From assembly GCA_039029455.1 (NCBI GenBank), contig JBCCGE010000001.1, positions 2,151-66,150 on the forward strand: DNA of 64,000 bases. The letters are read 5' to 3'. Below are positions 1 through 64,000 of the stretch, in pieces (positions within the stretch are counted from its first letter, which is position 1; every line of letters starts with the position of its first letter). This DNA is from Pseudomonadota bacterium. Its GTDB lineage: Bacteria > Pseudomonadota > Gammaproteobacteria > Arenicellales > Poriferihabitantaceae. Under the pieces are notes generated by a model that worked only from the letters and a program-made list of their open reading frames with translations, was not told the DNA's origin and ran no database searches. The translations under genes were made by a program, and so were the position numbers.

Positions 1-849
1 GCATACTTAAAAAGTGCCGACGGTAATTGTCAGTGCCGTCTTGCTGTAGACCCACAAACTCCATTTTTTACCATAAATCGATTGCAAACCGCATGCGGAT
101 GGCTAGACGTTTGCGATGGCGAAGAATTGATCGCGTCCTGTCGACGGATAAAGTCTGCACACGAAATAGCGCTTATGCAGGTGGCCAAGAACGCAACGTT
201 ATCCGTACACCAGGCTGTTGCCGGGATTCTGCACGAAGAAATTGATACCCGTGAGGTTCAGGCATTTCTGGATGAAGCACACATTGCCGCAGGCATGGAC
301 GGTCGTTCCACCTTCAGGATTGTGTTGTTTGGTGAGCCCACTGCCTACCCTCATGGTGTGTCATACCCGCAGAATCTGAAAGATGGAGATATGGTCTTGA
401 TCGATACCGGCGCTACGATGCACGGCTATCACTCGGACATTACCCGCAGCTATGTTTATGGCGAGCCTACTGCCCGGCAGAGAGAAATCTGGTCAATTGA
501 ACAGGAGGCCCAGGCCGCAGCATTTGACGCGGCCCAGATCGGTGCACCATGCTCGGCACCGGATGATGCCGCCAGGCGTGTGATTGAAGCGGCAGGTTTG
601 GGACCTGACTATCAGACACCCGGATTACCTCATCGGACAGGTCATGGAATCGGCCTCGACGTCCATGAGCAACCATATATTGTCCGCAACAACAGCCTCG
701 GGCTTGCGCCCGGGATGTGCTTTTCCATTGAGCCGATGATTTGCTGCTACGGTGAATTTGGTGTGCGTCTGGAAGATCACGTATACATGACAGCGGATGG
801 ACCGAAGTGGTTTACGCATCCCAGCAGGTCTATAGATCGTCCATTCTAG
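1..849 (+). CDS. M24 family metallopeptidase (Xaa-Pro peptidase / creatinase fold), 5' end outside window
   Basis: Frame 1 is open from base 1, with no stop before the listed Met at 82, so the gene starts upstream of the window. Pita-bread-fold motifs are visible: DMVLIDTGATMHGYHSDITRS, HRTGHGIGLDVHEQP, FSIEPM and GVRLED. Confidence 0.85.
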   Translation, partial: AYLKSADGNCQCRLAVDPQTPFFTINRLQTACGWLDVCDGEELIASCRRIKSAHEIALMQVAKNATLSVHQAVAGILHEEIDTREVQAFLDEAHIAAGMDGRSTFRIVLFGEPTAYPHGVSYPQNLKDGDMVLIDTGATMHGYHSDITRSYVYGEPTARQREIWSIEQEAQAAAFDAAQIGAPCSAPDDAARRVIEAAGLGPDYQTPGLPHRTGHGIGLDVHEQPYIVRNNSLGLAPGMCFSIEPMICCYGEFGVRLEDHVYMTADGPKWFTHPSRSIDRPF

Positions 850-1019
850 TTTACGTTTACAACTTTTGAATTGTGCGAATTGTGATTGCACAGACGGATG
901 ACATAGCCGCCTCCCAGTTGATTACTGAAGCCGGGAGGACACCAGAACCCTGTCGCAAAGTCGAATAGAAAAACTAAGGCGGAACATCTTCACTGCATTT
1001 CTTCCCTGCAAAATGTGCG

Positions 1020-1829
1020 TCACTCTTTTTGCTCTATGCTACCGCCTGAGACATTTGCTTCATTACTTATGGACTCTTCGACATCGGGGGCAACCGTATT
1101 TTCTTCCATATCGGGTAAAGGTGTGGGCTCGGGCGGGACATACTCTACGGGATCTTCCGCGACAACTGCTGAAACCTCAACATCACTGGCTCCCGCGAAG
1201 GTGGATGTATCTGCTCCGGCGAGATTTGTCGAATGTGTCCCGGATGCCGAAACAGCGTTGTCAGGATAGACAGAAAAGTCTCCCAATTCCAGATCGGTTT
1301 TTGACAGCAGTGCAAAGCACACAATGATGACCGCAAGAACGAAACAAAGAAGCCCTGGTGCGGTTGCCTTTACCATCAGATTGCCCTGGTCCTGAACCTT
1401 GCCCTCCAGTCGAAATGCACCTTCGGCACCCATGACAAAAAGTGCAAAGCCAATAGCGACCAGCGCGAAGGCGACACTCAACGCGACTACTGTAATGGTG
1501 TGTCGGTTTTGCGCTGCACGAAGCATCAACTCAGTGTTGATCACGCGATTCAGCAAAATGTGTCCATTGGCATTCGCCAGAGGGGCAGATTCCATTGCAA
1601 TGGATGTCGCAGTGACCTGATCAGACACCAGAGGTCGGCCAATTACATCTGTTGATTCTCCGGTAATCCACCAGGCCGCAACCATGTTCGCCATAAATAC
1701 CACAACGGCCAGAATCAGCGAAAGTCCGCTGGCCTTTTCAACCAGAGTCTTTGTTGGTGTCTTTTCGTTGGGGTCTGTGTTCATCACTGCTTTGGTGTTT
1801 GTTGATCGTTCTTGCGGTAATGATGCCAA
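1020..1829 (-). CDS. hypothetical membrane protein
   Basis: A 269-aa ORF with three long hydrophobic segments (LSLILAVVVFMANMVAAWWI, ITVVALSVAFALVAIGFALFVMG, GLLCFVLAVIIVCFALL) and an acidic low-complexity C-terminus. No family recognised. An alternative start is Met16 at 1784. Confidence 0.5.
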   Translation of the reverse strand: MASLPQERSTNTKAVMNTDPNEKTPTKTLVEKASGLSLILAVVVFMANMVAAWWITGESTDVIGRPLVSDQVTATSIAMESAPLANANGHILLNRVINTELMLRAAQNRHTITVVALSVAFALVAIGFALFVMGAEGAFRLEGKVQDQGNLMVKATAPGLLCFVLAVIIVCFALLSKTDLELGDFSVYPDNAVSASGTHSTNLAGADTSTFAGASDVEVSAVVAEDPVEYVPPEPTPLPDMEENTVAPDVEESISNEANVSGGSIEQKE

Positions 1830-1919
1830 TACTGACGCTTCAATACAAATGAGTTACTGCAATTCGTGAATATTACCTCGGTGCTTTTCTTCACTCGTGA
1901 AATGATATAAGACCACAGT

Positions 1920-2516
1920 ATGACATCGAAGTATTTGAGCATTGAGCAGGGGTATTCGACCCGGACGTATCTTGCCAGTGGACAGCGCGTCAGAGTGATC
2001 AATTCAAATGGTGGCCAGGTTGTAGACACCTGGGCCTTTCAGGCTGATGATCTTTCTGAGCATCTGTCCATGGCACACAGTCGTACGGCGCTCTATCGCC
2101 TGTGGTTTCAGCCCGGGGATATTCTGGTCTCTAGTCGGTTTCGGCAAATAATCAGAATTGTGGCTGACACCTCTCCCGGTAAGCACGACACTCTTCACGC
2201 AGCATGCAGTGAAGGCAGCTATGGATTTTTTGGCCATGGCAAGAATCATCGTAATTGTCAGGATAACCTGCTGCAGGAGTTAAGCCTGTTGGACTATCGA
2301 CCGGACAACATTCCGGATCCCTGGAATCTGTTTGAGCATGCTCTGATCGATGAGCACATGTCGCTTTATGATGTGCCGGCAACGGCAAAATGCGGTGATT
2401 TCGTTGAACTTGAGGCGCTGCAAAATCTGTGGCTGATCTGTTCGGCCTGTCCGTCTACGGTTGGAAAGATCAGCGGCGATTGCCCGAGTGGTGCAACTAT
2501 TGAGGTACTATCCTGA
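1920..2516 (+). CDS. DUF1989 / urea-carboxylase-associated family protein
   Basis: The N-terminal pattern GQRVRVINSNGGQVVDTWAF...EHLSMAHSR and the C-terminal CPSTVGKISG region resemble the DUF1989 (YcgI-like) family. Length of 198 aa is typical for that family. Confidence 0.65.
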   Translation: MTSKYLSIEQGYSTRTYLASGQRVRVINSNGGQVVDTWAFQADDLSEHLSMAHSRTALYRLWFQPGDILVSSRFRQIIRIVADTSPGKHDTLHAACSEGSYGFFGHGKNHRNCQDNLLQELSLLDYRPDNIPDPWNLFEHALIDEHMSLYDVPATAKCGDFVELEALQNLWLICSACPSTVGKISGDCPSGATIEVLS

Positions 2517-2565
2517 ATCAGGTTTGACCTCTGCAGTATCTGATTCGAGTGCGGTCCCGTTAGCG

Positions 2566-3660
2566 ATGCGAAAAACTGCCTTTTACTATGACGAAAAATG
2601 CTTTTGGCACGGGGGCGGAAATTACGCCATGCTGGCGCCGGTCGGCGGGCTGGTGCAGCCTTTTGTCTCTGGAGGTTTGCCCGAGGCACCCGAAACCAAG
2701 CGACGTATCAAAAACCTTGTTGAAGTGACCGGGCTTGCAGCTGATCTCCATCTTCGCGGAGCAAACCCGGCGAGCCGGGACGATTTGTTAAGAGTGCATC
2801 CGGATCATTATCTGGACGAATTCAAGGCTTTGTCTGACCAGGGAGGCGGCGAACTTGGACTGCGCACACCTTTCGGGCCCGGCGGGTATGGCATTGCCTG
2901 CCAGTCTGCCGGTTTAGTCGTTTCTGCGGTTGCTGATGTGGCCCTGGGTCATTGCGACAACGCTTATGCACTGTGCCGCCCGCCAGGGCACCACTGCTTG
3001 CCGGATTGGCCAAATGGATTCTGTCTGCTCTCCAACATCGCCATTGCGATTGAGTCAGCAATTTCGCGAAAAGTCGTCGAACGGGTTGCGGTTGTCGACT
3101 GGGATGTTCACCATGGCAATGGAACTGAACATATCTTCTACCATCGTGATGACGTTCTGACTGTTTCTATTCATCAGGAGCGTTGCTATCCGCAAGACAC
3201 CGGATTTCTCGAAGCCCAGGGTGAATCCCGGGGTGACGGCTGCAATATGAACATTCCGCTGCCACCGGGCGGTGGGCACCGTGTCTATATTGAGGCAATG
3301 GAGAGACTGATTTTACCGAGACTGCGTGCATTTCAACCCGATATGGTGATTGTGGCCTGCGGTTTTGACGCATGTAGTTTTGATCCGTTGTCGAGAATGA
3401 TGTGCACAGCGGAAACATTTGCCGAAATGACCCGAAGCCTGATGGATATCGCAGAGGGAAAACTCGTCATGGCTCACGAAGGTGGATACTCCGAGCTTTA
3501 TGTTCCATTTTGTGCTCACGCTGTTCTGGAGGTCATGTCAGGATCCGCCATCCATGCCGAAGACCCGTTGCGAGACCGAATAATGGGTCAACAGCCTTCC
3601 GACAGAGTCAATCGCTTTCATTCAGAATTGATCACCGAAATGGTGGACTTTCACCTTTGA
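2566..3660 (+). CDS. histone deacetylase-family amidohydrolase (acetylpolyamine/acetoin-utilisation type)
   Basis: Contains the DWDVHHGNGTEHIF zinc/active-site motif, RPPGHH and GGYS. I place the start at ATG 2566 (MRKTAFYYDE) because the longer ORF from 2461 would overlap the upstream gene. Confidence 0.85.
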   Translation: MRKTAFYYDEKCFWHGGGNYAMLAPVGGLVQPFVSGGLPEAPETKRRIKNLVEVTGLAADLHLRGANPASRDDLLRVHPDHYLDEFKALSDQGGGELGLRTPFGPGGYGIACQSAGLVVSAVADVALGHCDNAYALCRPPGHHCLPDWPNGFCLLSNIAIAIESAISRKVVERVAVVDWDVHHGNGTEHIFYHRDDVLTVSIHQERCYPQDTGFLEAQGESRGDGCNMNIPLPPGGGHRVYIEAMERLILPRLRAFQPDMVIVACGFDACSFDPLSRMMCTAETFAEMTRSLMDIAEGKLVMAHEGGYSELYVPFCAHAVLEVMSGSAIHAEDPLRDRIMGQQPSDRVNRFHSELITEMVDFHL

Positions 3661-3781
3661 AAGCGTTCCGTGATCTGACTCCGTCTGGTCCAGGCAAGTT
3701 CGGAAAAGTCAGCCCCCGTATTTTGCGTGAAGACCGCGCAAAACCCGGGATCGTTAGCTCAACAAACATTCATGTATTGAG

Positions 3782-4162
3782 ATGGTTCTTGTCATTGGTG
3801 CTTTTTTAGGATTCCTTGCAGTTGCAATGGGAGCCTATTCCGAACATGGATTGATCGGGTCGATCTCTCAGGAGCAGTTGCTTTCGATCAGAACAGCAAT
3901 CAGATACCAGCAAATTCACTCGCTTGTCATCGTAGCGATAGGCTTGGTCATTGCAACATCTTCACCTGTTGCTAAAACGAAAGGACTTGCGGCCTGTGGG
4001 GTGCTGTTTATCACTGGGACGGTCGTTTTTTCGTTCAGCATTTTCGTTTCCGTGCTTATGAATGCGCCAGGAATCGCAATACTTACACCCGTTGGCGGGA
4101 TCATTATTATGTTCGCATGGCTCTCGTTGTTTGTATTCGGTTTAAGGGTATGGCGAGGGTGA
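3782..4162 (+). CDS. DUF423 family inner-membrane protein
   Basis: 126 aa with four hydrophobic helices. N-terminal GAYSEHGL motif is typical of DUF423 (YgdD-like) proteins. Confidence 0.7.
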   Translation: MVLVIGAFLGFLAVAMGAYSEHGLIGSISQEQLLSIRTAIRYQQIHSLVIVAIGLVIATSSPVAKTKGLAACGVLFITGTVVFSFSIFVSVLMNAPGIAILTPVGGIIIMFAWLSLFVFGLRVWRG

Positions 4163-4274
4163 AAGCAATGAGAAAGGGAAACGTATGTTTTTGACGCGCC
4201 TGTCATGCGCGTTGCTATAGATTGAAACCCATTAATAGTTTACGGCGATCTTGTAAGGCCAAGAACGCCATTTA

Positions 4275-4910
4275 ATGATGAGAAAGCACTGGAAAAAAAT
4301 TATGGGCGCTCTGGCAGTTGCGGTGTTGGCGGTTTTTGCACTATGGGGACCGATCGTGAGCAGTAACGTCGAAAAGCCGCAGTACAGAGTTGTTGAGTCG
4401 CACGGGGAAATCGAAATCAGACAATACTCTCCGCAGGTTGTTGCTGAAGTCGTGACCACCGGCGAAAGAAGCGAGGCCATTGGAAAAGGATTCAGATTAC
4501 TTGCCGACTTTATTTTTGGAAACAATACGGCGTCGGGCGAAATTGCGATGACAGCTCCGGTCACCCAGGAGGCCGGTCAGAAAATAGACATGACCGCACC
4601 GGTCACCCAGGAGGCCAAAGGTGACGAATGGATAGTTCGGTTTATGATGCCCTCAGAGTACACAATCGATACATTGCCTCGTCCCAATAATTCACGAGTC
4701 GCTATTCGCGAGACACAACCGAAAACTTTTGCGGCGATACGGTTCACAGGTAACGCGACAGAAGATCGAATTGAGGCTCATGAAACCGAGCTTGAGGAAT
4801 TTCTGCTGAACAAGGGATACAAAGCAAAACAGTCAGCCAGCTATGCATTCTACAATCCACCCTGGACGCTGCCTTTTCTAAAACGCAATGAAGTTCTGAT
4901 AGAGCTCTGA
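4275..4910 (+). CDS. SOUL heme-binding family protein (secreted)
   Basis: Has a signal peptide (ALAVAVLAVFALWG). Shows EKPQYRVVE...IEIRQY, the MTAPV motif twice, and a C-terminal FYNPPWTLPFLKRNEV, which is the SOUL/HBP signature. Confidence 0.8.
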   Translation: MMRKHWKKIMGALAVAVLAVFALWGPIVSSNVEKPQYRVVESHGEIEIRQYSPQVVAEVVTTGERSEAIGKGFRLLADFIFGNNTASGEIAMTAPVTQEAGQKIDMTAPVTQEAKGDEWIVRFMMPSEYTIDTLPRPNNSRVAIRETQPKTFAAIRFTGNATEDRIEAHETELEEFLLNKGYKAKQSASYAFYNPPWTLPFLKRNEVLIEL

Positions 4911-4917
4911 ATGATTT

Positions 4918-5613
4918 TCAGAGTCTGGCTTCGGCTGGGTTGAAGGGAATCATCCACTGCACCAGAGAACGGTTCCATAGAAACTCCACAATCTGATGGC
5001 ATATGGATTCGTATCGAATAAGTGCAGGATGCAAAAAATGTGGCCATCGATTGATGTGTTCAACAAAGTCCCGGGTGTCGTCTCGCGCCAGGAGTCTGGA
5101 CAAGACTTTAGTCTCTTTAAGTTGGTTCAGATAGCCCTTAGGTACGATGGACATTGATTCGTAGGCGGCGGTGATGTAATCCAGATACTCCCTGGTCGGA
5201 AGCAGGCCTTTCTGGGGCCGGCGAGCGCGATAATAGTAGAATGTCGTGCCGTTAAATGACGAGACGACTTTGTCGTGAACTCTGAGGAAGGGAACGCCCT
5301 CGAAGAAATCCATTCGACGGGCATCACTCTCAAGGATCAGATACATTTTTCCGTACACAGCACTGTTTTCAGCGGGATCAGCAGATGCGTATCCGTGGTC
5401 TTTGTAGAACCCGGGTTGACTGAAATTCAGCTCCGCCTCTTCAAGCACAAAATCATGATTACCAAAGACTCTAATTCGGCGTTTCTGCAAAACCTCCGCT
5501 GAAAGATTCGCACCGAAAGCAAAGTAGTGAATTTTCCGATCCGGCTGCGGCGAAAAGAGTCGACACAGGTGAGAGATCTCAAAAAAGAACTTCCAGAGAA
5601 TAATTCGCAACAC
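4918..5613 (-). CDS. gamma-glutamylcyclotransferase-like (AIG2/GGCT fold) protein
   Basis: HYFAFGANLSAEVLQKRR, VYGKMYLILESDARRMDFFEG matches the YFAYGSNL...V.G..Y.L....LD..EG pattern of GGCT-like proteins. Start codon is uncertain. Confidence 0.55.
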   Translation of the reverse strand: MLRIILWKFFFEISHLCRLFSPQPDRKIHYFAFGANLSAEVLQKRRIRVFGNHDFVLEEAELNFSQPGFYKDHGYASADPAENSAVYGKMYLILESDARRMDFFEGVPFLRVHDKVVSSFNGTTFYYYRARRPQKGLLPTREYLDYITAAYESMSIVPKGYLNQLKETKVLSRLLARDDTRDFVEHINRWPHFLHPALIRYESICHQIVEFLWNRSLVQWMIPFNPAEARL

Positions 5614-5727
5614 GATTCGATGAAACTTTCTGATTGTAGGCAGTTGAATCTATTTCCTGTTATTGACCCGTGACATAGATCACATCCATGACGCTTTTAA
5701 AGTGTTAGGTTTACCCTGGTTAATTCG

Positions 5728-6807
5728 ATGGTTAAAAAGAAAATGACTGGAAATACAGGCGCAAGACTACAGGAAATTCAGGGAATAGGGCCAAAAATCT
5801 CAGCGGAGTTTGAGGCTCAGGGTGTTCGCACTGTTCTGGATTTTCTGGTCAAACCGCTCGATTTCTACGCTCGCATCGTCGATCACCTCGCGTCCCGGGA
5901 TCAGGTGCAGAGCTGGCAGCGAATGGCGCGCTTTCTGCAGCTGACCGGAGTTGATGGGCAAATTGCCGAAGCTCTTGTGAAAGCCCGTATTCACACAATG
6001 GAACAACTTGGGAACAAATCTGCTACCGACCTCAGGAAAATATTTCGGGTGGCGAAAAAATCCGGAATGATTCCTCAAGTCCCTGATGTCGACGGACTTG
6101 CGATAATTCTCCGAGACGCCAACCGTATGGCGTATTCCAGAAGTATTCTTGGGCGTTTGATGACCGATGAGAACCGGCCTGTTGAAGGCTGTGCTGTTCG
6201 ACATGGTCGAACCAAGACGATCACGAATTCATCGGGGTTTTTCAAAATCGACTTCATTCGCGATGATTCAAGAGCGCTGACGATTGTATTGCCCGATGGC
6301 CAAATACACAGAATCGAAACAGCCGGGCTTCTCTCGTTCCCGGAAGATACTGAATTCGAAACGATACATCTGACCGCCTCAACAAAACACAACCCACCAA
6401 ATCTGGACGAGTTCAATGGTGATCAACTGCCGATACGCCAAAATCAGGAATTTGTAATTCGGCATGAATCCGTGAGCGAATTGAGAGAGAACGACATCTT
6501 GATGGTGAGATCGTTCTACAAGTCGTCACCACATGTAAAACTGCAGTCGGTGTTCACTGCGTTTGAAAACGGCGTATTCATTGCCCGAACCTACAAGTTT
6601 CCATTGAGCAAGACCCATGAGCCCCTGCAGACGCGAGCACGCTACAGATACCTGAACGGTCGATTTACAGCTGTCGGCTCGTCTTTGCAAACCAAAATCG
6701 GACAGATTCGGGTGCGCCAGCTGAGGCCGTTGAAGATACCTAAAAAGGTAACCGGGAAAGCCCTTGAACGACTACTCAGACAGAGAATCAAGGAGGTGTT
6801 GAAATGA
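5728..6807 (+). CDS. hypothetical protein with N-terminal helix-hairpin-helix (DUF4332-like) repeats and a carboxypeptidase-regulatory-like beta domain
   Basis: LQEIQGIGPKISAEFEAQGVRTVLDFL and LTGVDGQIAEALVKARIHTMEQL look like two HhH/DUF4332 units. GRLMTDENRPVEGCAVRHGRTKTITNSSGFFKIDFI resembles a CarboxypepD_reg fold. The C-terminus is basic. Confidence 0.55.
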   Translation: MVKKKMTGNTGARLQEIQGIGPKISAEFEAQGVRTVLDFLVKPLDFYARIVDHLASRDQVQSWQRMARFLQLTGVDGQIAEALVKARIHTMEQLGNKSATDLRKIFRVAKKSGMIPQVPDVDGLAIILRDANRMAYSRSILGRLMTDENRPVEGCAVRHGRTKTITNSSGFFKIDFIRDDSRALTIVLPDGQIHRIETAGLLSFPEDTEFETIHLTASTKHNPPNLDEFNGDQLPIRQNQEFVIRHESVSELRENDILMVRSFYKSSPHVKLQSVFTAFENGVFIARTYKFPLSKTHEPLQTRARYRYLNGRFTAVGSSLQTKIGQIRVRQLRPLKIPKKVTGKALERLLRQRIKEVLK

Positions 6808-7274
6808 AGATGTATCGGTTCGACAGCACAGGTGGATGCGCGCGATGTGACAATATGGACGGGTACTACGACGAGAAACCCGAACGGCCCCATCCGTTTT
6901 GTGACTGCGAGATATATGCTGACAATCTTGAATCGGATTGTTACAGCCTGAGAATTGATCCACATGGGGCAGTGACAGTTTCTGATCTCGACGCAAGTTC
7001 AGGTTCAGCCATTGCCGAGTATGAGTTTGAGTTTACCTTCGATGTAATCTGCCACCATACCCAAATGGAACACACGGAGTCATACACATATCGACGAGTT
7101 GAGGAAATCCCCGAAGACGATTTTGATTCAATGGTTGCCGCATGGACGGCATTGATTGATGATCTGGCGGTGGAATTTTCCGCTCAGTTTAGAATGCACG
7201 CAGAAATCAGAGCACACGAACTCTGCGAATGCGACGATCACGACTCGTCTGGCTCCGGTGGTTCTCTCGTATGA
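6804..7274 (+). CDS. hypothetical acidic Cys-motif protein
   Basis: Its start overlaps the upstream stop (ATGA at 6804-6807), indicating translational coupling. The N-terminus carries CARCDNMDG...PHPFCDCE. The remainder is very acidic. Confidence 0.5.
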   Translation: MKMYRFDSTGGCARCDNMDGYYDEKPERPHPFCDCEIYADNLESDCYSLRIDPHGAVTVSDLDASSGSAIAEYEFEFTFDVICHHTQMEHTESYTYRRVEEIPEDDFDSMVAAWTALIDDLAVEFSAQFRMHAEIRAHELCECDDHDSSGSGGSLV

Positions 7275-7322
7275 GTTTGTGCTCCCTGTTTTGAATTTTC
7301 TTGTCGGGATGAAAACTGAGCA

Positions 7323-8303
7323 CTATTTTCGGGTAGCAAGATACACACCTGTGGCTGCGATGAAGATACCAGGCCATGCTGAAAGTGGAATAATTTCATC
7401 AATTAGTACCCAGGCAATACAGGCCGCCACCGGAGGTACGAGAAAAAACAGAGCCGACACCCGACTGACTTCACCTGCGCGGATCATCGCGAGCAGCAGT
7501 CCAACGGCGATGACAGAGTTTCCGATTACCAGGTAGGCTATCGCGGCTCCGAATTGCCACGTCCATTGAACCCCGCTCAGAAAGTTCAGGGATCCCTCCG
7601 GAGCTTCGAACATTACCGCAAATGGAAGTACGCCGATCAGTCCTGCAATATAGCCCACAGCATTTGTTACTACCGGGTGATGTGATAGGCCGAATCGCTT
7701 TTCCCATAGCGAAGCTATGGTAATTCCCGAAAGTGCCAGCGTCGCGGCTACAAACCCTATCACGGTGGGCGGTTCGATACTGGATCGGGTCAGAATCACG
7801 ATACCGGCCCCCAGAAGACCGAGAAGGAGCCCGGTCCACTGACGCCACCCGACCGTTTCCCCGGCCCATTTTGGTGCTGTAATTCCAACAAGAATTGGCT
7901 GGAAAGACATCAGCAGGGCCAGCGTACCGGCACCCACTCCACTTGAGAATGCGACGTAGCTGAAGCCGAAATACACGGCCTGCATTAGAAATCCAACAAT
8001 AGCCAGGTTGATCCACTCAGCAGGTGTGCGAGGCAGGGATGGCTTAAAAATAAGCAGTGCTAAAAGAGCGATCAAAACAACCAACCCAAAGCGGATTACC
8101 AACAGGGTCATAGGTCCAGAGTACTGCAGTCCGACCTTTGCGGTGGCATAACCGCCTGACCAGAGGACAAGGAACAGAACCGGAGTGATCTTTAGCCAGT
8201 GTATTGTGTTGGCTGCTTTTGGCATGGGGTTGTTGTGCTTTTTTGGCAGTAAGGCCAGATCGGGATTATATGGAACAAACAGATTGGTAGGCTTTAAAAC
8301 CAC
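7323..8303 (-). CDS. DMT superfamily (EamA-type) transporter
   Basis: About ten hydrophobic helices in a two-EamA-repeat architecture. The ORF begins at GTG 8303; ATG 8225 (MPKAANTIHWLK) is an equally plausible start. Confidence 0.8.
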   Translation of the reverse strand: MVLKPTNLFVPYNPDLALLPKKHNNPMPKAANTIHWLKITPVLFLVLWSGGYATAKVGLQYSGPMTLLVIRFGLVVLIALLALLIFKPSLPRTPAEWINLAIVGFLMQAVYFGFSYVAFSSGVGAGTLALLMSFQPILVGITAPKWAGETVGWRQWTGLLLGLLGAGIVILTRSSIEPPTVIGFVAATLALSGITIASLWEKRFGLSHHPVVTNAVGYIAGLIGVLPFAVMFEAPEGSLNFLSGVQWTWQFGAAIAYLVIGNSVIAVGLLLAMIRAGEVSRVSALFFLVPPVAACIAWVLIDEIIPLSAWPGIFIAATGVYLATRK

Positions 8304-8451
8304 GGGATGTCCTGCTTAACCCGGCAGATGTTCAGTCCAGTGAGTTGATCTGATCCCTGGTTTCGATGAGAACTGATTTCGAAATGGAATCAGGTTGCAC
8401 TGACGTATGCTTTACATTGACACGATGATCTCCGGCCCAAGTCAGAATAGT

Positions 8452-8682
8452 TCAGAAGTATCCAAAAATCTTGATACCTGTTGTCAAAGTGAACCACAAA
8501 TAGAGGCTGCATAGGATGAGACCGATACCCCAGGTCCATATCCACAGTTGTTTTCCTCTGCGCCCGAAAAAGAAAAACACAATACCGATCATCATGCTGA
8601 TTACTGCGGTAAACAGCAACATATCATTGCTGGCGTTTATGGCCAGAATTTCAGGAGGAATTTCTCCGTCTTTGTAGCGCAT
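8452..8682 (-). CDS. small two-helix membrane protein
   Basis: 76-aa ORF with two clear TM segments (LLFTAVISMMIGIVFFFFG, WIWTWGIGLILCSLYLWF). No family recognised. Confidence 0.4.
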   Translation of the reverse strand: MRYKDGEIPPEILAINASNDMLLFTAVISMMIGIVFFFFGRRGKQLWIWTWGIGLILCSLYLWFTLTTGIKIFGYF

Positions 8683-8929
8683 AATAAGTTTCGTCTATTT
8701 TTTTAACTAAAAAGAGTCTGGGTTCTATTTTTAAAAGCGTATCTGTGGTTCTCATCTGTTGTTAGAACCAACGGCGCGATGACTTCAATCTCGCAAGTGG
8801 AACACCTTGATGATCTGGTGTTGCGTTGCAGTCATAATACAAGCGGCCGATGAGATGAAAAGTTGGTAATTTGCTACCCGAAGTGATTATTTATATGATG
8901 AAAGGAGAAATCACTATAAATCATTAGTT

Positions 8930-11725
8930 TTGTCAGTTGATCTGCCACCCAAAATAGGTCAGTCCGAGCGGACCCAGCTCGATTTTTACCACAGCCCCAT
9001 TCAGTTCCGAAACGACAGTTGGCATCGGCTCGCTGAATACGTTACCAGACTTCGCAATCGGCAGAAAAGAAACGAAGGGTATGGTGAGCTCCATGCCAAG
9101 ACCCGAAGCCTTATAGAGACGATTTCTCTCCTTGAAGGTTATTTTGCGTTCCCGTCCAAAGATGACCTTGCGCATATTGCAGCCCTCTTCGAAAAATCAG
9201 AATTTGGCACTCTTCGCAAATTTGTTGAAACCATTCTGCGATCACTGGCCAACGACAGCTACCGACACAGGAGTCTCTATAAGCATCAAACTCTGGATTC
9301 TGATGATGAAGAAGACAGCGTGCGTATTGAGGCTGATGCAGACTTCGTCGATGAGCAGTACAAACCCTATTTCGAGGTTCTTTTCGTTGATAAGAATGCA
9401 AAAAACGAAGACAAAACCATTCGTCGGGGATTCGAGAAGCTGGTGCGATCAACGGACGATTTTTACTACGACATTATCGGTGTACCGAGCTTCGAAGACG
9501 CATTAATTGCGGTGTTGTTTAACTACAACATCCAGGCGGTTGTAATTCGCTATGAATTTCCGCTGAGATCAAAGAATCATCTGAAAATTCTTCAACGCTA
9601 TATTCGGTCAATCACAGACGTTGAATACGATGAAATGCCTGATACAGGGCACGGTCCTCTTCTGGGTGCGCTGATATCGGAACTGCGGCCGGAACTTGAT
9701 TTGTATTTGGTTACCGATGAGTCTGTTGAAGCTATTGCGGGAAGCGCACACAAAACATTTCGCAGAATATTTTATCGTCATGATGATTATCTGGAACTTC
9801 ACCTGAATCTGCTTCGAGGCATTCAACAGCGTTTTCAGACTCCGTTCTTTCACGCGCTAAGGTCCTACAGCAAGCGTCCGACCGGTGTGTTTCACGCGAT
9901 GCCGATTTCAAGGGGAAAGTCAGTTGTTAATTCCCACTGGATCAGGGATATGGCGGAGTTTTACGGAACGAATATTTTTCTGGCGGAATCGTCGGCGACA
10001 TCAGGTGGACTGGATTCGTTGCTGCAACCACACGGCCCCATCAAGCGTGCGCAGGAGCTGGCGGCACGGGCATTTGGCGCCCGGCAAACGTTTTTTGTGA
10101 CCAACGGAACGTCAACCGCCAACAAAATTGTCGTTCAGGCACTGGTGAGACCGCGTGATGTTGTTTTGATTGATCGCGATTGTCACAAGTCGCATCACTA
10201 TGGAATGGTTTTGGCCGGTGCCCATGTTTCCTATCTCGATTCCTACCCTTTGCATGAGTTTTCGATGTACGGAGCCGTGCCTATCCGTGAAATCAAAAAA
10301 AGACTGTTAACGTATCGTGATGAGGGCAGGCTTGATCAGGTGCGGATGATACTGCTGACCAATTGTACGTTTGACGGTGTGGTTTACAATGTTGAGAGGG
10401 TTATGGAGGAGTGTCTGGCGATCAAGCCGGATCTGATTTTTCTATGGGATGAAGCCTGGTTTGCGTTTGCAGCATTCACACCAACCTACCGCCAGCGCAC
10501 TGCCATGGCATCGGCGAAGAAGCTGCGCAATCGATTCAGAAGTGACGAGTTTCGCCAGAGGTTTGACGCGCAACAGCAGGAGCTGGACGGTGACAACAGC
10601 ATAGAGACTCTGCTGAATACTCGACTCATTCCCGATCCGGATAAGGTCAGAGTTCGTGTTTACTCGACACAGTCTACCCATAAATCACTGACCGCCCTCA
10701 GGCAGGGGTCGATGATTCATATCTATGATCAGAACTTCAAGCAGGAGGTGGCTGAACCGTTCAATGACGCGTTCATGACTCATACGTCGACATCACCCAA
10801 TTATCAGATTCTGGCCTCGCTCGACCTTGGGCGTCGTCAGGCTGAACTCGAGGGATATGAAATGGTTCAGAACCAGATTGAGCTGGCGATGTCCATTCGA
10901 GAGCAGATTGCCCGCAATCCGAAACTGCGAAAGTACTTTCGGTTCCTGGTCGCCCGGGATCTGGTGCCGGAAGAGTTTCGCGAATCCAGGATCGAAGCTT
11001 ATTTTGACGCCGATACAGGCTGGGCAAATGACCACATGGAACAGGCCTGGGAGACCGATGAATTTGTGGTCGACCCGACACGTCTGACGCTTTACATCGG
11101 CAACACTGGCGTAGACGGAGATACATTTAAGTCGGAATACCTTATGGATCGCCACGGAATCCAGATAAACAAGACTTCGCGCAATACGGTTTTGTTTATG
11201 ACCAACATCGGCACTACCAGGAGTTCGGTTGCCTTTCTCATCGACGTGCTCTCAAAAATCGCTGCTGAACTCGATACCGATCAGGAGGATTTCAGTCGTT
11301 CCGAGCGTCGATTGTTTGAACGCAGAGTTACTTCACTGACACAGGAATTACCGCCCCTGCCGGATTTCAGCGAATTTCACGATGCCTTTCTGGCAGATCG
11401 AAACGGCAGTCGTATCGATGGCGACCTCAGGAAGGCATTTTTCCTAAGCTATGACGAGAACAATTACGACTATGTCGATATTTCCAACGGTGACGTGGAA
11501 AAGGAGATTATGGGTGGGGAGGAGTTTGTGTCTGCAGGATTCATCATCCCCTATCCCCCAGGGTTTCCGATTCTGGTGCCGGGTCAGGTCGTCAGTACCG
11601 ACATACTCCAATACATGCGCAAACTGGATGTCAAAGAAATACACGGTTATGAGCCGGAACTTGGACTGGCAGTCTTTACACGCGACGCACTCGATCGAGT
11701 GGCCGCGGAGAATCGATCCTCGTGA
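8930..11725 (+). CDS. large Orn/Lys/Arg decarboxylase family protein (PLP-dependent, fold I) with extra N-terminal extension
   Basis: PLP-lysine motif STQSTHKSLTALRQGSMIH. A receiver-like wing domain is present (PYFEVLFVDK...FEDALIAVLFNYNIQAVVIRYEF), along with the C-terminal IIPYPPGFPILVPGQ. The only in-frame canonical start after the stop at 8867-8869 is TTG 8930, and there is no in-frame Met for about 230 codons. Confidence 0.9.
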   Translation: MSVDLPPKIGQSERTQLDFYHSPIQFRNDSWHRLAEYVTRLRNRQKRNEGYGELHAKTRSLIETISLLEGYFAFPSKDDLAHIAALFEKSEFGTLRKFVETILRSLANDSYRHRSLYKHQTLDSDDEEDSVRIEADADFVDEQYKPYFEVLFVDKNAKNEDKTIRRGFEKLVRSTDDFYYDIIGVPSFEDALIAVLFNYNIQAVVIRYEFPLRSKNHLKILQRYIRSITDVEYDEMPDTGHGPLLGALISELRPELDLYLVTDESVEAIAGSAHKTFRRIFYRHDDYLELHLNLLRGIQQRFQTPFFHALRSYSKRPTGVFHAMPISRGKSVVNSHWIRDMAEFYGTNIFLAESSATSGGLDSLLQPHGPIKRAQELAARAFGARQTFFVTNGTSTANKIVVQALVRPRDVVLIDRDCHKSHHYGMVLAGAHVSYLDSYPLHEFSMYGAVPIREIKKRLLTYRDEGRLDQVRMILLTNCTFDGVVYNVERVMEECLAIKPDLIFLWDEAWFAFAAFTPTYRQRTAMASAKKLRNRFRSDEFRQRFDAQQQELDGDNSIETLLNTRLIPDPDKVRVRVYSTQSTHKSLTALRQGSMIHIYDQNFKQEVAEPFNDAFMTHTSTSPNYQILASLDLGRRQAELEGYEMVQNQIELAMSIREQIARNPKLRKYFRFLVARDLVPEEFRESRIEAYFDADTGWANDHMEQAWETDEFVVDPTRLTLYIGNTGVDGDTFKSEYLMDRHGIQINKTSRNTVLFMTNIGTTRSSVAFLIDVLSKIAAELDTDQEDFSRSERRLFERRVTSLTQELPPLPDFSEFHDAFLADRNGSRIDGDLRKAFFLSYDENNYDYVDISNGDVEKEIMGGEEFVSAGFIIPYPPGFPILVPGQVVSTDILQYMRKLDVKEIHGYEPELGLAVFTRDALDRVAAENRSS

Positions 11726-13374
11726 ATATCCGAGAGACAATTATGGCGGGTATGTGCGCTATCGCCCGCGTACTCAGGAAATGTGTTTCCGCACTTTCAA
11801 GCCCCGAATCCGCTGATGGCTCAGATGAGTTGCCAGCTGCAGTACCGAAAAGTGCAGATTCGAAAACACCGATTCACGAAAAAAATCGTTCAAAGATGAA
11901 TGAGAACACCGCAATGAAACCGCTCAAAAATATTTCAGAGATTCGCCGATATTTTCACCGCAACGAGACACCGGTCTACTTTATCAGCGCTACAAACTTT
12001 AATTTGCTGGGTATCAGTGAATGGGTAAGAAATTTTCGCTACATCAATTATCTGGACTGTTTTGACGGTCGTCATCCGATGGTGCGGATTCCATCCGAGC
12101 AGCCTCACAGAGAGTTTTCAGGGATCGAAGACATCAACAACTATATGCTTCAGCACAAAGAGGTTGTCGACTATGTGAATTATCGAGGCCCCGGTGGCAA
12201 AGCTGTTTTTCTGATGTTTGATCAGGAGACCGAAAAACTGTGTAAAGAGCTCGATCTGGACGTCTGGTTCCCCTCCGCCGAGCTGCGGCAAAAGATGGAT
12301 AACAAGATAGAAACCGTTCGAATTGGAAATCGTGCTGGCGTTCCCAGTGTGCCGAATGTGCTCGCGAAAGTTGAGAGCTGGGAACACTTCAAGGAGCTGA
12401 CTAAGGAACTCGGCTCGGACACGGTTGTACAAACTGCCTTTGGAGATTCCGGAAAAACAACTTACTTCGTCTCTTCAGAGCAGGATTGGGAAAAGCACGG
12501 GCCCGACATTGTTGCTGAGGAAGAGGTCAAAATCATGAAGCGGATCAATTGCCGGGGGTCTGCCATTGAAGCCTGTGCGACGAAATGCGGCACCATTGTC
12601 GGTCCGTTGATGACCGAACTCGTCGGGTTCGGTGAACTGACACCCTATAAAGGCGGTTGGTGCGGTAATGAAATTTTCGCTGATTCATTCACTCCGGAGA
12701 TCAGGGAGAAGGCGAAAAAATATACGCGTGACTTTGGCGAGGCGCTGAGGGAAGAGGGGTATCGGGGATACTTTGAGCTGGATTTCCTGATCGATCTCGA
12801 CAATAACGAGCTGTATCTGGGGGAACTGAATCCCAGAGTTACCGGCGCCAGTTCAATGACCAATCACGCCGCTTTTGCACATGCAGATGCACCACTTTTT
12901 CTATTCCACCTGCTGGAATTCTCGGACGTACCGTTTGACATCGATATCGACGAACTCAATGAACGCTGGGCGGATCCCGATAATATTGACAGCTGGAGTC
13001 AGCTCGTCATAAAGCACGTCGATCAAAACGTGGATTACATTACCGAGGCGCCCGAGTCCGGTATCTGGAAACTGCAGGACGATGGTTCGGTCCAGTATGT
13101 CCGATTTGACTATCACCGCAGAGCCGTTGAGGATGAGGCACATGGCTTTTATCTTCGCATCAGCGGTAAGGGCGACTATAGATACAAAGGTGCGGATCTG
13201 GGGATACTGATTACCCGAGGGCGATTAATGACCACAGATTTCGAGTTAAATGACCGGGCCAAAAAGTGGATTGATGGAATTGTTGGGCAGTATCAGGGCG
13301 TTTCGTTAGAGGATGCGGAGAATCCGGCCAAACCTTCAGTATCCCTAAGTGAGGACGCATTCAAGATTCTCTAA
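11722..13374 (+). CDS. ATP-grasp domain protein (carboxylate-amine ligase type)
   Basis: ATP-grasp core is visible: YRGYFELDFLIDLDNNELYLGELNPRVTGASSMTN plus a glycine-rich FGDSGKTTYFV loop. The GTG start overlaps the decarboxylase stop (GTGA). ATG 11743 or ATG 11896 are alternative starts. Confidence 0.8.
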   Translation: MNIRETIMAGMCAIARVLRKCVSALSSPESADGSDELPAAVPKSADSKTPIHEKNRSKMNENTAMKPLKNISEIRRYFHRNETPVYFISATNFNLLGISEWVRNFRYINYLDCFDGRHPMVRIPSEQPHREFSGIEDINNYMLQHKEVVDYVNYRGPGGKAVFLMFDQETEKLCKELDLDVWFPSAELRQKMDNKIETVRIGNRAGVPSVPNVLAKVESWEHFKELTKELGSDTVVQTAFGDSGKTTYFVSSEQDWEKHGPDIVAEEEVKIMKRINCRGSAIEACATKCGTIVGPLMTELVGFGELTPYKGGWCGNEIFADSFTPEIREKAKKYTRDFGEALREEGYRGYFELDFLIDLDNNELYLGELNPRVTGASSMTNHAAFAHADAPLFLFHLLEFSDVPFDIDIDELNERWADPDNIDSWSQLVIKHVDQNVDYITEAPESGIWKLQDDGSVQYVRFDYHRRAVEDEAHGFYLRISGKGDYRYKGADLGILITRGRLMTTDFELNDRAKKWIDGIVGQYQGVSLEDAENPAKPSVSLSEDAFKIL

Positions 13375-13385
13375 CAGCAATCCCC

Positions 13386-14372
13386 TTGGATGATTCGCAT
13401 TCAAAGCTGTTCTGCGCGATAGACGAACCGCTTCCGGACACGAAGTGGGCGGATTTTTTTCGCACCCACTGGGGCGCATACCGCAAGTGGTTTTTATCGG
13501 GTGGAGATGCGGCGCGTCCCAGTTATCTGCGGTCACATCAGGCTTTGAGTCGATACATGCCAGAGCTGATGCCGACGTATGAGCGGCTGGTCGATCTTGC
13601 AGGTGGCAGCGATACGGCGGCGCGATTTCTGTCTCTTTACCAACCGCCCGCCTATTTGTCGGGATGCACTCAGGCTGTGTGGACGGGTGATGAACCTGTG
13701 CTGGTCAGAAACTATGACTATAGCGCGGAGCGAACTGAGGGAGTCTTGCTTAAAACCCGTTGGAACGGACAGGCGGTGATAGGCATGTCAGACGCGACCT
13801 GGGGAATCCTGGATGGAATGAATGAGTCGGGTCTGGCAGTCTCGCTGGCTTTCGGTGGGCGCGTTGAGGTCGGCGAGGGTTTCGGTATTCCGCTGATTCT
13901 CAGATACATACTGGAATTTGGCCGGGATACGCAGGACGCAATCGAAGTTCTAAGGCGTGTACCTACCCATATGTCCTATAACGTGACCATTGTCGACCGA
14001 GAGCAGAGATTTGCGACCGTGTATGTCACTCCGGACCGTCCCTGCGTTGTTCGCCAGGTCCCGGTGGCGACCAATCATCAGGGACGGATAGAGTGGCCGC
14101 GCCATGCCTGGGCGACAGCAACGCTCGAACGCGAAACCGAGGCCAATCGAATTCTGTCAAACATTGACCAGACGGATCTGGGATTGATTGACGGGTTTTT
14201 GCGACCACCCATCTACAACCGCGCACACCACAGGGGATTCGGCACCCTCTACACCGCGGTTTATCGACCCGTCAGCAGATCAATCGCCTATTGCTGGCCC
14301 GGACACCAGTGGGTTCAGGGTTTTGATCACTTCACGGAGTTAACTGAAGTCATACAGTATCCCGGCGGATAA
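13386..14372 (+). CDS. peptidase C45 / acyl-CoA:6-aminopenicillanic-acid acyltransferase-like Ntn hydrolase
   Basis: LSG-CTQAVW (Cys94) resembles the autoprocessing Gly-Cys site of isopenicillin-N acyltransferase-type enzymes. RNYDY, GMNESGLAVSLAFGG and YNVTIVD are typical C45/choloylglycine-hydrolase-fold blocks. TTG start lies 11 bp after the upstream stop. Confidence 0.7.
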   Translation: MDDSHSKLFCAIDEPLPDTKWADFFRTHWGAYRKWFLSGGDAARPSYLRSHQALSRYMPELMPTYERLVDLAGGSDTAARFLSLYQPPAYLSGCTQAVWTGDEPVLVRNYDYSAERTEGVLLKTRWNGQAVIGMSDATWGILDGMNESGLAVSLAFGGRVEVGEGFGIPLILRYILEFGRDTQDAIEVLRRVPTHMSYNVTIVDREQRFATVYVTPDRPCVVRQVPVATNHQGRIEWPRHAWATATLERETEANRILSNIDQTDLGLIDGFLRPPIYNRAHHRGFGTLYTAVYRPVSRSIAYCWPGHQWVQGFDHFTELTEVIQYPGG

Positions 14373-14427
14373 ACGCCCAGAGATTTGCCCGGATGTCTCG
14401 CGAGACCCGTTTTATGAAGTATCTGGC

Positions 14428-14820
14428 TTAGTGATCGAGATCGGCATCAAAGCCTGCGGAGCCGACAACTTCGAGATCGTTTCGTGTCCACCAGTACCAA
14501 AAACCCTGCTGCCGCAACCAGTCACTGACCCGATCCAGATTTTGCCATTCTCTCCCTGATCCGCGTGCGTTATAGATTCGATACAACTGTCCGTCGAGAT
14601 AGACGGCGATCGCCCACGAATACGGGTGACGCTCCTGATCACCGTATCCGCCACTCTGATGCGTTCGCTGCACGCGAAACACGACTGCGTACTCACCCAG
14701 TCTCGCGGCTTTCCGTAAAGGCGCGAGATCAGACTGCGTCAAAGAGCCGACAATGCCAAGATTGACATCTTGATTCATACTGTTGACATATTCTGAATGC
14801 GAGCCTACATTATGGGTCAT
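14428..14820 (-). CDS. hypothetical protein (no family recognised)
   Basis: The ORF is open from 14862. I prefer ATG 14820 or ATG 14778 because the longest form would overlap the divergent amidase start. Trp/Arg-rich C-terminal half: REWQNLDRVSDWLRQQGFWYWW. Confidence 0.4.
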   Translation of the reverse strand: MTHNVGSHSEYVNSMNQDVNLGIVGSLTQSDLAPLRKAARLGEYAVVFRVQRTHQSGGYGDQERHPYSWAIAVYLDGQLYRIYNARGSGREWQNLDRVSDWLRQQGFWYWWTRNDLEVVGSAGFDADLDH

Positions 14821-14836
14821 AGTGTAGGTGAACACA

Positions 14837-16309
14837 ATGCAACCACAAATACCCCGGAGCAATTCCGGGTCAGAACATTTTCATTTGATTCCCGATTCGT
14901 CAAATTTTCTGCACAAAACCGCTTGTGAGCAGGTCGATGCGCTGCGGTCCGGGGAGATCTCGGCCATTGAATTGCTGGAACAAACGATCGTCCATGCGGA
15001 GAAACTGTCACCGCTGATTAACCCGATTGCGCTGACACTTTACGATCGCGCACGTGAGGCGGCTATCAGGGCAGACAAACTGCTCAAACGCGGGAAAGGC
15101 GGGCCACTTTGTGGTTTGCCGATTACGGTGAAAGACTCCCAGTGGCTGGCGGGCTATCCCTGCGCTAACGGCTCGCTCTCGTTAAAGGATTTCGTGCCCG
15201 ATCAGACCTGTGCAGCGATCACCCGACTGGAAAACGCGGGCGCGGTACTGTTTGCGAAAACGACCTGTCCGGAGTTTTGCGTCAGTGGAACGAATAATTC
15301 TCCACTATATGGCGCTACATTGAATCCATGGAATCTGAGCAAAACACCGGGAGGATCATCGGGTGGGGCAGCAGCGTCGGTTGCCGCAGGAATCGGCAGC
15401 CTGTCACTCGGTGGAGACGGTGGCGGCTCTATTCGGATTCCCGCCGCCTTTTGCGGCATTGTAGGGTTTAAACCGAGTCACGGTCGAGTGCAAAAGTCGC
15501 CCGGATTTCCGACATGGGAATCCCTCGTGTCCTATGGACCGATGAGCCGATCCGTATCAGATGCGAAGTTAATGTTTGATGTGCTCGCGGACCCACCGTC
15601 CGAAGTCCATGAACAAAATATCTTTTCTGCTTCCCAATCCCGAATCGTGGTTTCAGAAGATCTCGGATTTGCGCCAGTGGACAGTGATGTCAGAGATGTC
15701 TTCAGAGCAGCCGTTGAAAAAATTTCGGGCGGTGGAATCACAACGGTTTACGATAGCCCTGGTCTTGGAACTTCTGTGGTGACCTGGGCCACGGTGGCGA
15801 CGGCGGACATGTGGAAGTACAAGTCCGGATCACTGTCTCCCGACAATGCTGAATCTTCATTGCTGGGAGTTTATGCAAAGGAATTCATCAAGTTTGGCGC
15901 GCGTTTCAATACGCAGGATATTGAGGACGCACGTGCCAATCGGACCGAGATATTTGAAGCCTATCAAGCACTGTTCAAGCGCAACCGCGCAAGGATTTTA
16001 ATTACACCGACTCTTGGACGGGAAGCGTTTCATCATACTTTGCCGTTTCCACAAATTATTGAGGAAACACCCATAACCTATCCCTGGCTGGACTGGGCTG
16101 GTTTTCTGTATGACGCCAATCTGGTCGGAATGCCGGCGTGTACCATTCCAATGGGTCTGGGCGATCAAAACCTTCCCCTTGGGTTGCAAGTGATGGGATT
16201 GCCAGGGGATGACGAGTTCGTGCTTCAGGTATCTGCAGCTATCGAGTCGCTTCTCGGATGGGCGCATTCGCCGGAACCGTTCGCTGACCGTTCCGGGCAA
16301 AGGGAATAA
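14837..16309 (+). CDS. amidase (amidase-signature family)
   Basis: GGSSGGAAASVAAG signature is present, with the flanking GLPITVKD and GGSIRIPAAFCG blocks. ATG 14837 is preferred over GTG 14828. Confidence 0.9.
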   Translation: MQPQIPRSNSGSEHFHLIPDSSNFLHKTACEQVDALRSGEISAIELLEQTIVHAEKLSPLINPIALTLYDRAREAAIRADKLLKRGKGGPLCGLPITVKDSQWLAGYPCANGSLSLKDFVPDQTCAAITRLENAGAVLFAKTTCPEFCVSGTNNSPLYGATLNPWNLSKTPGGSSGGAAASVAAGIGSLSLGGDGGGSIRIPAAFCGIVGFKPSHGRVQKSPGFPTWESLVSYGPMSRSVSDAKLMFDVLADPPSEVHEQNIFSASQSRIVVSEDLGFAPVDSDVRDVFRAAVEKISGGGITTVYDSPGLGTSVVTWATVATADMWKYKSGSLSPDNAESSLLGVYAKEFIKFGARFNTQDIEDARANRTEIFEAYQALFKRNRARILITPTLGREAFHHTLPFPQIIEETPITYPWLDWAGFLYDANLVGMPACTIPMGLGDQNLPLGLQVMGLPGDDEFVLQVSAAIESLLGWAHSPEPFADRSGQRE

Positions 16310-16336
16310 TCCCCACTGTATGCCGGACTAAAGTAC

Positions 16337-17362
16337 TTATAACGGCACAGCGACAACGGCGAGAAAATCCCCGACGTTGATCAGGCCCGGAAAGTGTTTA
16401 CCGGTAACAATGCCGTCGATTTTCGAAAAATATTCTGTCGGAGCCGTGCCGGTTCGCTCCACATCATGGACGCGAGCGACGAGATCGCCGGCCTTGACAG
16501 GATCGCCCAGGTCGACGCAGTGCTCGATCATTCCGCTGGAGTCGCTGAAAACGTAACAATCCCCATCCGGCATGTCCAGATTCTTCGTATCTGATATCTC
16601 GGGTTCACCGGGCATGATGCCGGCGTGGCGCAGAACATTTCGTACGCCTTTCTTGGCAATTCCAACAGTGTATGCGGTTGAAGTGCCGCCACCGCTGAGT
16701 TCGGTACTGATAAATACTTTGCCCATTTTCTCCGCTGCAGTGTCGTACATGGTGGCGGCGTCGATTTCCAGAAGTTTCAGAGAATAGGGTGCGTTGAATG
16801 CCTGCATTGCCGCCATGCAGCGAGCTTGTTGATCCTCATCTTCCAGTACATGGATAGCGCAGAACGGGATGAAATCCAGCGTCTTTCCACCTGAGTGGAA
16901 ATCGATCACATAGTCCGCCAGCGGCAGTAAAGTGCGCTGAAAGTAATCGGCAATTTTTTCTGTAAGGGTGCCTGAGGGATTTCCCGGAAAAGCGCGGTTC
17001 ATGTTGCCGCCGTCGATGGGTGAGGTTCGCTTACCGGCTCGAAACGCCGGATAGTTCATCCCCGGTACAATGATGACTCGTCCCGAAATTGAGCTCACGT
17101 CGATGGTTTGTGTCAGGTCCCATAAGGCAATTGGACCCTCATACTCATCGCCATGATTCGCACCGGTAAACAGCGCAGTGGCGCCCTCACCGTTCTTGGC
17201 CACCGTAATTGGAATCATGATGGATCCCCAGGCTGAGGCATCGTGTGAAAACGGCAGTGAAAGGAACCCGTGCTGCAGGCCGTCCTTTTCGAAGTCAACA
17301 GTCGAGGTAATCGGGGAATCAATCATGTCTTTTGGGCTGGGTAATACGGTCTGGATTGACAA
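16337..17362 (-). CDS. succinylglutamate desuccinylase/aspartoacylase family deacylase (DoeB-like)
   Basis: GANHGDEYEGP zinc-site block, DFHSGGKTLDF and TELSGGG are AstE/AspA-family motifs. The length (341 aa) and layout resemble N-acetyl-diaminobutyrate deacetylases. Confidence 0.8.
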   Translation of the reverse strand: MSIQTVLPSPKDMIDSPITSTVDFEKDGLQHGFLSLPFSHDASAWGSIMIPITVAKNGEGATALFTGANHGDEYEGPIALWDLTQTIDVSSISGRVIIVPGMNYPAFRAGKRTSPIDGGNMNRAFPGNPSGTLTEKIADYFQRTLLPLADYVIDFHSGGKTLDFIPFCAIHVLEDEDQQARCMAAMQAFNAPYSLKLLEIDAATMYDTAAEKMGKVFISTELSGGGTSTAYTVGIAKKGVRNVLRHAGIMPGEPEISDTKNLDMPDGDCYVFSDSSGMIEHCVDLGDPVKAGDLVARVHDVERTGTAPTEYFSKIDGIVTGKHFPGLINVGDFLAVVAVPL

Positions 17363-17412
17363 GCATTGACGAACTCCCGGTCGGTGTCAATTCATAGTGG
17401 GCGCAAAATCAG

Positions 17413-18291
17413 TTAACGGTTGAGTGAGCATATCCAGTCGCGGAAACTGTATGAAGCCGGATTGTCCGCGCCGTTTTCAGTGATGCAGCAAAAATATCCA
17501 CGATCGCTCTCAAGTCTCAGTGAGGACGCCCTGCAAAGGTTTCCGTCATCCAGATGATCCTGCAGAAGGTATTCCCATCCGATAGCAATGCCTATCCCGC
17601 TGAGAGCCGCCTGTAAGTACACAATGTAGCTGTTGAAGGTTGCGCCCGGAACAGCCGCTGGTGCATCGATGTTCACACTGCCCAACAGAGATTGCCAATC
17701 CTTTCGATGCACCGGTTCCGCGTAGAAAAGCAGTTTTTGTTTGGTAAGTTCCTCCGGCATAAACCTGTCGCGATGCCCCAAAAGTTTCGGGTGGCACACC
17801 GTGATCATTTTCTCCCGAAAGATGTTCGTCACTTCGGTGCCGGGCATATTCGCATCACCAAATGTCACTGACACATCAGCGTCGCGAGTGTCCAGATTTG
17901 TGGTTGAGTCCCGCGTAATCAGCTGCAGATCAATCTCCGGGTAACGCTGATAGAAACCGGCCAGACGATTCAGTAACCAGCAACTGGAAATACCAATTGA
18001 GGTGATGACTCGAAGACTGTTTTGATTGCGAGCATCGTGAATACGCTGACATCCTGTCCTGATTTCGTGCATACCCCGCGAGATCGAGCGGTAAAGCTCT
18101 TCGCCTTCAGCCGTCAGGGACAGACGGGGTTTGCTCCTCACAAAAAGTCTTGTGCCCAGCGACTTTTCAAGTTCTGCAATCTGGCGACTGACAGCCGGCG
18201 GTTGAACGCCGAGGTCTTTCGCCGCCCGGGCGAAATTCAGAGTATTCGCCGCGACTTCAAAGGTTCGGATAGCGGTCAGAGAGGGCAGCAT
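17413..18291 (-). CDS. LysR family transcriptional regulator
   Basis: N-terminal wHTH LPSLTAIRTFEVAANTLNFARAAKDLGVQPPAVSRQIAELE followed by a LysR substrate-binding domain. Transcribed divergently from the operon that starts at 18394. Confidence 0.9.
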   Translation of the reverse strand: MLPSLTAIRTFEVAANTLNFARAAKDLGVQPPAVSRQIAELEKSLGTRLFVRSKPRLSLTAEGEELYRSISRGMHEIRTGCQRIHDARNQNSLRVITSIGISSCWLLNRLAGFYQRYPEIDLQLITRDSTTNLDTRDADVSVTFGDANMPGTEVTNIFREKMITVCHPKLLGHRDRFMPEELTKQKLLFYAEPVHRKDWQSLLGSVNIDAPAAVPGATFNSYIVYLQAALSGIGIAIGWEYLLQDHLDDGNLCRASSLRLESDRGYFCCITENGADNPASYSFRDWICSLNR

Positions 18292-18393
18292 ATTTGTTTA
18301 CAAAAATGAAACATTGTATTTCCGAAAAAAGCCAGTTTACAAGCTAATACCGTTGACTCAAAATTTCATTTATCTGAATCTGACCTGTCGACA

Positions 18394-19488
18394 ATGAAAG
18401 TTCTGGCTCTGGGTGGAGACGGCATTGGTCCGGAAGTTTTGGATTCGGCCTTGCGAGTTCTGGACGTTGCTGCAAAGTCGATCAATCTGAAATTTGATCT
18501 CACTGAAGATCTGCTGCACGGGGCGTGTTGGGAGAAACACGGCGTTTTTATACGGCAGCAGACTCTGGACGCGGCGAGGCAGACCGACGCCTTGCTGGTC
18601 GGTGCCGTCGGTGGGCCCGACTGGGATCATATCGTTGTCGAAGGTGGTCCGGAGGAACAGGACGGGCTGATGAAGCTTCGGCATGAGCTGGATGTCTTCG
18701 CCTGTGTGCGCAAGGCAAGGGCGTGGGATGCTCTGCTCGACAAGACCCCTTTTCGAGCTGACGTGGTCCGGGGTGCTGACATTGTCGTGATGCGTGAACT
18801 TTGCGGGGGTGCGATGTTTTCCGCCACGCGAGGGATGGATCAAACCAAAGATGGTGTCCGGCGAGCCTATGATCTGAATGAATACGATGCAAACGAAATT
18901 GCGCGTTTTGCGCGCGCCGGTTTCGCAATTGCGCAACGACGTCGGAAGAAAGTGGTGTCCGTCGATAAAGCCAATGTATTCATCGTTGGAAAACTCTGGC
19001 GTGAGGTGGTTGATGAGATCGCACGATCGGAATTTCCGGAGGTCGAGCTGAAACATTACTTTACAGACAATGCGGTCTACCAGATGAATTGTCGCCCCCG
19101 GGATTTCGACGTTTTTCTGGCAGACAATCTTTTTGGCGACCTGATGTCTGATCAATCCGCGTCGATTGCCGGATCTCTTGGCATGCTGCCGTCAGCGTCA
19201 TTGTCTCAAATCCCGTCGGCCGGTCGGGTGGAAGCACCGGCAATATATGAGCCGGTGCACGGCAGTGCACCGGATATTGCAGGCCTGGGCATTGCCAATC
19301 CCATTGGTATGATTCTTTCAATGGCGATGATGCTGGAGTATTCAGCAGATCAACCGGAGTGCGCGAAAAAAATCGAGGCTGCCGTTGAGCAGGTTCTGGA
19401 TTCGGGCTGTCGATCTGCCGACCTGGGAGGAAGTGCCACAACGATTGAAATCACTGATGCAGTGATTGCCGCGTTCAGATCGCTATGA
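18394..19488 (+). CDS. isocitrate/isopropylmalate dehydrogenase family oxidative decarboxylase (tartrate/3-IPM dehydrogenase-like)
   Basis: MKVLALGGDGIGPEV N-terminus, VDKANV, NLFGDLMSDQSASIAGSLGMLPSASL and YEPVHGSAPDIAG are family signature blocks. Confidence 0.85.
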   Translation: MKVLALGGDGIGPEVLDSALRVLDVAAKSINLKFDLTEDLLHGACWEKHGVFIRQQTLDAARQTDALLVGAVGGPDWDHIVVEGGPEEQDGLMKLRHELDVFACVRKARAWDALLDKTPFRADVVRGADIVVMRELCGGAMFSATRGMDQTKDGVRRAYDLNEYDANEIARFARAGFAIAQRRRKKVVSVDKANVFIVGKLWREVVDEIARSEFPEVELKHYFTDNAVYQMNCRPRDFDVFLADNLFGDLMSDQSASIAGSLGMLPSASLSQIPSAGRVEAPAIYEPVHGSAPDIAGLGIANPIGMILSMAMMLEYSADQPECAKKIEAAVEQVLDSGCRSADLGGSATTIEITDAVIAAFRSL

Positions 19489-21161
19489 AATCGACACCGG
19501 TCTATGACTATGTGGTTGCCGGGGGTGGCTCTGCCGGCTGCACGCTGGCGGCTCGTCTGTGTGAGGACCGCAACGTTTCGGTTTGTCTGATCGAAGCAGG
19601 CGGCAACGGACGAAACCTGTTTATTCGAATGCCCGCAGGAAACGGATTTGTGTTCGGGAATCCGCGACTGGACTGGGGGTTTACGTCGATTGCGCAAAAA
19701 AATCTGCATGGACGGCAAATTTATTTTCCGCGGGGAAAGGGTCTGGGTGGCACCTCGAATTTGAATGGCATGATGTACATGCGTGGGGTGCCCAAGGACT
19801 ATGATCGATGGCGCGACTCTGGGCTTGACGACTGGGGGTATTCGAATTTGTTGCCCTATTTCAAGCGATCAGAATGCTCTCGTGATCGCAGGGATTCCTG
19901 GCACGGGGTAAATGGACCGTTAAAAACTGAGCCGTCCGTCAACTTCAGTACTCTGGATCGCGCATTTATAGATTCGGCTGTTCGAGCAGGTCACAGGTTT
20001 CTCGATGATCTGAACGGTCCCGAGCGAACCGGCGTGGCTATTTCAGACTGCACAGTGCACAAGGGCGTTCGGCAGTCGAGTGCATTGGCGTACCTTGAAA
20101 AACGTCCGTCAAACCTGACCGTTTTGACCGGGAAACATATCCATCGCATCGCCTTCGACGGTACCCGTGCAGCGGGTGTTGAAATGGTAGATGGAAGCAT
20201 CATTCGCGCCGATCGTGAAGTCATTTCCTGCCTGGGCGCGTTTGGATCTCCGCAGGTGTTAATGTTGTCAGGAATTGGTTCTGCTGCCCATCTTGAGTCA
20301 CACGGAATTTCTGCCCGCGTCGATCTGCCCGCCGTGGGGCGGTATCTTGCAGATCATGTGGATGTGTCGATGCAGTACGGTTCGGATCGTATGGATTTAT
20401 CGCTGGCAAGGTTTCAGCGGCTGGACAAAGCGGCCGGCCTGATGGCCCGCTGGCTCTGGAACGGTTCAGGTCCCGGCGGTGGTGCGTTCTTTTCGGCTGT
20501 GCTTTTTCATGCGATCAATGATCCCGAACTGCCGGATATGGAAGTTTTCATGACGCCGATGACGATTAGCGAAAACCTCACGGATGGCAATAATGAACGC
20601 ACACCGTTGTCCCAGCTTCTGGGGAGAAAACTGCTGGTAAGGGGACGCAAGGTGGCAAAGCCCGGAGTGCAGATAGATATTAATCTGGAGCGTCCTTACT
20701 CCACCGGCACGGTCTGTCTGGCGGACAGCGATCCGATGTCTCATCCACTTATTGACCCGAACTATTTTTCAGACGAGCGTGATCTGGATGTCTTGCGAGA
20801 GGGTGTTGCTGTGATGCGGGAGGTTATGTCGCAGTCTGAAATTTCCCAATATCTGAATGGTGAGTTGGCGCCATGGAAGGGGGCTCGTAGCGTTGAGCAG
20901 ATTAACGAAGCCATTCGGGCTTCGGCTTATACCGGTCACCACCCCTGTTCCACCGTTCGCATGGGAGGAGTGGATGATGATTCAGCCCTTGACGCGAACT
21001 TATGCGTGCGCGGGGTCCAGGGCCTTCGTGTATGTGATGCCAGCGCCATGCCGACACAGATCACCGGCAACCTGAATGCAACGGTGATTGCCATGGCCGA
21101 GAAAGCAGCTGACCTGATTCTGGGAAAACCTCCACTGCCGCCGGAAGATCCGCAACCATGA
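19485..21161 (+). CDS. GMC family oxidoreductase (choline-dehydrogenase-like flavoprotein)
   Basis: YDYVVAGGGSAGCTLAARL FAD fold. GKGLGGTSNLNGMMYMRG (GMC signature 1) and a C-terminal HPCSTVRMG active-site His block. 4-bp overlap with the upstream gene. Confidence 0.9.
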   Translation: MKSTPVYDYVVAGGGSAGCTLAARLCEDRNVSVCLIEAGGNGRNLFIRMPAGNGFVFGNPRLDWGFTSIAQKNLHGRQIYFPRGKGLGGTSNLNGMMYMRGVPKDYDRWRDSGLDDWGYSNLLPYFKRSECSRDRRDSWHGVNGPLKTEPSVNFSTLDRAFIDSAVRAGHRFLDDLNGPERTGVAISDCTVHKGVRQSSALAYLEKRPSNLTVLTGKHIHRIAFDGTRAAGVEMVDGSIIRADREVISCLGAFGSPQVLMLSGIGSAAHLESHGISARVDLPAVGRYLADHVDVSMQYGSDRMDLSLARFQRLDKAAGLMARWLWNGSGPGGGAFFSAVLFHAINDPELPDMEVFMTPMTISENLTDGNNERTPLSQLLGRKLLVRGRKVAKPGVQIDINLERPYSTGTVCLADSDPMSHPLIDPNYFSDERDLDVLREGVAVMREVMSQSEISQYLNGELAPWKGARSVEQINEAIRASAYTGHHPCSTVRMGGVDDDSALDANLCVRGVQGLRVCDASAMPTQITGNLNATVIAMAEKAADLILGKPPLPPEDPQP

Positions 21162-22357
21162 GCGCAGAATCCAGATATCAAATCGTTACAAATGAATTAG
21201 CCAATGCGTGCCTCCGCATTCAATGGCGCGATGGACACTGCAGTGAATTCCACCCGATCTGGTTGCGGCATCAGTGTGAGTGTTCGGATTGTGGCACGCC
21301 GCTAAATGCAGTGCGTGCGCTTCGTATTTATCACATTCCTGCAGATATCAGCATTGCATCAATTGAGCACCAACACGGTTGTATCCGCATTGTCTGGTCG
21401 AACGATCACCATCGTTCGGAGTATTCAGCCCGCTGGTTGCGAGACCATTGTTATTCTCTGAGAGAGCGGCAGGCGCGTAAACATCGTCCCATATTGTGGG
21501 ATCACAATATCGGCGATAACCCGCCTGCATTTGATTTTGCAGCAGCAGAGGGGGATCCGTCGTGCCGGCTGGAGATGCTTGAAGCCGTTGCGGATTACGG
21601 CTTCTGCAAAATCGTAAATTCCCCCGGTGATCTGGAGCAGGCCGAGCGGCTAATTTCACTGGTCGGTGCCCGACGTCAGACTCATTTCGGGTTTTACCAA
21701 TTGTCGAAGAAGCCTTCGATCAACAATGTCGGTGATATCAAGCATGAACTGGTGCCCCACTGCGACGAAACCTATCGCACGTCAACCATAGGTATCACCG
21801 TATTTCAGGTGATTCGACCGGCTAAAGTTGGTGGCGATTCGACTTTAATGGACGGATTTGAAGCGGTTCGTCGACTGCGTGACACAGACCCGGACGGATT
21901 TGATTTACTGACACGGCTGCCGGTGTTCGCCCAGCGGCTGGATACAGATTATCTGCATCTGGATATGCCGAGACTGTATCAGTGCCGTCTGCCGGTCATT
22001 CGACTTGATGAGGACGGTGATGTGGTTGGTGTGCGAATCAATGAACGGCAGATTTCGCTGCTGGACGTGGCGCCTGAGCTGATCGAGCCCACATATAGTG
22101 CGTTACGCAACCTGATGAAAATTGTCTATGAACCTGATCTGCTGATACAGTTTCCACTGAAAAAGGGCGAGGGCCTGCTGTTTAATAATCAGAGGGTATT
22201 ACACGGCCGGACTGCCTTTGAGACCGAAACCCCCGGGCGCTCAGTGCTGACGAACTCGGTCGATCTGGAAGACTTTTACTCGAACCTTCGAATGCTGACC
22301 TCGAAATTGAAACCCGATCAACCGCCAACGACCTACACCCAGGGTCTGGTAACGTAA
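21158..22357 (+). CDS. gamma-butyrobetaine hydroxylase / trimethyllysine hydroxylase-type Fe(II)/2-oxoglutarate dioxygenase
   Basis: N-terminal DUF971-type domain with CECSDC (CxCxxC) and IWLRHQC. Catalytic HCDETY (HxD) and the distal VLHGRTAF His are present. 4-bp overlap with the upstream gene. Confidence 0.85.
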   Translation: MSAESRYQIVTNELANACLRIQWRDGHCSEFHPIWLRHQCECSDCGTPLNAVRALRIYHIPADISIASIEHQHGCIRIVWSNDHHRSEYSARWLRDHCYSLRERQARKHRPILWDHNIGDNPPAFDFAAAEGDPSCRLEMLEAVADYGFCKIVNSPGDLEQAERLISLVGARRQTHFGFYQLSKKPSINNVGDIKHELVPHCDETYRTSTIGITVFQVIRPAKVGGDSTLMDGFEAVRRLRDTDPDGFDLLTRLPVFAQRLDTDYLHLDMPRLYQCRLPVIRLDEDGDVVGVRINERQISLLDVAPELIEPTYSALRNLMKIVYEPDLLIQFPLKKGEGLLFNNQRVLHGRTAFETETPGRSVLTNSVDLEDFYSNLRMLTSKLKPDQPPTTYTQGLVT

Positions 22358-23974
22358 ATGACGATGACCAATCTGATCACCTGTGGCGAAGCCACCATGC
22401 TGTTGCTTGAACAATACGGAGTGGATACTGTATTCGGAATCCCGGGTGTGCACACTCTGGATTTCTGCCGTGGGATGTCCGACAGGTCAGGCAATGGGAT
22501 TCATCATGTGCAGACCCGCAACGAACAGGGCGCTGGCTTTATGGCCGAAGGGTGGTCACGCGCCACCGGTGACGTGGGTGTGGCCCTTGTGATCTCAGGT
22601 CCCGGTGTCACCAATGCAAGTACAGCACTGGGTCAGTCCTATGCTGACAGTCTGCCGGTTCTGCTGATCTCGGCTGAAGCGGCAAGTTACACCATTGGCA
22701 AAGGTTGGGGGGTATTGCATGAGGTTACAGAACAAAAACGCGTGACTGAACCACTGACCGCGTTTTCCGCGACCGCACAATCCGCTGCGGATGTGCCGCT
22801 GCTTCTGGCGCAGGCATTCGCGGTTTTTCGAAGCCAGCGACCTCGCCCCGTTCATATTTCTATTCCGATTGATGTGCAGGCCGAGATGGTGGAGCCCGGC
22901 TGGGCTGCGCTAAGTCCACCCGGAAGACCGCGGGCGTCGGATTCACAAATCGAACGGGCGGCCGGGTTGCTGCGATCCGCAAAATGTCCGCTGTTGATGA
23001 CCGGCGGAGGTGCAGTGTCCGCCAGTGAGAGTCTGACGCGGATTGCAGAATCCACCGGCGCCATTGTTGTCGCATCGACGGCGGGCAAGGGTGTGGTTGC
23101 AGATGACCACCCGCTGTCGCTGTCGGCGTCCACTGTGCGACCGGAAGTGCTCGGTTTTCTGCACGAAGCGGACGTTATTCTCGCGGTTGGAACAGAGTTG
23201 TCTGAAACAGACAGCTTTGTTGAACGCATGGATCTGCTTGGAAAAATCATTCGCGTTGATATCGACCCGACCAAGGTGAACGACTTCTATCCCGCCGAGC
23301 ACGGGATCGTCGCCGATGCGGATGACACCATGATGCGCCTGGCGCAGCTGCTGGGTGATGATGCCAGTGCGAACAGGTTAGCGCAGGAAAAACGGGTTGA
23401 AGTAATCCGGCAGCAGATTGCGGCCAACCTTTCAGCATCAGAAAAGCAGCACGTCGAGACGCTGAATCGGTTGTCGGCGATTGCACCCGAGGACACAATA
23501 TGGTCCGGTGACGCTTGCCAGCTGGTGTACACCGGTGCGTTCGCCATGCCTATGCAGCGACCGCGACACTGGTTTTACCCGGCCGGTTACTGTGCACTCG
23601 GCAACGCGTTGCCGAACGCTATTGGCGCCAAGCTGGCGTGTCCGAATCAGCCGGTTTGCGTATTGGCGGGAGATGGTGGTTTTATGTTCACCATGCCTGA
23701 GTTGATCACGGCGGCTGAACTGAATCTGTCGATTCCGATCATCATCTGGGAAAACGGCGGCCTGAAGCAAATCCAGGACGATATGGACGGTCGCGATATC
23801 GCTCGCGTAGGTGTGGAGGGTATCAATCCGGATTTCGTGGCGCTGGCGCAGGCCTGTCACTGCTATGGCGAGCGTTGTGAAACCCTTGACGATCTCGAAA
23901 GAGCCTTTAATGCGGCGTTGACTCGGGATCGACCTAGCGTAATAGTGGTTCCTGAAAAACAGCCTGATTTGTGA
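22358..23974 (+). CDS. thiamine-diphosphate-dependent enzyme (acetolactate-synthase-like fold)
   Basis: N-terminal Pyr domain (GVDTVFGIPGVHTL, NEQGAGFMAEGW) and C-terminal ThDP motif LAGDGGFMFTMPEL...IIIWENGG. Start abuts the upstream stop. Confidence 0.85.
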   Translation: MTMTNLITCGEATMLLLEQYGVDTVFGIPGVHTLDFCRGMSDRSGNGIHHVQTRNEQGAGFMAEGWSRATGDVGVALVISGPGVTNASTALGQSYADSLPVLLISAEAASYTIGKGWGVLHEVTEQKRVTEPLTAFSATAQSAADVPLLLAQAFAVFRSQRPRPVHISIPIDVQAEMVEPGWAALSPPGRPRASDSQIERAAGLLRSAKCPLLMTGGGAVSASESLTRIAESTGAIVVASTAGKGVVADDHPLSLSASTVRPEVLGFLHEADVILAVGTELSETDSFVERMDLLGKIIRVDIDPTKVNDFYPAEHGIVADADDTMMRLAQLLGDDASANRLAQEKRVEVIRQQIAANLSASEKQHVETLNRLSAIAPEDTIWSGDACQLVYTGAFAMPMQRPRHWFYPAGYCALGNALPNAIGAKLACPNQPVCVLAGDGGFMFTMPELITAAELNLSIPIIIWENGGLKQIQDDMDGRDIARVGVEGINPDFVALAQACHCYGERCETLDDLERAFNAALTRDRPSVIVVPEKQPDL

Positions 23975-25449
23975 TGAAACGATACCAGTATTTTGCGAAT
24001 AACGAGTGGCACGATCCCGACTCGGGTCAATATATCGACAGCGAAAACCCTGCGTTGGGTGAGGTCTGGGCTCAGATTCCCGACTGCAATCAAAGTGATA
24101 TTGATCGTGCAGTGGCCGCTGCGAAAGATGCATTTTATCGAGGTCCATGGGGGCGAATGATGTCCGCTGAGCGCGGGCGGCTGATGCGACGAATGGGTGA
24201 CGTCATATCAAAATATGCGGATCATCTCGGTGAGATCGAAACCCGGGACAACGGCAAGCTGCCGAAAAATATTACGCCGTCTTTAAAGCCTGCGGCATGG
24301 CAGGTCGACAGTTTCCACTACTACGGCGGGATGTGTGACAAGTTTGAAGGCAGTCTGATACCAGCCGAGGCGCCGGATATTCACAACTACCTGAAATGGG
24401 AGCCGTTTGGTGTCTGCGGTTTGATCCTGCCGTGGAACTCGCCACTGGGCACACTGATCTGGAAACTCGCGCCCTGTCTGGCTGCGGGCAATACCGTGGT
24501 CATGAAACCTTCAGAGCAGTCGTCGTGTTCGACACTCGAGTTGATGAACGTGTTGCTTGAAGCAGATCTGCCACCCGGTGTTTTGAATGTGGTGACAGGC
24601 TACGGTCCGACCACCGGTGAGCCGCTGCTCGATCATGATGATGTGCGAATGGTGTCGTTTACCGGCGGAACAGCTGGAGGCAGGGCGGCCGCGGCCGTTG
24701 CCGCGCGCAAGATCAAACCAATCGTTATGGAACTCGGTGGAAAATCCCCTCAGATCGTCCTGCAGGATGCAGATCTTGACCTCGCGGTGAACGGAGTAGC
24801 TTCGGGTATTTTTCCGGCAGGGGGGCAAAGCTGCATCTCGGGTTCACGTCTGCTGGTGCATCAATCCGTTAAAGATGACTTTGCCTCCCGGCTGGTCGAT
24901 ATTGTACAGAAGGCGAAGGTTGGCGATCCGACGGACTGTGCGACTCAGATTGGACCGATGGCGAACCGGCCACACTATGAGCGCGTGCTGGAGAAGATTT
25001 CCGCTGCGGAAGCGGCGGGTCACCGTTTGTTGCTGGATGGCCGATCGGCGTGTCGAGATCGGGGTTACTACATCGGCCCTACGATTTTTGCTGACGTGCC
25101 AAACGATTCCGAGCTGGCGCAAACGGAGGTATTCGGTCCGGTGGTGTCGATCGAAAGCTGGAGTGATGAAGACGAGGCAATTCGCATTGCAAACGACACA
25201 GACTACGGATTGGCAGCGGGAATCTGGTCGCGTGACGTAGGCAAGGCAATGAGATTGGCGGACCGAATTGAGGCCGGTACCGTCTACATTAACAATTATT
25301 TCAATGCGGCGACGCAGTCACCGGTCGGTGGGTACAAGCAGTCCGGCTACGGTCGGGAAAACGGCTTTGAGGGTATGCGCTGTTTCATGCAGACCAAATC
25401 AGTCTGGTTGTCGACAAATCCTTCGCAACCCGATCCGTTTGCGAGCTGA
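23971..25449 (+). CDS. NAD(P)-dependent aldehyde dehydrogenase
   Basis: VMELGGKSPQIV and GGQSCISGSRLLV (catalytic Cys), EVFGPV and PVGGYKQSGYGRE blocks. 4-bp overlap with the upstream gene. Confidence 0.9.
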   Translation: MMKRYQYFANNEWHDPDSGQYIDSENPALGEVWAQIPDCNQSDIDRAVAAAKDAFYRGPWGRMMSAERGRLMRRMGDVISKYADHLGEIETRDNGKLPKNITPSLKPAAWQVDSFHYYGGMCDKFEGSLIPAEAPDIHNYLKWEPFGVCGLILPWNSPLGTLIWKLAPCLAAGNTVVMKPSEQSSCSTLELMNVLLEADLPPGVLNVVTGYGPTTGEPLLDHDDVRMVSFTGGTAGGRAAAAVAARKIKPIVMELGGKSPQIVLQDADLDLAVNGVASGIFPAGGQSCISGSRLLVHQSVKDDFASRLVDIVQKAKVGDPTDCATQIGPMANRPHYERVLEKISAAEAAGHRLLLDGRSACRDRGYYIGPTIFADVPNDSELAQTEVFGPVVSIESWSDEDEAIRIANDTDYGLAAGIWSRDVGKAMRLADRIEAGTVYINNYFNAATQSPVGGYKQSGYGRENGFEGMRCFMQTKSVWLSTNPSQPDPFAS

Positions 25450-25466
25450 GTCTTTTTACAGGCGCA

Positions 25467-26582
25467 ATGACGGTCACCACACACACGCCGGTACGTTCAA
25501 AGTTAGAGCTGGATGGCGCGCGGGTGGATGTGAAATCATCTGATGCCGTCAATATCGTTGTGCGCATTTTTCAGTCCCTGGGCTGCAGTCCGGAGACAGC
25601 AGTTACGGTGGCAGAACATCTTGCGGACACCAGTCTTTGCGGAATGGAGAGTCACGGTTTAATGCGCACCTTGCAGTATGCAGAGCAGTTTCGCACGGGC
25701 TACATGGATGCGAGTGCGGTACCTGAAGTGATTCACACTGATCGGGGTACGATTGAAGTCAGCGGGCGCGGCGGTATTGGCATTCCTGCTATGGCGCTGG
25801 CTTATGAAACCGGAATGCATTTTGCGAAAAAATCCGGTGTTTCGGCGTTGTCCGTTCGGGACGCCGGACACACGGGGCGGCACGGAGCGTTTGCGGATAG
25901 CGCCGCGGAAAAGGGGTACCTCACGATTTGCCTCGGCGGTGGCAATCGCCATATCTGGCGACAGGTCGCACCGCACGGGGGTGCACGGGGTATGTTGCCG
26001 ACAAATCCCTGGTGTGCGGGGGTACCGGGTGGTGAACGAGGCCCGGTGGTAATGGATTTCGCGACGTCAAAAATTGCCGGTGGCTGGATATACGCGGCCA
26101 AAAGTGCCGGCGCCCTGTTGCCGGAAGGCTGCATCATTGACCGTGATGGAAACCCCACCCGGAGCCCGGACGACTACTTCGACGGTGGAGCAATCCTGCC
26201 CTCCGGTGCTCAAAAAGGTTATGCGCTTGCACTTGTCGCGGAACTGATAGGGGAAGCCATGCTCGGTCCGTCATCCACGGAGTGCAATTGGCTACTCATT
26301 ACATTGGATGCCACGAAATTCAGACAACCGACGGCAATGCAGTCTGCTGCAGAGGCCGTGCTTGACGAGCTGCGTAGCTGCCCGCCTGCCCCGGGGTTTG
26401 ACCGGGTGGAGATCCCGGGTGAACGAGAACGAGACTATCGCCAGCGATCGGCAGGTGTTATTTCGGTGCCCGAGCAGACCTGGAAGCAGATACTCGAATT
26501 GGAATCAGATACCAGGCAGCCGGTCCCGAAATCGGGATCGGCAATAAAATTACATCCACTGAATTCATCAGAGAGGTCGTGA
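25467..26582 (+). CDS. Ldh_2 family oxidoreductase (malate/L-lactate/sulfolactate dehydrogenase type 2)
   Basis: GMESHGLMR, DAGHTGRHG, TNPWCAGVP and GAQKGYALALVAELIGEAMLG are typical Ldh_2 blocks. Confidence 0.8.
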   Translation: MTVTTHTPVRSKLELDGARVDVKSSDAVNIVVRIFQSLGCSPETAVTVAEHLADTSLCGMESHGLMRTLQYAEQFRTGYMDASAVPEVIHTDRGTIEVSGRGGIGIPAMALAYETGMHFAKKSGVSALSVRDAGHTGRHGAFADSAAEKGYLTICLGGGNRHIWRQVAPHGGARGMLPTNPWCAGVPGGERGPVVMDFATSKIAGGWIYAAKSAGALLPEGCIIDRDGNPTRSPDDYFDGGAILPSGAQKGYALALVAELIGEAMLGPSSTECNWLLITLDATKFRQPTAMQSAAEAVLDELRSCPPAPGFDRVEIPGERERDYRQRSAGVISVPEQTWKQILELESDTRQPVPKSGSAIKLHPLNSSERS

Positions 26583-27551
26583 ATGACTGAGCCCGCAGTC
26601 GCAGACGCGAAATATCAACCTGCATATGTGCAGACACCCCCCATCTTTGCCTGGCCGCCGAGGTTGCTGGCTTCGCTGAAGTACCTGACATTGGGCATGC
26701 TCTATCCGTGGGGATTCTTTTATCTTCTCATCGCGGTGCCGACATGGGCCTATCTGACACCATCGCTTCAGACTATGGCCACGTTCGAGCCGGGATGGCT
26801 GGCCCTGCTATGGATACGAAACTGTGTTTTCATTTGCCTGTTTGCCGGTGCACTGCAGTGGCATTTCCACATCCGAAAAGCCCAGGACGCAAAATACAGA
26901 ATTAACCGAAAAGAACTGTCGGAGAATAATCCTCTGTTCTTGTGGGGCAATCAGGTTCGCGACAACATGTTCTGGACCATTGCCTCCGGTGTCACCGTCT
27001 GGACGGCCTACGAGGCAGTGACCTGGTGGATGTATGCCAACGGGCGGGTCGTTCTGGAATACAACCTGATCTGGTTTGTTGCCAGCATCTATATTTTATT
27101 CTTCTGGTCCACGTTTAATTTCTACTGCGTGCACCGTGTTCTGCATTTCCCGGGTGTGTACAAACACGTTCACGAACTGCATCACCGCAATGTGGATGTC
27201 GGACCGTGGTCAGGTATTTCCATGCACCCGGTAGAACATCTGCTGTATTTCACGCCGTTTGTATTGTGGTGGTTTGTACCAGTCCACCCGGTGATCATCC
27301 TGATCACCGGGTTTTATCAGGCGCTGAATCCGGCACTCTCACACTCAGGTTATGACTATCTGGAAGTTGGTCCATTGAAACTCAAAACCGGTGACTGGTT
27401 TCATCAACTGCATCACCAGTATTTCAATCTAAACTACGGCAACACCCCGACACCTATTGATAAAGTATTCGGCAGTTGGCACGATGGCAGCAGAGAATCC
27501 ATGAAGATTCAGCAGGCACGCATCCGCGAAAGGCGCCGACAATCTGCCTGA
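26583..27551 (+). CDS. fatty-acid hydroxylase / sterol desaturase superfamily membrane di-iron oxygenase
   Basis: Has N-terminal TM helices and three histidine boxes: HRVLH, HELHHRN and HQLHHQYF. ATG directly follows the upstream TGA. Confidence 0.8.
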   Translation: MTEPAVADAKYQPAYVQTPPIFAWPPRLLASLKYLTLGMLYPWGFFYLLIAVPTWAYLTPSLQTMATFEPGWLALLWIRNCVFICLFAGALQWHFHIRKAQDAKYRINRKELSENNPLFLWGNQVRDNMFWTIASGVTVWTAYEAVTWWMYANGRVVLEYNLIWFVASIYILFFWSTFNFYCVHRVLHFPGVYKHVHELHHRNVDVGPWSGISMHPVEHLLYFTPFVLWWFVPVHPVIILITGFYQALNPALSHSGYDYLEVGPLKLKTGDWFHQLHHQYFNLNYGNTPTPIDKVFGSWHDGSRESMKIQQARIRERRRQSA

Positions 27552-27581
27552 ATCTAAATACCGACATAAAACATAAATATC

Positions 27582-28415
27582 ATGAAAAGAATCTACGATT
27601 TCAGCCGCAGTCCGGCCCGCCGTAACTACACAGTTTCAGATCTTCAGGCGTTGAAAGGGTCGGGCAAAAAATTAAGCATGAGTAACCCGGCGAATGCGGC
27701 AGAACTTCAGGCCTGCATCGATTCCGGCATCGATCTTCTGGTGGTGTGGGACAGTCAGATTGAGGAGGTGCGACAGATTGCGCCCAATCATTTTATGGGC
27801 GTCGGCAGCACCTGGTCACAGTTCGGTGATCCAAAAGACATTCTCGAGCACGCGTTCGATATGATGCGCAAAGGTGGCGATATGTACTACACACTGCGCT
27901 CTTATGAGGTGATGGAGATGCTGGCTAAAGAGGGTATTCCGGTACAAAGCCACATCGGACTGATTCCCACATTCAGTCACTGGTGCGGCGGTTTGCGAGC
28001 TTTCGGGCGGACTGCAGAAGAGGCGATGGAAATCTACCGGACACTCAAACGTATGGAAGATGTCGGCGTGTTTGCCGTGGAAGCGGAATGCATTGCGGAA
28101 GAGGTGCTGGAGGCCGTCAATGACAAGACGTCCATCGTGACGTTTTCGCTGGGATCCGGCATGTCCGGGGACGTCATCATGTCGTTCGTCAAGGACATTT
28201 GCGGTGAGAACAGTGAAGAAGACAAGCCGCCCAAACACGCCCATGCGTTTGGCAATCTGCAGCGACTGCACGATCAGATCTACGAAGAACGGGTTGCCGC
28301 GCTAAAGGAATTTCATGACGAGGTTGTGGCAGAGAACTTTCCCTACGCAGCAACCAACGTGTCGATGCATCCGGATGAAAAAGACAAGTTTCTGGAAGCT
28401 CTGGATAAAAGCTGA
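27582..28415 (+). CDS. divergent ketopantoate hydroxymethyltransferase (PanB)-family protein
   Basis: GIPVQSHIGLIPTFSHWCGGLRAFGRTAEEA...VGVFAVEAECIAEEV...VTFSLGSGMSGDVIMSFVKDICG parallels PanB blocks (IPV.GHIGLTPQ..GG....GR, E.VP, IGIGAG..DGQVLV..D). The N-terminal region is divergent. Confidence 0.6.
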   Translation: MKRIYDFSRSPARRNYTVSDLQALKGSGKKLSMSNPANAAELQACIDSGIDLLVVWDSQIEEVRQIAPNHFMGVGSTWSQFGDPKDILEHAFDMMRKGGDMYYTLRSYEVMEMLAKEGIPVQSHIGLIPTFSHWCGGLRAFGRTAEEAMEIYRTLKRMEDVGVFAVEAECIAEEVLEAVNDKTSIVTFSLGSGMSGDVIMSFVKDICGENSEEDKPPKHAHAFGNLQRLHDQIYEERVAALKEFHDEVVAENFPYAATNVSMHPDEKDKFLEALDKS

Positions 28416-28543
28416 AACTCGGAATTCTTGTAGCTCGGTTTCTAATCTGATCCAGCAGCTTTTATGCATATAGGACTCCAAGCAGTCCTTGTAGCGACGC
28501 GGTGTGAGTGTCGGCATCTCCTACATTGGGAGATACGGTAAAA

Positions 28544-28585
28544 AATCGGGAGATCAACAGTTTAGAGAACAGATCTCTCCCGATT
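28544..28585. terminator. hairpin between convergent genes (probable bidirectional terminator)
   Basis: aatcgggagatc (28544-28555) pairs with gatctctcccgatt (28572-28585) with a 2-nt bulge and a 16-nt loop. It lies in the 191-bp gap between the convergent stops at 28415 and 28607. No strong U-tract. Confidence 0.4.
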
Positions 28586-28606
28586 CTAGCCAGCACATTG
28601 AACTGC

Positions 28607-29230
28607 CTAGTTATTACAAATACCCGAGACCCTTACCGCCGCGCAATTGGCAATATATGGACTGAAAATGGTTTTCGTTGAATACCATCGATGCCCACTC
28701 GCCCATGCTCCGATTTTCCCCTTGGTTGCACCGCAACCTTCGTCACCATTCGAAGCGGTATGAACCGTCATCTGCACACTGTCCGCGAGGCGAGCGACGT
28801 GGCAACACGCCGCTTTTTCCATGGCGTACTTGATGTCGAATGGATTAGTGGCGGGTGTGAGATAGATGGGATTGATTCTAAAGTCCTTTACGGTCTCCGC
28901 ACCGCGTGACACTGTGCACGCCTCTACTGATTGTCCAACTCTTGGGTTTCGATTGTTTGGCCACCTCTTTTCCCACAGATCAATCCCGCATCGTTCAATC
29001 GCTCGAGCTGCTCGTATGCGGCAGTCATTGGCTCTTAAGCGATTCTTGCAGGAACCTCTACCCTGCAGGGTTGCGAATATTTCAGGCTTTGAATAACCGT
29101 CTACCGAGATTCCAATGGAACCACTGCAACCTCGCGAGATATCAGAATGAGCATTTTGCACAGATAGCGCGGATAAAATTAAACTGCTGATGATCACCGT
29201 TGCACGGTGTATAGCTTGATATTGATTCAT
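28607..29230 (-). CDS. secreted cysteine-rich hypothetical protein
   Basis: N-terminal signal-like segment (ATVIISSLILSALSVQNAHS) and 12 Cys in the remainder. No family recognised. Confidence 0.5.
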   Translation of the reverse strand: MNQYQAIHRATVIISSLILSALSVQNAHSDISRGCSGSIGISVDGYSKPEIFATLQGRGSCKNRLRANDCRIRAARAIERCGIDLWEKRWPNNRNPRVGQSVEACTVSRGAETVKDFRINPIYLTPATNPFDIKYAMEKAACCHVARLADSVQMTVHTASNGDEGCGATKGKIGAWASGHRWYSTKTIFSPYIANCAAVRVSGICNN

Positions 29231-29416
29231 TTCTTGCCCCCAATAAATGAATGTTACGTTGAATGTGATTTGCCGTCAGATGCTACAAATCGTGTCTCTA
29301 CGGATAAAGGCGTTACGGCTCAAAACCCTTGGAGAATCACCAGTGGCCGCTGTCAGTCAGTGTTAACGAATCACTGATTACCCCACAATTACGCTAACAC
29401 GAGGAATGGGTGAAAT

Positions 29417-29432
29417 CTGTGATATCGATCAC
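29417..29432. promoter_or_regulatory. consensus CRP (cAMP receptor protein) binding site
   Basis: TGTGA-tatcga-TCACA has both half-sites perfect with the canonical 6-bp spacer, flanked by aaatc/gtttt. It sits in the 364-bp divergent intergenic region, 187 bp from the start at 29230 and 163 bp from the start at 29595. Confidence 0.55.
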
Positions 29433-29594
29433 AGTTTTATATTGGTGGGACTGCTAAGATAGCGAGAGCCAAAGTGAGTTTAAAAGTATACTGTTGCGAT
29501 AAATTCCGAAACCTGAAGGCTTGGGATTGTTCAGGCAAGATGATTATTTAACTAACGGTGTAAAGTTTTGGGACTTTTTGGGGGGAGCTAAACT

Positions 29595-30155
29595 TTGATT
29601 TCAAGTCAAAGACGACGATATTTTATCGGCGCTGATGTTGTGAGTAGAGTTGTTTTTGCGATACTGTTCTTACTCGCGGTATCGCAAGTGCTTGCACAGC
29701 AAACCGTAGTAGTCATACCTTTGGGTGACAGTGAGCTTGAGATCGAACCCACCGCACCAATGGCTCGGGCCGATACGGTTAGTCGCGACTATACGATTTT
29801 ACCCAATACGGTTATCGACAACTTAACTGGACTGGAATGGCAGCGTCTGGACGACGATACAACTCGCGAATGGATTCCTGCGATCAGTTATTGTCGGAAT
29901 CTTGTGCTTGATAGCCATTCCGACTGGCGCCTGCCAACGGTTGTTGAACTGCATTCGATTGTGGACTATGGAAGTTCTGCCGCAGCCATTGAGCAAGTTG
30001 CATTTCCAGGAACCAATTCTTCATTGTATTGGTCAAGATCTGTACCGGCGGGAAGCGCCATCGGAGATTTCGTGAATTTTAATACCGGCGGTATTAATGA
30101 CGTCTTAGTCATTTCGGCACAATTCCTTGTTCGCTGTGTTCGGGAGCCATCATGA
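29595..30155 (+). CDS. DUF1566 (Lcl C-terminal domain) secreted protein
   Basis: Has a signal peptide (VVFAILFLLAVSQVLAQQ). LEWQR, W..A..YC..L, DWRLPTVVELHSI, YWS and VRCVR are the DUF1566 hallmarks. TTG start. Confidence 0.7.
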   Translation: MISSQRRRYFIGADVVSRVVFAILFLLAVSQVLAQQTVVVIPLGDSELEIEPTAPMARADTVSRDYTILPNTVIDNLTGLEWQRLDDDTTREWIPAISYCRNLVLDSHSDWRLPTVVELHSIVDYGSSAAAIEQVAFPGTNSSLYWSRSVPAGSAIGDFVNFNTGGINDVLVISAQFLVRCVREPS

Positions 30156-30667
30156 TGTGTTTTCAAAAACATTCGGGGGTCTCATCAACACAACATGCCG
30201 CCCCCATTCCGATCAGTTGTTCTATTCGTATGTTCAAATTAATTTGGGTTATCGTGATCGGCATGCTGATCACAGTCATAAATACATCATGGGGACAGGC
30301 GAAGTCCTGGAGCGACAACGACAACGGCACAGTGAACGATTTTGCGACAGGCCTGATGTGGCAGCAGGATGATGATGACGTCGCTCGAAGTTTTGTTGGC
30401 GCGGTGAGTTACTGTGAAAATCTGACTCTTGGCGGAAAAACAGATTGGCGGTTGCCCAATGTCAAGGAATTGAGAACCCTGGGTTACGATCTTGCCGTTT
30501 CGCCCAGAATCAGCAGTGCAGAGTTTCCGGACACGGAAACATCAGAGTACTGGTCCGTCACGGGTGCGTCCGGCAGTCCATTGGTGGCCTGGCATGTCGA
30601 TTTCAACAACGGTACGGTAGCTACCGGCAATGTCAGCGAAACTCACTTTGTCCGGTGTGTTCGGTGA
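30152..30667 (+). CDS. DUF1566 (Lcl C-terminal domain) secreted protein, paralog of upstream gene
   Basis: LMWQQ, YCENL, DWRLPNVKELRTL, YWS and VRCVR. ATGA overlap with the upstream stop. The likely real start is ATG 30230, which precedes the signal peptide MFKLIWVIVIGMLITV. Confidence 0.7.
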   Translation: MMCFQKHSGVSSTQHAAPIPISCSIRMFKLIWVIVIGMLITVINTSWGQAKSWSDNDNGTVNDFATGLMWQQDDDDVARSFVGAVSYCENLTLGGKTDWRLPNVKELRTLGYDLAVSPRISSAEFPDTETSEYWSVTGASGSPLVAWHVDFNNGTVATGNVSETHFVRCVR

Positions 30668-30820
30668 AGATAGTAAACATCATCACCAGTAGAAGATGAA
30701 TACAGATGTGGCTGGTGAACGACAGAGTCCGTGAAAAATGTAAATTAACATTTCAATGCATTGGAAATGCACGCACCCGTCGTTAAAGGTTAGTAGAAAA
30801 TTGGCTTCAGATCAGATCGG

Positions 30821-31321
30821 TTAACCGATCACAGCAGAAATAGCATTCAGCAAAGCATCCGCCTGGGCACTGGGTACATGCACGCGTGCGGTGTTTTCGT
30901 TGATCCGGTACAGTAAAACGGAGATTCCAAACCACAATCGTGATACTGATGCGGAAGGTAGGCTCAGATCAATCTCTGCGCCGCGCCGGAGAAATTCAAG
31001 CAGAGACTCGCTACTGATATCAAACACGCGATAGGCATCACTGACATCCGAAATAGCCTGATTGAGTTCATCGTCCCAGCCATCGATCATCTCCGGGCCG
31101 TTAACCAGCATGATGCGGTCTCGTCGAATGGAAAGCGCATAACGTTCTGTACTGATGATATCCGGCCATTCGACAACCTGTAGGTTCATCTGTGCCCGAA
31201 CCTTCGGCCCGGATAGCAGAACCTGACGCAGTGCTGGTGCTGCACTTATCGCGACAGACGACGAGCACGGAAGTTGTGAGTCATTGCGGGGAGCAGACCA
31301 GATGGCGGTGTCGTTACGCAT
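30821..31321 (-). CDS. soxG: sarcosine oxidase subunit gamma
   Basis: Last gene of the soxBDAG order, of the right size class. I place the start at ATG 31321, an 8-nt overlap with the soxA end. The ORF is open to 31423, but that would overlap soxA by 110 nt. Confidence 0.7.
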   Translation of the reverse strand: MRNDTAIWSAPRNDSQLPCSSSVAISAAPALRQVLLSGPKVRAQMNLQVVEWPDIISTERYALSIRRDRIMLVNGPEMIDGWDDELNQAISDVSDAYRVFDISSESLLEFLRRGAEIDLSLPSASVSRLWFGISVLLYRINENTARVHVPSAQADALLNAISAVIG

Positions 31322-34097
31322 CGAGTAATTCCCCTGTCGGATCATAAAAGCAGGGCGCGCAAATCCGGGCGGACTGAGTGCTTCCTGTGTGCCAGACGTC
31401 GACCTCTTCGCCACTGCGTTCAAACCCGTTTTCTACCAGCGCCAGCGCAATTGGATGATCCAGTGTCGGGCTGAAATAGCTCGAGGTCACATAGCCCTGT
31501 GAGCTACCGTTGTTGACGACGTGAGCTCCCGTGATCAGCGGCGAGGCGCCCTCGGCAGTCATCAAACCAACCAGCTGTTTCCGATTCGGTGAGTTGGCGT
31601 GCGCGGTATGCAGACTGCGATCTCCCAGAAACGCAGTCGATTTTTTCAGTCTGGGAACGCCGAATCCAAGATCATGGGGCATGGTTTCACCGTCCGTATC
31701 TTTGCCGATCACGATATACCCTTTCTCGGCTCTGAGAATCAGCAAGGCTTCAGAACCCATAAGACCACCGCCGTGTTTTCGAACCCCCGCGGCTAATGTC
31801 TCCCACAGCATTTGCGCACAGGACTGTCGTATCGACAGCTCGAAACTGCAGTCACCGGTAAAGCTGACGCGGGCGATCCGCAGAGGTTCGCCGTTCCATT
31901 GGTGTTCAATCATTGTCATGTGCGGAAAGCGCTGCGATTGCCATTCCATATCCGGCAGGAGTTCGCTGATTACGGGTCGGGCTGACGGACCGGTCACGGT
32001 CAGCGTTGCCCAGTGATGCGTGGTGTCGTGAATGAAAATCCGATCCGGGTTGTTGCCGTCCTGTCGCCAGGCCTCGAGATGGGTGCGCACACCGTCTACG
32101 TGACTGGAGGAGCAGGAGATCAAAAAACGGTCGCTCCCCATGCGCGTAATTACTCCGTCATCGTAGATCGCGCCACTTTCTGTGAGCATGAACCCGTATC
32201 TAATCTGCCCGGGTTTCAGGGTTGAAACGGTGTTGTAGTAGATAAAATTGACGAAGGCTTCGGCATCGGGACCCATGACTTCAATTTTGCCCAGCGGCGT
32301 GCCGTCAAAAAGCGCAACGGCTGATCGGGCTGTCCTGACTTCCGCCGCAATTCGGTCCTTCGTATCGCCCGCACCAAACCAGCCCGGTCGCAACCACCCG
32401 CCGTATTCACACAACGCGGCATCTTCCCGTCGATGGATGTGTTCGAGTGGCAGCCGCTTCAGCGAGTGCCGGTTTCGCCCGTGGAGTGGTCCATGGTACA
32501 GCTCAATCGGAACGGGCACGAACGGCGGTCGAAACGTGGTCGTGCCCACATCGGGAACGGAACGCGCGCGAATTGACGCCATCGCCGCGAGTCCTGCCAT
32601 GTTGGAGGTCTTGCCCTGATCCTGCGCCATACCCAGCGTGGTGTAACGCTTCAGGTGCTCTACGGAGATGTAATTCTCGCGGGCCGCCAGTTCAACATCC
32701 TTTAGTGTCACGTCATGTTGAAAATCGATCCATTGACGGCCCGGGCTGCCGGGTTTGGGCCAGACAGGTTCCGTTCGGAATGAGCAAACGGGTCGTGAAA
32801 CTGATTCACCACGCCCGACGCGTTGTGCATGCTCCAGTGCGGGTTCGAGTGTAAACACTCCATTTGCGGCGCCGACCACCTGAATGTACTCGGGTCCCGT
32901 GGCCGGAAGGAACGCCTGGCATGGCGCATTCCATTCCAAAGCGCCGCCCGCATGCCGCCATAAATGAACTGTCGGCGTCATTCCGCCGGAACTCACAATA
33001 GTGTCCACGCGGTGATAATCACGACCCTGATAGATGCCTTTGATGTGCTTGCGGCCGGCAATGCGAAGCGGCGCGTCTTTGACCGGGTCAATGCGCACGA
33101 TCTCGGCACCCGCATCGTGTAACAGCTGTTCCGACGAATCGGCGAAACTGTTGTTTGATACCAAAGCCATTCGTTTCCCGACCAGGACGTCATGTCGTGC
33201 AAGGTAGTCACAGCTCGCCTGCACAGACAGACTGCCGGGTCGGTCGTTGTTGGCAAAGGTGACCGGACGATCGATGGCGCCGGTTGCAAGAATGATCTGC
33301 CCAACGCGCATTCGAATAAGCCGGGGTGCGACGCCAAATGCGTTTTGCTGGACGAGTCCAACGAGCTGATGGTCGAACACGCCAAATGCGGTCGTCGATG
33401 ACAGGATGCGACCGCCGGCCGACTGAATTGCCGCACGTTGACTGCCGATCCACTCGCGAGGTGACTCGCCTTCAATCACGCTCATCTGCAGCAAACCTCC
33501 TCCGAGATCAGGGTGGTCATCAACCAGGCAGGTGTCTCGTCCGGACTCGGCGGCCGCTCGAGCCGCCACCAGGCCGGCTGCACCTCCGCCAACGACAAGC
33601 ACATCGCAACGGTCGTGTGTTTGTTCTGATCGGTAGCGTTGAAACACATCATCAGTCACTGCGCCCAGTCCCGCCATTCGACGAATGGACGGTTCAAACA
33701 TGTGCCAGTGCGGCCACATAAAGGTCTTGTAGTAGAACCCGGCGGTCAGCCATCGGTGAAACAGGTCCAGTACACCCTTTAGATCGTGATTTGCCGAGGG
33801 CCATGCATTGACGGAACGCGCGTGCATACCGTCTTCGAGAATCGTTGTCGCCGCCGCACAGTTCGGCAGTTCACAATCCCCAAGTCGGACACTCATGATG
33901 GCGTTCGAATCCTCTACCCACGAGCCCCAGGGCCCGCGAGGGCGGTGGTATTTGAAACTGCGTCCCATGATGCGAACGCCATTTGCCAGCAAGGCCGAGG
34001 CCAGTGTGTCGCCTTCGCGGCCCTCATAGGATTTGCCGTCAAATGTAAATCGCAGGCCTTCCGTCGATGCGACGGTCTTGATCCGGTACGAGGTCAT
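31314..34097 (-). CDS. soxA: sarcosine oxidase subunit alpha
   Basis: N-terminal FTFDGKSYEGREGDTLASALLANGVRIMGRSFKYHRPRG, an NAD/FAD Rossmann fold (DVLVVGGGAAGLVAA), and a C-terminal GcvT-like folate domain. Confidence 0.92.
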   Translation of the reverse strand: MTSYRIKTVASTEGLRFTFDGKSYEGREGDTLASALLANGVRIMGRSFKYHRPRGPWGSWVEDSNAIMSVRLGDCELPNCAAATTILEDGMHARSVNAWPSANHDLKGVLDLFHRWLTAGFYYKTFMWPHWHMFEPSIRRMAGLGAVTDDVFQRYRSEQTHDRCDVLVVGGGAAGLVAARAAAESGRDTCLVDDHPDLGGGLLQMSVIEGESPREWIGSQRAAIQSAGGRILSSTTAFGVFDHQLVGLVQQNAFGVAPRLIRMRVGQIILATGAIDRPVTFANNDRPGSLSVQASCDYLARHDVLVGKRMALVSNNSFADSSEQLLHDAGAEIVRIDPVKDAPLRIAGRKHIKGIYQGRDYHRVDTIVSSGGMTPTVHLWRHAGGALEWNAPCQAFLPATGPEYIQVVGAANGVFTLEPALEHAQRVGRGESVSRPVCSFRTEPVWPKPGSPGRQWIDFQHDVTLKDVELAARENYISVEHLKRYTTLGMAQDQGKTSNMAGLAAMASIRARSVPDVGTTTFRPPFVPVPIELYHGPLHGRNRHSLKRLPLEHIHRREDAALCEYGGWLRPGWFGAGDTKDRIAAEVRTARSAVALFDGTPLGKIEVMGPDAEAFVNFIYYNTVSTLKPGQIRYGFMLTESGAIYDDGVITRMGSDRFLISCSSSHVDGVRTHLEAWRQDGNNPDRIFIHDTTHHWATLTVTGPSARPVISELLPDMEWQSQRFPHMTMIEHQWNGEPLRIARVSFTGDCSFELSIRQSCAQMLWETLAAGVRKHGGGLMGSEALLILRAEKGYIVIGKDTDGETMPHDLGFGVPRLKKSTAFLGDRSLHTAHANSPNRKQLVGLMTAEGASPLITGAHVVNNGSSQGYVTSSYFSPTLDHPIALALVENGFERSGEEVDVWHTGSTQSARICAPCFYDPTGELLDA

Positions 34098-34360
34098 TCG
34101 TGATCCCGTCGCAGTGCGCGCACCTCAATCACCTCCATGGTGACGCTGTCGCGCTCCATCACAAACAGCTCAGCACAGGTCATGTGCATCCACACTTCTT
34201 TGACCCGGCCTTTTTCATTACGCTGGGTATGCAGATACTGCGCCCATTCGGAGTCGCTGACATCGGCCGTGGTGTCCGGTCGGGTTTTTCCAAGCTCTCC
34301 GGCAAAGTGAAATTCACGCTCGTCTCGGGGCCCGCAAAATGGACAGGGAAATATCTGCAT
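34094..34360 (-). CDS. soxD: sarcosine oxidase subunit delta
   Basis: 88 aa with MQIFPCPFCGPRDEREF zinc motif. ATGA overlap with soxA. Confidence 0.9.
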   Translation of the reverse strand: MQIFPCPFCGPRDEREFHFAGELGKTRPDTTADVSDSEWAQYLHTQRNEKGRVKEVWMHMTCAELFVMERDSVTMEVIEVRALRRDHE

Positions 34361-34369
34361 GACCGTGCG

Positions 34370-35620
34370 TTAGTGAGGGATACCTGAGGCGGCACCTTCA
34401 TCCACCAGAAACCCGGTAGAGAAGCGGTCGAGGTCAAACGGGCGGCTGAGCGCATGGTGCTGCCCGGTGGCGATCAAGTGTGCGAGCAAATACCCGCCTA
34501 CAGGAATTGCCTTGAAACCGCCGGTACCCCATCCACAGTTTAAATACAGACCCTTCAGTCCGGATGGCCCGATGATGGGGGAACTATCCGGTGTGACATC
34601 GACAATGCCCGCCCAGTGGCGCAATAACTTGACCCTTGCCAGCGATGGCATCATCTCGGCGAGCCCGCCCAGAACCGCTTCCTGCATCGGCAGGTTGCCG
34701 CGCTGTCCGTAAGACGGTACACGATCCAGACCGCCGCCAATCACCAGTCCACCTTTGTCGGACTGACTGACGTAGGTTCCAAACGGCGGACACAGCACGA
34801 CCGTGTTGAGTACGGGTTTGATGGATTCGGAGACAAACGCCTGCAGTGCATAGGAGTGGATGGGTAGCCCTACGCCGGCCATGGATGCCAGCACCGAGCT
34901 GTGACCGGCGACTGCAGCGCCAACAGCGCCCGCTCTGATTTCACCACGGGACGTGTTGACACCGACACACTGGCCGCCCTCGACGAGAAAGTCCAGCACT
35001 TCACAGTTTTGAATGATATCAACGCCCCTTGCATCGGCCGCTCGCGCAAGTCCCCATGCCACCGCATCATGGCGTGCTGTACCCGCACGTTTTTGCAATA
35101 CGCCACCGTGAATCGGATATCGCATCTGCGGACTGAAGTTGAGCCTCGGCTCCAGTTTCTGCACCTGGTCGGCGTCCAGCAGCTCTGCATCAACACCGTT
35201 CAGTCTCATGGCATTCGTTTGCCGGGCCGCCATCTCCATTTCAGGTTCGGAGTGCGCGGTTACAATCATGCCGCGCTGTGAAAACATGATGTTGTAGTTC
35301 AGCTCGCGGGACAGTCCCTCATAGAGTTGGACCGACTTGTCGTACAGCGCTGCGCTTTGCGGATAAAAGTAATTGGATCGGATCGCTGTGGTGTTGCGCC
35401 CGGTATTGCCGCCACCAAGCCAGCCTTTCTCAATTACGGCGACATGGGTAATGCCGTGTTTCCGCGCCAGGTAATAGGCCGTCGCCAGACCGTGACCGCC
35501 GCCGCCGATGATGACCGCGTCGTACGCGGATTTTGGTTCCGGAGTGCGCCACGCCGGCGTCCAGCCGCGGTGACCTCGGAGGCCCTCACGCAGTAAACTG
35601 AGCGCGGAATACCGTTTCAT
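34370..35620 (-). CDS. soxB: sarcosine oxidase subunit beta
   Basis: YDAVIIGGGGHGLATAYYLA FAD fold, a WRTPEPK N-terminus and a GWGTGGFK block, typical of heterotetrameric SoxB. Confidence 0.92.
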   Translation of the reverse strand: MKRYSALSLLREGLRGHRGWTPAWRTPEPKSAYDAVIIGGGGHGLATAYYLARKHGITHVAVIEKGWLGGGNTGRNTTAIRSNYFYPQSAALYDKSVQLYEGLSRELNYNIMFSQRGMIVTAHSEPEMEMAARQTNAMRLNGVDAELLDADQVQKLEPRLNFSPQMRYPIHGGVLQKRAGTARHDAVAWGLARAADARGVDIIQNCEVLDFLVEGGQCVGVNTSRGEIRAGAVGAAVAGHSSVLASMAGVGLPIHSYALQAFVSESIKPVLNTVVLCPPFGTYVSQSDKGGLVIGGGLDRVPSYGQRGNLPMQEAVLGGLAEMMPSLARVKLLRHWAGIVDVTPDSSPIIGPSGLKGLYLNCGWGTGGFKAIPVGGYLLAHLIATGQHHALSRPFDLDRFSTGFLVDEGAASGIPH

Positions 35621-36201
35621 GATTCAGAATTCGTGTCCTGTGCAAATGCAAATCGACGATACTGGGCCAGCAGGTCGGGACTCGGTTCCTCGCCGGTGAA
35701 ACCGCGCAGGTAACCCTCGAGACGATTCATTCGCTCTTCCATGGGTTCTCGCACGTCGAGCGCGTGATAACCGAGCTGCATGTAGTAGATAATGCGCGCA
35801 CGAATCTCGGCGTCATAGTCTGAAAAACCGTGTCTGGCGAACATTACAGTGATAGCGTTCAGTCGCGTTTTGTCAGCGACGTCGATACGAGTGCGCACTG
35901 TCTTGTCGCGTCGCGCCCATTCGCGCACGGCAAAATCCAGCCCACAATGAAACATGTCGGCATCGAGAAATGCCGCGAAAAAGTTGCACGCCGCCTCACC
36001 AATGCTGTCGGCAGATTTGTCGCACGCGTTTACGATGGATTGGGTGTTTCGTTGTTCCCAGTCGTCGAGAAGAGCCTGCAGCAGCTGCTTTCGACTTTTG
36101 AAATACCAGTAAAAACTCGAACGGGATACGCCCAGCTGGTTACTCAGAGTCAGCACCTTGACTTCGGCAACGCCCTCATTGACCAGCACGTTCCGCGCCA
36201 C
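35617..36201 (-). CDS. TetR family transcriptional regulator (start codon uncertain, probably further upstream)
   Basis: HTH LSNQLGVSRSSFYWYFKSRKQLLQALL. The stop overlaps the soxB ATG (ATGA at 35617-35620). The first canonical start is GTG 36201, but the frame stays open and TetR-like (KVTREDWLN) up to 36369. See findings. Confidence 0.8.
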   Translation of the reverse strand: MARNVLVNEGVAEVKVLTLSNQLGVSRSSFYWYFKSRKQLLQALLDDWEQRNTQSIVNACDKSADSIGEAACNFFAAFLDADMFHCGLDFAVREWARRDKTVRTRIDVADKTRLNAITVMFARHGFSDYDAEIRARIIYYMQLGYHALDVREPMEERMNRLEGYLRGFTGEEPSPDLLAQYRRFAFAQDTNSES

Positions 36202-36299
36202 GTTGAGCCAGTCTTCCCGTGTGACCTTGACGTGGCCAACTAGCGGCGCCTTGTCAGGGTCGTCGCGATGCAGGATCGGTATGGCCTGGCGTGCGATGG

Positions 36300-37865
36300 T
36301 CAGTGCTCCGGAGACGCACCACCCTCGGCGGTGCGTTTTGCGATAAACGCCGCCAACGCTTCGCGTCGGTCACCGTCGGTGTCTGGCGGAGTGAATTCAT
36401 TCACAATGCGTTTCCAGACCTGCGTGGCTCGATCCGCCGTAGTCTGCGCACCGCGCTCCTGCCAGGTTCCAAAGTTGGTGTAATCGTGGACGATCGGTTC
36501 GTAGAATTCGCTGGTGTATCGTTCCATGGTTTGCGGTGCCGAGAAAAAATGACCGCCGGGCTCGACCTGCGTCAGTGCAGTCTCATAACCGATCTCACTG
36601 GTTCCGGCCTGTGCACCCGCGCAGAGTTCAGCCACCATATTCAATACCTCAGTGTCGGTAATCAGTTGTTCGTAGGACACCGTCAGTCCGCCCTCCAGCC
36701 ATCCGGCGGAGTGAATGACGACCGTGGCACCGGCCATCAGGCATCCCCAGAGTCCAAACTGGTTTTCATTGGCCGCCTGGGCATCGCAGAGATTTGCCGC
36801 CGAGCCCGCTGCCGATCGCCAGGGCAATCCTAAAGATCGCGCCAGTTGGCCCGCAGCCAGGGACGCCTGGAAATGCGCCGGCGTGCCGAATGCCGGCGAG
36901 CCCGACTTCATGTCGACGTTTGACGTAAAGGTCCCGTAGCAGACCGGTGCACCGGGGTTGGCCAGTTGGGTGAGCGCGATGGCCGCCAGTGCTTCAGCGT
37001 GGCTCAGCGTAATCGCTCCAGCGACTGTAATCGGCGCCATCGCCCCCATCAGGGTGAACGGCGTCACTATGGACATCTGTCCGTGCCGGGCGAAGTCGAT
37101 CAGTCCCTGCGCCATCAGGTTATCGATCGTTCTCGGGCTATTGGTGTTGATGATGGTGTAGCAGTGCGGCTCGCGGTAAAACTCAGCGTCAGCGAGTCCA
37201 CGAAAATCGCGAACCATCTCGAAGCAATCCTGAACCTGAGACTTGCCGCGGGAAAACACGAACGGGAACTTGTCCGACAGCGTCATCTGCATTTCGGTGG
37301 TGAAATAGTGACGCAGATGAGTCGGTACATCCTGCGGTTCAACCTGTGGCGATACCATATGAAACACATCGAAATGTTGTGTCAGCATCAGATACTCGCG
37401 GTAGTCACGCGCCGATCCAGGGCGCCGTCCGCGTTCGAGATCGGTTGCATTGGGTGCGCCGGCACCGGCCTGGAATACCAGACTGCCGAGCTGGAGTACC
37501 ATATCGCGCTTTCTTGACCCTGCCCTGCAGGTAATGGATGTCGGCGCGCTCTGCAGCGCAGCTTCGATAATTTCGCGACCGATCGACACCATATGGGTTG
37601 ACGGATCAACGCTTGCACCGGCTGCGGCATAGAGCGCTCGAGCCTCTGGCAACAGCACCTTGATGCCTTTTTCCTGCAGAACTTTCAGCGCGTTCTCGTG
37701 CATGTCGGCGATCTGATCCGCCGAAAACACATCCATTGGCGGAAACGGATTGCGCAGCTCGCGATAGTTTACCTCCCGACTTGCAGGCGCTGCTTTCTCC
37801 GCGCTGCGTCCGCGTCGGCGTCTGCTGCGACCGTTGGCTGAAGGATCCCCGGTCATGGCGATCAA
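36300..37865 (-). CDS. MttB-superfamily methyltransferase, pyrrolysine-free (quaternary-amine/glycine-betaine type)
   Basis: The uninterrupted 521-aa ORF has no internal TAG. N-terminal NYRELRNPFPPMDVFSADQIADMHENALKVLQEKGIKVL and the overall length match the trimethylamine methyltransferase (MttB) fold family. TTG 37865 overlaps the upstream TGA; ATG 37856 is an alternative start. Confidence 0.85.
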   Translation of the reverse strand: MIAMTGDPSANGRSRRRRGRSAEKAAPASREVNYRELRNPFPPMDVFSADQIADMHENALKVLQEKGIKVLLPEARALYAAAGASVDPSTHMVSIGREIIEAALQSAPTSITCRAGSRKRDMVLQLGSLVFQAGAGAPNATDLERGRRPGSARDYREYLMLTQHFDVFHMVSPQVEPQDVPTHLRHYFTTEMQMTLSDKFPFVFSRGKSQVQDCFEMVRDFRGLADAEFYREPHCYTIINTNSPRTIDNLMAQGLIDFARHGQMSIVTPFTLMGAMAPITVAGAITLSHAEALAAIALTQLANPGAPVCYGTFTSNVDMKSGSPAFGTPAHFQASLAAGQLARSLGLPWRSAAGSAANLCDAQAANENQFGLWGCLMAGATVVIHSAGWLEGGLTVSYEQLITDTEVLNMVAELCAGAQAGTSEIGYETALTQVEPGGHFFSAPQTMERYTSEFYEPIVHDYTNFGTWQERGAQTTADRATQVWKRIVNEFTPPDTDGDRREALAAFIAKRTAEGGASPEH

Positions 37866-40276
37866 CCTCGCATAGCGTTGCCTTCGGGATCGTAAGGTGA
37901 CGGTGGAATCACTCTGGCCGTGCGCTCCTGTCCAACAATATGCACCGTCAGTTCATTGCCTTCATCGGTCTGATCGCGGTTCAGCATCGCCATGGCCAGT
38001 GACTTACCGATAGTGTGTCCGTATCCACCGGAGGTGACGAATCCCACCAGCTCACCGTCTTTCCAGACCGGTTCAAAACCGCTGGCATCGGCATCCGTTG
38101 CATCGATCTCGAGCGTGACCACACGTTGCGACGACCCTCCCGCATCGCGTTCTTTCAGGGCGGCATCACGGCCGATAAAGTCACCTTTGTCCCAGTCAAT
38201 CCAGCGGTCCATTCCGGTCTGCGCGGCGGTATAGCCCTGGGTGAACTCGGTGGACCAGATGCCGAAACTTTTCTCCAGACGCAGACTGAGCAACGCGTTG
38301 AATCCGACTTCGCGCAGCCCCAGATCAGCGCCGGCCTGAAGCAGGGTTTCGCGCAGGGTGATGTGTTCGGTGGCCGCACAGTGAATTTCATAACCCAGTT
38401 CGCCGGCAACGGACAATCTGCCCACCTTGACGCGCAACATGCCGATGTCAAACGTCCCGCAGCTCATGAATTTAAGATCGTCGACCGGGCCGTCGGTGAG
38501 CTTTTGCAGAATCTTCAGACTGTTGGGACCGGAAAGGCTGAAGCCGACCACGGAATCCGAGATGTCATTGACCTCGACGTCTTCACCCATATGATCGTGA
38601 AACCAGCGCATGTGCCAGGTGCGCAAATAGTAACTGCCCATAATCCACCAGGTGCCGTCTCCCCAGTTGAACACCGTGAGGTCACCTTTTAGTCGCCCGT
38701 CCGGGGCCAGCATCGGCGCCAGTCTGGCCCGTCCCGGTGCGGGCAGTTTTGACGCCATGAGCGTGTTTAACCAGGCTTCCGCACCTTCGCCCGTGACTTC
38801 ATACCGCGAAAACGCGGTGATATCCAATAGTCCTGCTGATGCACGCACGGCATTGCACTCCTCGGCGACTATTTCAAAGGCGTTTGATCGTTTCAGCGTG
38901 GGCGTTTCAACAAAATCACTGGTGGGCGCAAAGTAGAGCGGCAGTTCGAGACCGTAGCTCGCACCCCACTGACACCCGGCACGAGTCATTGCCGAATAGG
39001 CGGGTGCTTTATTCAGTGGTCGGCCCGCAGGCAGTTGCTCGTTGGGGTAGGTCATGACGAAACGGCGGGTGTAAAACTGACCCGTGGTTTCTCTGATGAA
39101 TTGTTTATTTTCAGCGTAGGGACCAAACCGGGCTACATCCATGCCATACACATCGGCTTCGGGTTCGCCGTGTATGATCCATTCCGCCAGAGATTTGCCG
39201 ACACCGCCGCCCTGAAGGTAGCCCGCCATCACAGCACAGGCGCACCAGTAACCCGGCTTGCCGCGCACCGGCCCAACCAGCGGGTTGCCGTCCGGCGCGA
39301 ATGTAAACGCGCCGTTTACCCAGCTTTTCACACCGACTTCCTGCAGAGCCGGATATCGCTCAAAGCCGAGCGTGAGTTCGTTTTCGATGCGATCGGGATC
39401 TTCCTGCTGAAGCTCAAAACCGTAATCCCATGATGCACCGTCCATCATCCAGTGCTCGTGATTGATTTCATAGATTCCGAGCAGTATTCCATTCTGGTCC
39501 TGACGCATGTAGGTAAACCCCTCAAGGTCTACGACCAGGGGTAGTTCCTTGTCGAGTGACTCCACGCCGGGAATCGTGTCCGATATGAGGTAGTGGTGGT
39601 TCAGGGGTGACAGCGGCAGTTCAATGCCGGCCATGCGTCCGACCTGCTTGGCCCAAAGCCCTGCTGCGTTGACCACGTGTTCGGCATGAATGGTGCCTTT
39701 CTCGGTAACAACATCCCATCCGTCTTTAGTTTGAATCAGCTCCAGTACGCGGTTGTGTTCAATCACCTGCGCACCGTGTTTTTTTGCCGCGCCTGCGTAG
39801 GCGTGCACGGTGCTGGTCGTGTCCACGTAGCCCTCGCGGTCTGCCCACATGCCACCGAGAATGCCGTGCGTCGACATGATTGGGCAGTGTTCTCCGGCCT
39901 CTTCGGGGGTGATTAGATGGACATCGTGAATGCCAATCGACTGGAAAACCCGATACGCTGATTGCAACCACTCCCAGCGATCGGGCGTACCCGCCAACGT
40001 CATGCCGCCGGTCATGTGCATGCCGACAGATTGACCCGACTCCTTTTCAATTTCCGAGAGCAGGTCAATGGTGTATGCCTGCAGTGAAGCAATATTGGGA
40101 TCGGCGTTGAGTGCGTGGAATCCACCCGCAGCATGCCAGCTTGATCCGGCCGTCAGCACCGATCGCTCAATCAGGCAGACGTCCTTCCAGCCGAACTTTG
40201 CGAGGTGGTACAACACGGATGCGCCGACGACACCCCCTCCGATAACGACAACGCGATAGTGAGAATTCATTTGCAA
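37862..40276 (-). CDS. dimethylglycine dehydrogenase-type FAD oxidoreductase fused to GcvT aminomethyltransferase domain
   Basis: YRVVVIGGGVVGASVLYHLAK DAO-type N-terminus. The C-terminal half is folate-binding and GcvT-like (VGFSLSGP, RLEKSFGIW, GFVTSGGYGHTIGKSLAM). 804 aa is the DMGDH/SARDH size. Confidence 0.9.
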   Translation of the reverse strand: MQMNSHYRVVVIGGGVVGASVLYHLAKFGWKDVCLIERSVLTAGSSWHAAGGFHALNADPNIASLQAYTIDLLSEIEKESGQSVGMHMTGGMTLAGTPDRWEWLQSAYRVFQSIGIHDVHLITPEEAGEHCPIMSTHGILGGMWADREGYVDTTSTVHAYAGAAKKHGAQVIEHNRVLELIQTKDGWDVVTEKGTIHAEHVVNAAGLWAKQVGRMAGIELPLSPLNHHYLISDTIPGVESLDKELPLVVDLEGFTYMRQDQNGILLGIYEINHEHWMMDGASWDYGFELQQEDPDRIENELTLGFERYPALQEVGVKSWVNGAFTFAPDGNPLVGPVRGKPGYWCACAVMAGYLQGGGVGKSLAEWIIHGEPEADVYGMDVARFGPYAENKQFIRETTGQFYTRRFVMTYPNEQLPAGRPLNKAPAYSAMTRAGCQWGASYGLELPLYFAPTSDFVETPTLKRSNAFEIVAEECNAVRASAGLLDITAFSRYEVTGEGAEAWLNTLMASKLPAPGRARLAPMLAPDGRLKGDLTVFNWGDGTWWIMGSYYLRTWHMRWFHDHMGEDVEVNDISDSVVGFSLSGPNSLKILQKLTDGPVDDLKFMSCGTFDIGMLRVKVGRLSVAGELGYEIHCAATEHITLRETLLQAGADLGLREVGFNALLSLRLEKSFGIWSTEFTQGYTAAQTGMDRWIDWDKGDFIGRDAALKERDAGGSSQRVVTLEIDATDADASGFEPVWKDGELVGFVTSGGYGHTIGKSLAMAMLNRDQTDEGNELTVHIVGQERTARVIPPSPYDPEGNAMRG

Positions 40277-40569
40277 TCTCCCGACAGTGTTTAAGTACAG
40301 GGTCGCTGACTACACGGAGCGCGACACTGGTATTAGACAGAACTGTACGGAGTATGGTTGTTATTGGACACAAATGTCTATAGGTTTGTGCAGAATTACT
40401 CGGGTTCGCGTCCGGATCGGGATTGCCGCGCCTTCGGCTCGCAGTGACTGCAGAGGCATGGGGCAACCCGGTTGATTAAGCCCAGGGCGCTAACAGTGAC
40501 ATTGCGAGGAGCCCCGCGCCGTGGCAATCTGTATCTAATGCAGAAACAAAACCACGTTTAGTCAGCGCG

Positions 40570-41046
40570 ATGTCAGTAACCATTGAAGAACTGCTTAACG
40601 AATTGCCCCAGATTGGCAAAGTCGAGTGGATTGGAGTACGTCCTGCTCGTCGAGCTCCGGTTATCGCGGTCGACTCAGTGTTGGCAGAGAAGGGTCGTGG
40701 ACTTCAAGGCGATCGTTACTCGGGCAAGAGTGGAAAGCGCGACGTGACCCTAATCCAGCATGAGCATTTGGCTGCGATAGCGTCGTGCCTGGGGTGCAAC
40801 GAAATTCGTCCAGAATCCCTGCGGCGCAATATTGCCGTCAGCGGCATCAATCTGCTTGCGCTCAAGAGCAGGCATTTTCAAATTGGCAACGCGACTCTTG
40901 AGTTCACGGGCCTATGTCATCCCTGTTCATTTATGCAGGAGACCTTCGGGCCCGGGGGGTATAACGCGGTTCGCGGACATGGAGGCATCACTGCTCGCGT
41001 CGTTGACGGCGGATCGATCAAAGTGGGCGATTCGGTGTCGGTCTGA
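40570..41046 (+). CDS. MOSC domain-containing protein
   Basis: 158 aa. IGVRPARRAP...GLQGDRYSG...RDVTLIQHEHL...RRNI.VSGINL...C.PC is the MOSC beta-barrel pattern with the conserved Cys. Confidence 0.8.
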   Translation: MSVTIEELLNELPQIGKVEWIGVRPARRAPVIAVDSVLAEKGRGLQGDRYSGKSGKRDVTLIQHEHLAAIASCLGCNEIRPESLRRNIAVSGINLLALKSRHFQIGNATLEFTGLCHPCSFMQETFGPGGYNAVRGHGGITARVVDGGSIKVGDSVSV

Positions 41047-41129
41047 TCGGACCCGGGGTCTGCAGAGATCCCTTTAGTTAAAAACTCTTCGCGTCTCCGA
41101 CTGAACGACTAGGGCAGGCCCGGGCGCGA

Positions 41130-41411
41130 TCATGTTTGCCCTTGATTGCTTTCGATTTCGGCCAGAATTTTACCGACGTCGCTCATGTCCAGCTTTTCGC
41201 ATCCAAGCACCGTCAAGATCTGCAGAAACAGCTGGGCACCCATGATCCCCTTGCTGATTTTATTTCTGAGATTAGCTTCGTTTTGATGTGTTCCGATCGA
41301 CGCCAGCCGAACCTTAAGCACCGCATAAGACACCCCGTGCAGCACCATCTGAGTGCGAATTATCCGGTTGACGGTTTTTGCCCATGCAGGGGAGTGTACG
41401 TATCTTTGCAA
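41130..41411 (-). CDS. small HTH-like protein (DUF6471-like)
   Basis: 93 aa. HGVSYAVLKVRLASIGTHQNEANLRNKISKGIMGAQLFLQILTVLG resembles the DUF6471 pattern (GVTY..L...L...G......N.RNKISRG.F.A.FFLQCL.A.G). The assignment is from memory and carries moderate confidence. Confidence 0.5.
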   Translation of the reverse strand: MQRYVHSPAWAKTVNRIIRTQMVLHGVSYAVLKVRLASIGTHQNEANLRNKISKGIMGAQLFLQILTVLGCEKLDMSDVGKILAEIESNQGQT

Positions 41412-41420
41412 CAGATTGTA

Positions 41421-41449
41421 TTGAAATTAAAAAGTAACAATAGTAAAAT
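41421..41449 (+). promoter_or_regulatory. sigma-70-type promoter for the SPFH gene
   Basis: TTGAAA (41421-41426), a 17-bp spacer, then TAAAAT (41444-41449), in a strongly AT-rich 82-bp divergent region. A strong SD (aaaggag) precedes ATG 41494. Confidence 0.5.
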
Positions 41450-41493
41450 ATATTTAACAATTAAACAACATAAATTATTAAAGGAGAAAAGAT

Positions 41494-42426
41494 ATGGGTA
41501 GATTAAAAGACACACTTCAGGTTAGAAAACCGTCGATGAATTTCAAAACGGTTCTGTTCGTTCTGTTTCTTGGTCTGATTGGGCTGTCACTGTGGCAGGT
41601 GCTGTTTCAGATTGAGGAGGGTCACGTGGGAATCGTAAAGCGCTTTGGAGAGGCCACCGATCAGGTAAAGCCCGGTCTGCATACCAAAATCCCATTCGTC
41701 GACCGGGTGGAAACGCTTGAAATTCGAACGCGAAAGAATGTGGAAAAGCTGGCTGCGGCAACGCACGAGCAAATGCCCGTGACGGCAGATGTTTCGATCA
41801 ACTGGACCGTGATCAGAGACCAGGCGTTTGATCTTTACAAACGCTACGGTGGGCTGTCTCAGTTTGAGAACCGCATTCTCGATCCCAAGCTCCGTTCTGC
41901 TGCAAAAGAGGCCATTTCACGTTTTAAGGCAGAAGAGATTATCCAGAACCGAGGTCAGGTCATTGGTCTTATTGAAGAAGGTTTGGTAAAGGCGATGGAA
42001 TTCTATCCTGTGCGCGTTGATTCCGCTCAATTGGAGAATCTCGTGCTGCCGAAAAAATACATGCAGTCGATCGAGACCAAGCAGACCGAGAAAAACCTTG
42101 CCGCAGCCGAGTTGCACCGGCTGGAGCGCCAGAAACTTGAAGCACAGCGCGAGGTGAATACAGCAAATGCACTTCGTGATGCCGCAAAGGCCAAAGCCGA
42201 CGGACAGGCATACGCGATTCTGAAGGAAGCGGAAGCAGAAGCCGAGGCAATCCGTTTGCGAGGAAACGCGGAGGCTGAGGCAATTGCAGCAAAGGCGAAA
42301 GCACTACAGCAATCGGATTTGCTCGTCGAGTATGTCAGAGCCCAACAATGGAATGGTCAGATGCCTTCGACTATCATGGGGTCCGATCAAAATATTCTCT
42401 GGAATATGACGAAGACTTCGAACTAG
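41494..42426 (+). CDS. SPFH/Band-7 (prohibitin/HflC-like) domain membrane protein
   Basis: N-terminal TM (VLFVLFLGLIGLSLW), EGHVGIVKRFG...VKPGLHTKIPFVDRVETLEIR SPFH core, and a C-terminal coiled-coil Ala/Glu-rich region. Confidence 0.85.
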   Translation: MGRLKDTLQVRKPSMNFKTVLFVLFLGLIGLSLWQVLFQIEEGHVGIVKRFGEATDQVKPGLHTKIPFVDRVETLEIRTRKNVEKLAAATHEQMPVTADVSINWTVIRDQAFDLYKRYGGLSQFENRILDPKLRSAAKEAISRFKAEEIIQNRGQVIGLIEEGLVKAMEFYPVRVDSAQLENLVLPKKYMQSIETKQTEKNLAAAELHRLERQKLEAQREVNTANALRDAAKAKADGQAYAILKEAEAEAEAIRLRGNAEAEAIAAKAKALQQSDLLVEYVRAQQWNGQMPSTIMGSDQNILWNMTKTSN

Positions 42427-42438
42427 CAAAATCAATCA

Positions 42439-42464
42439 GGCGGCTCATTTGAGCCGCTTTTTTC
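42439..42464 (+). terminator. Rho-independent terminator of the SPFH gene
   Basis: ggcggctc-attt-gagccgc stem-loop followed by TTTTTTC, 13 nt after the TAG stop. Confidence 0.8.
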
Positions 42465-42664
42465 TTCTACAGAGAAACTAAATTTTGATTTCGCGGTGGT
42501 TGCAACATGTTGTTGCGAGAATGCCGCGCCTGGGGCTCGTGATGATGATGGCTGATTGTGGATATCTGCTCGATCAAAGAAAGCAAATCTTTAAAGTCAT
42601 TACGAGGCGCGTCGCGACGGGGCAACCTCGCAGGAACGGCAGAAGCTTCAGATTAGAACGTCTC

Positions 42665-43048
42665 TCAGATCGAGTCCGGAACCAGTGCCAGTCGGGTAAA
42701 TCGCAGTTCGTTCTCATCTCCAGACAAAACGCAAAGCGAGACACCACTGGCGATGCTGAATTTATCCTCACTGCCTTCAACCGGAACTCTGGCCGACCAT
42801 CCCAGCAGACAATACCCTCCGTGCTCATTCTCGTTGTATTCAAGCACCTCAAGCGTTTTGTCTTCTTCGGGTTCTGCAAACCACTCTGTATGCGTGTCGG
42901 CGATCGCCTGACGACCTCGAGCCGGTGGACCGTAGGGTGAAAAAAGTGCGCCGTCTGCTGTAAATGCTTCGGCGCACCCTTTCGAATCAAGAGCCTTATA
43001 TGCGGACAGGTAATGACTTATAAGTTGTTGCAGTTTGTGTTCAGACAC
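42665..43048 (-). CDS. NTF2-like / SnoaL (DUF4440-type) protein
   Basis: 127 aa. LISHYLSAYKALDSKGCAEAFTADGALFSPYGPPARGRQAI is the typical N-terminal helix-and-cone pattern of SnoaL/NTF2-like proteins. Confidence 0.6.
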   Translation of the reverse strand: MSEHKLQQLISHYLSAYKALDSKGCAEAFTADGALFSPYGPPARGRQAIADTHTEWFAEPEEDKTLEVLEYNENEHGGYCLLGWSARVPVEGSEDKFSIASGVSLCVLSGDENELRFTRLALVPDSI

Positions 43049-43121
43049 CGTGTTTTCTCATGTCGCGACTGACAAATTACACGATATCAGAGAGTTACCT
43101 GAATCCTAAATAATTCCTGAA

Positions 43122-44279
43122 CTATTTTGAATAGCGTTTCATCACCATAGTTTCAGGATCAAGCTTGGACATGAACTCTGCCGCAGCTGGCGCATCTGCA
43201 AAGCTCGCCATTGACGCTTCCGCATCCTCCAGCGAATGCCAGTGAACGACAACAAGCCACTCGCCATTGTCACCGGCTGCTGACTCTCGTTTGATAAAAC
43301 CCGGCTGTCTGGATACGTGTTGGTTTTCAACGGCTGTATCCAGAGGACGAAACTCTGCGGGAGTAACGCCATCTTTGAGCATAAACGTCGCGATTTCGAT
43401 CACACCGTCCAGTCCTTTTGATGCTGAAAGCCCGCGGAATTTTCCATTGCGGTTCTTGGCATCGGCTTCCGGAATCAGAGTCTCAATTGTGTCCCAGTGC
43501 TCAACAATCTTGCCTTCTTCGATCCGAAAAAGGTCATAAAACGATGACGTCTTGCCAAGAAATTCGCCTTCTGAAATTGCAAGAACGAAGTCGCCTTCTC
43601 CAAGTATGGCGTGGTTTTTTGTGTAGGTAAGCGGCATTCCCGCCTCGGCCATTTGCTGAAGAGCTTCCCCAAGAGCCTGTAGGCCGTCTCCGACAGCAGG
43701 ATTGTGCTGCATATATGTTTCAGTCGATACATAGTCGGTAATCTTTCCCGGGTTTGCGCCCATCAACACATCATCGACAAATCCAGCAATAAGCTCTTTG
43801 TTCTGACTTGTTTTTTCAAGATCGCTGCTACGGGTCGGTCCGTCGATCTGACTGCGACCGGATACGGTTTCAGTAGCTGTTTCCTGCAGGTTGTCCCAGT
43901 GCTCAACAATCAGGCCATCTTCGAAACGAAAAACATCAAATCCAATTTTGGGACCAAAAAAGTTGTATTCGGTATGAGTAAATACAAAATCACCGTCCTC
44001 AAATGCACGTTTTACCGACGCTTTAGCCGAACCGGCAGGCAGTGCTTGCATGACTTCACCGAAGCCCGCTAAACCGTCACCAACCATTGGGTTGTGCTGA
44101 ATGTATTTTTCAGGATTGATATAACCGATGGGCGTTGGATCTCCGGTCTCAATGCTCTCCAGTACAGCAATCGCTTTTTCCTTGTTACTGAGATTGTTGT
44201 CGGCGATTACCGACATTGAGAATGTAGTGGCTGCAACCGCAACCGCAAGCGCAGCTGCTGATAGATGTCGTGTTTTCAT
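43122..44279 (-). CDS. periplasmic protein with two tandem SnoaL-like (COG4922-type) domains plus a C-terminal ABM/Dabb-like domain
   Basis: Signal peptide MKTRHLSAAALAVAVAATTF. There is an internal duplication: YIQHNPMVGDGLAGF...DVFRFEDGLIVEHWD and YMQHNPAVGDGLQAL...DLFRIEEGKIVEHWD. The C-terminal EWLVVVHWHSLEDAEASM block is monooxygenase-like. Confidence 0.65.
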   Translation of the reverse strand: MKTRHLSAAALAVAVAATTFSMSVIADNNLSNKEKAIAVLESIETGDPTPIGYINPEKYIQHNPMVGDGLAGFGEVMQALPAGSAKASVKRAFEDGDFVFTHTEYNFFGPKIGFDVFRFEDGLIVEHWDNLQETATETVSGRSQIDGPTRSSDLEKTSQNKELIAGFVDDVLMGANPGKITDYVSTETYMQHNPAVGDGLQALGEALQQMAEAGMPLTYTKNHAILGEGDFVLAISEGEFLGKTSSFYDLFRIEEGKIVEHWDTIETLIPEADAKNRNGKFRGLSASKGLDGVIEIATFMLKDGVTPAEFRPLDTAVENQHVSRQPGFIKRESAAGDNGEWLVVVHWHSLEDAEASMASFADAPAAAEFMSKLDPETMVMKRYSK

Positions 44280-44369
44280 GATCAGAACCTGAGAGTTGGA
44301 CAGGTCTGAAATACTATTTTTCGGCGATGGTCCGGCACAGGTGAATGCCGGAGGATAAATGGTAAATCT

Positions 44370-45245
44370 TTAACTTTTGCTTCCGGTCGCGAATTGTCGG
44401 GGGGTTAACCCTGTGTGCTTTTTGAAGTACTTTACAAAATTGCTGGCGTCGTCGAAGCCCATAGAAAATGCGATTTCCTGAGTAGATTGCTCGCCGGTTA
44501 CCGATCGTCTCTTGATTTCAAGGATGACGTAGTCATCAATGAGTTGTTTCACGGTTCGCCCTACAAATCGCTTGCACAGCTGATTGAGTGTTTTATAGGT
44601 GGTGCCGATTTTTTCTGCATACTCGTGTGCATCCCGGTTCGTGGCATAGTCATTGCGAAGCAACAGCATGAAGCGATCGAACGCGCCTCTGCCTTTTGAT
44701 GTGGTCGGTGGGTTTTCTATCGTGTACGAGCGCTCAAGTATCAGGATCAACGCTGACAACAAAGACGACATCACGCCAATCCGCATATCATTGCGGCCGA
44801 ATTCTCTAACCAGTTCAGAGATCAATGCCTGACCGCTGGAAGCTGAGGATTGATCCAGTCGGAACACAGGTGATGAGGCCATTACCGCCGAAAACGGCGA
44901 AAAAAGCGCGTTGCGAGATTCATTGCTGAGATGGTCCAAGAATATATCAACGAACAAAATACATTTGCCCAGTGGGTTCCGGGAGAAGTCGAAAGCATGA
45001 ACCTGGTTCTGATTTATGAGCAGAAAATCTCCCGGCTTGTAGGTGTAACGCGCAAAATCAACGAAGTGCTCGCCGTGCCCGGATTCAATGAAACAAAGCA
45101 AATTGAATCCAACCCGGTGCGGCTGCTCCGGGTCGTGTGACAACAGAGGTTTACGATTATTAATGGCGGAGAGCTCGATAATATCGATCTGTTGGCCTGT
45201 GTTCGCTCCAGGCGAAAAACTGATGTCCGGAATACGAGTGTTCAT
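44370..45245 (-). CDS. AraC family transcriptional regulator
   Basis: N-terminal cupin-like sensing domain and a C-terminal double HTH (ANRDAHEYAEKIGTTYKTLNQLCKRFVG...EIAFSMGFDDASNFVKYFKKHTGLTPRQF). Confidence 0.85.
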   Translation of the reverse strand: MNTRIPDISFSPGANTGQQIDIIELSAINNRKPLLSHDPEQPHRVGFNLLCFIESGHGEHFVDFARYTYKPGDFLLINQNQVHAFDFSRNPLGKCILFVDIFLDHLSNESRNALFSPFSAVMASSPVFRLDQSSASSGQALISELVREFGRNDMRIGVMSSLLSALILILERSYTIENPPTTSKGRGAFDRFMLLLRNDYATNRDAHEYAEKIGTTYKTLNQLCKRFVGRTVKQLIDDYVILEIKRRSVTGEQSTQEIAFSMGFDDASNFVKYFKKHTGLTPRQFATGSKS

Positions 45246-45405
45246 TAAACGCCTTCAATCGGCAGGATCGACAGGGGCAAGTATCCAGATATTGGTGTGA
45301 ATGGCAACCGGGCTGCCGATTTTGTGAGTTCTGGTTCGCGGTTGTATGTGCCAGAGCCGACGTCGGTTAGTATCGCAGTTGGTTCATTGGTGTCCTTCAT
45401 TAGAG

Positions 45406-46041
45406 ATGACTTTCGAAGAATTCCTGATCTATGCAACTGTATTTGCAACAGCAACATTGGCTGTTTCCGGGATCATTCAGGCGGCACGCTGCGATATGGA
45501 CATTTTCGGCGGAGGTGTGCTGGCGCTGGTTTGTGCGCTGGGTGGAGGAACGCTTAGAGACCTGCTCATTGGTGCATCACCTGTTTTCTGGATCACCGAT
45601 CTGCTCTACCTGTCCGTGATTCTGGTAACCACTGTGCTGACGGCCTGGTTATTGCGCTTTGTTCCTGTGGGCAGGGGACTGCGATTTGCAATGCTGGACG
45701 TAGCAGATGCCTTTGGTCTGGCGCTGTTTGCAATTCTTGGGGCACAGAAGGCTCTGTCATTCGGACTGTCTGAACCCATCGCGGTAGTAATGGGCGTGAT
45801 GACCGGCGTTGCAGGCGGCATCATCCGCGATGTGATTACCCAACAACAGCCCGCCGTTATGCGAGGGGACAGCTTTTATGCCACCGCGGGCATTATTGGG
45901 TGCGTGGTCTACTGCGCACTGGAAGGTGTTCTTACGGAGACCGTCTCAATGCTTGTTGGTATGACGGTTATTCTGGTTTTACGATTGGCTGCAATTCGCT
46001 GGAAGTTCAAGATTCCGTCTCTCATTAAACCGGGCAGCTAG
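45406..46041 (+). CDS. trimeric intracellular cation channel (TRIC / UPF0126, YadS-like) membrane protein
   Basis: Two UPF0126 repeats, each with the glycine motif (LGGGTLRDLLIG and VAGGIIRDVI). ATG 45406 is preferred over the upstream ATG 45346. Confidence 0.8.
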   Translation: MTFEEFLIYATVFATATLAVSGIIQAARCDMDIFGGGVLALVCALGGGTLRDLLIGASPVFWITDLLYLSVILVTTVLTAWLLRFVPVGRGLRFAMLDVADAFGLALFAILGAQKALSFGLSEPIAVVMGVMTGVAGGIIRDVITQQQPAVMRGDSFYATAGIIGCVVYCALEGVLTETVSMLVGMTVILVLRLAAIRWKFKIPSLIKPGS

Positions 46042-46177
46042 TTCAGTTCCGGAAAAAATCACAGTGGGTTGTTGGTACGATGTCAACATCAAGGACTCAG
46101 ATCGATACCGTGAAGTCTTTCACTGAAGTTGTGACTCACCAGACGCTCCGTGCATCTTAGTCACCTCGCTCCTGTCG

Positions 46178-46525
46178 TTAGAAACGGTTTACACCGCCGC
46201 CGGGTTGGTTCAGAAGCTCCATGACATTAATGTTCCCACTCAGGTAGAGAAAGAAGACATAACCAAAAATAATCAGTGACCAGCCCAACAGCCGAAGCGA
46301 AATCGTGACCGTTGGGGATGGGTTGTTGAAAATGAGATTGCCGAAAGCAAACAGCTGGGTCAGAAAAACGAAAATGGTGTAAACCGCGACTGAATTGACG
46401 GATATACCTTGATTTAAAAACCCACTCCCCAGCGTGTGGACTTGTCCTTCCGGAAATGAGTGCCAATAAAGAATAGCAACTACAAAGCTGAGTCCAAGCC
46501 CGAAGTGATCCAGAGTTTTACCCAT
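46178..46525 (-). CDS. hypothetical membrane protein
   Basis: 115 aa with 3-4 hydrophobic helices. No family recognised. Confidence 0.4.
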   Translation of the reverse strand: MGKTLDHFGLGLSFVVAILYWHSFPEGQVHTLGSGFLNQGISVNSVAVYTIFVFLTQLFAFGNLIFNNPSPTVTISLRLLGWSLIIFGYVFFLYLSGNINVMELLNQPGGGVNRF

Positions 46526-46697
46526 TGGCTACACATGTAAACATACTGTCAGCCTTAATAGTACTCTCTGGTGGGATTGATATGAGCCACAATCATGGAT
46601 TCATTCTGGTTTTAGTCGAGTCCTGATATCCAAAATCCGTCGAAAACGCCCTGCGTTGTCTCATCGCTTACGTAACCAGCTCGAGAGCGAATCGCAT

Positions 46698-46900
46698 CTA
46701 TGGTCTCCCCTGCGTCAGTTGGAAAGTGGTAGTCCATCTATCTACGTTGGATTTGTCGATATGTTCGCGCTTTGCTGCAAATGCGGGTTCAGGGATATCC
46801 ATGCCGGGACGTTTCAGTTTTTCGATCGTGTTTGTCACCTCACGGCTCATCATGCCGGAAAATCCGACAACATCCGCTGAAAGCACAGCGAGCAGGGTCT
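46698..46900 (-). pseudogene. possible remnant of a class III adenylate/guanylate cyclase N-terminus
   Basis: TLLAVLSADVVGFSGMMSREVTNTIEKLKRPGMDIPEPAFAAKREHIDKSNVD parallels the start of cyclase catalytic domains (RLAAILAADVVGYSRLM....TL..L...R.LIDP.IA.H.GRIVKTTGD). It then hits a stop after about 66 codons, and the KTTGDG metal-site block is degraded. Confidence 0.3.
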
Positions 46901-47096
46901 GTGTCACGGGGGAGTGTTCACGATTTGCGAGGCACCATAGTCGTGCCGGATTGTTCTTACACGTTAAGGCACTGTAGCATATTCGGCTGATACAGATATC
47001 TGGGCTGTGAGGACTGTGACCGAACTCTGCACCTACGCAGCGCAAATATTATTACTGAATGAGCACCACAAATTGAGCAATAAGAAATCACCTAAA

Positions 47097-48029
47097 ATGG
47101 GCGGACTGTTTGGTGGGTCGCTGACCGGAAATTTTTTAGGTTTGCCCGCTGAGTTGAACGATGGATGTTTCGCCGATATCGTGCTGATGGGCGCCCCCGT
47201 CGCAACACCTTACCGTTCCGTTGGTCCCTACTGTGCCGATGCACCAGATGCAATCCGCTCGGCGTTTGGCTGGCCCGGTGTGCTCGATCATCACGACTTC
47301 GACCTTGATGGTACCGTGTTGCATAGCGGCACCACCGCAGTTGACATAGGAAACCTGTCGTTCAGCGAGACCGATTTCGCGGCAAATCGTGAGACGATTC
47401 GGGCAAGTGTTGCTGGAGCGCTTGATAACGGATCGGTTCCCTTAGTTCTCGGCGGCGACGACTCTACTCCGATACCTGTTTTGCAGGCCTACGAAAAGCA
47501 CGGACCGATCACTGTGCTCCAGTTTGATGCCCATATTGATTGGAGAGACGAAGTCTCGGGAGAACGAATGGGCCTGTCCAGTAACATGCGACGGGCGTCC
47601 GAGATGCCCTGGGTTGAGCGCATTGTGCAGGTCGGTGCTCGCGGTATCGGTAGCGCGCGACCTGCGGATGTACAGGATGCGCTTGATTGGGGGGTTCATT
47701 TCGTGTCGATGTCAACGTATGTCGCGCAGGGTCTCGCCTCCTTAATGGCTCATATCCCCGATGATTCGAAAGTGTTTGTGACCTTCGACATCGATTGTAT
47801 GGATCCATCGGTGGTACCCGCGGTCATTGGTCCGGCGCCGGGAGGTTTCCACTATTGGCAGGTGATAGAGATCCTGCGAAAGCTGGCAGATAAAGCGCGC
47901 ATTGCGGGATTTGATTTGGTTGAACTGATGCCCGCGAACGATATAGGTGGCCGTGGCGCTTTGGTCGCAGCCCGTCTTGTCGCGGTTATGATGGGCCTGA
48001 TCAGTCGACAAAAGCAGTCGCGCCTATGA
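47097..48029 (+). CDS. agmatinase/arginase (ureohydrolase) family protein, guanidino-acid hydrolase type
   Basis: Mn-site blocks are present: LVLGGDDSTPIP, QFDAHIDWRD, TFDIDCMDPSVVPAV and GFDLVELMP. ATG 47097 is preferred over GTG 47007. Confidence 0.85.
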   Translation: MGGLFGGSLTGNFLGLPAELNDGCFADIVLMGAPVATPYRSVGPYCADAPDAIRSAFGWPGVLDHHDFDLDGTVLHSGTTAVDIGNLSFSETDFAANRETIRASVAGALDNGSVPLVLGGDDSTPIPVLQAYEKHGPITVLQFDAHIDWRDEVSGERMGLSSNMRRASEMPWVERIVQVGARGIGSARPADVQDALDWGVHFVSMSTYVAQGLASLMAHIPDDSKVFVTFDIDCMDPSVVPAVIGPAPGGFHYWQVIEILRKLADKARIAGFDLVELMPANDIGGRGALVAARLVAVMMGLISRQKQSRL

Positions 48030-48165
48030 CATAAGTCAGCTTGAGTGCTCCATCTTCGGGCGTTTCAGGAGGAATGCCATTGGGTTCGCTTTGAGGGCGG
48101 GTTCCGGTCTTGTCACAGACACCATTATGTGTCCTTTGTTGCAAAATAGTGGTTGAACAAGCCGC

Positions 48166-49077
48166 CTAGTTCCGCAGCGCATGCAACAGATCCCAGTAGG
48201 GTTCGTCACCGAAATGCCGGGCGAAAAAATCAATAAACACTCGAACTTTCGGTGCCAGTATTCTCGAGCCGGGGTACACCGCCCAGATCGCTGACTCAGA
48301 TATCAAAGGAAAGCGATTTAACACCTCGACCAGATCACCCTGCTGCAGGTGAGCGTAAGCACTCCAGGTGGAATTGATCGTGATTCCCAGCCCACTGACA
48401 CAGGCTTCCCGAATGGCATCACCATTGTCCGTGCGAAAACGACCCTTCGCTTTCATGCGTTTTTCGCCGTCACCAACTTTGAACGTCCAGTAGTCAAGTC
48501 CCATCAGTGTGATGCACTGGTGTTGTTTCAGATCTTCCGGAGATTCCGGATGTCCGTGTTGTTGTAGATAGTCAGGTGATGCACACAGGATTCGTCGATC
48601 TGAAGCCAGCTTGCGGGCAATCAGCGATGAGTCCTTGAGACTCGAGTTGCGGATGGCTACATCAAAACCCCCTTCAACCAGATCGGTGATGGTGTCGGAC
48701 AGCCTTAGATCGACGTCAAGATTGGGATTTTGATCGAGAAATGTTTTTAACGCCGGCATCAGATGCATGCGACCGAAGGACGCGGGAGCGGTAACCCGCA
48801 GCAGTCCGGAGGGTGAGGTGCTGCCGGCACCGACAGAGGCCCGTGCAGCATCGACGCCGGCAAGCACTTCCTCAGCATAAGGCAGGAACACTCGACCTTC
48901 CTCCGTCAGCGAAACTTTGCGGGTGGTGCGGTGAATCAGCCGCACGCCAAGTTGCTTCTCAAGTTTGCTCACATACGAGCTTGCAACGGCGGGAGAGAGT
49001 CCCAAATCATTACCGGCACTACTGATGTTCTGGGTCGAGGCGACACGCACGAACAGTTTTAGATGCTCAAATTTCAC
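48166..49077 (-). CDS. LysR family transcriptional regulator
   Basis: MKFEHLKLFVRVASTQNISSAGNDLGLSPAVASSYVSKLE wHTH plus a LysR effector domain. Divergent from the oxidoreductase operon at 49174. Confidence 0.9.
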   Translation of the reverse strand: MKFEHLKLFVRVASTQNISSAGNDLGLSPAVASSYVSKLEKQLGVRLIHRTTRKVSLTEEGRVFLPYAEEVLAGVDAARASVGAGSTSPSGLLRVTAPASFGRMHLMPALKTFLDQNPNLDVDLRLSDTITDLVEGGFDVAIRNSSLKDSSLIARKLASDRRILCASPDYLQQHGHPESPEDLKQHQCITLMGLDYWTFKVGDGEKRMKAKGRFRTDNGDAIREACVSGLGITINSTWSAYAHLQQGDLVEVLNRFPLISESAIWAVYPGSRILAPKVRVFIDFFARHFGDEPYWDLLHALRN

Positions 49078-49173
49078 AAATAATTATCAACTAAAAGTAA
49101 AAACTAATTCTAATAATTTGCTAATTATCTTCTATTAATAAATAAATACAATACCGGTCCGAAAACCAACATT

Positions 49174-50169
49174 TTGACAATAATGAAAGCAATGATCGTG
49201 CGCCGTTTTGGCGATTCCGGGGTCTTTGAGACCGCTGATATTCCAAAACCGGAATTGAAGCCGGGTCACGTTATCGTTCGGATCGCCGCAACAAGTGTCA
49301 ATCCCGTCGACACCATGATCCGTGAAATGGGACCCGAACTTCCTATCTCGCCTCAACCACCCGCGGTTCTGGGAATGGATTTCTCCGGAACGGTCGAGTC
49401 AGTGGGTGATGGCGTCGAAAACTTTTCAGTAGGTGATGAGGTGTACGGCTGTGCCGGCGGATTGATGGCGCTGCCCGGTGCGCTGGCGGAGTACATGCTG
49501 GCTGACGCGCGACTGATCGCGCACAAACCGGCCAACCTGGGTATGCGAGATGCGGCTGCAATCCCCCTTGTAGGCATTACGGCCTGGGAAGGTCTAACCC
49601 GCGCTCAAGTCGGCAGTGGTCAGAACGTTCTGGTGCACGGAGGTTCAGGCGGAGTGGGTCATCTGGCGATTCAGTTGGCGCGACATTTTGGTGCCGATGT
49701 GTTTTCAACCGGCGGTGGCGAGTCCCAGCTATCCATGATTGAAAGTCTCGGTGCTACTGGTATTAACTACAAATCTGAATCGGTTGCTGACTATGCAGAT
49801 CGGTGCACATCCGGTGCCGGCTTTGATGCCGTGTTCGATACAATTGGTGGGGAAAATCTGCTGAATTCTTTTGAGGCGGCAAAGCTAAACGGTCAGATAT
49901 CGACAACGGTTTCCCTGGCCGCAATTGACCTGTCTGGTGCACACTTCAAAGGGTTGTCACTGCATGTTGTCTTTATGCTGATTCCGATGATCTACGATCT
50001 CGGCAGGGAGGATCACGGAAAGATTCTTCGCGAAATCGCTGCCGTGGCTGATGCCGGAGGGCTGAGACCGGTCGTGGACGATAAGAGGTTTTCCCTTGAT
50101 GAGATTGGTCATGCTCATGACCATCTGGCCAGTGGGAACGCGAGAGGAAAGATCGTCGTCGATCTGTAG
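49174..50169 (+). CDS. zinc-type alcohol dehydrogenase / quinone oxidoreductase (MDR superfamily)
   Basis: GVNPVDT, VLVHGGSGGVGHLAIQLA Rossmann motif and a C-terminal GKIVV. TTG 49174 or ATG 49183 start. Confidence 0.85.
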   Translation: MTIMKAMIVRRFGDSGVFETADIPKPELKPGHVIVRIAATSVNPVDTMIREMGPELPISPQPPAVLGMDFSGTVESVGDGVENFSVGDEVYGCAGGLMALPGALAEYMLADARLIAHKPANLGMRDAAAIPLVGITAWEGLTRAQVGSGQNVLVHGGSGGVGHLAIQLARHFGADVFSTGGGESQLSMIESLGATGINYKSESVADYADRCTSGAGFDAVFDTIGGENLLNSFEAAKLNGQISTTVSLAAIDLSGAHFKGLSLHVVFMLIPMIYDLGREDHGKILREIAAVADAGGLRPVVDDKRFSLDEIGHAHDHLASGNARGKIVVDL

Positions 50170-50174
50170 AAAAA

Positions 50175-51203
50175 ATGGGAAGAGACGCCGCAATACCGAT
50201 ACCCCGGATGGACCGCGAATTCGGTGAAAACGGTTTCGAATCGATAAACAGCGGCTACAACGCGGTTTTCAAACCCAATCGCATGACCGTCGGTCTGGTT
50301 GCGCCCTTGGCAGCCTATCACCATCATCCCGTGCCAAGCATGACGGATCATCTGCAGCGGACGGTAATGGCGGAAACTCTGGGATTTCCGGCAATCTGGT
50401 TGAGGGATGTGCCGTTCAACGTGCCGTCCTTTGGTGATGCCGGTCAGATATACGATCCATTCGTGTATCTCGGCGCACTGGCTGTGGCTACTGAACGGAT
50501 TGCTCTCGGCGTTGCCAGTATCATTCTGCCATTGCGGCACCCGGCACATGTTGCGAAAGCCGCCGCCAGCGCAGATGTTTTATCAAACGGGCGGTTGATA
50601 CTGGGCGTCGCCTCCGGGGACCGACCCGAGGAGTTTCCGGCGCTCAATATGCCTTTTGACAGTCGCGGTGAGCGCTTCCGTCAAAGTTATGAGTACATGC
50701 GTCACGCCCACAGCCCTGGCTCGTTTGAAGGCAATGATTTCGGCAGACCGGGACGCGGAATGGACCTTCTGCCGCAGCCGGCTGGAACGAAACTACCGCT
50801 ACTTATCACGGGAAGCAGTCAGCAGAGCGTCGAGTGGACCGCGCGGCACGGCGACGGCTGGATGATTTATCCGCGTAATCTGTCCTTGCAAAGGCAGGTC
50901 ATCTCAGAATACAGGGAGCGGGTTCAGCAAAACGAACGTGAATCAAAGCCCGTGATGCAGCCGCTCTATCTGGATCTGGCGAGCGACGATTCGTCGCCAC
51001 TGCAACCCATTCATCTCGGTTTTCGGTCTGGTGTGTCCCATCTGCTCGAGTATCTGCACGCCCTGCAAGGTATCGGGGTGAACCACGTGGCATTGAATCT
51101 GCGTTTTAACCGCGCTGATATCAATTCAACTCTGCATCGACTGGCGGAGGAAGTTCTGCCGCACTTTCAACATCAACACGATCACTCTGGAGAGACACCA
51201 TGA
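50175..51203 (+). CDS. luciferase-like (LLM class) flavin-dependent oxidoreductase
   Basis: GFPAIWLRDVPF, LGVASIILPLRHP, LSNGRLILGVASGDRPEEF are blocks of the luciferase-type oxidoreductase group (BA3436-like by recollection). Confidence 0.8.
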   Translation: MGRDAAIPIPRMDREFGENGFESINSGYNAVFKPNRMTVGLVAPLAAYHHHPVPSMTDHLQRTVMAETLGFPAIWLRDVPFNVPSFGDAGQIYDPFVYLGALAVATERIALGVASIILPLRHPAHVAKAAASADVLSNGRLILGVASGDRPEEFPALNMPFDSRGERFRQSYEYMRHAHSPGSFEGNDFGRPGRGMDLLPQPAGTKLPLLITGSSQQSVEWTARHGDGWMIYPRNLSLQRQVISEYRERVQQNERESKPVMQPLYLDLASDDSSPLQPIHLGFRSGVSHLLEYLHALQGIGVNHVALNLRFNRADINSTLHRLAEEVLPHFQHQHDHSGETP

Positions 51204-52009
51204 AAAGATCAATTCTGATCACAGGATCAACCGACGGTATTGGTTTTGCTACAGCAGAAATGTTTGTCACTCAGGGGCACGATGTACTGCTGCACGGCCG
51301 CAGTGCCGAAAAACTGGAGGCGGCGCAGAATATGCTGTCGGCTAAATTGTGCGGCGGTCAATTGGAGGTGTTTCAGGCTGACTTGTCCAATTTGGACAAT
51401 GTGGAACGCCTCGCGGATGAGGTCAGGAGTCGCCAAAGTACACTGGATGTGCTGGTCAACAATGCCGGTGTTTTTCACACTCCATCGACCTCGACGCCGG
51501 ACGGTTACGACATTCGATTTATGGTCAACACCTTTGCACCTTATCTACTGACCCAAAAACTATTGCAATCAATGAGTCCGGACGGGCGAGTGGTGAATCT
51601 GTCTTCGGCTGCACAGTCGCCGGTCAATATTCAGGCACTGTTGGGAAAGGAGTCAATTGCTGAAGATTTTACTGCTTACGCCCAGAGCAAACTGGCACTG
51701 ACAATGTGGTCGCGGCATCTGGCAAGCCGGCTCGATGCTAACAATCCGGCGGTGATTGCCGTCAATCCCGGATCAATGCTCGGCAGTAAAATGGTTAAAG
51801 ATGCGTTCGGCGTTGCAGGAGGCGATCTGGGCATCGGTGCCGATGTTCTTGTCAGAGCCAGTCTTTCTGAGGAGTTTGATGGCGCTAACGGACTGTACTT
51901 TGACAATGACTCGCGGCAGTTTGCATCTCCGCACCCTGATGCGCTCAATGAAGGAAAAACTCTTGAGGTCGTGCAGGCAATTAACTCGATCTTAACTGGT
52001 CGGATCTAG
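51200..52009 (+). CDS. short-chain dehydrogenase/reductase (SDR)
   Basis: ILITGSTDGIGFATA (TGxxxGxG), NNAG, and YAQSKLA (YxxxK). ATGA overlap with the upstream gene. Confidence 0.85.
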   Translation: MKRSILITGSTDGIGFATAEMFVTQGHDVLLHGRSAEKLEAAQNMLSAKLCGGQLEVFQADLSNLDNVERLADEVRSRQSTLDVLVNNAGVFHTPSTSTPDGYDIRFMVNTFAPYLLTQKLLQSMSPDGRVVNLSSAAQSPVNIQALLGKESIAEDFTAYAQSKLALTMWSRHLASRLDANNPAVIAVNPGSMLGSKMVKDAFGVAGGDLGIGADVLVRASLSEEFDGANGLYFDNDSRQFASPHPDALNEGKTLEVVQAINSILTGRI

Positions 52010-52010
52010 C

Positions 52011-52129
52011 AGGCTGTTGAAAAACTATCTGCATGGGTTCTGCGACATTAAAAATTGGCTCAAAATGCTCAGCCACGAAGTGCTTTTTCGCCTTGCATAA
52101 ACTGCCTCGATAACGTTTTTCAACAGCCT
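52011..52129. repeat. 119-bp element bounded by perfect 15-bp inverted repeats
   Basis: aggctgttgaaaaac (52011-52025) is the exact reverse complement of gtttttcaacagcct (52115-52129), with an 89-bp spacer. The element nearly fills the 129-bp gap between the convergent stops at 52009 and 52139. Confidence 0.6.
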
Positions 52130-52138
52130 TCTAAAACG

Positions 52139-55100
52139 CTACAGACAAATCAGTAAAACAGTGCGATTAGCGGCAATCAGCGGAAAGCAAAGCGAGGTTT
52201 CTTCGCAAATGTCGCCGATACCGTTTGCGTTCAGATCTGCCTGATCAGGATTGAAATCGCCGGGACAATTGTCCTGCGCATCGTCGATTCCGTCTCCATC
52301 TTCATCTTCAAGATTGCAGTTAGCGCAAATGTACTGAACCTGGTTGTCGATCGACGTGGAAGGGTCATTGCCGTTCCCCGCGAGATCAGTAACAGTACTT
52401 GCAGGTAGAGTGACCATGACAGTATCGTTTGATGCCATACCGGTGATTCCAATTACGAACTGAACTGCTGTTGGCGGGTCGAGGTCATTGGGCCCGACTG
52501 TGATTTGACCATCACTTCCATTGATCATAAAGTCATCGCTGCTAAGTGTTCCGATCTCCACAGACTCCGAGAAGCTCACCACAAAGCGGGCAATATTGCT
52601 GGTCGTCGGATCAACCTGGTCATCGGCTTGTTCGATCGTCACAGACGGTGGTGTGTTATCCGGGCTCTGAATTTCGAATGCGGTTAACGTCAGCAGATCG
52701 GATGCGTTTCCAGACGCGTCGGTAACGCGCATACCGCAATCGTTAATGAAACCAACCGGCAGTGGCGAAAGAGTAATGGTTGTATTTCCCGCGTCGACCG
52801 CACGATTCGTCGAATTTTCGCAACCGCCATAAAAGCTCGCGGTTCCGGCCTCGCTGCTGCCCAGTGTAAACGACGGCGTATTATCGGTGGTCGGCGTGCT
52901 AACGGCAGTAGCTTCCTCCAATTCAGGTGGCGTAGTGTCTGCTGGAGAACTGCCAAAGTTATCGCAGAGGGCAGCGCTACCGTTGTTGTAAATATTCTGA
53001 ATGTTTGTCGCTGAAAGGGCCTGATCGAAGATACATACGTCATCAATTCGGCCGCTGAAAGCGCGACCTGCAGTATCCCCCGACGGTGTATTTCCAATTG
53101 CGGCCAGGACGTTGGCATTTTGATCGACAGTACCGCTTTTCGACACCGTACCGACTTGTACACCGTTTAAAAACAGACGCAGTATGCTGCCGTCATAGGT
53201 TGCAGCGATATGTTGCCACTGGTTTTCCCTGACGTGCTGTTCGGAATTTCCAATAAGAGTAGTTACCGATCCGTTTGCTCTGAGTCGGACTCGGGGTACA
53301 AACACTGAACCGCTTTTGATTGTAGACAACATCCAGTAGTGATCCGACTCAGAGATTCCCGTGGATTTGGCAAGAATTCGACCTTCACCCGCCCCATCGA
53401 GATCGTCCGGATTGATCCATGCCGAAAATGTCACCGACGACACAGGCGCATCGAGCGAGCCAAGATCGATGTAATCATCGTCGTCATTGTTTCCATCGAA
53501 ATTCAAAGCGCCATTCAGTACTCCGGTAAGCCACTCATTTCCCGATATGTTCTCGAGCTGGTATGGCAGGCCGTTAATAGCTTCGTTGGTGCTGTTACCT
53601 GCGGTTTCGTCAAGTTTCCAGTAGTAAACAGGCTGTGGTGATGGCGGCGCCTGAGCTGTCGTCACGTTAATTGCGACAGATCTGCTGGATTCATTACCGG
53701 AAAAATCGATTGCTGCCACCTGAATGGAATAGTTTGTTACTGCGTTCAAACCTCCGACAGAGATCGTTGTGTTCGGTGTTCTCTGGTGTTCAACAGAATT
53801 TACATAGACGATGTATTCCTTTATAGCGCCACTGTTATCTGCCGAACCTGACCACGTCATTGAAAACGAGTTTGAAGTGACATTGGATACGCTCTGAATT
53901 ACAGGCGTGCTTGGAGGGGTGTTGTCGGGTAATCCCTGTTGGGCGATTGAGATAGTTTGGAGGCGTTCACTGTTGGCGAAGGTGACTGTGGCAAATCGAG
54001 GTCCAAAGCCACTGTGTGCCTGCGCGGTCACACTTACATTTGCGTTACCGAATCCCATCGCGGGGTTTACTGATATCCAGTTTTGGTCGGGGATGCCGTT
54101 CCAGTTGTCATTTGTAGAAACAGCAACTGTCTGAGAACCGCCCACAGCGGAAAAATCCAGACTGTCCGGGGTGACGACAAGTGGTTCTCCGGGGCTTTCG
54201 TTTTTATAAATGCGGACGTTGCCACCATAGAACTTTGATGGCCCCACCACATCCAGGTCGGAGTCTCCATCAAGGTCTGCCACGACTCCGGTATAGATTT
54301 CACCGTTTGTGTCAAAATTTTGTTCAGTCCACGTAACTCCGTCTGGCGTTGTTGTGTTGTAAAAAATATAGACACCTTTGGAACCAAAGCTGCGACCTGT
54401 GGCGACGTCAAGATCACCATCGCGGTCGACATCAACCAGCTGCACCATGTGGAATTTGCCGGTATTGTTTTTAATGATGTGGCGCTGCAGCTGGACCCCA
54501 CCAGAAGTGTTGGGTCCGTTGTTTTCGTACCATGCGAGATATCGATCTGCGCCCTCCGCACTCGCCATGTAAATATCGTTGTCGCCATCACCATCGATAT
54601 CACCTACGGCTGATTTGACTTTGCCGTAGGTTGAGCCCTGAAACTGAGAATCTATAAGATGCTCAATCGGGTCACCGCTGCGCCATCCGCCGGGATTGTC
54701 CCAATAGACGCCTGACAATACGATTTCGTTTTCGTCGTCGCCGTCAATGTCCCCAGCGGATATCCCCTCTGGTTTACCTGTTTCTTCCGTATCAAAAACC
54801 CGCACCGTCCAGTTGTTAATATTCGCATTCTGTAGCGCTACCACAACCCGTTCGGATGACCAGGTGCGCTCGATGATGTCGAGACGTCCATCGCCGTCCA
54901 TATCGGCAACTCTAAGATCGTTTTGGTGATACACGTTCCCGGAGTACACGGTAACACGTTGCCACAGTTGCTTCGGGTCTCCTGTGGCCCCTGGATTAAG
55001 GTAAACGTAAAGTTCGCCGGCTTCACCGTTGGCAGAGTCTGGCGCATTTCGCTGACCGTCGGATGTAACAAAGTCAGGCCACCCATCGCCGTTGATATCG

Positions 55101-55393
55101 GCGACCTGTGCAGCGTAAGGACCGCCGTCGGACTGTCCTATCTGATACCAGGTTGAATAGTCCGGCCCGGCGTACCAACGCTGTTCAGATGCCGAGATTG
55201 CTATGTCAACATGTCCGTCCTTGTCAAAATCCGCGACGCCCACTTCGGCCGAATTTCTCGAAATAAAGGACGCGCCTGACCAGGTTTGAACCGTGGTCGA
55301 TTGTGCGGCTCCGATCGGCAATAGCAGCAACAGCAATAGATGGATGCGAACAGGTCGATCCGATTGAAACAGCAAACTCTCTAATCTCTGCAT
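52139..55393 (-). CDS. large secreted multidomain protein: FG-GAP/VCBS beta-propeller, Ig/BACON-like, fibronectin III, LamG (concanavalin-like lectin), Ig-like modules and thrombospondin type-3 Ca-binding repeat
   Basis: Seven Dx[DN]xDGxxD blades (e.g. DFDKDGHVDIAI, DINGDGWPDFV, DMDGDGRLDII, DIDGDGDNDIY, VDRDGDLDVA, DLDGDSDLDVV). An FN3 domain (SFSMTWSGSADNSGAIKEYIVYV...YSIQVAAIDFSGNES) and a LamG domain (NGALNFDG...FSAWINP...WQHIAATYDGSILRLFLNG...GRIDDVCIF) follow. C-terminal DEDGDGIDDAQDNCPGDFNPDQADLNANGIGDIC. I chose ATG 55393 because it precedes the signal peptide (IHLLLLLLLPIGAAQS). Confidence 0.85.
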   Translation of the reverse strand: MQRLESLLFQSDRPVRIHLLLLLLLPIGAAQSTTVQTWSGASFISRNSAEVGVADFDKDGHVDIAISASEQRWYAGPDYSTWYQIGQSDGGPYAAQVADINGDGWPDFVTSDGQRNAPDSANGEAGELYVYLNPGATGDPKQLWQRVTVYSGNVYHQNDLRVADMDGDGRLDIIERTWSSERVVVALQNANINNWTVRVFDTEETGKPEGISAGDIDGDDENEIVLSGVYWDNPGGWRSGDPIEHLIDSQFQGSTYGKVKSAVGDIDGDGDNDIYMASAEGADRYLAWYENNGPNTSGGVQLQRHIIKNNTGKFHMVQLVDVDRDGDLDVATGRSFGSKGVYIFYNTTTPDGVTWTEQNFDTNGEIYTGVVADLDGDSDLDVVGPSKFYGGNVRIYKNESPGEPLVVTPDSLDFSAVGGSQTVAVSTNDNWNGIPDQNWISVNPAMGFGNANVSVTAQAHSGFGPRFATVTFANSERLQTISIAQQGLPDNTPPSTPVIQSVSNVTSNSFSMTWSGSADNSGAIKEYIVYVNSVEHQRTPNTTISVGGLNAVTNYSIQVAAIDFSGNESSRSVAINVTTAQAPPSPQPVYYWKLDETAGNSTNEAINGLPYQLENISGNEWLTGVLNGALNFDGNNDDDDYIDLGSLDAPVSSVTFSAWINPDDLDGAGEGRILAKSTGISESDHYWMLSTIKSGSVFVPRVRLRANGSVTTLIGNSEQHVRENQWQHIAATYDGSILRLFLNGVQVGTVSKSGTVDQNANVLAAIGNTPSGDTAGRAFSGRIDDVCIFDQALSATNIQNIYNNGSAALCDNFGSSPADTTPPELEEATAVSTPTTDNTPSFTLGSSEAGTASFYGGCENSTNRAVDAGNTTITLSPLPVGFINDCGMRVTDASGNASDLLTLTAFEIQSPDNTPPSVTIEQADDQVDPTTSNIARFVVSFSESVEIGTLSSDDFMINGSDGQITVGPNDLDPPTAVQFVIGITGMASNDTVMVTLPASTVTDLAGNGNDPSTSIDNQVQYICANCNLEDEDGDGIDDAQDNCPGDFNPDQADLNANGIGDICEETSLCFPLIAANRTVLLICL

Positions 55394-55570
55394 GGTGACG
55401 CCGCAGGCGCACGAGATCGCAGCGGCGTCTGTATGGCATACTTTGCGCATACCCATGTGTGCAGACACTGCCGCAGTCGCGACACCCGACTGTGTTTATT
55501 TGTGAGCCCCGCAATCAGTGTAAGTTCTCATCACAGCGTTCTATAGAACAAAATCACCCGCGGAGCTGAA

Positions 55571-56416
55571 ATGACCGATTCGAGTGCAAACATAATCCCC
55601 CATCCGTTTTTAAACGGACTGACACTATTTACAGCTGGGCGATCGCCCCATCGGCACGATGTGCATGGACACAACGCCTATTCTGTGATTGGCCTGACGT
55701 CGGGTGCCAAGTACTATCATCATCAAGGGGCGACGCATTCGGTATCCGCGTTTGAAATAGCGGTTGCCAATCCCGGGGAATTGCACGGATGCGGACCCGT
55801 AGACAACAAACCCTGGTCGCACAGGACCTGGTATCTGAGCGAAGAGCTGGTGAGAGAGGTTTGTGGTATTGCCGACGATGAGGAAACCCCGATTCTGGAC
55901 GCACCGGTGATCCGGGACCGGAAAACAGCGCGGCATTTAATCTCTGCGCACAAACGATGCGATATTGAGATCGAGGCTCTGGAAGGTCAGTCAATTGCAC
56001 TGGAAGCGTTGGGATTATTGTTTGACAACCATTCCAGCTACAGAGAGGTAGAGCAGAGCACGATAACTATTAACGCTGCGGAACGAATGCCAATCTATTT
56101 GAGTTTTTTGCAGCAGAGTGTGTCCAATGCTCCGGACCTGACAGATCTTGCAAACGCAGCCGGCGTTAAACGAAATCAGGTAATCAGGGATTTCAAGGCT
56201 GCAGAAGGCGTGACACCGGGGCAGTACTTTCGGTCAATGCGGCTTAATCTCGCCAAACAACTCATCCGCGCAGGTAAGAATCTGGTAGAGACAGCCGGTG
56301 AATCGGGTTTTTCAGATCAGAGTCATTTCACCAGAAGCTTCAAACGAGCATTTGGTATCACACCAAACGCATTTAAAAGGATATCCCTTCAGTCTTCAGG
56401 GAATGCCCCGTTTTAG
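55571..56416 (+). CDS. AraC family transcriptional regulator
   Basis: N-terminal AraC-binding-like domain. C-terminal HTH pair (LTDLANAAGVKRNQVIRDFKAAEGVTPGQYF...ETAGESGFSDQSHFTRSFKRAFGITPNAF). Confidence 0.8.
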   Translation: MTDSSANIIPHPFLNGLTLFTAGRSPHRHDVHGHNAYSVIGLTSGAKYYHHQGATHSVSAFEIAVANPGELHGCGPVDNKPWSHRTWYLSEELVREVCGIADDEETPILDAPVIRDRKTARHLISAHKRCDIEIEALEGQSIALEALGLLFDNHSSYREVEQSTITINAAERMPIYLSFLQQSVSNAPDLTDLANAAGVKRNQVIRDFKAAEGVTPGQYFRSMRLNLAKQLIRAGKNLVETAGESGFSDQSHFTRSFKRAFGITPNAFKRISLQSSGNAPF

Positions 56417-56711
56417 CCCGAATACTTCATAAAGGCGGACATAATCAGACAACCCGTATTTTTATGTCGGTAGTTTGTGTTTGACTATTTTTGGGGAAAC
56501 CCGGATTGACCTTTCTGGTATGTAAGTCTTCTATGGCGACTCAATTTCGTGTTGCTTCCTTGCCGATACCCATCGAACCATAGCTGCGGTTACGATTACT
56601 CGGACGACCAACCAACCTGTCTGGTGAGTTTGCATCTCAATTCCGGACCTTCATGAAACATTCGAGCTGGTGATCATTTGCGGCCACTCGCTGTATGACG
56701 GACCGCGGTAG

Positions 56712-57521
56712 TTATTGCTGTATAGTATTTGAAAGAATTCCAACACTCTCAATTTCAACCTCTACGACGTCACCATCTTGCAGAGCGGAGGTCCTGCCAG
56801 GGGTTCCCATGAAAATAAGATCACCGGGCTTAAGGGTGAAATATCGGCTGAGGAAGCTGACAACTTTTGCAGGCGAGTGGATCATGTTGGCTGTGCTTTC
56901 CTGCTGCACGACGGTACCATTCAGTCGCGTTGTGAGCAGCAGGTCAGTGATATTCAGATTAGTGGTGATCACCGGACCAACCGGACCAAAACCATCGCTG
57001 GCTTTAGCCCGAATCCACTGTAGATCGCTGCTCTGCCAGCTTCTTTCTGACAGGTCGTTGCCCGCCGTGACACCAAAAATGTAGTCCATGGCCACAGCTT
57101 CGGAGACATTCTTGGCCGTTTTACCAACAACCATGACCAGTTCACCTTCGTAGTGGACGTTGCGGGCATCCGGGGGCAGAACCACCCTTTCGCGGTGCCC
57201 GGCTAGCGCACTTGGCAGTTTCAAAAACAGTGGCGGTGGACGATCCGCGCGCGATGACAGATGACTTGCAAAGTTTTTGCCCACTGCGAATACTTTTTCC
57301 GGATCTGTAGGTGGCAACCAATTCACTTTCGACAGCGGAATTGCTGTTTGAGTTTTCTCGGACATAGGAAACAGTCCGCCTTCAAGCAGCTGCAGAGAAT
57401 CGCCCTCGACGACACCATAGCGAGCAACACCTTCATGCAATGCACGGGCATAAGACGCCCCATGACTCGGTCCGGAAATCAATCCCCAGACTGCGACTAC
57501 TGCGATGACAATTCGAAACAT
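56712..57521 (-). CDS. fumarylacetoacetate hydrolase (FAH) family protein with signal peptide
   Basis: FAVGKNF, YEGELVMVVGK, GVTAGNDLSER, DGFGPVGP, GDLIFMGTPG and GDVVEVEIE are FAH-family blocks. ATG 57521 gives an MFRIVIAVVAVWGLISGPSHG signal-like N-terminus. Confidence 0.85.
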   Translation of the reverse strand: MFRIVIAVVAVWGLISGPSHGASYARALHEGVARYGVVEGDSLQLLEGGLFPMSEKTQTAIPLSKVNWLPPTDPEKVFAVGKNFASHLSSRADRPPPLFLKLPSALAGHRERVVLPPDARNVHYEGELVMVVGKTAKNVSEAVAMDYIFGVTAGNDLSERSWQSSDLQWIRAKASDGFGPVGPVITTNLNITDLLLTTRLNGTVVQQESTANMIHSPAKVVSFLSRYFTLKPGDLIFMGTPGRTSALQDGDVVEVEIESVGILSNTIQQ

Positions 57522-57533
57522 GGCAAACAAAAA

Positions 57534-57599
57534 TGATCCCGGCAGGCTGGAACGGCAATCAGGAGCGAGGGCTGCGCAATTTCCAGCCTGCCGGGATCA
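57534..57599 (-). terminator. 19-bp perfect-stem hairpin followed by a T-tract (intrinsic-terminator-like) immediately upstream of the FAH gene
   Basis: tgatcccggcaggctggaa (57534-57552) is the exact reverse complement of 57581-57599, with a 28-nt loop. On the minus strand the hairpin is followed by TTTTTGTTTGCC and then the ATG at 57521. Confidence 0.55.
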
Positions 57600-57956
57600 A
57601 AAACTGGGACTGGCTGACTGCCGACACACCTGATCTGTTATCAAATAACGTATTGCACTGGCGAATATGCCCGTAGTCAGACCCAGACAGGATCCGAGAA
57701 TAAGACCTGGTGTGACAATTTGAGCCCTGATTTTTGCTTTCATAATCGACTCGACGGTGTGGTTGCAGCGGCAGATAATGATCTTCAGAAAGCGCGTATT
57801 ATTGAGAAAAACACGATAAAAAGTAGGTGAATACACCGAACTCTTTCTCCAATGGCATCAATGTACAGTCGATTTCGCATATAATCAAAAAAATAATATA
57901 TCTTTCAATAAGATAATGAACGTATTACGTTCACGAAGCATGAATGCATTTCTCGA

Positions 57957-58796
57957 ATGGCGCCAAAAATGCACAAAAAAGATGAATTACTGGGGGTGTT
58001 AGTAGCATTTGTGACGGCTGGACTGCTTGCTGCACACCGATGTGGGCACAGTTCAGCGTTCAGCGTAATCGGCGGATACGCATACTGGACCTTCCGCATT
58101 CTGGTCGAAGCCGGTCTTTTTGCGGCGACTCTTTTTGCGGTGGAGCGCTATATTGGTCATCAGATATCCAAATGGTCGGGGTATGCAGCGGCGATATTGT
58201 TCAGTCTTATACCCTTCACTCTGGCTGTCACGGCACTCGATCTGGTGCTGGGTTTACCGGAGCTGGGTATTGATTCCGGGCGTTCCGCAGTGGGTTTACG
58301 CCTGAGCGCGTTCGTGCATGAGCTGTTTTACCTCCTGGACAACCACGTGTTTCTCTGCATCCTGATTTTGATTCCAAGGCTGATGCGTCAATTTGCCAGC
58401 GCTGACAACCTCAACACAGTCCACGAAAGCATGGCGAAAAAAACAGAGACAACTGCGTCGTTTATTGAGTCCATCAATCCTCCTCTGAAAGGTCATCTCT
58501 GTTCGATCGAAGCACAGGAGCACTATATAAAAGTTACCACTACGGAAGAATCACGCATGATTCTGTACCGGTTCTCGGACGCCATTCGTCAGTTACCTGT
58601 TGATCTAGGAATGCAGGTGCATCGGTCGCACTGGGTAGCACACGCAGTTGTTGAAGGCATTGAATCTGAAGGTCAGCAAATGCGTGTTGTCATCGGAAAG
58701 GGTGGGAAGATACCCGTCAGCAGAACCTATCGTGCAGCGGTTGAAGAACGCTATCCAGTTCACATAAGCAACGCAGAATCGAGTCAGTCGATTTAA
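57957..58796 (+). CDS. membrane-anchored LytTR-domain DNA-binding protein
   Basis: The N-terminal half has 4-5 TM helices. The C-terminal LytTR pattern is IEAQEHYIKVTTTEESRMILYRFSDAIRQLP...GMQVHRSHWV. Confidence 0.7.
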   Translation: MAPKMHKKDELLGVLVAFVTAGLLAAHRCGHSSAFSVIGGYAYWTFRILVEAGLFAATLFAVERYIGHQISKWSGYAAAILFSLIPFTLAVTALDLVLGLPELGIDSGRSAVGLRLSAFVHELFYLLDNHVFLCILILIPRLMRQFASADNLNTVHESMAKKTETTASFIESINPPLKGHLCSIEAQEHYIKVTTTEESRMILYRFSDAIRQLPVDLGMQVHRSHWVAHAVVEGIESEGQQMRVVIGKGGKIPVSRTYRAAVEERYPVHISNAESSQSI

Positions 58797-58913
58797 CGTC
58801 GAATCCGACCAGTTGTGAAACCGGTCCGCAACGAGTACTTCGGATTCAATTCAGTATTATTCAATGCGTGATATACGATTAGAATGGGTCTGAACGTTGC
58901 AGATCAAACCGAT

Positions 58914-60170
58914 ATGCGGACACCGACATTTGTGCGCTCAGAAAGGAATTTGAAAAAGTCGCTCGCGGTTGCACTCATGGTGTTAAATCTGCTGGTAACC
59001 GTGCAGGGTTATGCCGATACAGAGTCAGTCATTACACTGGGACCCAGACCGGCAAACCTGCTTGCCAGTATGCGACCAGGTGCATTGAAGACTCGCCTGC
59101 AGTCATGTATCCACGGTCCGTTCAGACCCAGTGACTGGTCGATCGGACACCGCGGTGCGCCAGCGCAGTTTCCCGAACATACCCGAGAATCAAATATCGC
59201 TGCGGCAAGAATGGGTGCAGGAATACTCGAGTGCGATGTCACCTTTACCCGGGATCGCGAACTGGTGTGTCGTCATGCTCAGGATGACCTGCACACCAGC
59301 ACAGACATTCTGAGCACAGCACTGGCTGATCGGTGTGTTCAACCATCGACTGCGACGTCTGACAATGTGCGGGTGGACGCACAATGCAGAACCTCTGACA
59401 TCACATTGTCCGAGTTCAAAGCATTAAGGGGCATACAGGATATAGTGAATTCCGCGGGACATTCGGCAACTCAATACATCGCAGGGGCTGGGGAATGGCG
59501 TAAAGATCGGTTTGCAGCCACGGGAACACTGTTGACCCACAAAGAGCATATCGAACTTGTCAAATCACTTGGACTGAAGTTCATGCCGGAGTTAAAGGCT
59601 CCGGTGGTTGACATGCCGTTTGAGGGAGATTACTCGCAGGTCGAGTATGCGCAGCAGTTGATCGATGAATACAAGCAGGCGGGAGTCAGTCCGGCAGACG
59701 TTTTTGTTCAGTCGTTTAATCTCGACGATGTACTTTACTGGATTGAGAATGAACCGGAATTTGGCGAGCAGGCGGTTTATCTGGACGACAGCTATGCCAT
59801 CGAGGGTTGGTCACCTTCTGATCCGAGCACATGGCGGAACAGCATGAGGGAACTTAAGTCGATGGGCATTAACTATGTCGCACCACCAATCTGGGTGTTG
59901 TTGTCTCTGGAGGACAATCGCATCGTGCCTTCAGTGTATGCGAGAAGGGCGACCGCAGCTGGTCTGAAAATTATTACATGGACGGTAGAGCGATCCGCTT
60001 CTATATCTTCAGGTGGCGGATGGTATTACCAGTCCGTTAGTGAGCGTCTTCATCGAGACGGTGATGTTTTCGAGGTGATGCATGCGCTGCACAGGGAGGT
60101 CGGAGTGGTCGGCATATTTTCAGACTGGCCGGCAACCACTACTTTCTACGCGAATTGTTTTGATTTGTAG
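58914..60170 (+). CDS. glycerophosphodiester phosphodiesterase (GDPD) family protein, secreted
   Basis: IGHRGAPAQFPEHTRES...ECDVTFTRDRELVCRH is the GDPD catalytic His/Glu block. ATG 58914 precedes a signal peptide (SLAVALMVLNLLVTVQGYA). The ORF is open from 58884. Confidence 0.8.
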   Translation: MRTPTFVRSERNLKKSLAVALMVLNLLVTVQGYADTESVITLGPRPANLLASMRPGALKTRLQSCIHGPFRPSDWSIGHRGAPAQFPEHTRESNIAAARMGAGILECDVTFTRDRELVCRHAQDDLHTSTDILSTALADRCVQPSTATSDNVRVDAQCRTSDITLSEFKALRGIQDIVNSAGHSATQYIAGAGEWRKDRFAATGTLLTHKEHIELVKSLGLKFMPELKAPVVDMPFEGDYSQVEYAQQLIDEYKQAGVSPADVFVQSFNLDDVLYWIENEPEFGEQAVYLDDSYAIEGWSPSDPSTWRNSMRELKSMGINYVAPPIWVLLSLEDNRIVPSVYARRATAAGLKIITWTVERSASISSGGGWYYQSVSERLHRDGDVFEVMHALHREVGVVGIFSDWPATTTFYANCFDL

Positions 60171-60284
60171 GATGTGTTTCTCAGTTCGGTCGTGATCTAG
60201 TACGGAAATGCAATCTGCTTTAACGCGCCCATCTGATTCGCAAATCATGTAAATTGCTTACGAACTCCAGATGCTCACTCACAG

Positions 60285-61133
60285 GTGCATGCCGTGCATA
60301 AAGATCAGATTCAATACCAGGTTGCGGAAAGAGTTGCGACTATCACCCTAAACCGTCCAGAAAAACTTAACGCCATCACCGACACGATGCCGGGAGATCT
60401 GGCAGCGGCTGTCGAGGCAGCCACCGCGGATGATTCCGTACATGCGATCGTGTTAACCGGTGCAGGCAAAGGGTTTTGCAGCGGATATGATCTTTCAATT
60501 TTCGCTGAGAACAGTTCCGCGGCAATTCAGGATATGCCGTGGGATGCAATGATCGACTACCAGTTGATGCGACGATTTACTGATCACTTTATGTCATTGT
60601 GGCGATGTCCGAAACCGGTCATTGCCAAAGTGAATGGCGATGCAGTAGCGGGAGGCAGCGATATAGCTTTGTGTTGCGACTTAATTATCATGAGCGAGAC
60701 CGCCCGAATCGGTTACCCACCGGCTCGCGTATGGGGTTGTCCAACGACAGCAATGTGGATGTATCGAGTCGGTGCCGAGAAAGCCAAGCGGATGTTGTTT
60801 ACCGGTGATCTGATTTCCGGGAAAGAAGCGGAAAAGATGGGGCTGATCCTGGAGGCAGTGCCGTCAGAAGAGCTCGACATCACAGTTGCCCGATTGCTGA
60901 ACAGGGTGACAGGTGTGCCCAGAAACCAACTTGCCATGACGAAGACATTGGTAAATCAGACTTACGAAAATATGGGATTGAACTCTACCCAGACTTTGGC
61001 AACATTGTTTGATGGTTTTGCACGCCACAGTCCGGAAGGCGTCGCATTTAAGGCTCGAGCCGAAGAGGCGGGATTTAAGCGAGCCATCGCCGAACGCGAC
61101 TCAGGGGCACCAATTCCCGGCAGTAAAAAATGA
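60285..61133 (+). CDS. enoyl-CoA hydratase/isomerase (crotonase) family protein
   Basis: ITLNRPEKLNA, LTGAGKGFCSGYDL, AKVNGDAVAGGSDIALCCDL are crotonase oxyanion-hole blocks. GTG start. Confidence 0.85.
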   Translation: MHAVHKDQIQYQVAERVATITLNRPEKLNAITDTMPGDLAAAVEAATADDSVHAIVLTGAGKGFCSGYDLSIFAENSSAAIQDMPWDAMIDYQLMRRFTDHFMSLWRCPKPVIAKVNGDAVAGGSDIALCCDLIIMSETARIGYPPARVWGCPTTAMWMYRVGAEKAKRMLFTGDLISGKEAEKMGLILEAVPSEELDITVARLLNRVTGVPRNQLAMTKTLVNQTYENMGLNSTQTLATLFDGFARHSPEGVAFKARAEEAGFKRAIAERDSGAPIPGSKK

Positions 61134-61679
61134 TTGCATAGCTTAATCGGTGCAGCACGAGGTGTTTGGCACCAACAAAGACTGAGTCGCAGAAATACAA
61201 ACTATTCGATGTCAGCCGGGCTGTCCCTCCGAATGACTGGAGGATTACTCAATGCACGATTTTCACTGAGCACCTTCTGCTTTGTGATGCGGAGCGCAAC
61301 TATCCCCTGAGCAAATGGACGACCTGGGTTCTTGAAGTTAAACAGTCGAAAGTCAGTCTTTACGATTCGAACATAGGGTTGTCGGATCGATGGGAACGTC
61401 GAATCCTCAACGGACGTGATCTGTGAGCTAAACAAGATGTAACCTGATTGTCACATCAGTGTGACCGATGTATGTAAATATCGGGTCTGCTAGACACAAA
61501 CTAAAATGAAGTCATCGTGTGTTGCGCCGCTGTCTAAAGCTGGTAAATCGATTTGCCGGCGCACAATGCTGAGACTGGACAAATATGATACTTTGGCTGA
61601 TTCCGTGTGTGAAGGACAGGTATTCTTGTAGCGTTTGCACATCGGGCATCGATTTATAACTCACTAAAGCTGCAATCAA

Positions 61680-62534
61680 ATGTCAACTACTACTCTTACT
61701 CGTAAATTCTTATCGGCTGCTGTGGTTTCTGTATTGAGTACAACCACCGCTCTTGCACAAACAGAGCGTGAGCTGGGCGCCCATGAACACGGCACCGCTC
61801 GTTTGAACCTTGTCATTGAAGGCTCGACACTCGGAATTCTGTTCGAAACACCGTCGATTAACATGGTTGGTTTTGAGCACGCGCCCAGAAACGCGGCTCA
61901 GGAAACCGCGATTGAAATGGCCAAATCCGACTTGCTTGATCCTGCAACTTACTTTGGTTCATCGTTTGATCTGTCCTGCACTGTGAGTGACGCCACCTCT
62001 GAATGGCACGGGGAAGACGGTGAGCACGACCACGGTGATGATCATGGCGATCACAAGGACGAGCACGACCACGGTGATGATCACGACGATCACAAGGACG
62101 AGCATGACCACGGTGATGATCACGGCGATCACAAGGACGAGCACGACAACGGTGATGATCATGGCGATCACAAGGACGAGCATGACCACGGTGATGATCA
62201 CGACGATCACAAGGATGAGCATGACCACGGTGATGATCACGACGATCACAAGGATGAGCATGACCACGGTGATGATCACGACGATCACAAGGACGAGCAT
62301 GACCACGGTGATGATCACGACGATCACTCAAGCGAGAGTGACGACGATGCCCACTCTGAGTTTTCCGCCGAACTGACCCTGAGCTGCGCAAATCTGGATG
62401 ACCTCAGCGTGATTGAAATTGCACTGTTCGAAAAGTTCGCCGGGCTCGAAAAAATTCAGTTTCAGGCGGCACTACCGTCCGGTCAGACCGGAGGTGAGTT
62501 GACTGCGGAAAACAATCGCATCGAACTGAAGTAG
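61680..62534 (+). CDS. DUF2796 / ZrgA-like periplasmic metal-binding protein with expanded His/Asp repeat
   Basis: Has a signal peptide (FLSAAVVSVLSTTTALAQ). ELGAHEHGTARLNLVIEGSTLGILFETPSINMVGFEHAP matches the DUF2796 N-terminal pattern. A central poly-(EHDHGDDH[GD]DHKD) array is present. An ABC ATPase and an FtsX-type permease follow, as in zinc-regulated zrgABC loci. Confidence 0.75.
   Translation: MSTTTLTRKFLSAAVVSVLSTTTALAQTERELGAHEHGTARLNLVIEGSTLGILFETPSINMVGFEHAPRNAAQETAIEMAKSDLLDPATYFGSSFDLSCTVSDATSEWHGEDGEHDHGDDHGDHKDEHDHGDDHDDHKDEHDHGDDHGDHKDEHDNGDDHGDHKDEHDHGDDHDDHKDEHDHGDDHDDHKDEHDHGDDHDDHKDEHDHGDDHDDHSSESDDDAHSEFSAELTLSCANLDDLSVIEIALFEKFAGLEKIQFQAALPSGQTGGELTAENNRIELK
62022..62327 (+). 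repeat. 39-bp coding tandem repeat, about 7.8 copies (13-aa unit EHDHGDDH[G/D]DHKD)
   Basis: Units begin at 62022, 62061, 62100, 62139, 62178, 62217, 62256 and 62295 (the last is partial). Copies differ only at a few positions: cac/cat, gac/gat, ggc/gac, and one cac/aac. Confidence 0.95.
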
Positions 62535-62556
62535 ACTCGACAGCGTTTTCAAATTC

Positions 62557-63258
62557 GTGGCCAGCGTTCTCGAACTTAGCGAGCTCGCGTTTCGCTGGCC
62601 ATCCGCAGATGTCAGGATTCTGGAGATCGACGAATTCTCTATCCCCAGGAGCAAGCACACATTTCTAATGGGCGCGTCGGGGAGTGGAAAGTCGACGCTG
62701 CTCAATTTAGTCAGCGGGGTACTGACTGCAGAGCATGGCTCGGCAAAAATTGACGGTGCCGATATCCAGGGGTTGTCATCGAAGATGCGGGATCGGCTCA
62801 GGGCCGAAAAAATCGGCTATATCTTTCAGCAGTTCAATCTCATCCCCTATCTGAGTGCGATTGAAAACGTCTTGCTGTCCTGTCGATTTTCACCGGCGCG
62901 GGCTGCAGCGGCCCAACAACGGCATGGCAGCCAGCGAGACAGCGCTTTGTCACTGCTGACCGGTTTTTTCCCGAATCAGAATCTTGATTTTGATCGTGCG
63001 GTTACCGCATTGAGTGTGGGGCAACAGCAGCGCGTTGCGGCAGCTCGTGCTCTCATCGGCGCACCCTCTCTGGTCATTGCGGACGAACCCACATCGGCGC
63101 TGGACCATGACACCAAGGCCCGATTTATGGAGCTTCTGGTGCAGGAGTCCGATCGCCAGAATTCGACCCTGCTTTTTGTAAGTCACGATCCTACGCTGAC
63201 GAATCATTTTCATCGCATGATCAGAATTGAGGACATTAACTCGGCGGTAATCGGATGA
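62557..63258 (+). CDS. ABC transporter ATP-binding protein (LolD/MacB-type)
   Basis: Walker A GASGSGKST, Q-loop, signature LSVGQQQRVAAARAL, Walker B LVIADEPTSALD and H-loop VSHD. GTG start. Confidence 0.9.
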   Translation: MASVLELSELAFRWPSADVRILEIDEFSIPRSKHTFLMGASGSGKSTLLNLVSGVLTAEHGSAKIDGADIQGLSSKMRDRLRAEKIGYIFQQFNLIPYLSAIENVLLSCRFSPARAAAAQQRHGSQRDSALSLLTGFFPNQNLDFDRAVTALSVGQQQRVAAARALIGAPSLVIADEPTSALDHDTKARFMELLVQESDRQNSTLLFVSHDPTLTNHFHRMIRIEDINSAVIG

Positions 63259-64000
63259 ATCTGTTTCATCTGGGATTGAAAAGTCTTTGGAGTCGTCGTT
63301 ACACAGCAATACTGGTGCTGTTGACTGTGGCCATCAGTACGGCACTTCTGATCGGCGTGGAGCGTATTCGTCACAGTACCAAGTCGAGCTTTACCAACAC
63401 AGTGTCCGGGGTCGATCTGATCGTGGGTGCGCGCAGTGGATCCATTTCACTGCTGCTTTACTCGGTTTTTCGTCTGGGGAATCCGACCAACAACATCACC
63501 TGGGAGAGCTACAGGGACTTTGCCGAAAAGCAGGGCGTCGCCTGGACAATTCCGCTTTCTCTCGGAGACTCTCATCGCGGGTTTCGGGTGCTTGGCACCA
63601 GTAGGGATTACTTTGAATATTACAAAATTGGTCGCGGACGGTCGCTGGTTTTCGATGCCGGCAACGAATTTGATCAGTTGCTGGACGTGGTGCTGGGTGC
63701 TGAGGTCGCAGAGCAGCTCAACTATAAAATCGGCGATGAGATAATTATCGCGCACGGACTCGGCACCACCAGTTTTTCGAATCATGACGACAATCCGTTT
63801 ACCGTAAGTGGCATATTGGCCCGCACCGGAACACCGGTTGATCGCACTCTGCATGTGAGTCTGGAGGCAATTGAAGCCATCCATGTCGGTTGGGAGGGAG
63901 GCGTTAAGATTCCGGGAGCGACCCGCTCCGTGTCTCAACTTAGAGACAAGGACCTCCAGCCAAAGGCAATCACGGCATTTATGCTGGGTCTTGAGAGTCG
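63255..64000 (+). CDS. ABC transporter permease (FtsX/MacB-type), 3' end outside window
   Basis: This ORF is not in the supplied track because it has no stop within the window. I translated frame 3 from ATG 63255 (ATGA overlap with the ATPase stop) to 64000 and saw no stop. The product begins MNLFHLGLKSLWSRRYTAILVLLTVAISTALLIGVERIR, followed by a periplasmic domain (GFRVLGTSRDYFEYYK...LGAEVAEQLNYKIGDEIIIAHG), the MacB/FtsX layout. Confidence 0.8.
   Translation, partial: MNLFHLGLKSLWSRRYTAILVLLTVAISTALLIGVERIRHSTKSSFTNTVSGVDLIVGARSGSISLLLYSVFRLGNPTNNITWESYRDFAEKQGVAWTIPLSLGDSHRGFRVLGTSRDYFEYYKIGRGRSLVFDAGNEFDQLLDVVLGAEVAEQLNYKIGDEIIIAHGLGTTSFSNHDDNPFTVSGILARTGTPVDRTLHVSLEAIEAIHVGWEGGVKIPGATRSVSQLRDKDLQPKAITAFMLGLES

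Follow-up and report, generated by a model that had tools for sequence, protein, structure and literature searches.

A widely conserved LysR-associated oxidative operon that probably breaks down a cationic marine compound

The row of oxidative genes next to a LysR regulator at 18394-28415 of the window, the 64,000-nucleotide stretch of gammaproteobacterial DNA analysed here, is a real, widely conserved and still uncharacterised operon. Its probable role is the breakdown of a marine compound that carries a positive charge and is likely N-methylated, by hydroxylation followed by the removal of single carbons. An earlier note had read the row as one eight-gene unit built around a dioxygenase of the γ-butyrobetaine/trimethyllysine hydroxylase (BBOX/TMLH) type. 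We find that it is a composite. A conserved LysR-controlled block encodes an isopropylmalate dehydrogenase-like enzyme (IPMDH), a GMC flavoprotein, a BBOX/TmpA-like dioxygenase (DIOX), an optional ThDP enzyme, an aldehyde dehydrogenase (ALDH) and an optional Ldh_2 oxidoreductase; to this is added a two-gene unit encoding an FA_hydroxylase (FAH) and a PanB-like protein. At a probability of roughly 35%, our preferred reading is of a catabolic operon, activated by LysR, that acts on a small cationic, most likely N-methylated substrate carrying a primary alcohol and a carboxylate, and whose enzymes would convert it to a betaine-type acid. If true, the operon could supply the route so far missing for homoserine betaine or another osmolyte abundant in the ocean; a 2021 preprint described the fate of homoserine betaine as unknown (bioRxiv 10.1101/2021.03.10.434842).

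Nine open reading frames, the LysR gene and the eight-gene row, are present in the window at the coordinates given earlier. Reading the junctions base by base confirmed the tight packing described earlier: 4-bp overlaps (ATGA or GTGA) at 19485/19488, 21158/21161 and 23971/23974, direct abutment at 22357/22358 and 26582/26583, and gaps of 17 bp (25449/25467) and 30 bp (27551/27582). The domain families named for the eight genes were also borne out by Pfam, which assigned, in gene order, Iso_dh, GMC_oxred_N/C, GBBH-like_N with TauD, TPP_enzyme_N/M/C, Aldedh, Ldh_2, FA_hydroxylase and a partial Pantoate_transf. As had been noted, the LysR gene (17413..18291, minus strand; Pfam HTH_1 and LysR_substrate) is divergent and separated from the first operon gene by 102 bp. 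Its product is GcvA/choline-sulfate-regulator-like, the top NCBIfam matches being GcvA (222 bits) and a choline-sulfate utilisation transcription factor (218 bits), both under cut-off, and orthologues with 51–63% identity hold the same divergent position in loci L055, L057 and L058. The putative divergent promoter/operator region (18292..18393) contains a T-N11-A type dyad, TGTTT-N9-AAACA, at 18295-18313 and a −35-like TTTACA at 18336-18341, within a promoter-like match spanning 18336-18364. Counterparts of both elements lie at matching positions in L055, L057, L058 and L001, where a related TTTCA..TGAA dyad plus 'CCAGTTTACA/GGGTTTACA' is kept. Translational coupling and a divergent LysR gene with a conserved dyad and −35 element support the preferred reading; the absence of any transporter gene from the operon counts against it.

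The order LysR <-> IPMDH-GMC-DIOX-(ThDP)-ALDH-(Ldh_2) is found again, with protein identities of 59–87%, at 11 or more independent loci, and this recurrence, together with the conserved intergenic elements, places it beyond chance. The proposed operon, LysR-associated and translationally coupled, is conserved across genomes as the block; it is not a unit of eight genes. Invariant in block-type loci are IPMDH, GMC, DIOX and ALDH; ThDP (missing in L010 and L056) and Ldh_2 (missing in L057) are optional, as expected of downstream steps. The dioxygenase gene is most closely tied to the IPMDH-like gene: the two are neighbours in 29 of the 37 loci with adequate flanks, and this adjacency spans Alpha- and Gammaproteobacteria and an Acidimicrobiales MAG. 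The dioxygenase is nevertheless not the indispensable centre of the operon: a cultured Defluviimonas carries IPMDH-GMC-ThDP-ALDH-PanB-like-Ldh_2 without it, and Roseobacter loci consist of LysR-DIOX-IPMDH only. Among cultured bacteria, genes of the operon are carried by Defluviimonas sp. WL0024, Leisingera, Ruegeria arenilitoris, Falsiruegeria mediterranea and Aliisedimentitalea scapharcae. In place of the dioxygenase, the Defluviimonas cluster has MmgE/PrpD and a hydratase. This counts against the preferred reading, as it suggests a dehydration/rehydration route to a substituted malate, one that would be chemically awkward with a nitrogen-linked substituent. When the proteins were searched against Pfam and NCBIfam release 20, only two reached an NCBIfam cut-off, the IPMDH-like protein (a near-threshold LeuB match) and the AruI-type ThDP protein (at the subfamily level). 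The claim that no characterised pathway accounts for the gene set stands, in that no published or curated-model assignment was found in NCBIfam release 20 or the literature searched.

The last two genes form a separate, widespread unit that is joined to the block in the window but is far commoner by itself, in dozens of other contexts. The membrane di-iron hydroxylase (26583..27551, plus strand; Pfam FA_hydroxylase, 78 bits), with His boxes HRVLH, HELHH and HQLHH, matched no NCBIfam model; it is 66% identical to the same-position gene in L055, and among block loci the gene is present in the window and L055 only. The divergent PanB-like protein (27582..28415, plus strand), of the ICL/PEP-mutase superfamily, matches Pantoate_transf (99 bits) over residues 86-254 only, and its gene adjoins a dioxygenase-containing block in the window only. 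Of 82 loci, no fewer than 13 have an FA_hydroxylase gene directly adjoining the PanB-like gene; more than 100 PanB-like relatives share 79–87% identity, and their usual neighbours encode a class II aldolase, an FA_desaturase or FA_hydroxylase, a Rieske ferredoxin, and a DddP-like M24 or GCV_T protein. Speculatively, the two proteins would probably contribute an oxygenase-initiated step on the same compound class, possibly coupled to C1 transfer. The PanB-like protein is not a true ketopantoate hydroxymethyltransferase: it retains DS, HIGL and EC motifs but not the K112-x-E114 motif, and its panB score is 68 against a cut-off of 208.

Pantoate is converted through aldopantoate (EC 1.1.1.106) to 3,3-dimethylmalate (EC 1.2.1.33) and on to 2-oxoisovalerate and CO2 (EC 1.1.1.84). 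This known enzymology, and the PanB-like gene inside the dioxygenase-free dehydrogenase module of Defluviimonas, would suit an operon in which GMC and ALDH oxidise pantoate or a similar 2,4-dihydroxy acid to a 3,3-disubstituted malate, the substrate of the IPMDH-like enzyme as a dimethylmalate-type decarboxylating dehydrogenase. The dioxygenase would be an accessory upper-pathway enzyme, and Ldh_2 and the PanB-like protein would form a parallel path via the 2-oxo acid, in which a C1 unit is passed to tetrahydrofolate. We regard such a route as improbable. The Lys112/Glu114 motif is missing and the panB score is low; the acidic residues newly present in the IPMDH loop and dioxygenase pocket would not be expected with a gem-dimethyl substrate; pantoate, a vitamin precursor found in traces, is unlikely to support growth; and the DIOX-IPMDH pairing and the MttB and DMGDH neighbours are left unexplained.

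Our preferred scheme, held with low to moderate confidence, would run from alcohol to acid, through hydroxylation, to a β-decarboxylating dehydrogenase and a 2-oxoacid decarboxylase, ending in a betaine-type product; we infer each reaction, the reaction order and the substrate from gene order, conservation, conserved and changed active-site residues, and recurrent neighbours. In the first step, the GMC flavoprotein and the ALDH would turn the alcohol into a second carboxylate, giving a 2-substituted succinate. The GMC protein (19485..21161, plus strand; Pfam GMC_oxred_N/C) is a choline-dehydrogenase-like alcohol oxidoreductase; its NCBIfam scores are under cut-off (NF002550, 497 bits against 605; betA, 417 against 732), and its top solved relative is the oxygen-dependent choline dehydrogenase 9lq0 (328 bits). 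The majority of block-type loci have an orthologue with 64–71% identity, that of L010 reaching 49%, and orthologues occur also in GMC-ALDH-FAH-MttB-PanB-like loci. In the second step, the dioxygenase would produce a 3-substituted (R)-malate by hydroxylating the carbon that is next to the new carboxylate and β to the nitrogen; TmpA hydroxylates a carbon α to the acid group and β to N (PMC9296572). The dioxygenase (21158..22357, plus strand; GBBH-like_N Zn domain and TauD fold) belongs to a distinct BBOX/TmpA-like subfamily: it falls under all three specific NCBIfam cut-offs (TmpA 246/400, BBOX 232/415 and TMLH 166/268 bits), and its nearest structure is TmpA 6npb (171 bits; BBOX, 127 bits). It keeps the Fe triad H201/D203/H349, R361, the Zn site C40/C42/C45/H85 and N190/N295, and carries the signature D193, E204, E296, R297 and S367 in place of BBOX Y194, Y205, N293, A294 and Y366. 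One of the three cage aromatics is thus an invariant Asp in the subfamily, two being retained, and Tyr366 is an invariant Ser; R297 is a TmpA-type Arg, and three invariant acidic residues are also gained. With these changes and the missed cut-offs, the earlier step from a BBOX/TMLH-type enzyme to a trimethylammonium substrate is unsafe, and the altered pocket may just as well point to a substrate with a guanidinium or primary ammonium group.

The third step would be oxidation and decarboxylation of the 3-substituted (R)-malate to a 2-oxo acid by the IPMDH-like enzyme (18394..19488, plus strand; Pfam Iso_dh, 369 bits). This enzyme is LeuB-derived, with 383 bits against a cut-off of 353 for TIGR00169 and about 317 bits against solved LeuBs. 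The nine residues examined that serve malate binding, Mg binding or catalysis (R95/R105/R133/K190/N192/V193/D222/D246/D250, T. ferrooxidans numbering) do not vary, and the substituent loop reads 'GGPEEQDGLM' as against 'RPE-QGLL' in LeuB, with a two-residue insertion and an invariant Asp. The kept malate residues and the remodelled loop, which reads the C3 substituent, fit a malate that bears a polar or cationic group at C3. Because the catalytic Tyr140 of LeuB is absent, being M141 in the window and Met also in block-type enzymes, the chemistry may differ from that of LeuB; the same change could make space for the second C3 substituent of a pantoate-type substrate.

A precedent for this combination of enzymes is the carnitine pathway, which in both A. 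baumannii and E. coli brings together a LysR regulator, a β-decarboxylating D-malate dehydrogenase and a quaternary-amine oxygenase, with an ALDH in A. baumannii only (PMC11353897). A route of that type is an unlikely reading here. The dioxygenase would act on carnitine, γ-butyrobetaine or a close analogue, either making carnitine or releasing trimethylamine through hydroxylation beside the nitrogen; the ALDH would take malic semialdehyde to D-malate, and the IPMDH-like enzyme, as a decarboxylating D-malate dehydrogenase, would yield pyruvate, mirroring CntAB/MSA-DH/MDH with a 2OG dioxygenase replacing the Rieske oxygenase. The Roseobacter LysR-DIOX-IPMDH loci parallel E. coli carR-mdh-(bcct)-cntAB and would give a central metabolite; they count against our model, since its predicted product at that point, 3-trimethylammoniopyruvate, is not one. 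In Leisingera the DIOX-IPMDH pair lies among genes for choline sulfatase, a Rieske oxygenase, BKACE, GlxA regulators and CaiB-type transferases, the Rieske, BKACE and CaiB-type genes also fitting a carnitine-type route. However, the IPMDH-like enzyme is outside the tartrate/D-malate dehydrogenase clade (TIGR02089, 220 bits against 470), D-malate would not require the invariant loop Asp, the BBOX cage is altered, GMC, ThDP and Ldh_2 have no role, a BCCT transporter is absent, and DMGDH and MttB neighbours imply stepwise demethylation rather than trimethylamine release.

In the remaining steps of the preferred scheme, the ThDP enzyme would decarboxylate the 2-oxo acid to an aldehyde, the ALDH would oxidise this to a glycine-betaine-type acid for demethylation by the nearby MttB/DMGDH/Sox genes, and Ldh_2 would interconvert 2-oxo and 2-hydroxy acids. 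The ThDP-dependent 2-oxoacid decarboxylase (22358..23974, plus strand; TPP_enzyme_N/M/C) falls in the 5-guanidino-2-oxopentanoate decarboxylase (AruI) subfamily (NF005712, 570 bits against 500), and the substrate of AruI is a cationic 2-oxo acid. The NAD(P)-dependent ALDH (23971..25449, plus strand; Pfam Aldedh, 539 bits), the best-conserved block protein (76–87% identity), is nearest to BADH and aminobutyraldehyde dehydrogenase models, both under cut-off (TIGR01804 BADH, 470 against 669), and resembles ALDH1/2 and BADH structures to the same degree. The Ldh_2-family protein (25467..26582, plus strand; 272 bits), of the 2-hydroxyacid/2-oxoacid or imine reductase type, has 177 bits against a cut-off of 336 as its top NCBIfam match and orthologues at 68–78% identity. 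The lead candidate substrate would be homoserine betaine, taken up as such or derived from the betaine lipid DGTS, passing via aspartate betaine and 3-trimethylammoniopyruvate to glycine betaine; aspartate betaine was not found as a metabolite in the literature searched.

The AruI-like assignment and the invariant Asp/Glu residues in and around the dioxygenase cage would also suit a substrate with a primary ammonium or guanidinium group, such as 2,4-diaminobutyrate, another ectoine-derived compound or an arginine-related acid, with the dioxygenase as an amino-acid β-hydroxylase and ThDP and ALDH acting like AruI and KauB of the arginine transaminase pathway. This reading is somewhat unlikely. 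A DoeB/EutE-type N-acetyl-2,4-diaminobutyrate deacetylase gene (16337..17362, minus strand; TIGR02994, 550 bits against 403) lies 50 bp downstream of LysR and co-directional with it; pointing towards diaminobutyrate or ectoine-type compounds, it counts against our best model, but it was not found beside LysR in L055, L057 or L058 and is a window-only association. The dioxygenase has DoeA-like M24 hydrolases close by in L021, L046, L057 and L058, but M24 and PhyH neighbours score far under ectoine-pathway cut-offs; an arginase-family gene (47007-48029) is 18 kb away and under all cut-offs. The operon has no aminotransferase gene, and MttB, DMGDH and GCV_T genes recurring in related loci argue for N-methyl groups.

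Methylated-amine catabolism, as in the preferred reading, is indicated by the MttB, DMGDH, GCV_T, choline-sulfatase and BKACE genes that recur nearby. In the window, N-methyl amine demethylation genes occupy 30821..40276 on the minus strand (Pfam and NCBIfam). Of this block, described earlier as complete, SoxB, SoxD (34094-34360), SoxA, a TetR regulator, an MttB-family methyltransferase (36300-37865) and a DMGDH-type enzyme (37862-40276) were recognised, but the candidate SoxG (30821-31423) matched no Pfam or NCBIfam family, and no corrinoid-protein gene was found near the MttB-family gene. The suggestion that the operon supplies a betaine to these neighbours therefore stands in part: the link to methylated-amine genes recurs, but the trimethylammonium inference is unsafe and the block is not demonstrably complete. 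A DMGDH-type gene lies directly downstream of the operon in L055, the closest relative, and MttB-family genes adjoin the DIOX-IPMDH pair in L026 and L044. In L073 and L076, orthologous GMC (67–70%) and ALDH (80–83%) genes precede an MttB-family methyltransferase gene within GMC-ALDH-FAH-MttB-PanB-like strings.

It is very unlikely that the window merely juxtaposes independent modules (DIOX-IPMDH, GMC-ALDH, ThDP-Ldh_2 and FAH-PanB-like) with different substrates. DIOX-IPMDH, GMC-ALDH-FAH-MttB-PanB-like, and PanB-like with FA_desaturase, Rieske ferredoxin and class II aldolase do occur separately, but start/stop overlaps and abutments join the window genes, a six-gene order is kept at 59–87% identity in many genomes, and the same modules are re-associated differently in unrelated taxa, as is typical of steps within one metabolic network.

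The operon at 18394-28415 (plus strand) encodes, in order, a LeuB-derived dehydrogenase (IPMDH-like, 18394-19488), a GMC protein, a BBOX/TmpA-like Fe(II)/2OG dioxygenase (DIOX, 21158-22357), a ThDP enzyme, an ALDH, an Ldh_2 protein, an FA_hydroxylase and a PanB-like protein. The host is an uncultivated Pseudomonadota MAG. We compared the window proteins with 54 genomic loci around dioxygenase homologues and 4 contigs of the closest relatives, counting gene adjacency in the 37 loci where the dioxygenase gene has flanks of at least 1.5 kb in both directions. The IPMDH-like gene directly adjoins the DIOX gene in 29 of these 37 loci. Eighteen of the 29 are minimal units, mostly a LysR gene divergent from DIOX-IPMDH, which occur in Alphaproteobacteria and other lineages (cultured carriers include Leisingera, Ruegeria arenilitoris, Falsiruegeria mediterranea, Pseudophaeobacter, Tropicibacter and Aliisedimentitalea); the other 11 hold the block IPMDH-GMC-DIOX-(ThDP)-ALDH-(Ldh_2), with optional genes in brackets. 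Block genes are 59–87% identical to those of the window, save DIOX (53–70% overall) and the GMC gene of locus L010 (49%). Every block locus contains IPMDH, GMC, DIOX and ALDH; ThDP is absent from L010 and from a second locus, L056, and Ldh_2 from a third, L057. Only in the window and in the closest relative, L055, is the block followed by an FA_hydroxylase gene (66% identity between the two), and a PanB-like gene follows a dioxygenase-containing block only in the window. The conservation analysis of the eight-gene order proposed in the earlier note therefore had a divided outcome: the block order recurs with four invariant members, and the FA_hydroxylase/PanB-like tail does not. In L055 the GMC gene (8324-10004 of that contig) is split into three called ORFs of 114, 37 and 408 aa, reflecting either a pseudogene or an assembly frameshift.

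The physical description of the operon was reproduced in full: our ORF listing returned every ORF coordinate, the junctions were confirmed base by base, and all nine domain families were recovered with Pfam. ATGA overlaps occur at 19485/19488 and 21158/21161 and a GTGA overlap at 23971/23974, genes abut directly at 22357/22358 and 26582/26583, and the other two gaps measure 17 and 30 bp. The first operon gene is separated by 102 bp from the divergent LysR gene (17413-18291, minus strand), whose product has HTH_1 and LysR_substrate domains. Within the 102-bp intergenic region lie a TGTTT-N9-AAACA dyad (18295-18313), conforming to the T-N11-A architecture of LysR boxes, and a −35-like TTTACA element at 18336. 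A related TTTCA..TGAA dyad adjoins the regulator gene in the close relatives L055, L057, L058 and L001, followed ~30 bp beyond by a conserved CCAGTTTACA or GGGTTTACA element. With the dyad, the −35-like element and conservation in relatives taken together, the predicted LysR control of the operon is well supported by its anatomy. A terminator scan gave 15 sites against 12.8 expected. The hairpin at 28544-28585, a perfect 10-bp inverted repeat (AATCGGGAGA / TCTCCCGATT; −19.7 kcal/mol, z = −2.7), is located between the PanB-like gene and the convergent, unannotated 207-aa ORF 28607-29230; because its T-run is on the minus strand, it probably terminates this ORF rather than the operon.

When canonical reaction types are assigned to the enzymes, and the invariant genes are taken to act first and the optional genes last, one reaction order fits the pattern of gene presence and absence. 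GMC would oxidize a primary alcohol to an aldehyde and ALDH would convert the aldehyde to a carboxylate, yielding a 2-substituted succinate that DIOX would hydroxylate to a 3-substituted malate. Oxidative decarboxylation by the IPMDH-like enzyme would then give a 2-oxo acid, which the ThDP enzyme would decarboxylate to an aldehyde and ALDH would oxidize to an acid two carbons shorter overall, with Ldh_2 buffering the 2-oxo/2-hydroxy pair. We infer this general logic, with a cationic substrate, tentatively at every step, and assign it a probability of about 0.35.

A profile-HMM search of the operon proteins, also suggested in the earlier note, found only the LeuB and AruI-subfamily cut-offs of NCBIfam to be passed. 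DIOX had been called a BBOX/TMLH-type dioxygenase, a description that holds for its fold and its Fe, 2OG and Zn sites but fails at every specific cut-off: it scores 232 of the required 415 bits for BBOX (TIGR02409), 246 of 400 for TmpA (NF049936) and 166 of 268 for TMLH (TIGR02410). Among solved structures its nearest relatives are TmpA (171 bits) and human BBOX (127 bits). DIOX shares with both its fold, N-terminal domain family, Fe triad (H201/D203/H349) and 2OG-binding Arg (R361), and with BBOX also the N-terminal Zn site (C40/C42/C45/H85) and the acid-binding Asn190, equivalent to the carboxylate ligand Asn191 of BBOX; all of these residues are invariant in 29 family members. The trimethylammonium cage of BBOX is formed by Tyr177, Trp181 and Tyr194, with Tyr366 hydrogen-bonded to Asp204 (PMC13257696, PMC4736438). 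Positions 177 and 181 are aromatic in most DIOX family members, whereas position 194 is Asp in 43 of 43 sequences and position 366 is Ser in 40 and Thr in 3, so that the cage with Tyr366 is incomplete in DIOX. Two further BBOX residues differ, Tyr205 being replaced by Glu and Asn293 nearly always by Glu (Asp in the outlier L042). The phosphonate-binding residues of TmpA are N187, N287 and R288 (PMC9296572); DIOX has N190, E296 and R297 in their place, resembling TmpA in the Arg at position 288 and departing from the complete set. The TmpA/TmpB pathway for 2-(trimethylamino)ethylphosphonate is that of Leisingera caerulea, and the window operon differs from it in having a LeuB-like dehydrogenase partner and, by Pfam, no HD-domain TmpB partner gene. 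By analogy with TmpA and BBOX, DIOX would be expected to hydroxylate beta to nitrogen. The cage changes hold with or without an adjacent IPMDH gene, and this signature, altered throughout the clade, marks DIOX on sequence grounds as a distinct BBOX/TmpA-like subfamily. A cationic substrate is expected; a trimethylammonium group is not guaranteed.

The matches of DIOX to TmpA and BBOX, and of the IPMDH-like protein to LeuB, are unambiguous at the level of sequence. The IPMDH-like protein only just passes the NCBIfam LeuB model TIGR00169 (383 bits, cut-off 353) and is ~45–50% identical to genuine LeuBs. With the T. ferrooxidans LeuB as reference, R95, R105, R133, K190′, N192′, V193′, D222′, D246 and D250 were invariant in 28 family members and the window protein, which thus combines a LeuB-level score with all the malate, Mg and catalytic Lys/Asp residues of LeuB. 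Given these residues, the substrate should still be a (2R)-malate bearing both carboxylates. Unlike in LeuB, the loop that faces the C3 substituent is lengthened by an insertion of 2 residues, has an invariant Asp ahead of Gly90 and carries Met or Thr in place of Leu92 (Met in the window). Tyr140, the catalytic tyrosine of beta-decarboxylating dehydrogenases, is Met (Met141 in the window) in all block-type proteins (the window and the loci L001, L009, L014, L047 and L060), whereas proteins of the DIOX-IPMDH pair keep Tyr. No leuC or leuD gene lies near the window gene, and the LeuB combination of isopropyl pocket (Glu88-x-x-Leu91-Leu92, Val193′), Tyr140 and leuCD context is not present. A housekeeping LeuB was rejected, given the LysR-controlled operon without leuCD, the altered loop and the Tyr140→Met change.

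These features also bear on a carnitine-type route, in which the Roseobacter two-gene unit would end in pyruvate. Such a route has a precedent in carR-mdh-cntAB, plus the MSA-DH ALDH in A. baumannii (PMC11353897). The operon resembles the aerobic L-carnitine pathway of A. baumannii and E. coli (CarR, CntAB, MSA-DH and a decarboxylating D-malate dehydrogenase) in its divergent LysR gene and, by analogy, in what would be a combination of a quaternary-amine oxygenase, an ALDH and a beta-decarboxylating dehydrogenase of the IPMDH superfamily. However, its oxygenase is a 2OG dioxygenase rather than a Rieske two-component enzyme, its dehydrogenase is LeuB-derived with a remodelled loop, and it has extra GMC, ThDP and Ldh_2 genes and no BCCT transporter; no Rieske, reductase or BCCT gene, and hence no CntAB cluster, was found in 16000-30800. 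The IPMDH-like protein falls outside the D-malate/tartrate clade, scoring 220 of 470 bits for TIGR02089 and 208 of 501 for PRK08194, and its substituent loop is changed. We consider a carnitine-type route unlikely.

The remaining block enzymes have broader affinities. GMC and ALDH resemble BetA and BetB in that the closest solved relative of GMC is choline dehydrogenase and the best model for ALDH is betaine-aldehyde dehydrogenase, but both remain well below the cut-offs (417 of 732 bits for TIGR01810 betA; 470 of 669 for TIGR01804 BADH) and share their clusters with four to six additional enzymes. ALDH stands at a similar distance from ALDH1/2 and from BADHs. The ThDP enzyme passes NF005712, the 5-guanidino-2-oxopentanoate decarboxylase (AruI) subfamily (570 bits, cut-off 500), a subfamily-level match that does not fix the substrate. 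As with AruI and KauB of the arginine transaminase pathway, the decarboxylase gene is directly followed by an ALDH gene, and by analogy the two enzymes would jointly shorten a cationic 2-oxo acid by one carbon; unlike that pathway, the operon has no aminotransferase or guanidinobutyrase and a different context. The AruI-like ThDP enzyme and the acidic residues in the DIOX pocket would suit a non-methylated amine or guanidino substrate, as would the DoeA-like hydrolases near some dioxygenase genes and an equivalog of DoeB/EutE (N-acetyl-L-2,4-diaminobutyrate deacetylase; 16337-17362, minus strand; 550 bits, cut-off 403), which adjoins the LysR gene. Such a substrate is conceivable, though we would not expect it. 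The DoeB gene is co-directional with the LysR gene and 50 bp downstream of it, an adjacency absent from close relatives, and no DoeA, DoeC or DoeD gene was found near it. An ectoine pathway was set aside as the main reading, since the M24 and PhyH neighbors are far below the DoeA and EctD cut-offs and the DoeB adjacency is confined to the window.

The earlier note treated the eight genes as a single operon. All eight are present and packed, but the comparative loci resolve them into a six-gene block and a separate two-gene unit. No NCBIfam model matched FA_hydroxylase. The PanB-like protein scores 68 of the 208 bits required by TIGR00222 (panB), and the ‘KxEGG’ motif of PanB (Lys112/Glu114) aligns with ‘YTLRS’, while the DS, HIGL and EC motifs are kept; without Lys112-x-Glu114 it is not a ketopantoate hydroxymethyltransferase, and score and motif together led us to reject a genuine PanB. 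It has more than 100 relatives at 79–87% identity, and the family is 70–87% identical across marine bacteria. We surveyed its context in 80 marine metagenome loci (L061-L140). The commonest arrangement (e.g. L137, 5421-9886) is a LysR gene divergent from (PhyH, HD-domain)-class II aldolase-FA_desaturase-type membrane di-iron protein-PanB-like-Rieske ferredoxin-(DddP-like M24 or GCV_T folate-binding), in which the aldolase belongs to PRK07490 and the FA_desaturase-type protein is weakly GntB-like. FA_hydroxylase directly adjoins the PanB-like gene in at least 13 of 82 loci. On the contig that carries the block of the close relative L058, ~170 kb separates the block from the PanB-like gene, which is transcribed divergently from an FA_hydroxylase gene and adjoins PhyH and beta-hydroxyacid dehydrogenase genes. 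In the metagenome loci L070, L073 and L076, a LysR gene is divergent from GMC (69–70%)-ALDH (80–83%)-(FA_hydroxylase or PhyH)-(MttB-family methyltransferase)-PanB-like; an MttB-family gene was detected in the strings of L073 and L076 but not in that of L070. Since the tail unit has contexts of its own, the window operon is a six-gene block fused to a unit of di-iron oxygenase and PanB-like protein; the same GMC and ALDH orthologues are predicted to serve both kinds of cluster.

A cultured alphaproteobacterium, Defluviimonas sp. WL0024, has a translationally coupled, LysR-divergent cluster (JAOVQO010000020.1, 1052-12059 of L060) with the order IPMDH (56%)-GMC (70%)-ThDP (70%)-ALDH (77%)-PanB-like (82%)-Ldh_2 (68%)-MmgE/PrpD-Htd2. 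No BBOX-like dioxygenase gene was found in this cluster, and the PrpD and hydratase genes may stand in for the hydroxylation step. A pantoate-type route, acting on a branched hydroxy acid, would account for GMC, ALDH, IPMDH, Ldh_2 and the PanB-like protein. The classical pantoate route via 3,3-dimethylmalate dehydrogenase, in which an alcohol dehydrogenase, an ALDH and a beta-decarboxylating dehydrogenase act in succession, matches the operon logic; a literature search on dimethylmalate dehydrogenase and pantoate catabolism found no genes for it. This route leaves the dioxygenase pairing and the methylamine context unexplained, and we regard it as improbable.

The methylamine context is recurrent. 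In the window the block is 2.4 kb from SoxB-SoxD-SoxA, TetR, an MttB-family gene and a DMGDH-type gene. This region (30821-40276) had been described as a complete glycine-betaine demethylation block, a completeness that the sequence does not demonstrate: the SoxG candidate (30821-31423) has no family match, and no corrinoid-protein gene lies near the MttB-superfamily gene (36300-37865, minus strand), which sits between the TetR and DMGDH-type genes and scores 658 bits with Pfam but 274 against a cut-off of 525 for the trimethylamine methyltransferase equivalog. Among MttB-family enzymes, those without pyrrolysine that have been characterized are demethylases of quaternary amines, and N-methyl carbon is handed on to tetrahydrofolate by DMGDH and GCV_T proteins. 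The FA_hydroxylase gene of L055 is followed, on the same strand, by a DMGDH-type gene; the DIOX-IPMDH pair has flanking MttB-family genes in two further loci (L026 and L044); and MttB and GCV_T genes occur inside PanB-like clusters. The neighbors of the pair in Leisingera sp. ANG1 are choline sulfatase, a Rieske oxygenase alpha subunit, BKACE, two GlxA/AraC regulators, CaiB-type CoA transferases and a DMFA2-like protein. More distant dioxygenases in loci L038-L040 (about 8980-13620; 47–48% identity, D/E/E/R signature retained) are flanked by DMGDH, MttB, a beta-hydroxyacid dehydrogenase, a ureidoglycolate-lyase-like protein and a neighbor judged by eye to resemble a GabT-type aminotransferase. 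The beta-hydroxyacid dehydrogenase is 74% identical to the copy that adjoins PhyH and PanB-like genes in L059, and these loci are another variant of the same gene network. Judged from gene neighborhoods, the context of the block, the pair and the PanB-like clusters points to methylated amines.

Homoserine betaine is the only natural compound we know of that combines a primary alcohol and a quaternary ammonium group with a skeleton that would give a substituted succinate. Applied to it, the favored reaction order would run through aspartate betaine, 3-hydroxyaspartate betaine, 3-trimethylammoniopyruvate and betaine aldehyde to glycine betaine. Homoserine betaine serves Trichodesmium as its main compatible solute and also forms the headgroup of DGTS, an abundant betaine lipid. 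Its catabolic fate was stated as unknown in 2021 (bioRxiv 10.1101/2021.03.10.434842); our literature search on homoserine betaine, aspartate betaine and betaine-lipid degradation found nothing against this statement, and one on aspartate betaine and trimethylhomoserine returned lipid papers only. The Defluviimonas cluster argues against this substrate, as its PrpD- and hydratase-type genes in place of the dioxygenase suggest a LeuCD-like isomerization and hence a carbon-linked substituent, which fits aspartate betaine badly; under the proposed order, the Roseobacter two-gene unit would moreover end in a non-central metabolite. Homoserine betaine is the leading candidate, but as the specific substrate we give it a low probability. 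A still broader proposal, which we offer as a long shot, is that the block would be the first catabolic route for homoserine betaine, ending in glycine betaine via two enzymes without precedent, a 3-hydroxylase of aspartate betaine that arose within the BBOX/TmpA family and a 3-(trimethylammonio)malate dehydrogenase of LeuB descent, and that the membrane di-iron oxygenase and PanB-like pair would form a second, very widespread marine ‘onium’ system, attacking the same compound class and delivering a C1 unit to tetrahydrofolate.

All of the proteins fall into known superfamilies, and as an operon type the LysR-controlled catabolic cluster is ordinary. What is undescribed in the curated models and literature searched is the gene combination, together with the signature of the dioxygenase subfamily, the LeuB-derived enzyme whose substituent loop is new and whose catalytic Tyr is missing, and the widespread unit of di-iron oxygenase and PanB-like protein; the view that no characterized pathway accounts for the gene set stands, as none is assigned there. 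Methylated amines and betaines are major currencies of carbon, nitrogen and energy between marine phytoplankton and bacteria, and to our knowledge several abundant ones, homoserine betaine and betaine-lipid headgroups among them, have no recognized degradation pathway. The gene set is conserved at high identity in Gamma- and Alphaproteobacteria of seawater, sediments and sponge symbionts, is built of enzyme subfamilies unnamed by curated models and lies repeatedly beside demethylation genes. It would define new specificities in three well-studied enzyme families, BBOX/TmpA, LeuB and PanB. Current annotation mislabels DIOX as ‘TauD/TfdA family dioxygenase’ and the PanB-like protein as ‘3-methyl-2-oxobutanoate hydroxymethyltransferase’, and the LeuB model would label the first operon gene ‘3-isopropylmalate dehydrogenase’. 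Parts of the set are present in cultured strains (Defluviimonas sp. WL0024, Leisingera, Ruegeria arenilitoris, Falsiruegeria mediterranea, Aliisedimentitalea scapharcae, Pseudophaeobacter and Tropicibacter) and are therefore directly testable.

Other genes of the window were recorded in passing. A gene row at 8930-16309 (plus strand) encodes a protein of 931 aa that resembles Orn/Lys/Arg decarboxylases but falls far short of every decarboxylase cut-off, an ATP-grasp protein that scores 773 bits with the PRK06524 ‘biotin carboxylase’ model (cut-off 684), a C45-family autoproteolytic acyltransferase/hydrolase and an amidase. Two small proteins, each with an Lcl C-terminal domain (83 and 99 bits), are the products of tandem, overlapping genes at 29595-30667 (plus strand), situated between the operon and the sarcosine oxidase genes. 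The region 44370-48029 carries genes for an AraC regulator, a Gly_transporter-family protein and a member of the arginase family that does not reach the agmatinase, HutG or arginase cut-offs, and a GDPD glycerophosphodiester phosphodiesterase is encoded at 58884-60170; the genes of these last two regions could be relevant to the catabolism of guanidino compounds or lipid headgroups.

Follow-up and report, generated by a model that had tools for sequence, protein, structure and literature searches.

A non-pyrrolysine MttB-superfamily methyltransferase gene among dimethylglycine and sarcosine oxidation genes of a probable gammaproteobacterium

Introduction

Until 2025 it was not understood how the first methyl group of glycine betaine is removed in aerobic marine bacteria that possess neither GbcAB nor a true BHMT; the MtgBCD system with its distant partners now explains it. 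In the aerobic species Ruegeria pomeroyi and Phaeobacter inhibens the pfam06253 protein MtgB transfers a betaine methyl group to the distantly encoded corrinoid protein MtgC, from which MtgD delivers it to tetrahydrofolate (PMC12478193; bioRxiv 10.64898/2025.12.19.695462). The same 2025 work showed that MtgC and MtgD of roseobacters also serve a split methionine synthase. The R. pomeroyi genes mtgC (SPO2160) and mtgD (SPO1863) are remote from mtgB, and the species depends on both to grow on glycine betaine (Mausz et al. PNAS 2025, PMC12478193).

The DNA analysed here, a stretch of 64 kb referred to as the window, holds a gene of the same superfamily between a dimethylglycine dehydrogenase (DMGDH)-like gene and a tetR-soxBDAG cluster, and poses the question of which acceptor takes the methyl group and from which substrate. 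An earlier note on this DNA had described the characterised MttB members devoid of pyrrolysine (Pyl) as coming from anaerobes, a statement that the aerobic MtgB enzymes of R. pomeroyi and P. inhibens have put out of date. It had put forward two possibilities, a corrinoid partner encoded at a distance or methyl transfer by another acceptor chemistry, and had seen in the gene a possible missing first step from betaine to dimethylglycine.

Identity of the MttB-superfamily gene

36300..37856, minus strand: MttB-superfamily (MtgB-like) non-pyrrolysine methyltransferase, 518 aa, identified by PF06253 and the Desulfitobacterium hafniense MtgB structures

The mechanical open reading frame (36300..37865, minus strand) comprises 521 codons without an internal stop, amber codons included, and runs on to a TTG at 37865. 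The likely start is the ATG at 37856, which is preceded at 9 nt by a GAGG ribosome-binding site and is shared by the public gene call (P0001/L001); the length of 521 aa given in the earlier note is corrected to 518 aa, while its family assignment, its intact frame and its neighbours all hold. A pseudogene was considered as well and is ruled out by the intact frame, the ribosome-binding site and orthologues with 60-79% identity across genera. The Pfam model PF06253 (MTTB) covers the protein end to end (profile positions 2-500 of 500, E 6.6e-198), and the structures of D. hafniense MtgB (2QNE/9YCE) match it with E 8e-73 and about 32% identity.

Public annotation names the gene 'trimethylamine methyltransferase family protein' or 'trimethylamine--corrinoid protein Co-methyltransferase'. 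The pyrrolysine-containing MttB of Methanosarcina acts on trimethylamine, with coenzyme M on its acceptor route. Its structure (7XCL) belongs to the same Pfam family and matches the window protein with E 6.6e-39; the Methanosarcina gene carries an in-frame UAG for pyrrolysine, whereas the window gene has no such codon and Gly354 aligns with the Pyl position. Furthermore, the window protein scores 274.3 bits on TIGR02369, the model for the pyrrolysine-type trimethylamine methyltransferase, against a curated equivalog cut-off of 525, and it keeps the carboxylate-binding Arg of the non-Pyl members where the Pyl enzyme has Tyr. A trimethylamine methyltransferase is therefore a highly improbable reading, despite the source names.

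An operon of predicted dimethylglycine and sarcosine oxidation genes

The MttB gene is the second of a block of genes read from the minus strand:

40277..40569, no strand: divergent intergenic region that precedes the DMGDH-like gene, with a weak inverted repeat and a promoter-like site
37862..40276, minus strand: DMGDH-like flavoprotein, an FAD oxidoreductase with a fused folate-binding aminomethyltransferase domain (Pfam DAO, FAO_M, GCV_T and GCV_T_C); first gene of the block
35617..36201, minus strand: TetR-family regulator (PF00440), its stop overlapping the soxB start by 4 nt
34370..35620, minus strand: SoxB, sarcosine oxidase beta subunit (TIGR01373, 669 bits against a cut-off of 529)
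34094..34360, minus strand: SoxD, sarcosine oxidase delta subunit (PF04267, E 5e-27)
31314..34097, minus strand: SoxA, sarcosine oxidase alpha subunit, 927 aa (Fer2_4, SO_alpha_A3, GCV_T and GCV_T_C)
30821..31423, minus strand: presumed SoxG, sarcosine oxidase gamma subunit, start uncertain, by homology to the reading frame after soxA in other loci

Only 5 nt separate the TGA of the DMGDH-like gene from the MttB ATG. Mammalian DMGDH structures (5L46/4PAB) match the DMGDH-like protein over its full length with E 1e-150, and the predicted role of this enzyme is to take a methyl group off the tertiary amine formed by MttB. SoxA scores 969 bits on TIGR01372, under the cut-off of 1164. The presumed SoxG has no Pfam match; it is 38-51% identical to the reading frame that directly follows soxA in five other loci (L014, L020, L049, L054 and L080).

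In the divergent intergenic region, pattern matching finds a weak 15-nt inverted repeat at 40360-40374 / 40385-40399 and, overlapping with it, a minus-strand promoter-like site; together they are a candidate TetR operator and promoter, in a region where promoter-like sites occur at chance level (5 seen, 4.7 expected). The DMGDH-MttB-TetR(-Sox) block sits in a higher-GC3 island of the probable gammaproteobacterium. Beside the sarcosine oxidase, the window encodes a TauD/GBBH-like dioxygenase (in a cluster), a luciferase-like monooxygenase and a fatty-acid hydroxylase, which makes an aerobic setting plausible.

Partner genes in the window

Possible partner genes were sought throughout the window. 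A Pfam scan of about 54 open reading frames across the whole 64 kb matched none of the domains B12-binding, Pterin_bind, RACo, DUF1638, S-methyl_trans and Rieske; in a six-frame tblastn of the window with MtgC, DUF1638, MetF_C, MtgD and RamA as seeds, no match had an E-value below 0.1; and an Rfam search of the window yielded no cobalamin riboswitch. These searches bear out the earlier observation that neither a corrinoid protein nor a methyl-corrinoid:tetrahydrofolate methyltransferase is encoded in the 64 kb. The one match in the window to the corrinoid-protein pattern DxHxxG...SxL...GG, written as a regular expression, falls in a His/Asp-rich ZrgA repeat and is a false positive. Genes for BHMT and GbcA were likewise not found in the window; GbcAB, a Rieske monooxygenase, and BHMT/Bmt carry out the same betaine to dimethylglycine step as is proposed for the window MttB, but they are unrelated proteins.

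Conservation of the block in other genomes

Comparison with 80 related loci places the arrangement in a wider context. In 53 of them DMGDH precedes the MttB gene and in 43 TetR comes after it; seven loci have soxB/soxD behind TetR, six of the seven also having soxA. The contexts of second MttB copies in L027, L063, L069 and L077 gave no interpretable pattern. Of about 50 alphaproteobacterial loci, none has a corrinoid or B12 partner gene within 10 kb of MttB. The block of Leisingera sp. NJS204 resides on a repABC plasmid together with two further MttB paralogues, and no annotated corrinoid protein is found in the 139 of 151 kb of that plasmid that were examined. This distribution shows the module to move between replicons and classes without B12 machinery of its own.

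Two genomes that carry the block, those of R. atlantica CECT 4292 (L006) and Marinovum algicola DSM 10251 (L043), have no B12 gene within 10 kb of it, and both encode MtgC elsewhere, 91% and 90% identical to SPO2160, respectively. In the source genome of the window, too, MtgC and MtgD would be encoded and used by the DMGDH-linked MttB lineage.

The repeated absence of neighbouring partners also invites a reading that dispenses with a dedicated corrinoid protein, in which free cobalamin would accept the methyl group or the transfer would occur directly to tetrahydrofolate on the folate domain of the DMGDH-like protein. The empty surroundings in the alphaproteobacterial loci and on the Leisingera plasmid speak for it, as do the tight translational coupling of MttB to a folate-binding protein and the methylation of free cob(I)alamin by D. 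hafniense MtgB in vitro (PMC13080624). However, every characterised family member needs the Co(I) supernucleophile for quaternary-amine demethylation (PMC13080624), betaine use genetically requires mtgC and mtgD in two roseobacters, MtgC is encoded in genomes that carry the block, and in the sister clade described below the MttB gene stands in one operon with the complete B12 machinery. A methyltransferase working without its own corrinoid protein is thus improbable, and for a different acceptor chemistry, as the earlier note had envisaged it, nothing speaks.

A sister clade with complete B12 operons

The place of the window gene among the MttB clades, a point already raised in the earlier note, is given by a neighbour-joining tree in which the window clade adjoins an MtgC-linked gammaproteobacterial clade. 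Six loci from gammaproteobacterial metagenome-assembled genomes (L059, L064, L065, L067, L069 and L077) encode MttB, a B12-binding protein (PF02310 and PF02607), DUF1638, MetF_C, Pterin_bind and RACo in one run. These MttB-MtgC-DUF1638-MetF_C-MtgD-RamA operons form the nearest outgroup clade of the window MttB, at 49-50% identity. The sister-clade operons hold all partner genes contiguously and have no adjacent DMGDH or TetR, whereas for the window MttB the reverse applies. The distant corrinoid partner proposed in the earlier note is a demonstrated fact in aerobic roseobacters, where published genetics established it, and agrees with the complete MtgC/MtgD/RamA operons of the sister clade; for the window lineage itself we infer it.

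Relation to the published MtgB enzymes

Like the roseobacter MtgBCD system, the window locus encodes, in what is plausibly an aerobic proteobacterium, a pfam06253 protein devoid of Pyl, would feed a route of DMGDH and sarcosine oxidase, and has no corrinoid protein, pterin-binding methyltransferase, RamA or DUF1638 adjacent to MttB. Unlike MtgB1 and MtgB2, the window lineage stands in an operon with DMGDH and TetR. R. pomeroyi MtgB1 is SPO2108 (Q5LRL7) and MtgB2 is SPO2134 (Q5LRJ3) (PMC12478193); SPO2108 adjoins guaA, and the neighbours of SPO2134 are a gene for an outer-membrane protein on one side and a hypothetical gene on the other. Neither R. pomeroyi nor P. inhibens has an MttB gene next to its betaine-induced DMGDH gene, and guaA, which serves as the synteny marker of MtgB1, is not found beside the related MttB gene in any of the 80 loci.

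Orthology was judged indirectly, by identity arithmetic and gene context. The best identities to MtgB1 and MtgB2 are 79% and 75%, respectively, in Marinovum algicola, and 81-87% and 76-77% in Roseovarius; the DMGDH-linked MttB proteins of Marinovum and Roseovarius are only 61-67% identical to the copies of three Ruegeria species and Leisingera. R. pomeroyi MtgB1 and MtgB2 and P. inhibens MtgB1-4 are not among the 120 homologues listed or the 80 loci. The DMGDH-linked MttB is probably a third lineage and not an orthologue of the studied MtgB1 or MtgB2, and its substrate is therefore assigned indirectly.

The substrate pocket

The pocket motif was defined in D. hafniense MtgB as Arg312, His348, Y97 and F356 (PMC13080624). 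In that enzyme Y97 and F356 bind the betaine nitrogen by cation-pi interactions, and the substitutions Y97A and F356L raise Km several hundred-fold (PMC13080624). Alignment to D. hafniense MtgB gives A135, R350, H385, W389 and G393 as the pocket residues of the window protein. The carboxylate-binding R312 and H348 correspond to R350 and H385 and are kept in 84 of 86 aligned homologues; both aromatic residues are absent at the aligned positions, A135 replacing Y97 and G393 replacing F356. All proteobacterial homologues, including those beside MtgC, are without the Y97/F356 pair, so the difference in the pocket is clade-wide and not peculiar to the DMGDH-linked lineage; common to them is a Trp at the position four residues after the His (W389), which might stand in for the missing aromatic pair. 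The sister-clade pocket follows the window pattern except for Ser in place of Ala135.

The D. hafniense MtgB/MtgC/MtgA system (DSY3156) thus shares with the window MttB its superfamily, its TIM-barrel fold and the conserved Arg and His; in contrast, it belongs to an anaerobe and has its partner genes adjacent, whereas the window gene has none adjacent, A135 and G393 in place of Y97 and F356, and the clade-wide Trp.

The altered pocket bears on a second alternative, which accepts the same B12 chemistry with distant partners and assigns another substrate, such as beta-alanine betaine, gamma-butyrobetaine or a betaine derived from carnitine; the block would then be a parallel three-step N-demethylation route, with an MtgB1 elsewhere for glycine betaine. 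The separation of the lineage from MtgB1 and MtgB2 by identity arithmetic and the missing aromatic pair of the betaine enzyme favour it. Roseobacters harbour up to seven pfam06253 paralogues (PMC12478193). In P. inhibens, where MtgB1, MtgC and MtgD are encoded by PGA1_c14630, c13350 and c16040, the delta-mtgB1 delta-gbcAB mutant does not grow on betaine, and the three other paralogues cannot replace mtgB1 for this substrate (bioRxiv 10.64898/2025.12.19.695462). The window has its GBBH-like dioxygenase cluster, and on the Leisingera plasmid a BCCT transporter and carnitine-to-betaine genes are situated about 8 kb from the block. Yet the immediate neighbours are the canonical enzymes of dimethylglycine and sarcosine breakdown, and the loss of Y97/F356 together with the presence of W389 extends across the proteobacterial homologues. 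Another substrate for this lineage is, on these grounds, the less likely reading.

Proposed mechanism

On balance, and with moderate confidence, we favour the reading of the window gene as a B12-dependent methyltransferase of quaternary amines that belongs to the MtgB-like group of aerobic proteobacteria, with partners encoded elsewhere and glycine betaine as the probable substrate. The missing first step from betaine to dimethylglycine is the published model for the family, and would carry over to the window lineage.

In the proposed sequence of events, the TIM-barrel pocket would bind a trimethylammonium compound that bears a carboxylate, glycine betaine being the likeliest, with R350 and H385 holding the carboxylate. 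One methyl group would then pass to Co(I) in MtgC, a separate corrinoid protein whose gene lies at another site in the genome. MtgD, the pterin-binding methyltransferase, would hand the methyl group on to tetrahydrofolate, while RamA and DUF1638 would re-reduce oxidised cobalamin. The product dimethylglycine would be taken over by the co-translated DMGDH-like enzyme, and the resulting sarcosine by SoxBDAG, yielding glycine and two further C1 units, with the block as a whole under the control of the TetR protein.

Judged from sequence comparison, the window locus probably represents a further sister lineage of the known MtgBCD-type system. A more far-reaching proposal, possible but tentative, is that the DMGDH-MttB-TetR(-SoxBDAG) block is a self-contained, horizontally mobile 'plug-in' built on a third MtgB-like lineage, with a substrate preference other or broader than glycine betaine, which would work only in hosts that have the MtgC/MtgD/RamA core by way of the split methionine synthase. 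The plasmid-borne block in Leisingera, the higher-GC3 island here and the missing D. hafniense aromatic pair are compatible with this proposal.

Outlook

The window locus fits the answer that MtgBCD has provided, and hence opens no new question about the removal of the first methyl group. What it adds is that the studies made so far apparently concern other MttB paralogues than the one most tightly joined to the genes of dimethylglycine and sarcosine breakdown. Marker-gene surveys now pool all pfam06253 matches as mtgB, and the predicted B12 dependence of osmolyte turnover hinges on which paralogue does what.

Gene and operon organization

The MttB gene studied here is intact, lacks a pyrrolysine codon, and is translationally coupled to a DMGDH-like gene in a minus-strand run (the block, 30821-40276) that continues into tetR-soxBDAG:

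37862..40276, minus strand: DMGDH-like gene, upstream of MttB; DAO-FAO_M-GCV_T-GCV_T_C fusion matching mammalian dimethylglycine dehydrogenase structures (E 1e-150)
36300..37865, minus strand: MttB
35617..36201, minus strand: TetR regulator, downstream of MttB, its stop overlapping soxB
after tetR, minus strand: soxB (TIGR01373, over its cut-off)
after soxB, minus strand: soxD (PF04267)
31314-34097, minus strand: soxA (927 aa), after soxD
30821-31423, minus strand: presumed soxG, after soxA; no Pfam match at E <= 0.05

Counted from a TTG, the MttB frame has 521 codons and no internal stop; translation probably begins at the ATG at 37856, giving 518 aa; this start matches the public gene call, is preceded by GAGG 9 nt upstream and follows the TGA of the upstream gene by 5 nt. 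The protein covers the entire PF06253 (MTTB) profile in Pfam (E 6.6e-198), a superfamily with 6,794 cluster representatives at E <= 1e-3. It scores 274 bits against the pyrrolysine-type TMA methyltransferase model, far under the curated cut-off of 525, and alignment to the Pyl enzyme places Gly354 at the Pyl position of 7XCL; a TMA methyltransferase is a highly improbable reading of this family member. The earlier note had described a 521-aa amber-free ORF between DMGDH and tetR-soxBDAG, and the profile match, the open frame and the domain matches of the DMGDH, TetR, soxB and soxD neighbours bear this out. SoxA is short, matching TIGR01372 in two stretches at 969 bits (cut-off 1164).

Corrinoid partners in aerobic bacteria

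The window was scanned with Pfam (about 54 ORFs, entire 64 kb) and by six-frame tblastn with MtgC (corrinoid protein), DUF1638, MetF_C, MtgD (pterin-binding methyltransferase) and RamA proteins from related loci. Neither search found B12-binding, pterin-binding, RACo or DUF1638 genes in the 64 kb, the lowest tblastn E-value being 0.1, and the reported absence of a corrinoid protein and a corrinoid:THF methyltransferase from the window is therefore confirmed in full. The window scan likewise revealed no BHMT-type or Rieske GbcA-type gene, and Rfam no cobalamin riboswitch. The only B12-motif match in the window, a false one, is the His/Asp-rich repeat HDDHKDEHDHGDDHDDH of a ZrgA-family zinc-uptake protein (61680-62534).

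It no longer holds that every characterised non-Pyl member is from an anaerobe. In the aerobe Ruegeria pomeroyi DSS-3, glycine betaine induces the pfam06253 proteins MtgB1 (SPO2108) and MtgB2 (SPO2134); MtgC (SPO2160) and MtgD (SPO1863) are encoded far off, and both betaine use and methionine synthesis require them; induction extends to RamA (SPO2041), DUF1638 (SPO2162), MetF2 and cobalamin-synthesis proteins (Mausz et al., PNAS 2025, PMC12478193). The same study reports up to seven pfam06253 paralogues per genome, and mtg genes that are scattered in R. pomeroyi and P. inhibens and clustered in other taxa. P. inhibens carries four paralogues, mtgB1-4, with partner genes likewise all scattered, and a delta-mtgB1 delta-gbcAB mutant does not grow on betaine (December 2025 preprint, 10.64898/2025.12.19.695462). 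Given these layouts, published work makes a corrinoid-less neighbourhood the norm for aerobic members of the group. Two branches of the earlier interpretation, a distant corrinoid partner and a role as first step of betaine catabolism, thus agree with published work; the third, a different acceptor chemistry, found no support. Such a corrinoid-protein-independent route, or methyl transfer directly to folate, would fit the empty neighbourhood, and we consider it very unlikely. Dependence on distant MtgC and MtgD has been demonstrated by others for paralogues and would, by analogy, extend to the window MttB; a B12-dependent mechanism with distant partners is probable.

Comparative loci and phylogeny

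A scan of species-representative genomes yielded 80 homologous loci. A DMGDH-like gene lies directly upstream of MttB in 53 of them and a TetR gene directly downstream in 43; in seven (L003, L011, L014, L020, L049, L054, L080) TetR is followed by soxB and soxD, with soxA also there in all except L020. Alphaproteobacterial carriers of the block include Ruegeria, Leisingera, Roseovarius, Jannaschia, Yoonia, Marinovum, Tateyamaria, one Phaeobacter and several MAGs, and none of these loci has a B12-binding gene within 10 kb. The Marinovum locus L043 belongs to strain FF3, which we take to be Marinovum algicola DSM 10251. R. atlantica CECT 4292, from which locus L006 comes, has an MtgC at 91% identity, and M. 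algicola DSM 10251 has one at 90% (Dataset S2, PMC12478193); block-owning genomes therefore encode the partner elsewhere.

Six gammaproteobacterial soil MAG loci carry an MttB 49-50% identical to the window protein in one run with a corrinoid protein (PF02310 + PF02607), DUF1638, MetF_C, a pterin-binding protein and RACo/RamA. Phylogenetic placement, which the earlier note had proposed, was carried out by neighbour-joining with the Pyl enzyme as root: the sister of the window clade is this gammaproteobacterial MtgC-linked clade, and D. hafniense MtgB, S. meliloti 4YYC and other paralogues fall outside both. The block is thus conserved across genera, and its sister clade sits inside complete B12 operons. 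In these MAG operons (L059 13201-15826 and its equivalents in L064, L065, L067, L069 and L077) the pterin-binding protein has 663 aa with Pterin_bind confined to 378-601, a separate ORF before its gene encodes a methylenetetrahydrofolate reductase C-terminal domain (DUF5981), and MttB has a hydantoinase-like gene upstream.

Orthologues of the block's MttB occur on eleven Leisingera plasmids (75-79% identity). In Leisingera sp. NJS204 the block resides on a 151-kb repABC plasmid (NZ_CP035418.1; L082-L084) together with two further MttB paralogues:

RS20760, NZ_CP035418.1: MttB in the DMGDH-TetR block
RS21030, NZ_CP035418.1: MttB beside MmgE/PrpD and hydantoinases
RS21195, NZ_CP035418.1: MttB beside mandelate-racemase-family genes

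Across the 139 kb (of 151 kb) that were examined, the annotation lists no corrinoid protein. About 8 kb from the block lie carnitine-to-betaine genes (BCCT transporter, carnitine 3-dehydrogenase, BKACE enzyme, acetoacetate-CoA ligase), and GMC, TPP and ALDH genes, types that the window also has near its block (17413-28415), are intermixed with the block copy.

Possible mobility and genomic surroundings

The window's first ORF (82-849, a truncated Xaa-Pro peptidase) finds its best named matches in Thiolinea and other gammaproteobacterial MAGs (77-79%), and the block's best matches are Rhodobacteraceae (MttB 79%; DMGDH and SoxB 82-86%). GC3 is 0.61-0.66 in the block genes and 0.53 in presumed soxG, compared with mostly 0.51-0.57 elsewhere in the window, the 22-28 kb cluster also being high. 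MAGs labelled Granulosicoccaceae, Oceanospirillaceae and Rhizobiaceae contain related copies, as do the Leisingera plasmids. These features tentatively suggest that the block spread horizontally without B12 machinery, and 30821-40276 may be a horizontally acquired island; the reading is tentative because it draws on a single flanking gene and a modest shift in composition.

Several neighbouring genes deserve mention. At 17413-28415, 3 kb from the block's sox end, a minus-strand LysR gene precedes an eight-gene run that resembles an operon for the breakdown of a hydroxylated or quaternary amine:

within 17413-28415, plus strand: isocitrate/isopropylmalate-dehydrogenase-like, GMC oxidoreductase, GBBH-like TauD dioxygenase (PF06155 + PF02668), TPP enzyme
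within 17413-28415, plus strand, continued: aldehyde dehydrogenase, Ldh_2, fatty-acid hydroxylase, PanB-like

Three genes lie at 82-3660: a creatinase/Xaa-Pro-peptidase-family gene that the window start cuts short, after it a standalone DUF1989 gene, and then one of the histone-deacetylase family (acetylpolyamine amidohydrolase-like). Together with an arginase-family gene (47007-48029) and amidase genes elsewhere in the window, they suggest that genes for the catabolism of amines and guanidino compounds are abundant in this region. Further genes encode a 931-aa Orn/Lys/Arg-decarboxylase-family protein, next a 550-aa protein with a faint ATP-grasp match alone and then an AAT-family (acyl-CoA:6-APA acyltransferase-like) protein (8930-14372); a tandem pair of Lcl_C-domain proteins just beyond the sox end (29595-30667), the first of unusually low GC3 (0.42); and a 1109-aa protein with FG-GAP repeats, fn3, BACON_2 and Laminin_G_3, probably a surface or adhesion protein (52139-55468).

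Active site and proposed pathway

In D. hafniense MtgB, the ammonium group is bound through cation-pi interactions with Y97 and F356, and the carboxylate by R312 and H348; R312 recurs in every characterised member using acidic quaternary amines, the aromatic pair does not (2026 structure-function study, PMC13080624). By alignment, the window MttB shares the carboxylate pair (R350, H385) but differs in having A135 and G393 in place of Y97 and F356. Of 86 aligned homologues, 84 retain the Arg and His, and the aromatic pair is missing from every proteobacterial homologue aligned, MtgC neighbours included. A Trp at His+4 is common to all proteobacterial homologues (W389 in the window MttB) and may substitute for F356. 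Given the published conservation pattern, the pocket indicates a carboxylated quaternary amine and does not alone single out glycine betaine. The same chemistry on another substrate, with which this pocket is compatible, is rather unlikely; glycine betaine is mildly favoured as main substrate.

In the proposed pathway, the window MttB would methylate MtgC-bound Co(I) using glycine betaine, MtgD would pass the methyl group to tetrahydrofolate, and RamA and DUF1638 would reactivate the cofactor; dimethylglycine would go to the neighbouring dehydrogenase, sarcosine to SoxBDAG, and TetR would sense a pathway intermediate. This combination of B12-dependent chemistry, distant partners and glycine betaine is the best explanation, held with modest confidence.

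Relation to the studied paralogues

SPO2108 adjoins guaA, which is absent near all 80 loci, SPO2134 has an outer-membrane protein gene on one side and a hypothetical one on the other, and by locus number the betaine-induced DMGDH genes SPO0635 and PGA1_c28230 adjoin no mtgB. The relation to MtgB1 and MtgB2 was judged indirectly, comparing our own pairwise identities with Dataset S2 best-match values. DMGDH-linked MttB copies share 86-89% identity within Ruegeria; when the Marinovum and Roseovarius copies are set against those from three Ruegeria species and Leisingera, identity reaches only 61-67%. In Marinovum the best match to R. pomeroyi MtgB1 is at 79% and that to MtgB2 at 75%; in Roseovarius the corresponding values are 81-87% and 76-77% (Dataset S2, PMC12478193). 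These best matches must therefore be other genes. From these identities, the DMGDH-linked lineage is quite probably a third paralogue group, apart from the studied MtgB1 and MtgB2. The locus would add a nuance within a known system, as the representative of a separate, DMGDH-linked lineage.
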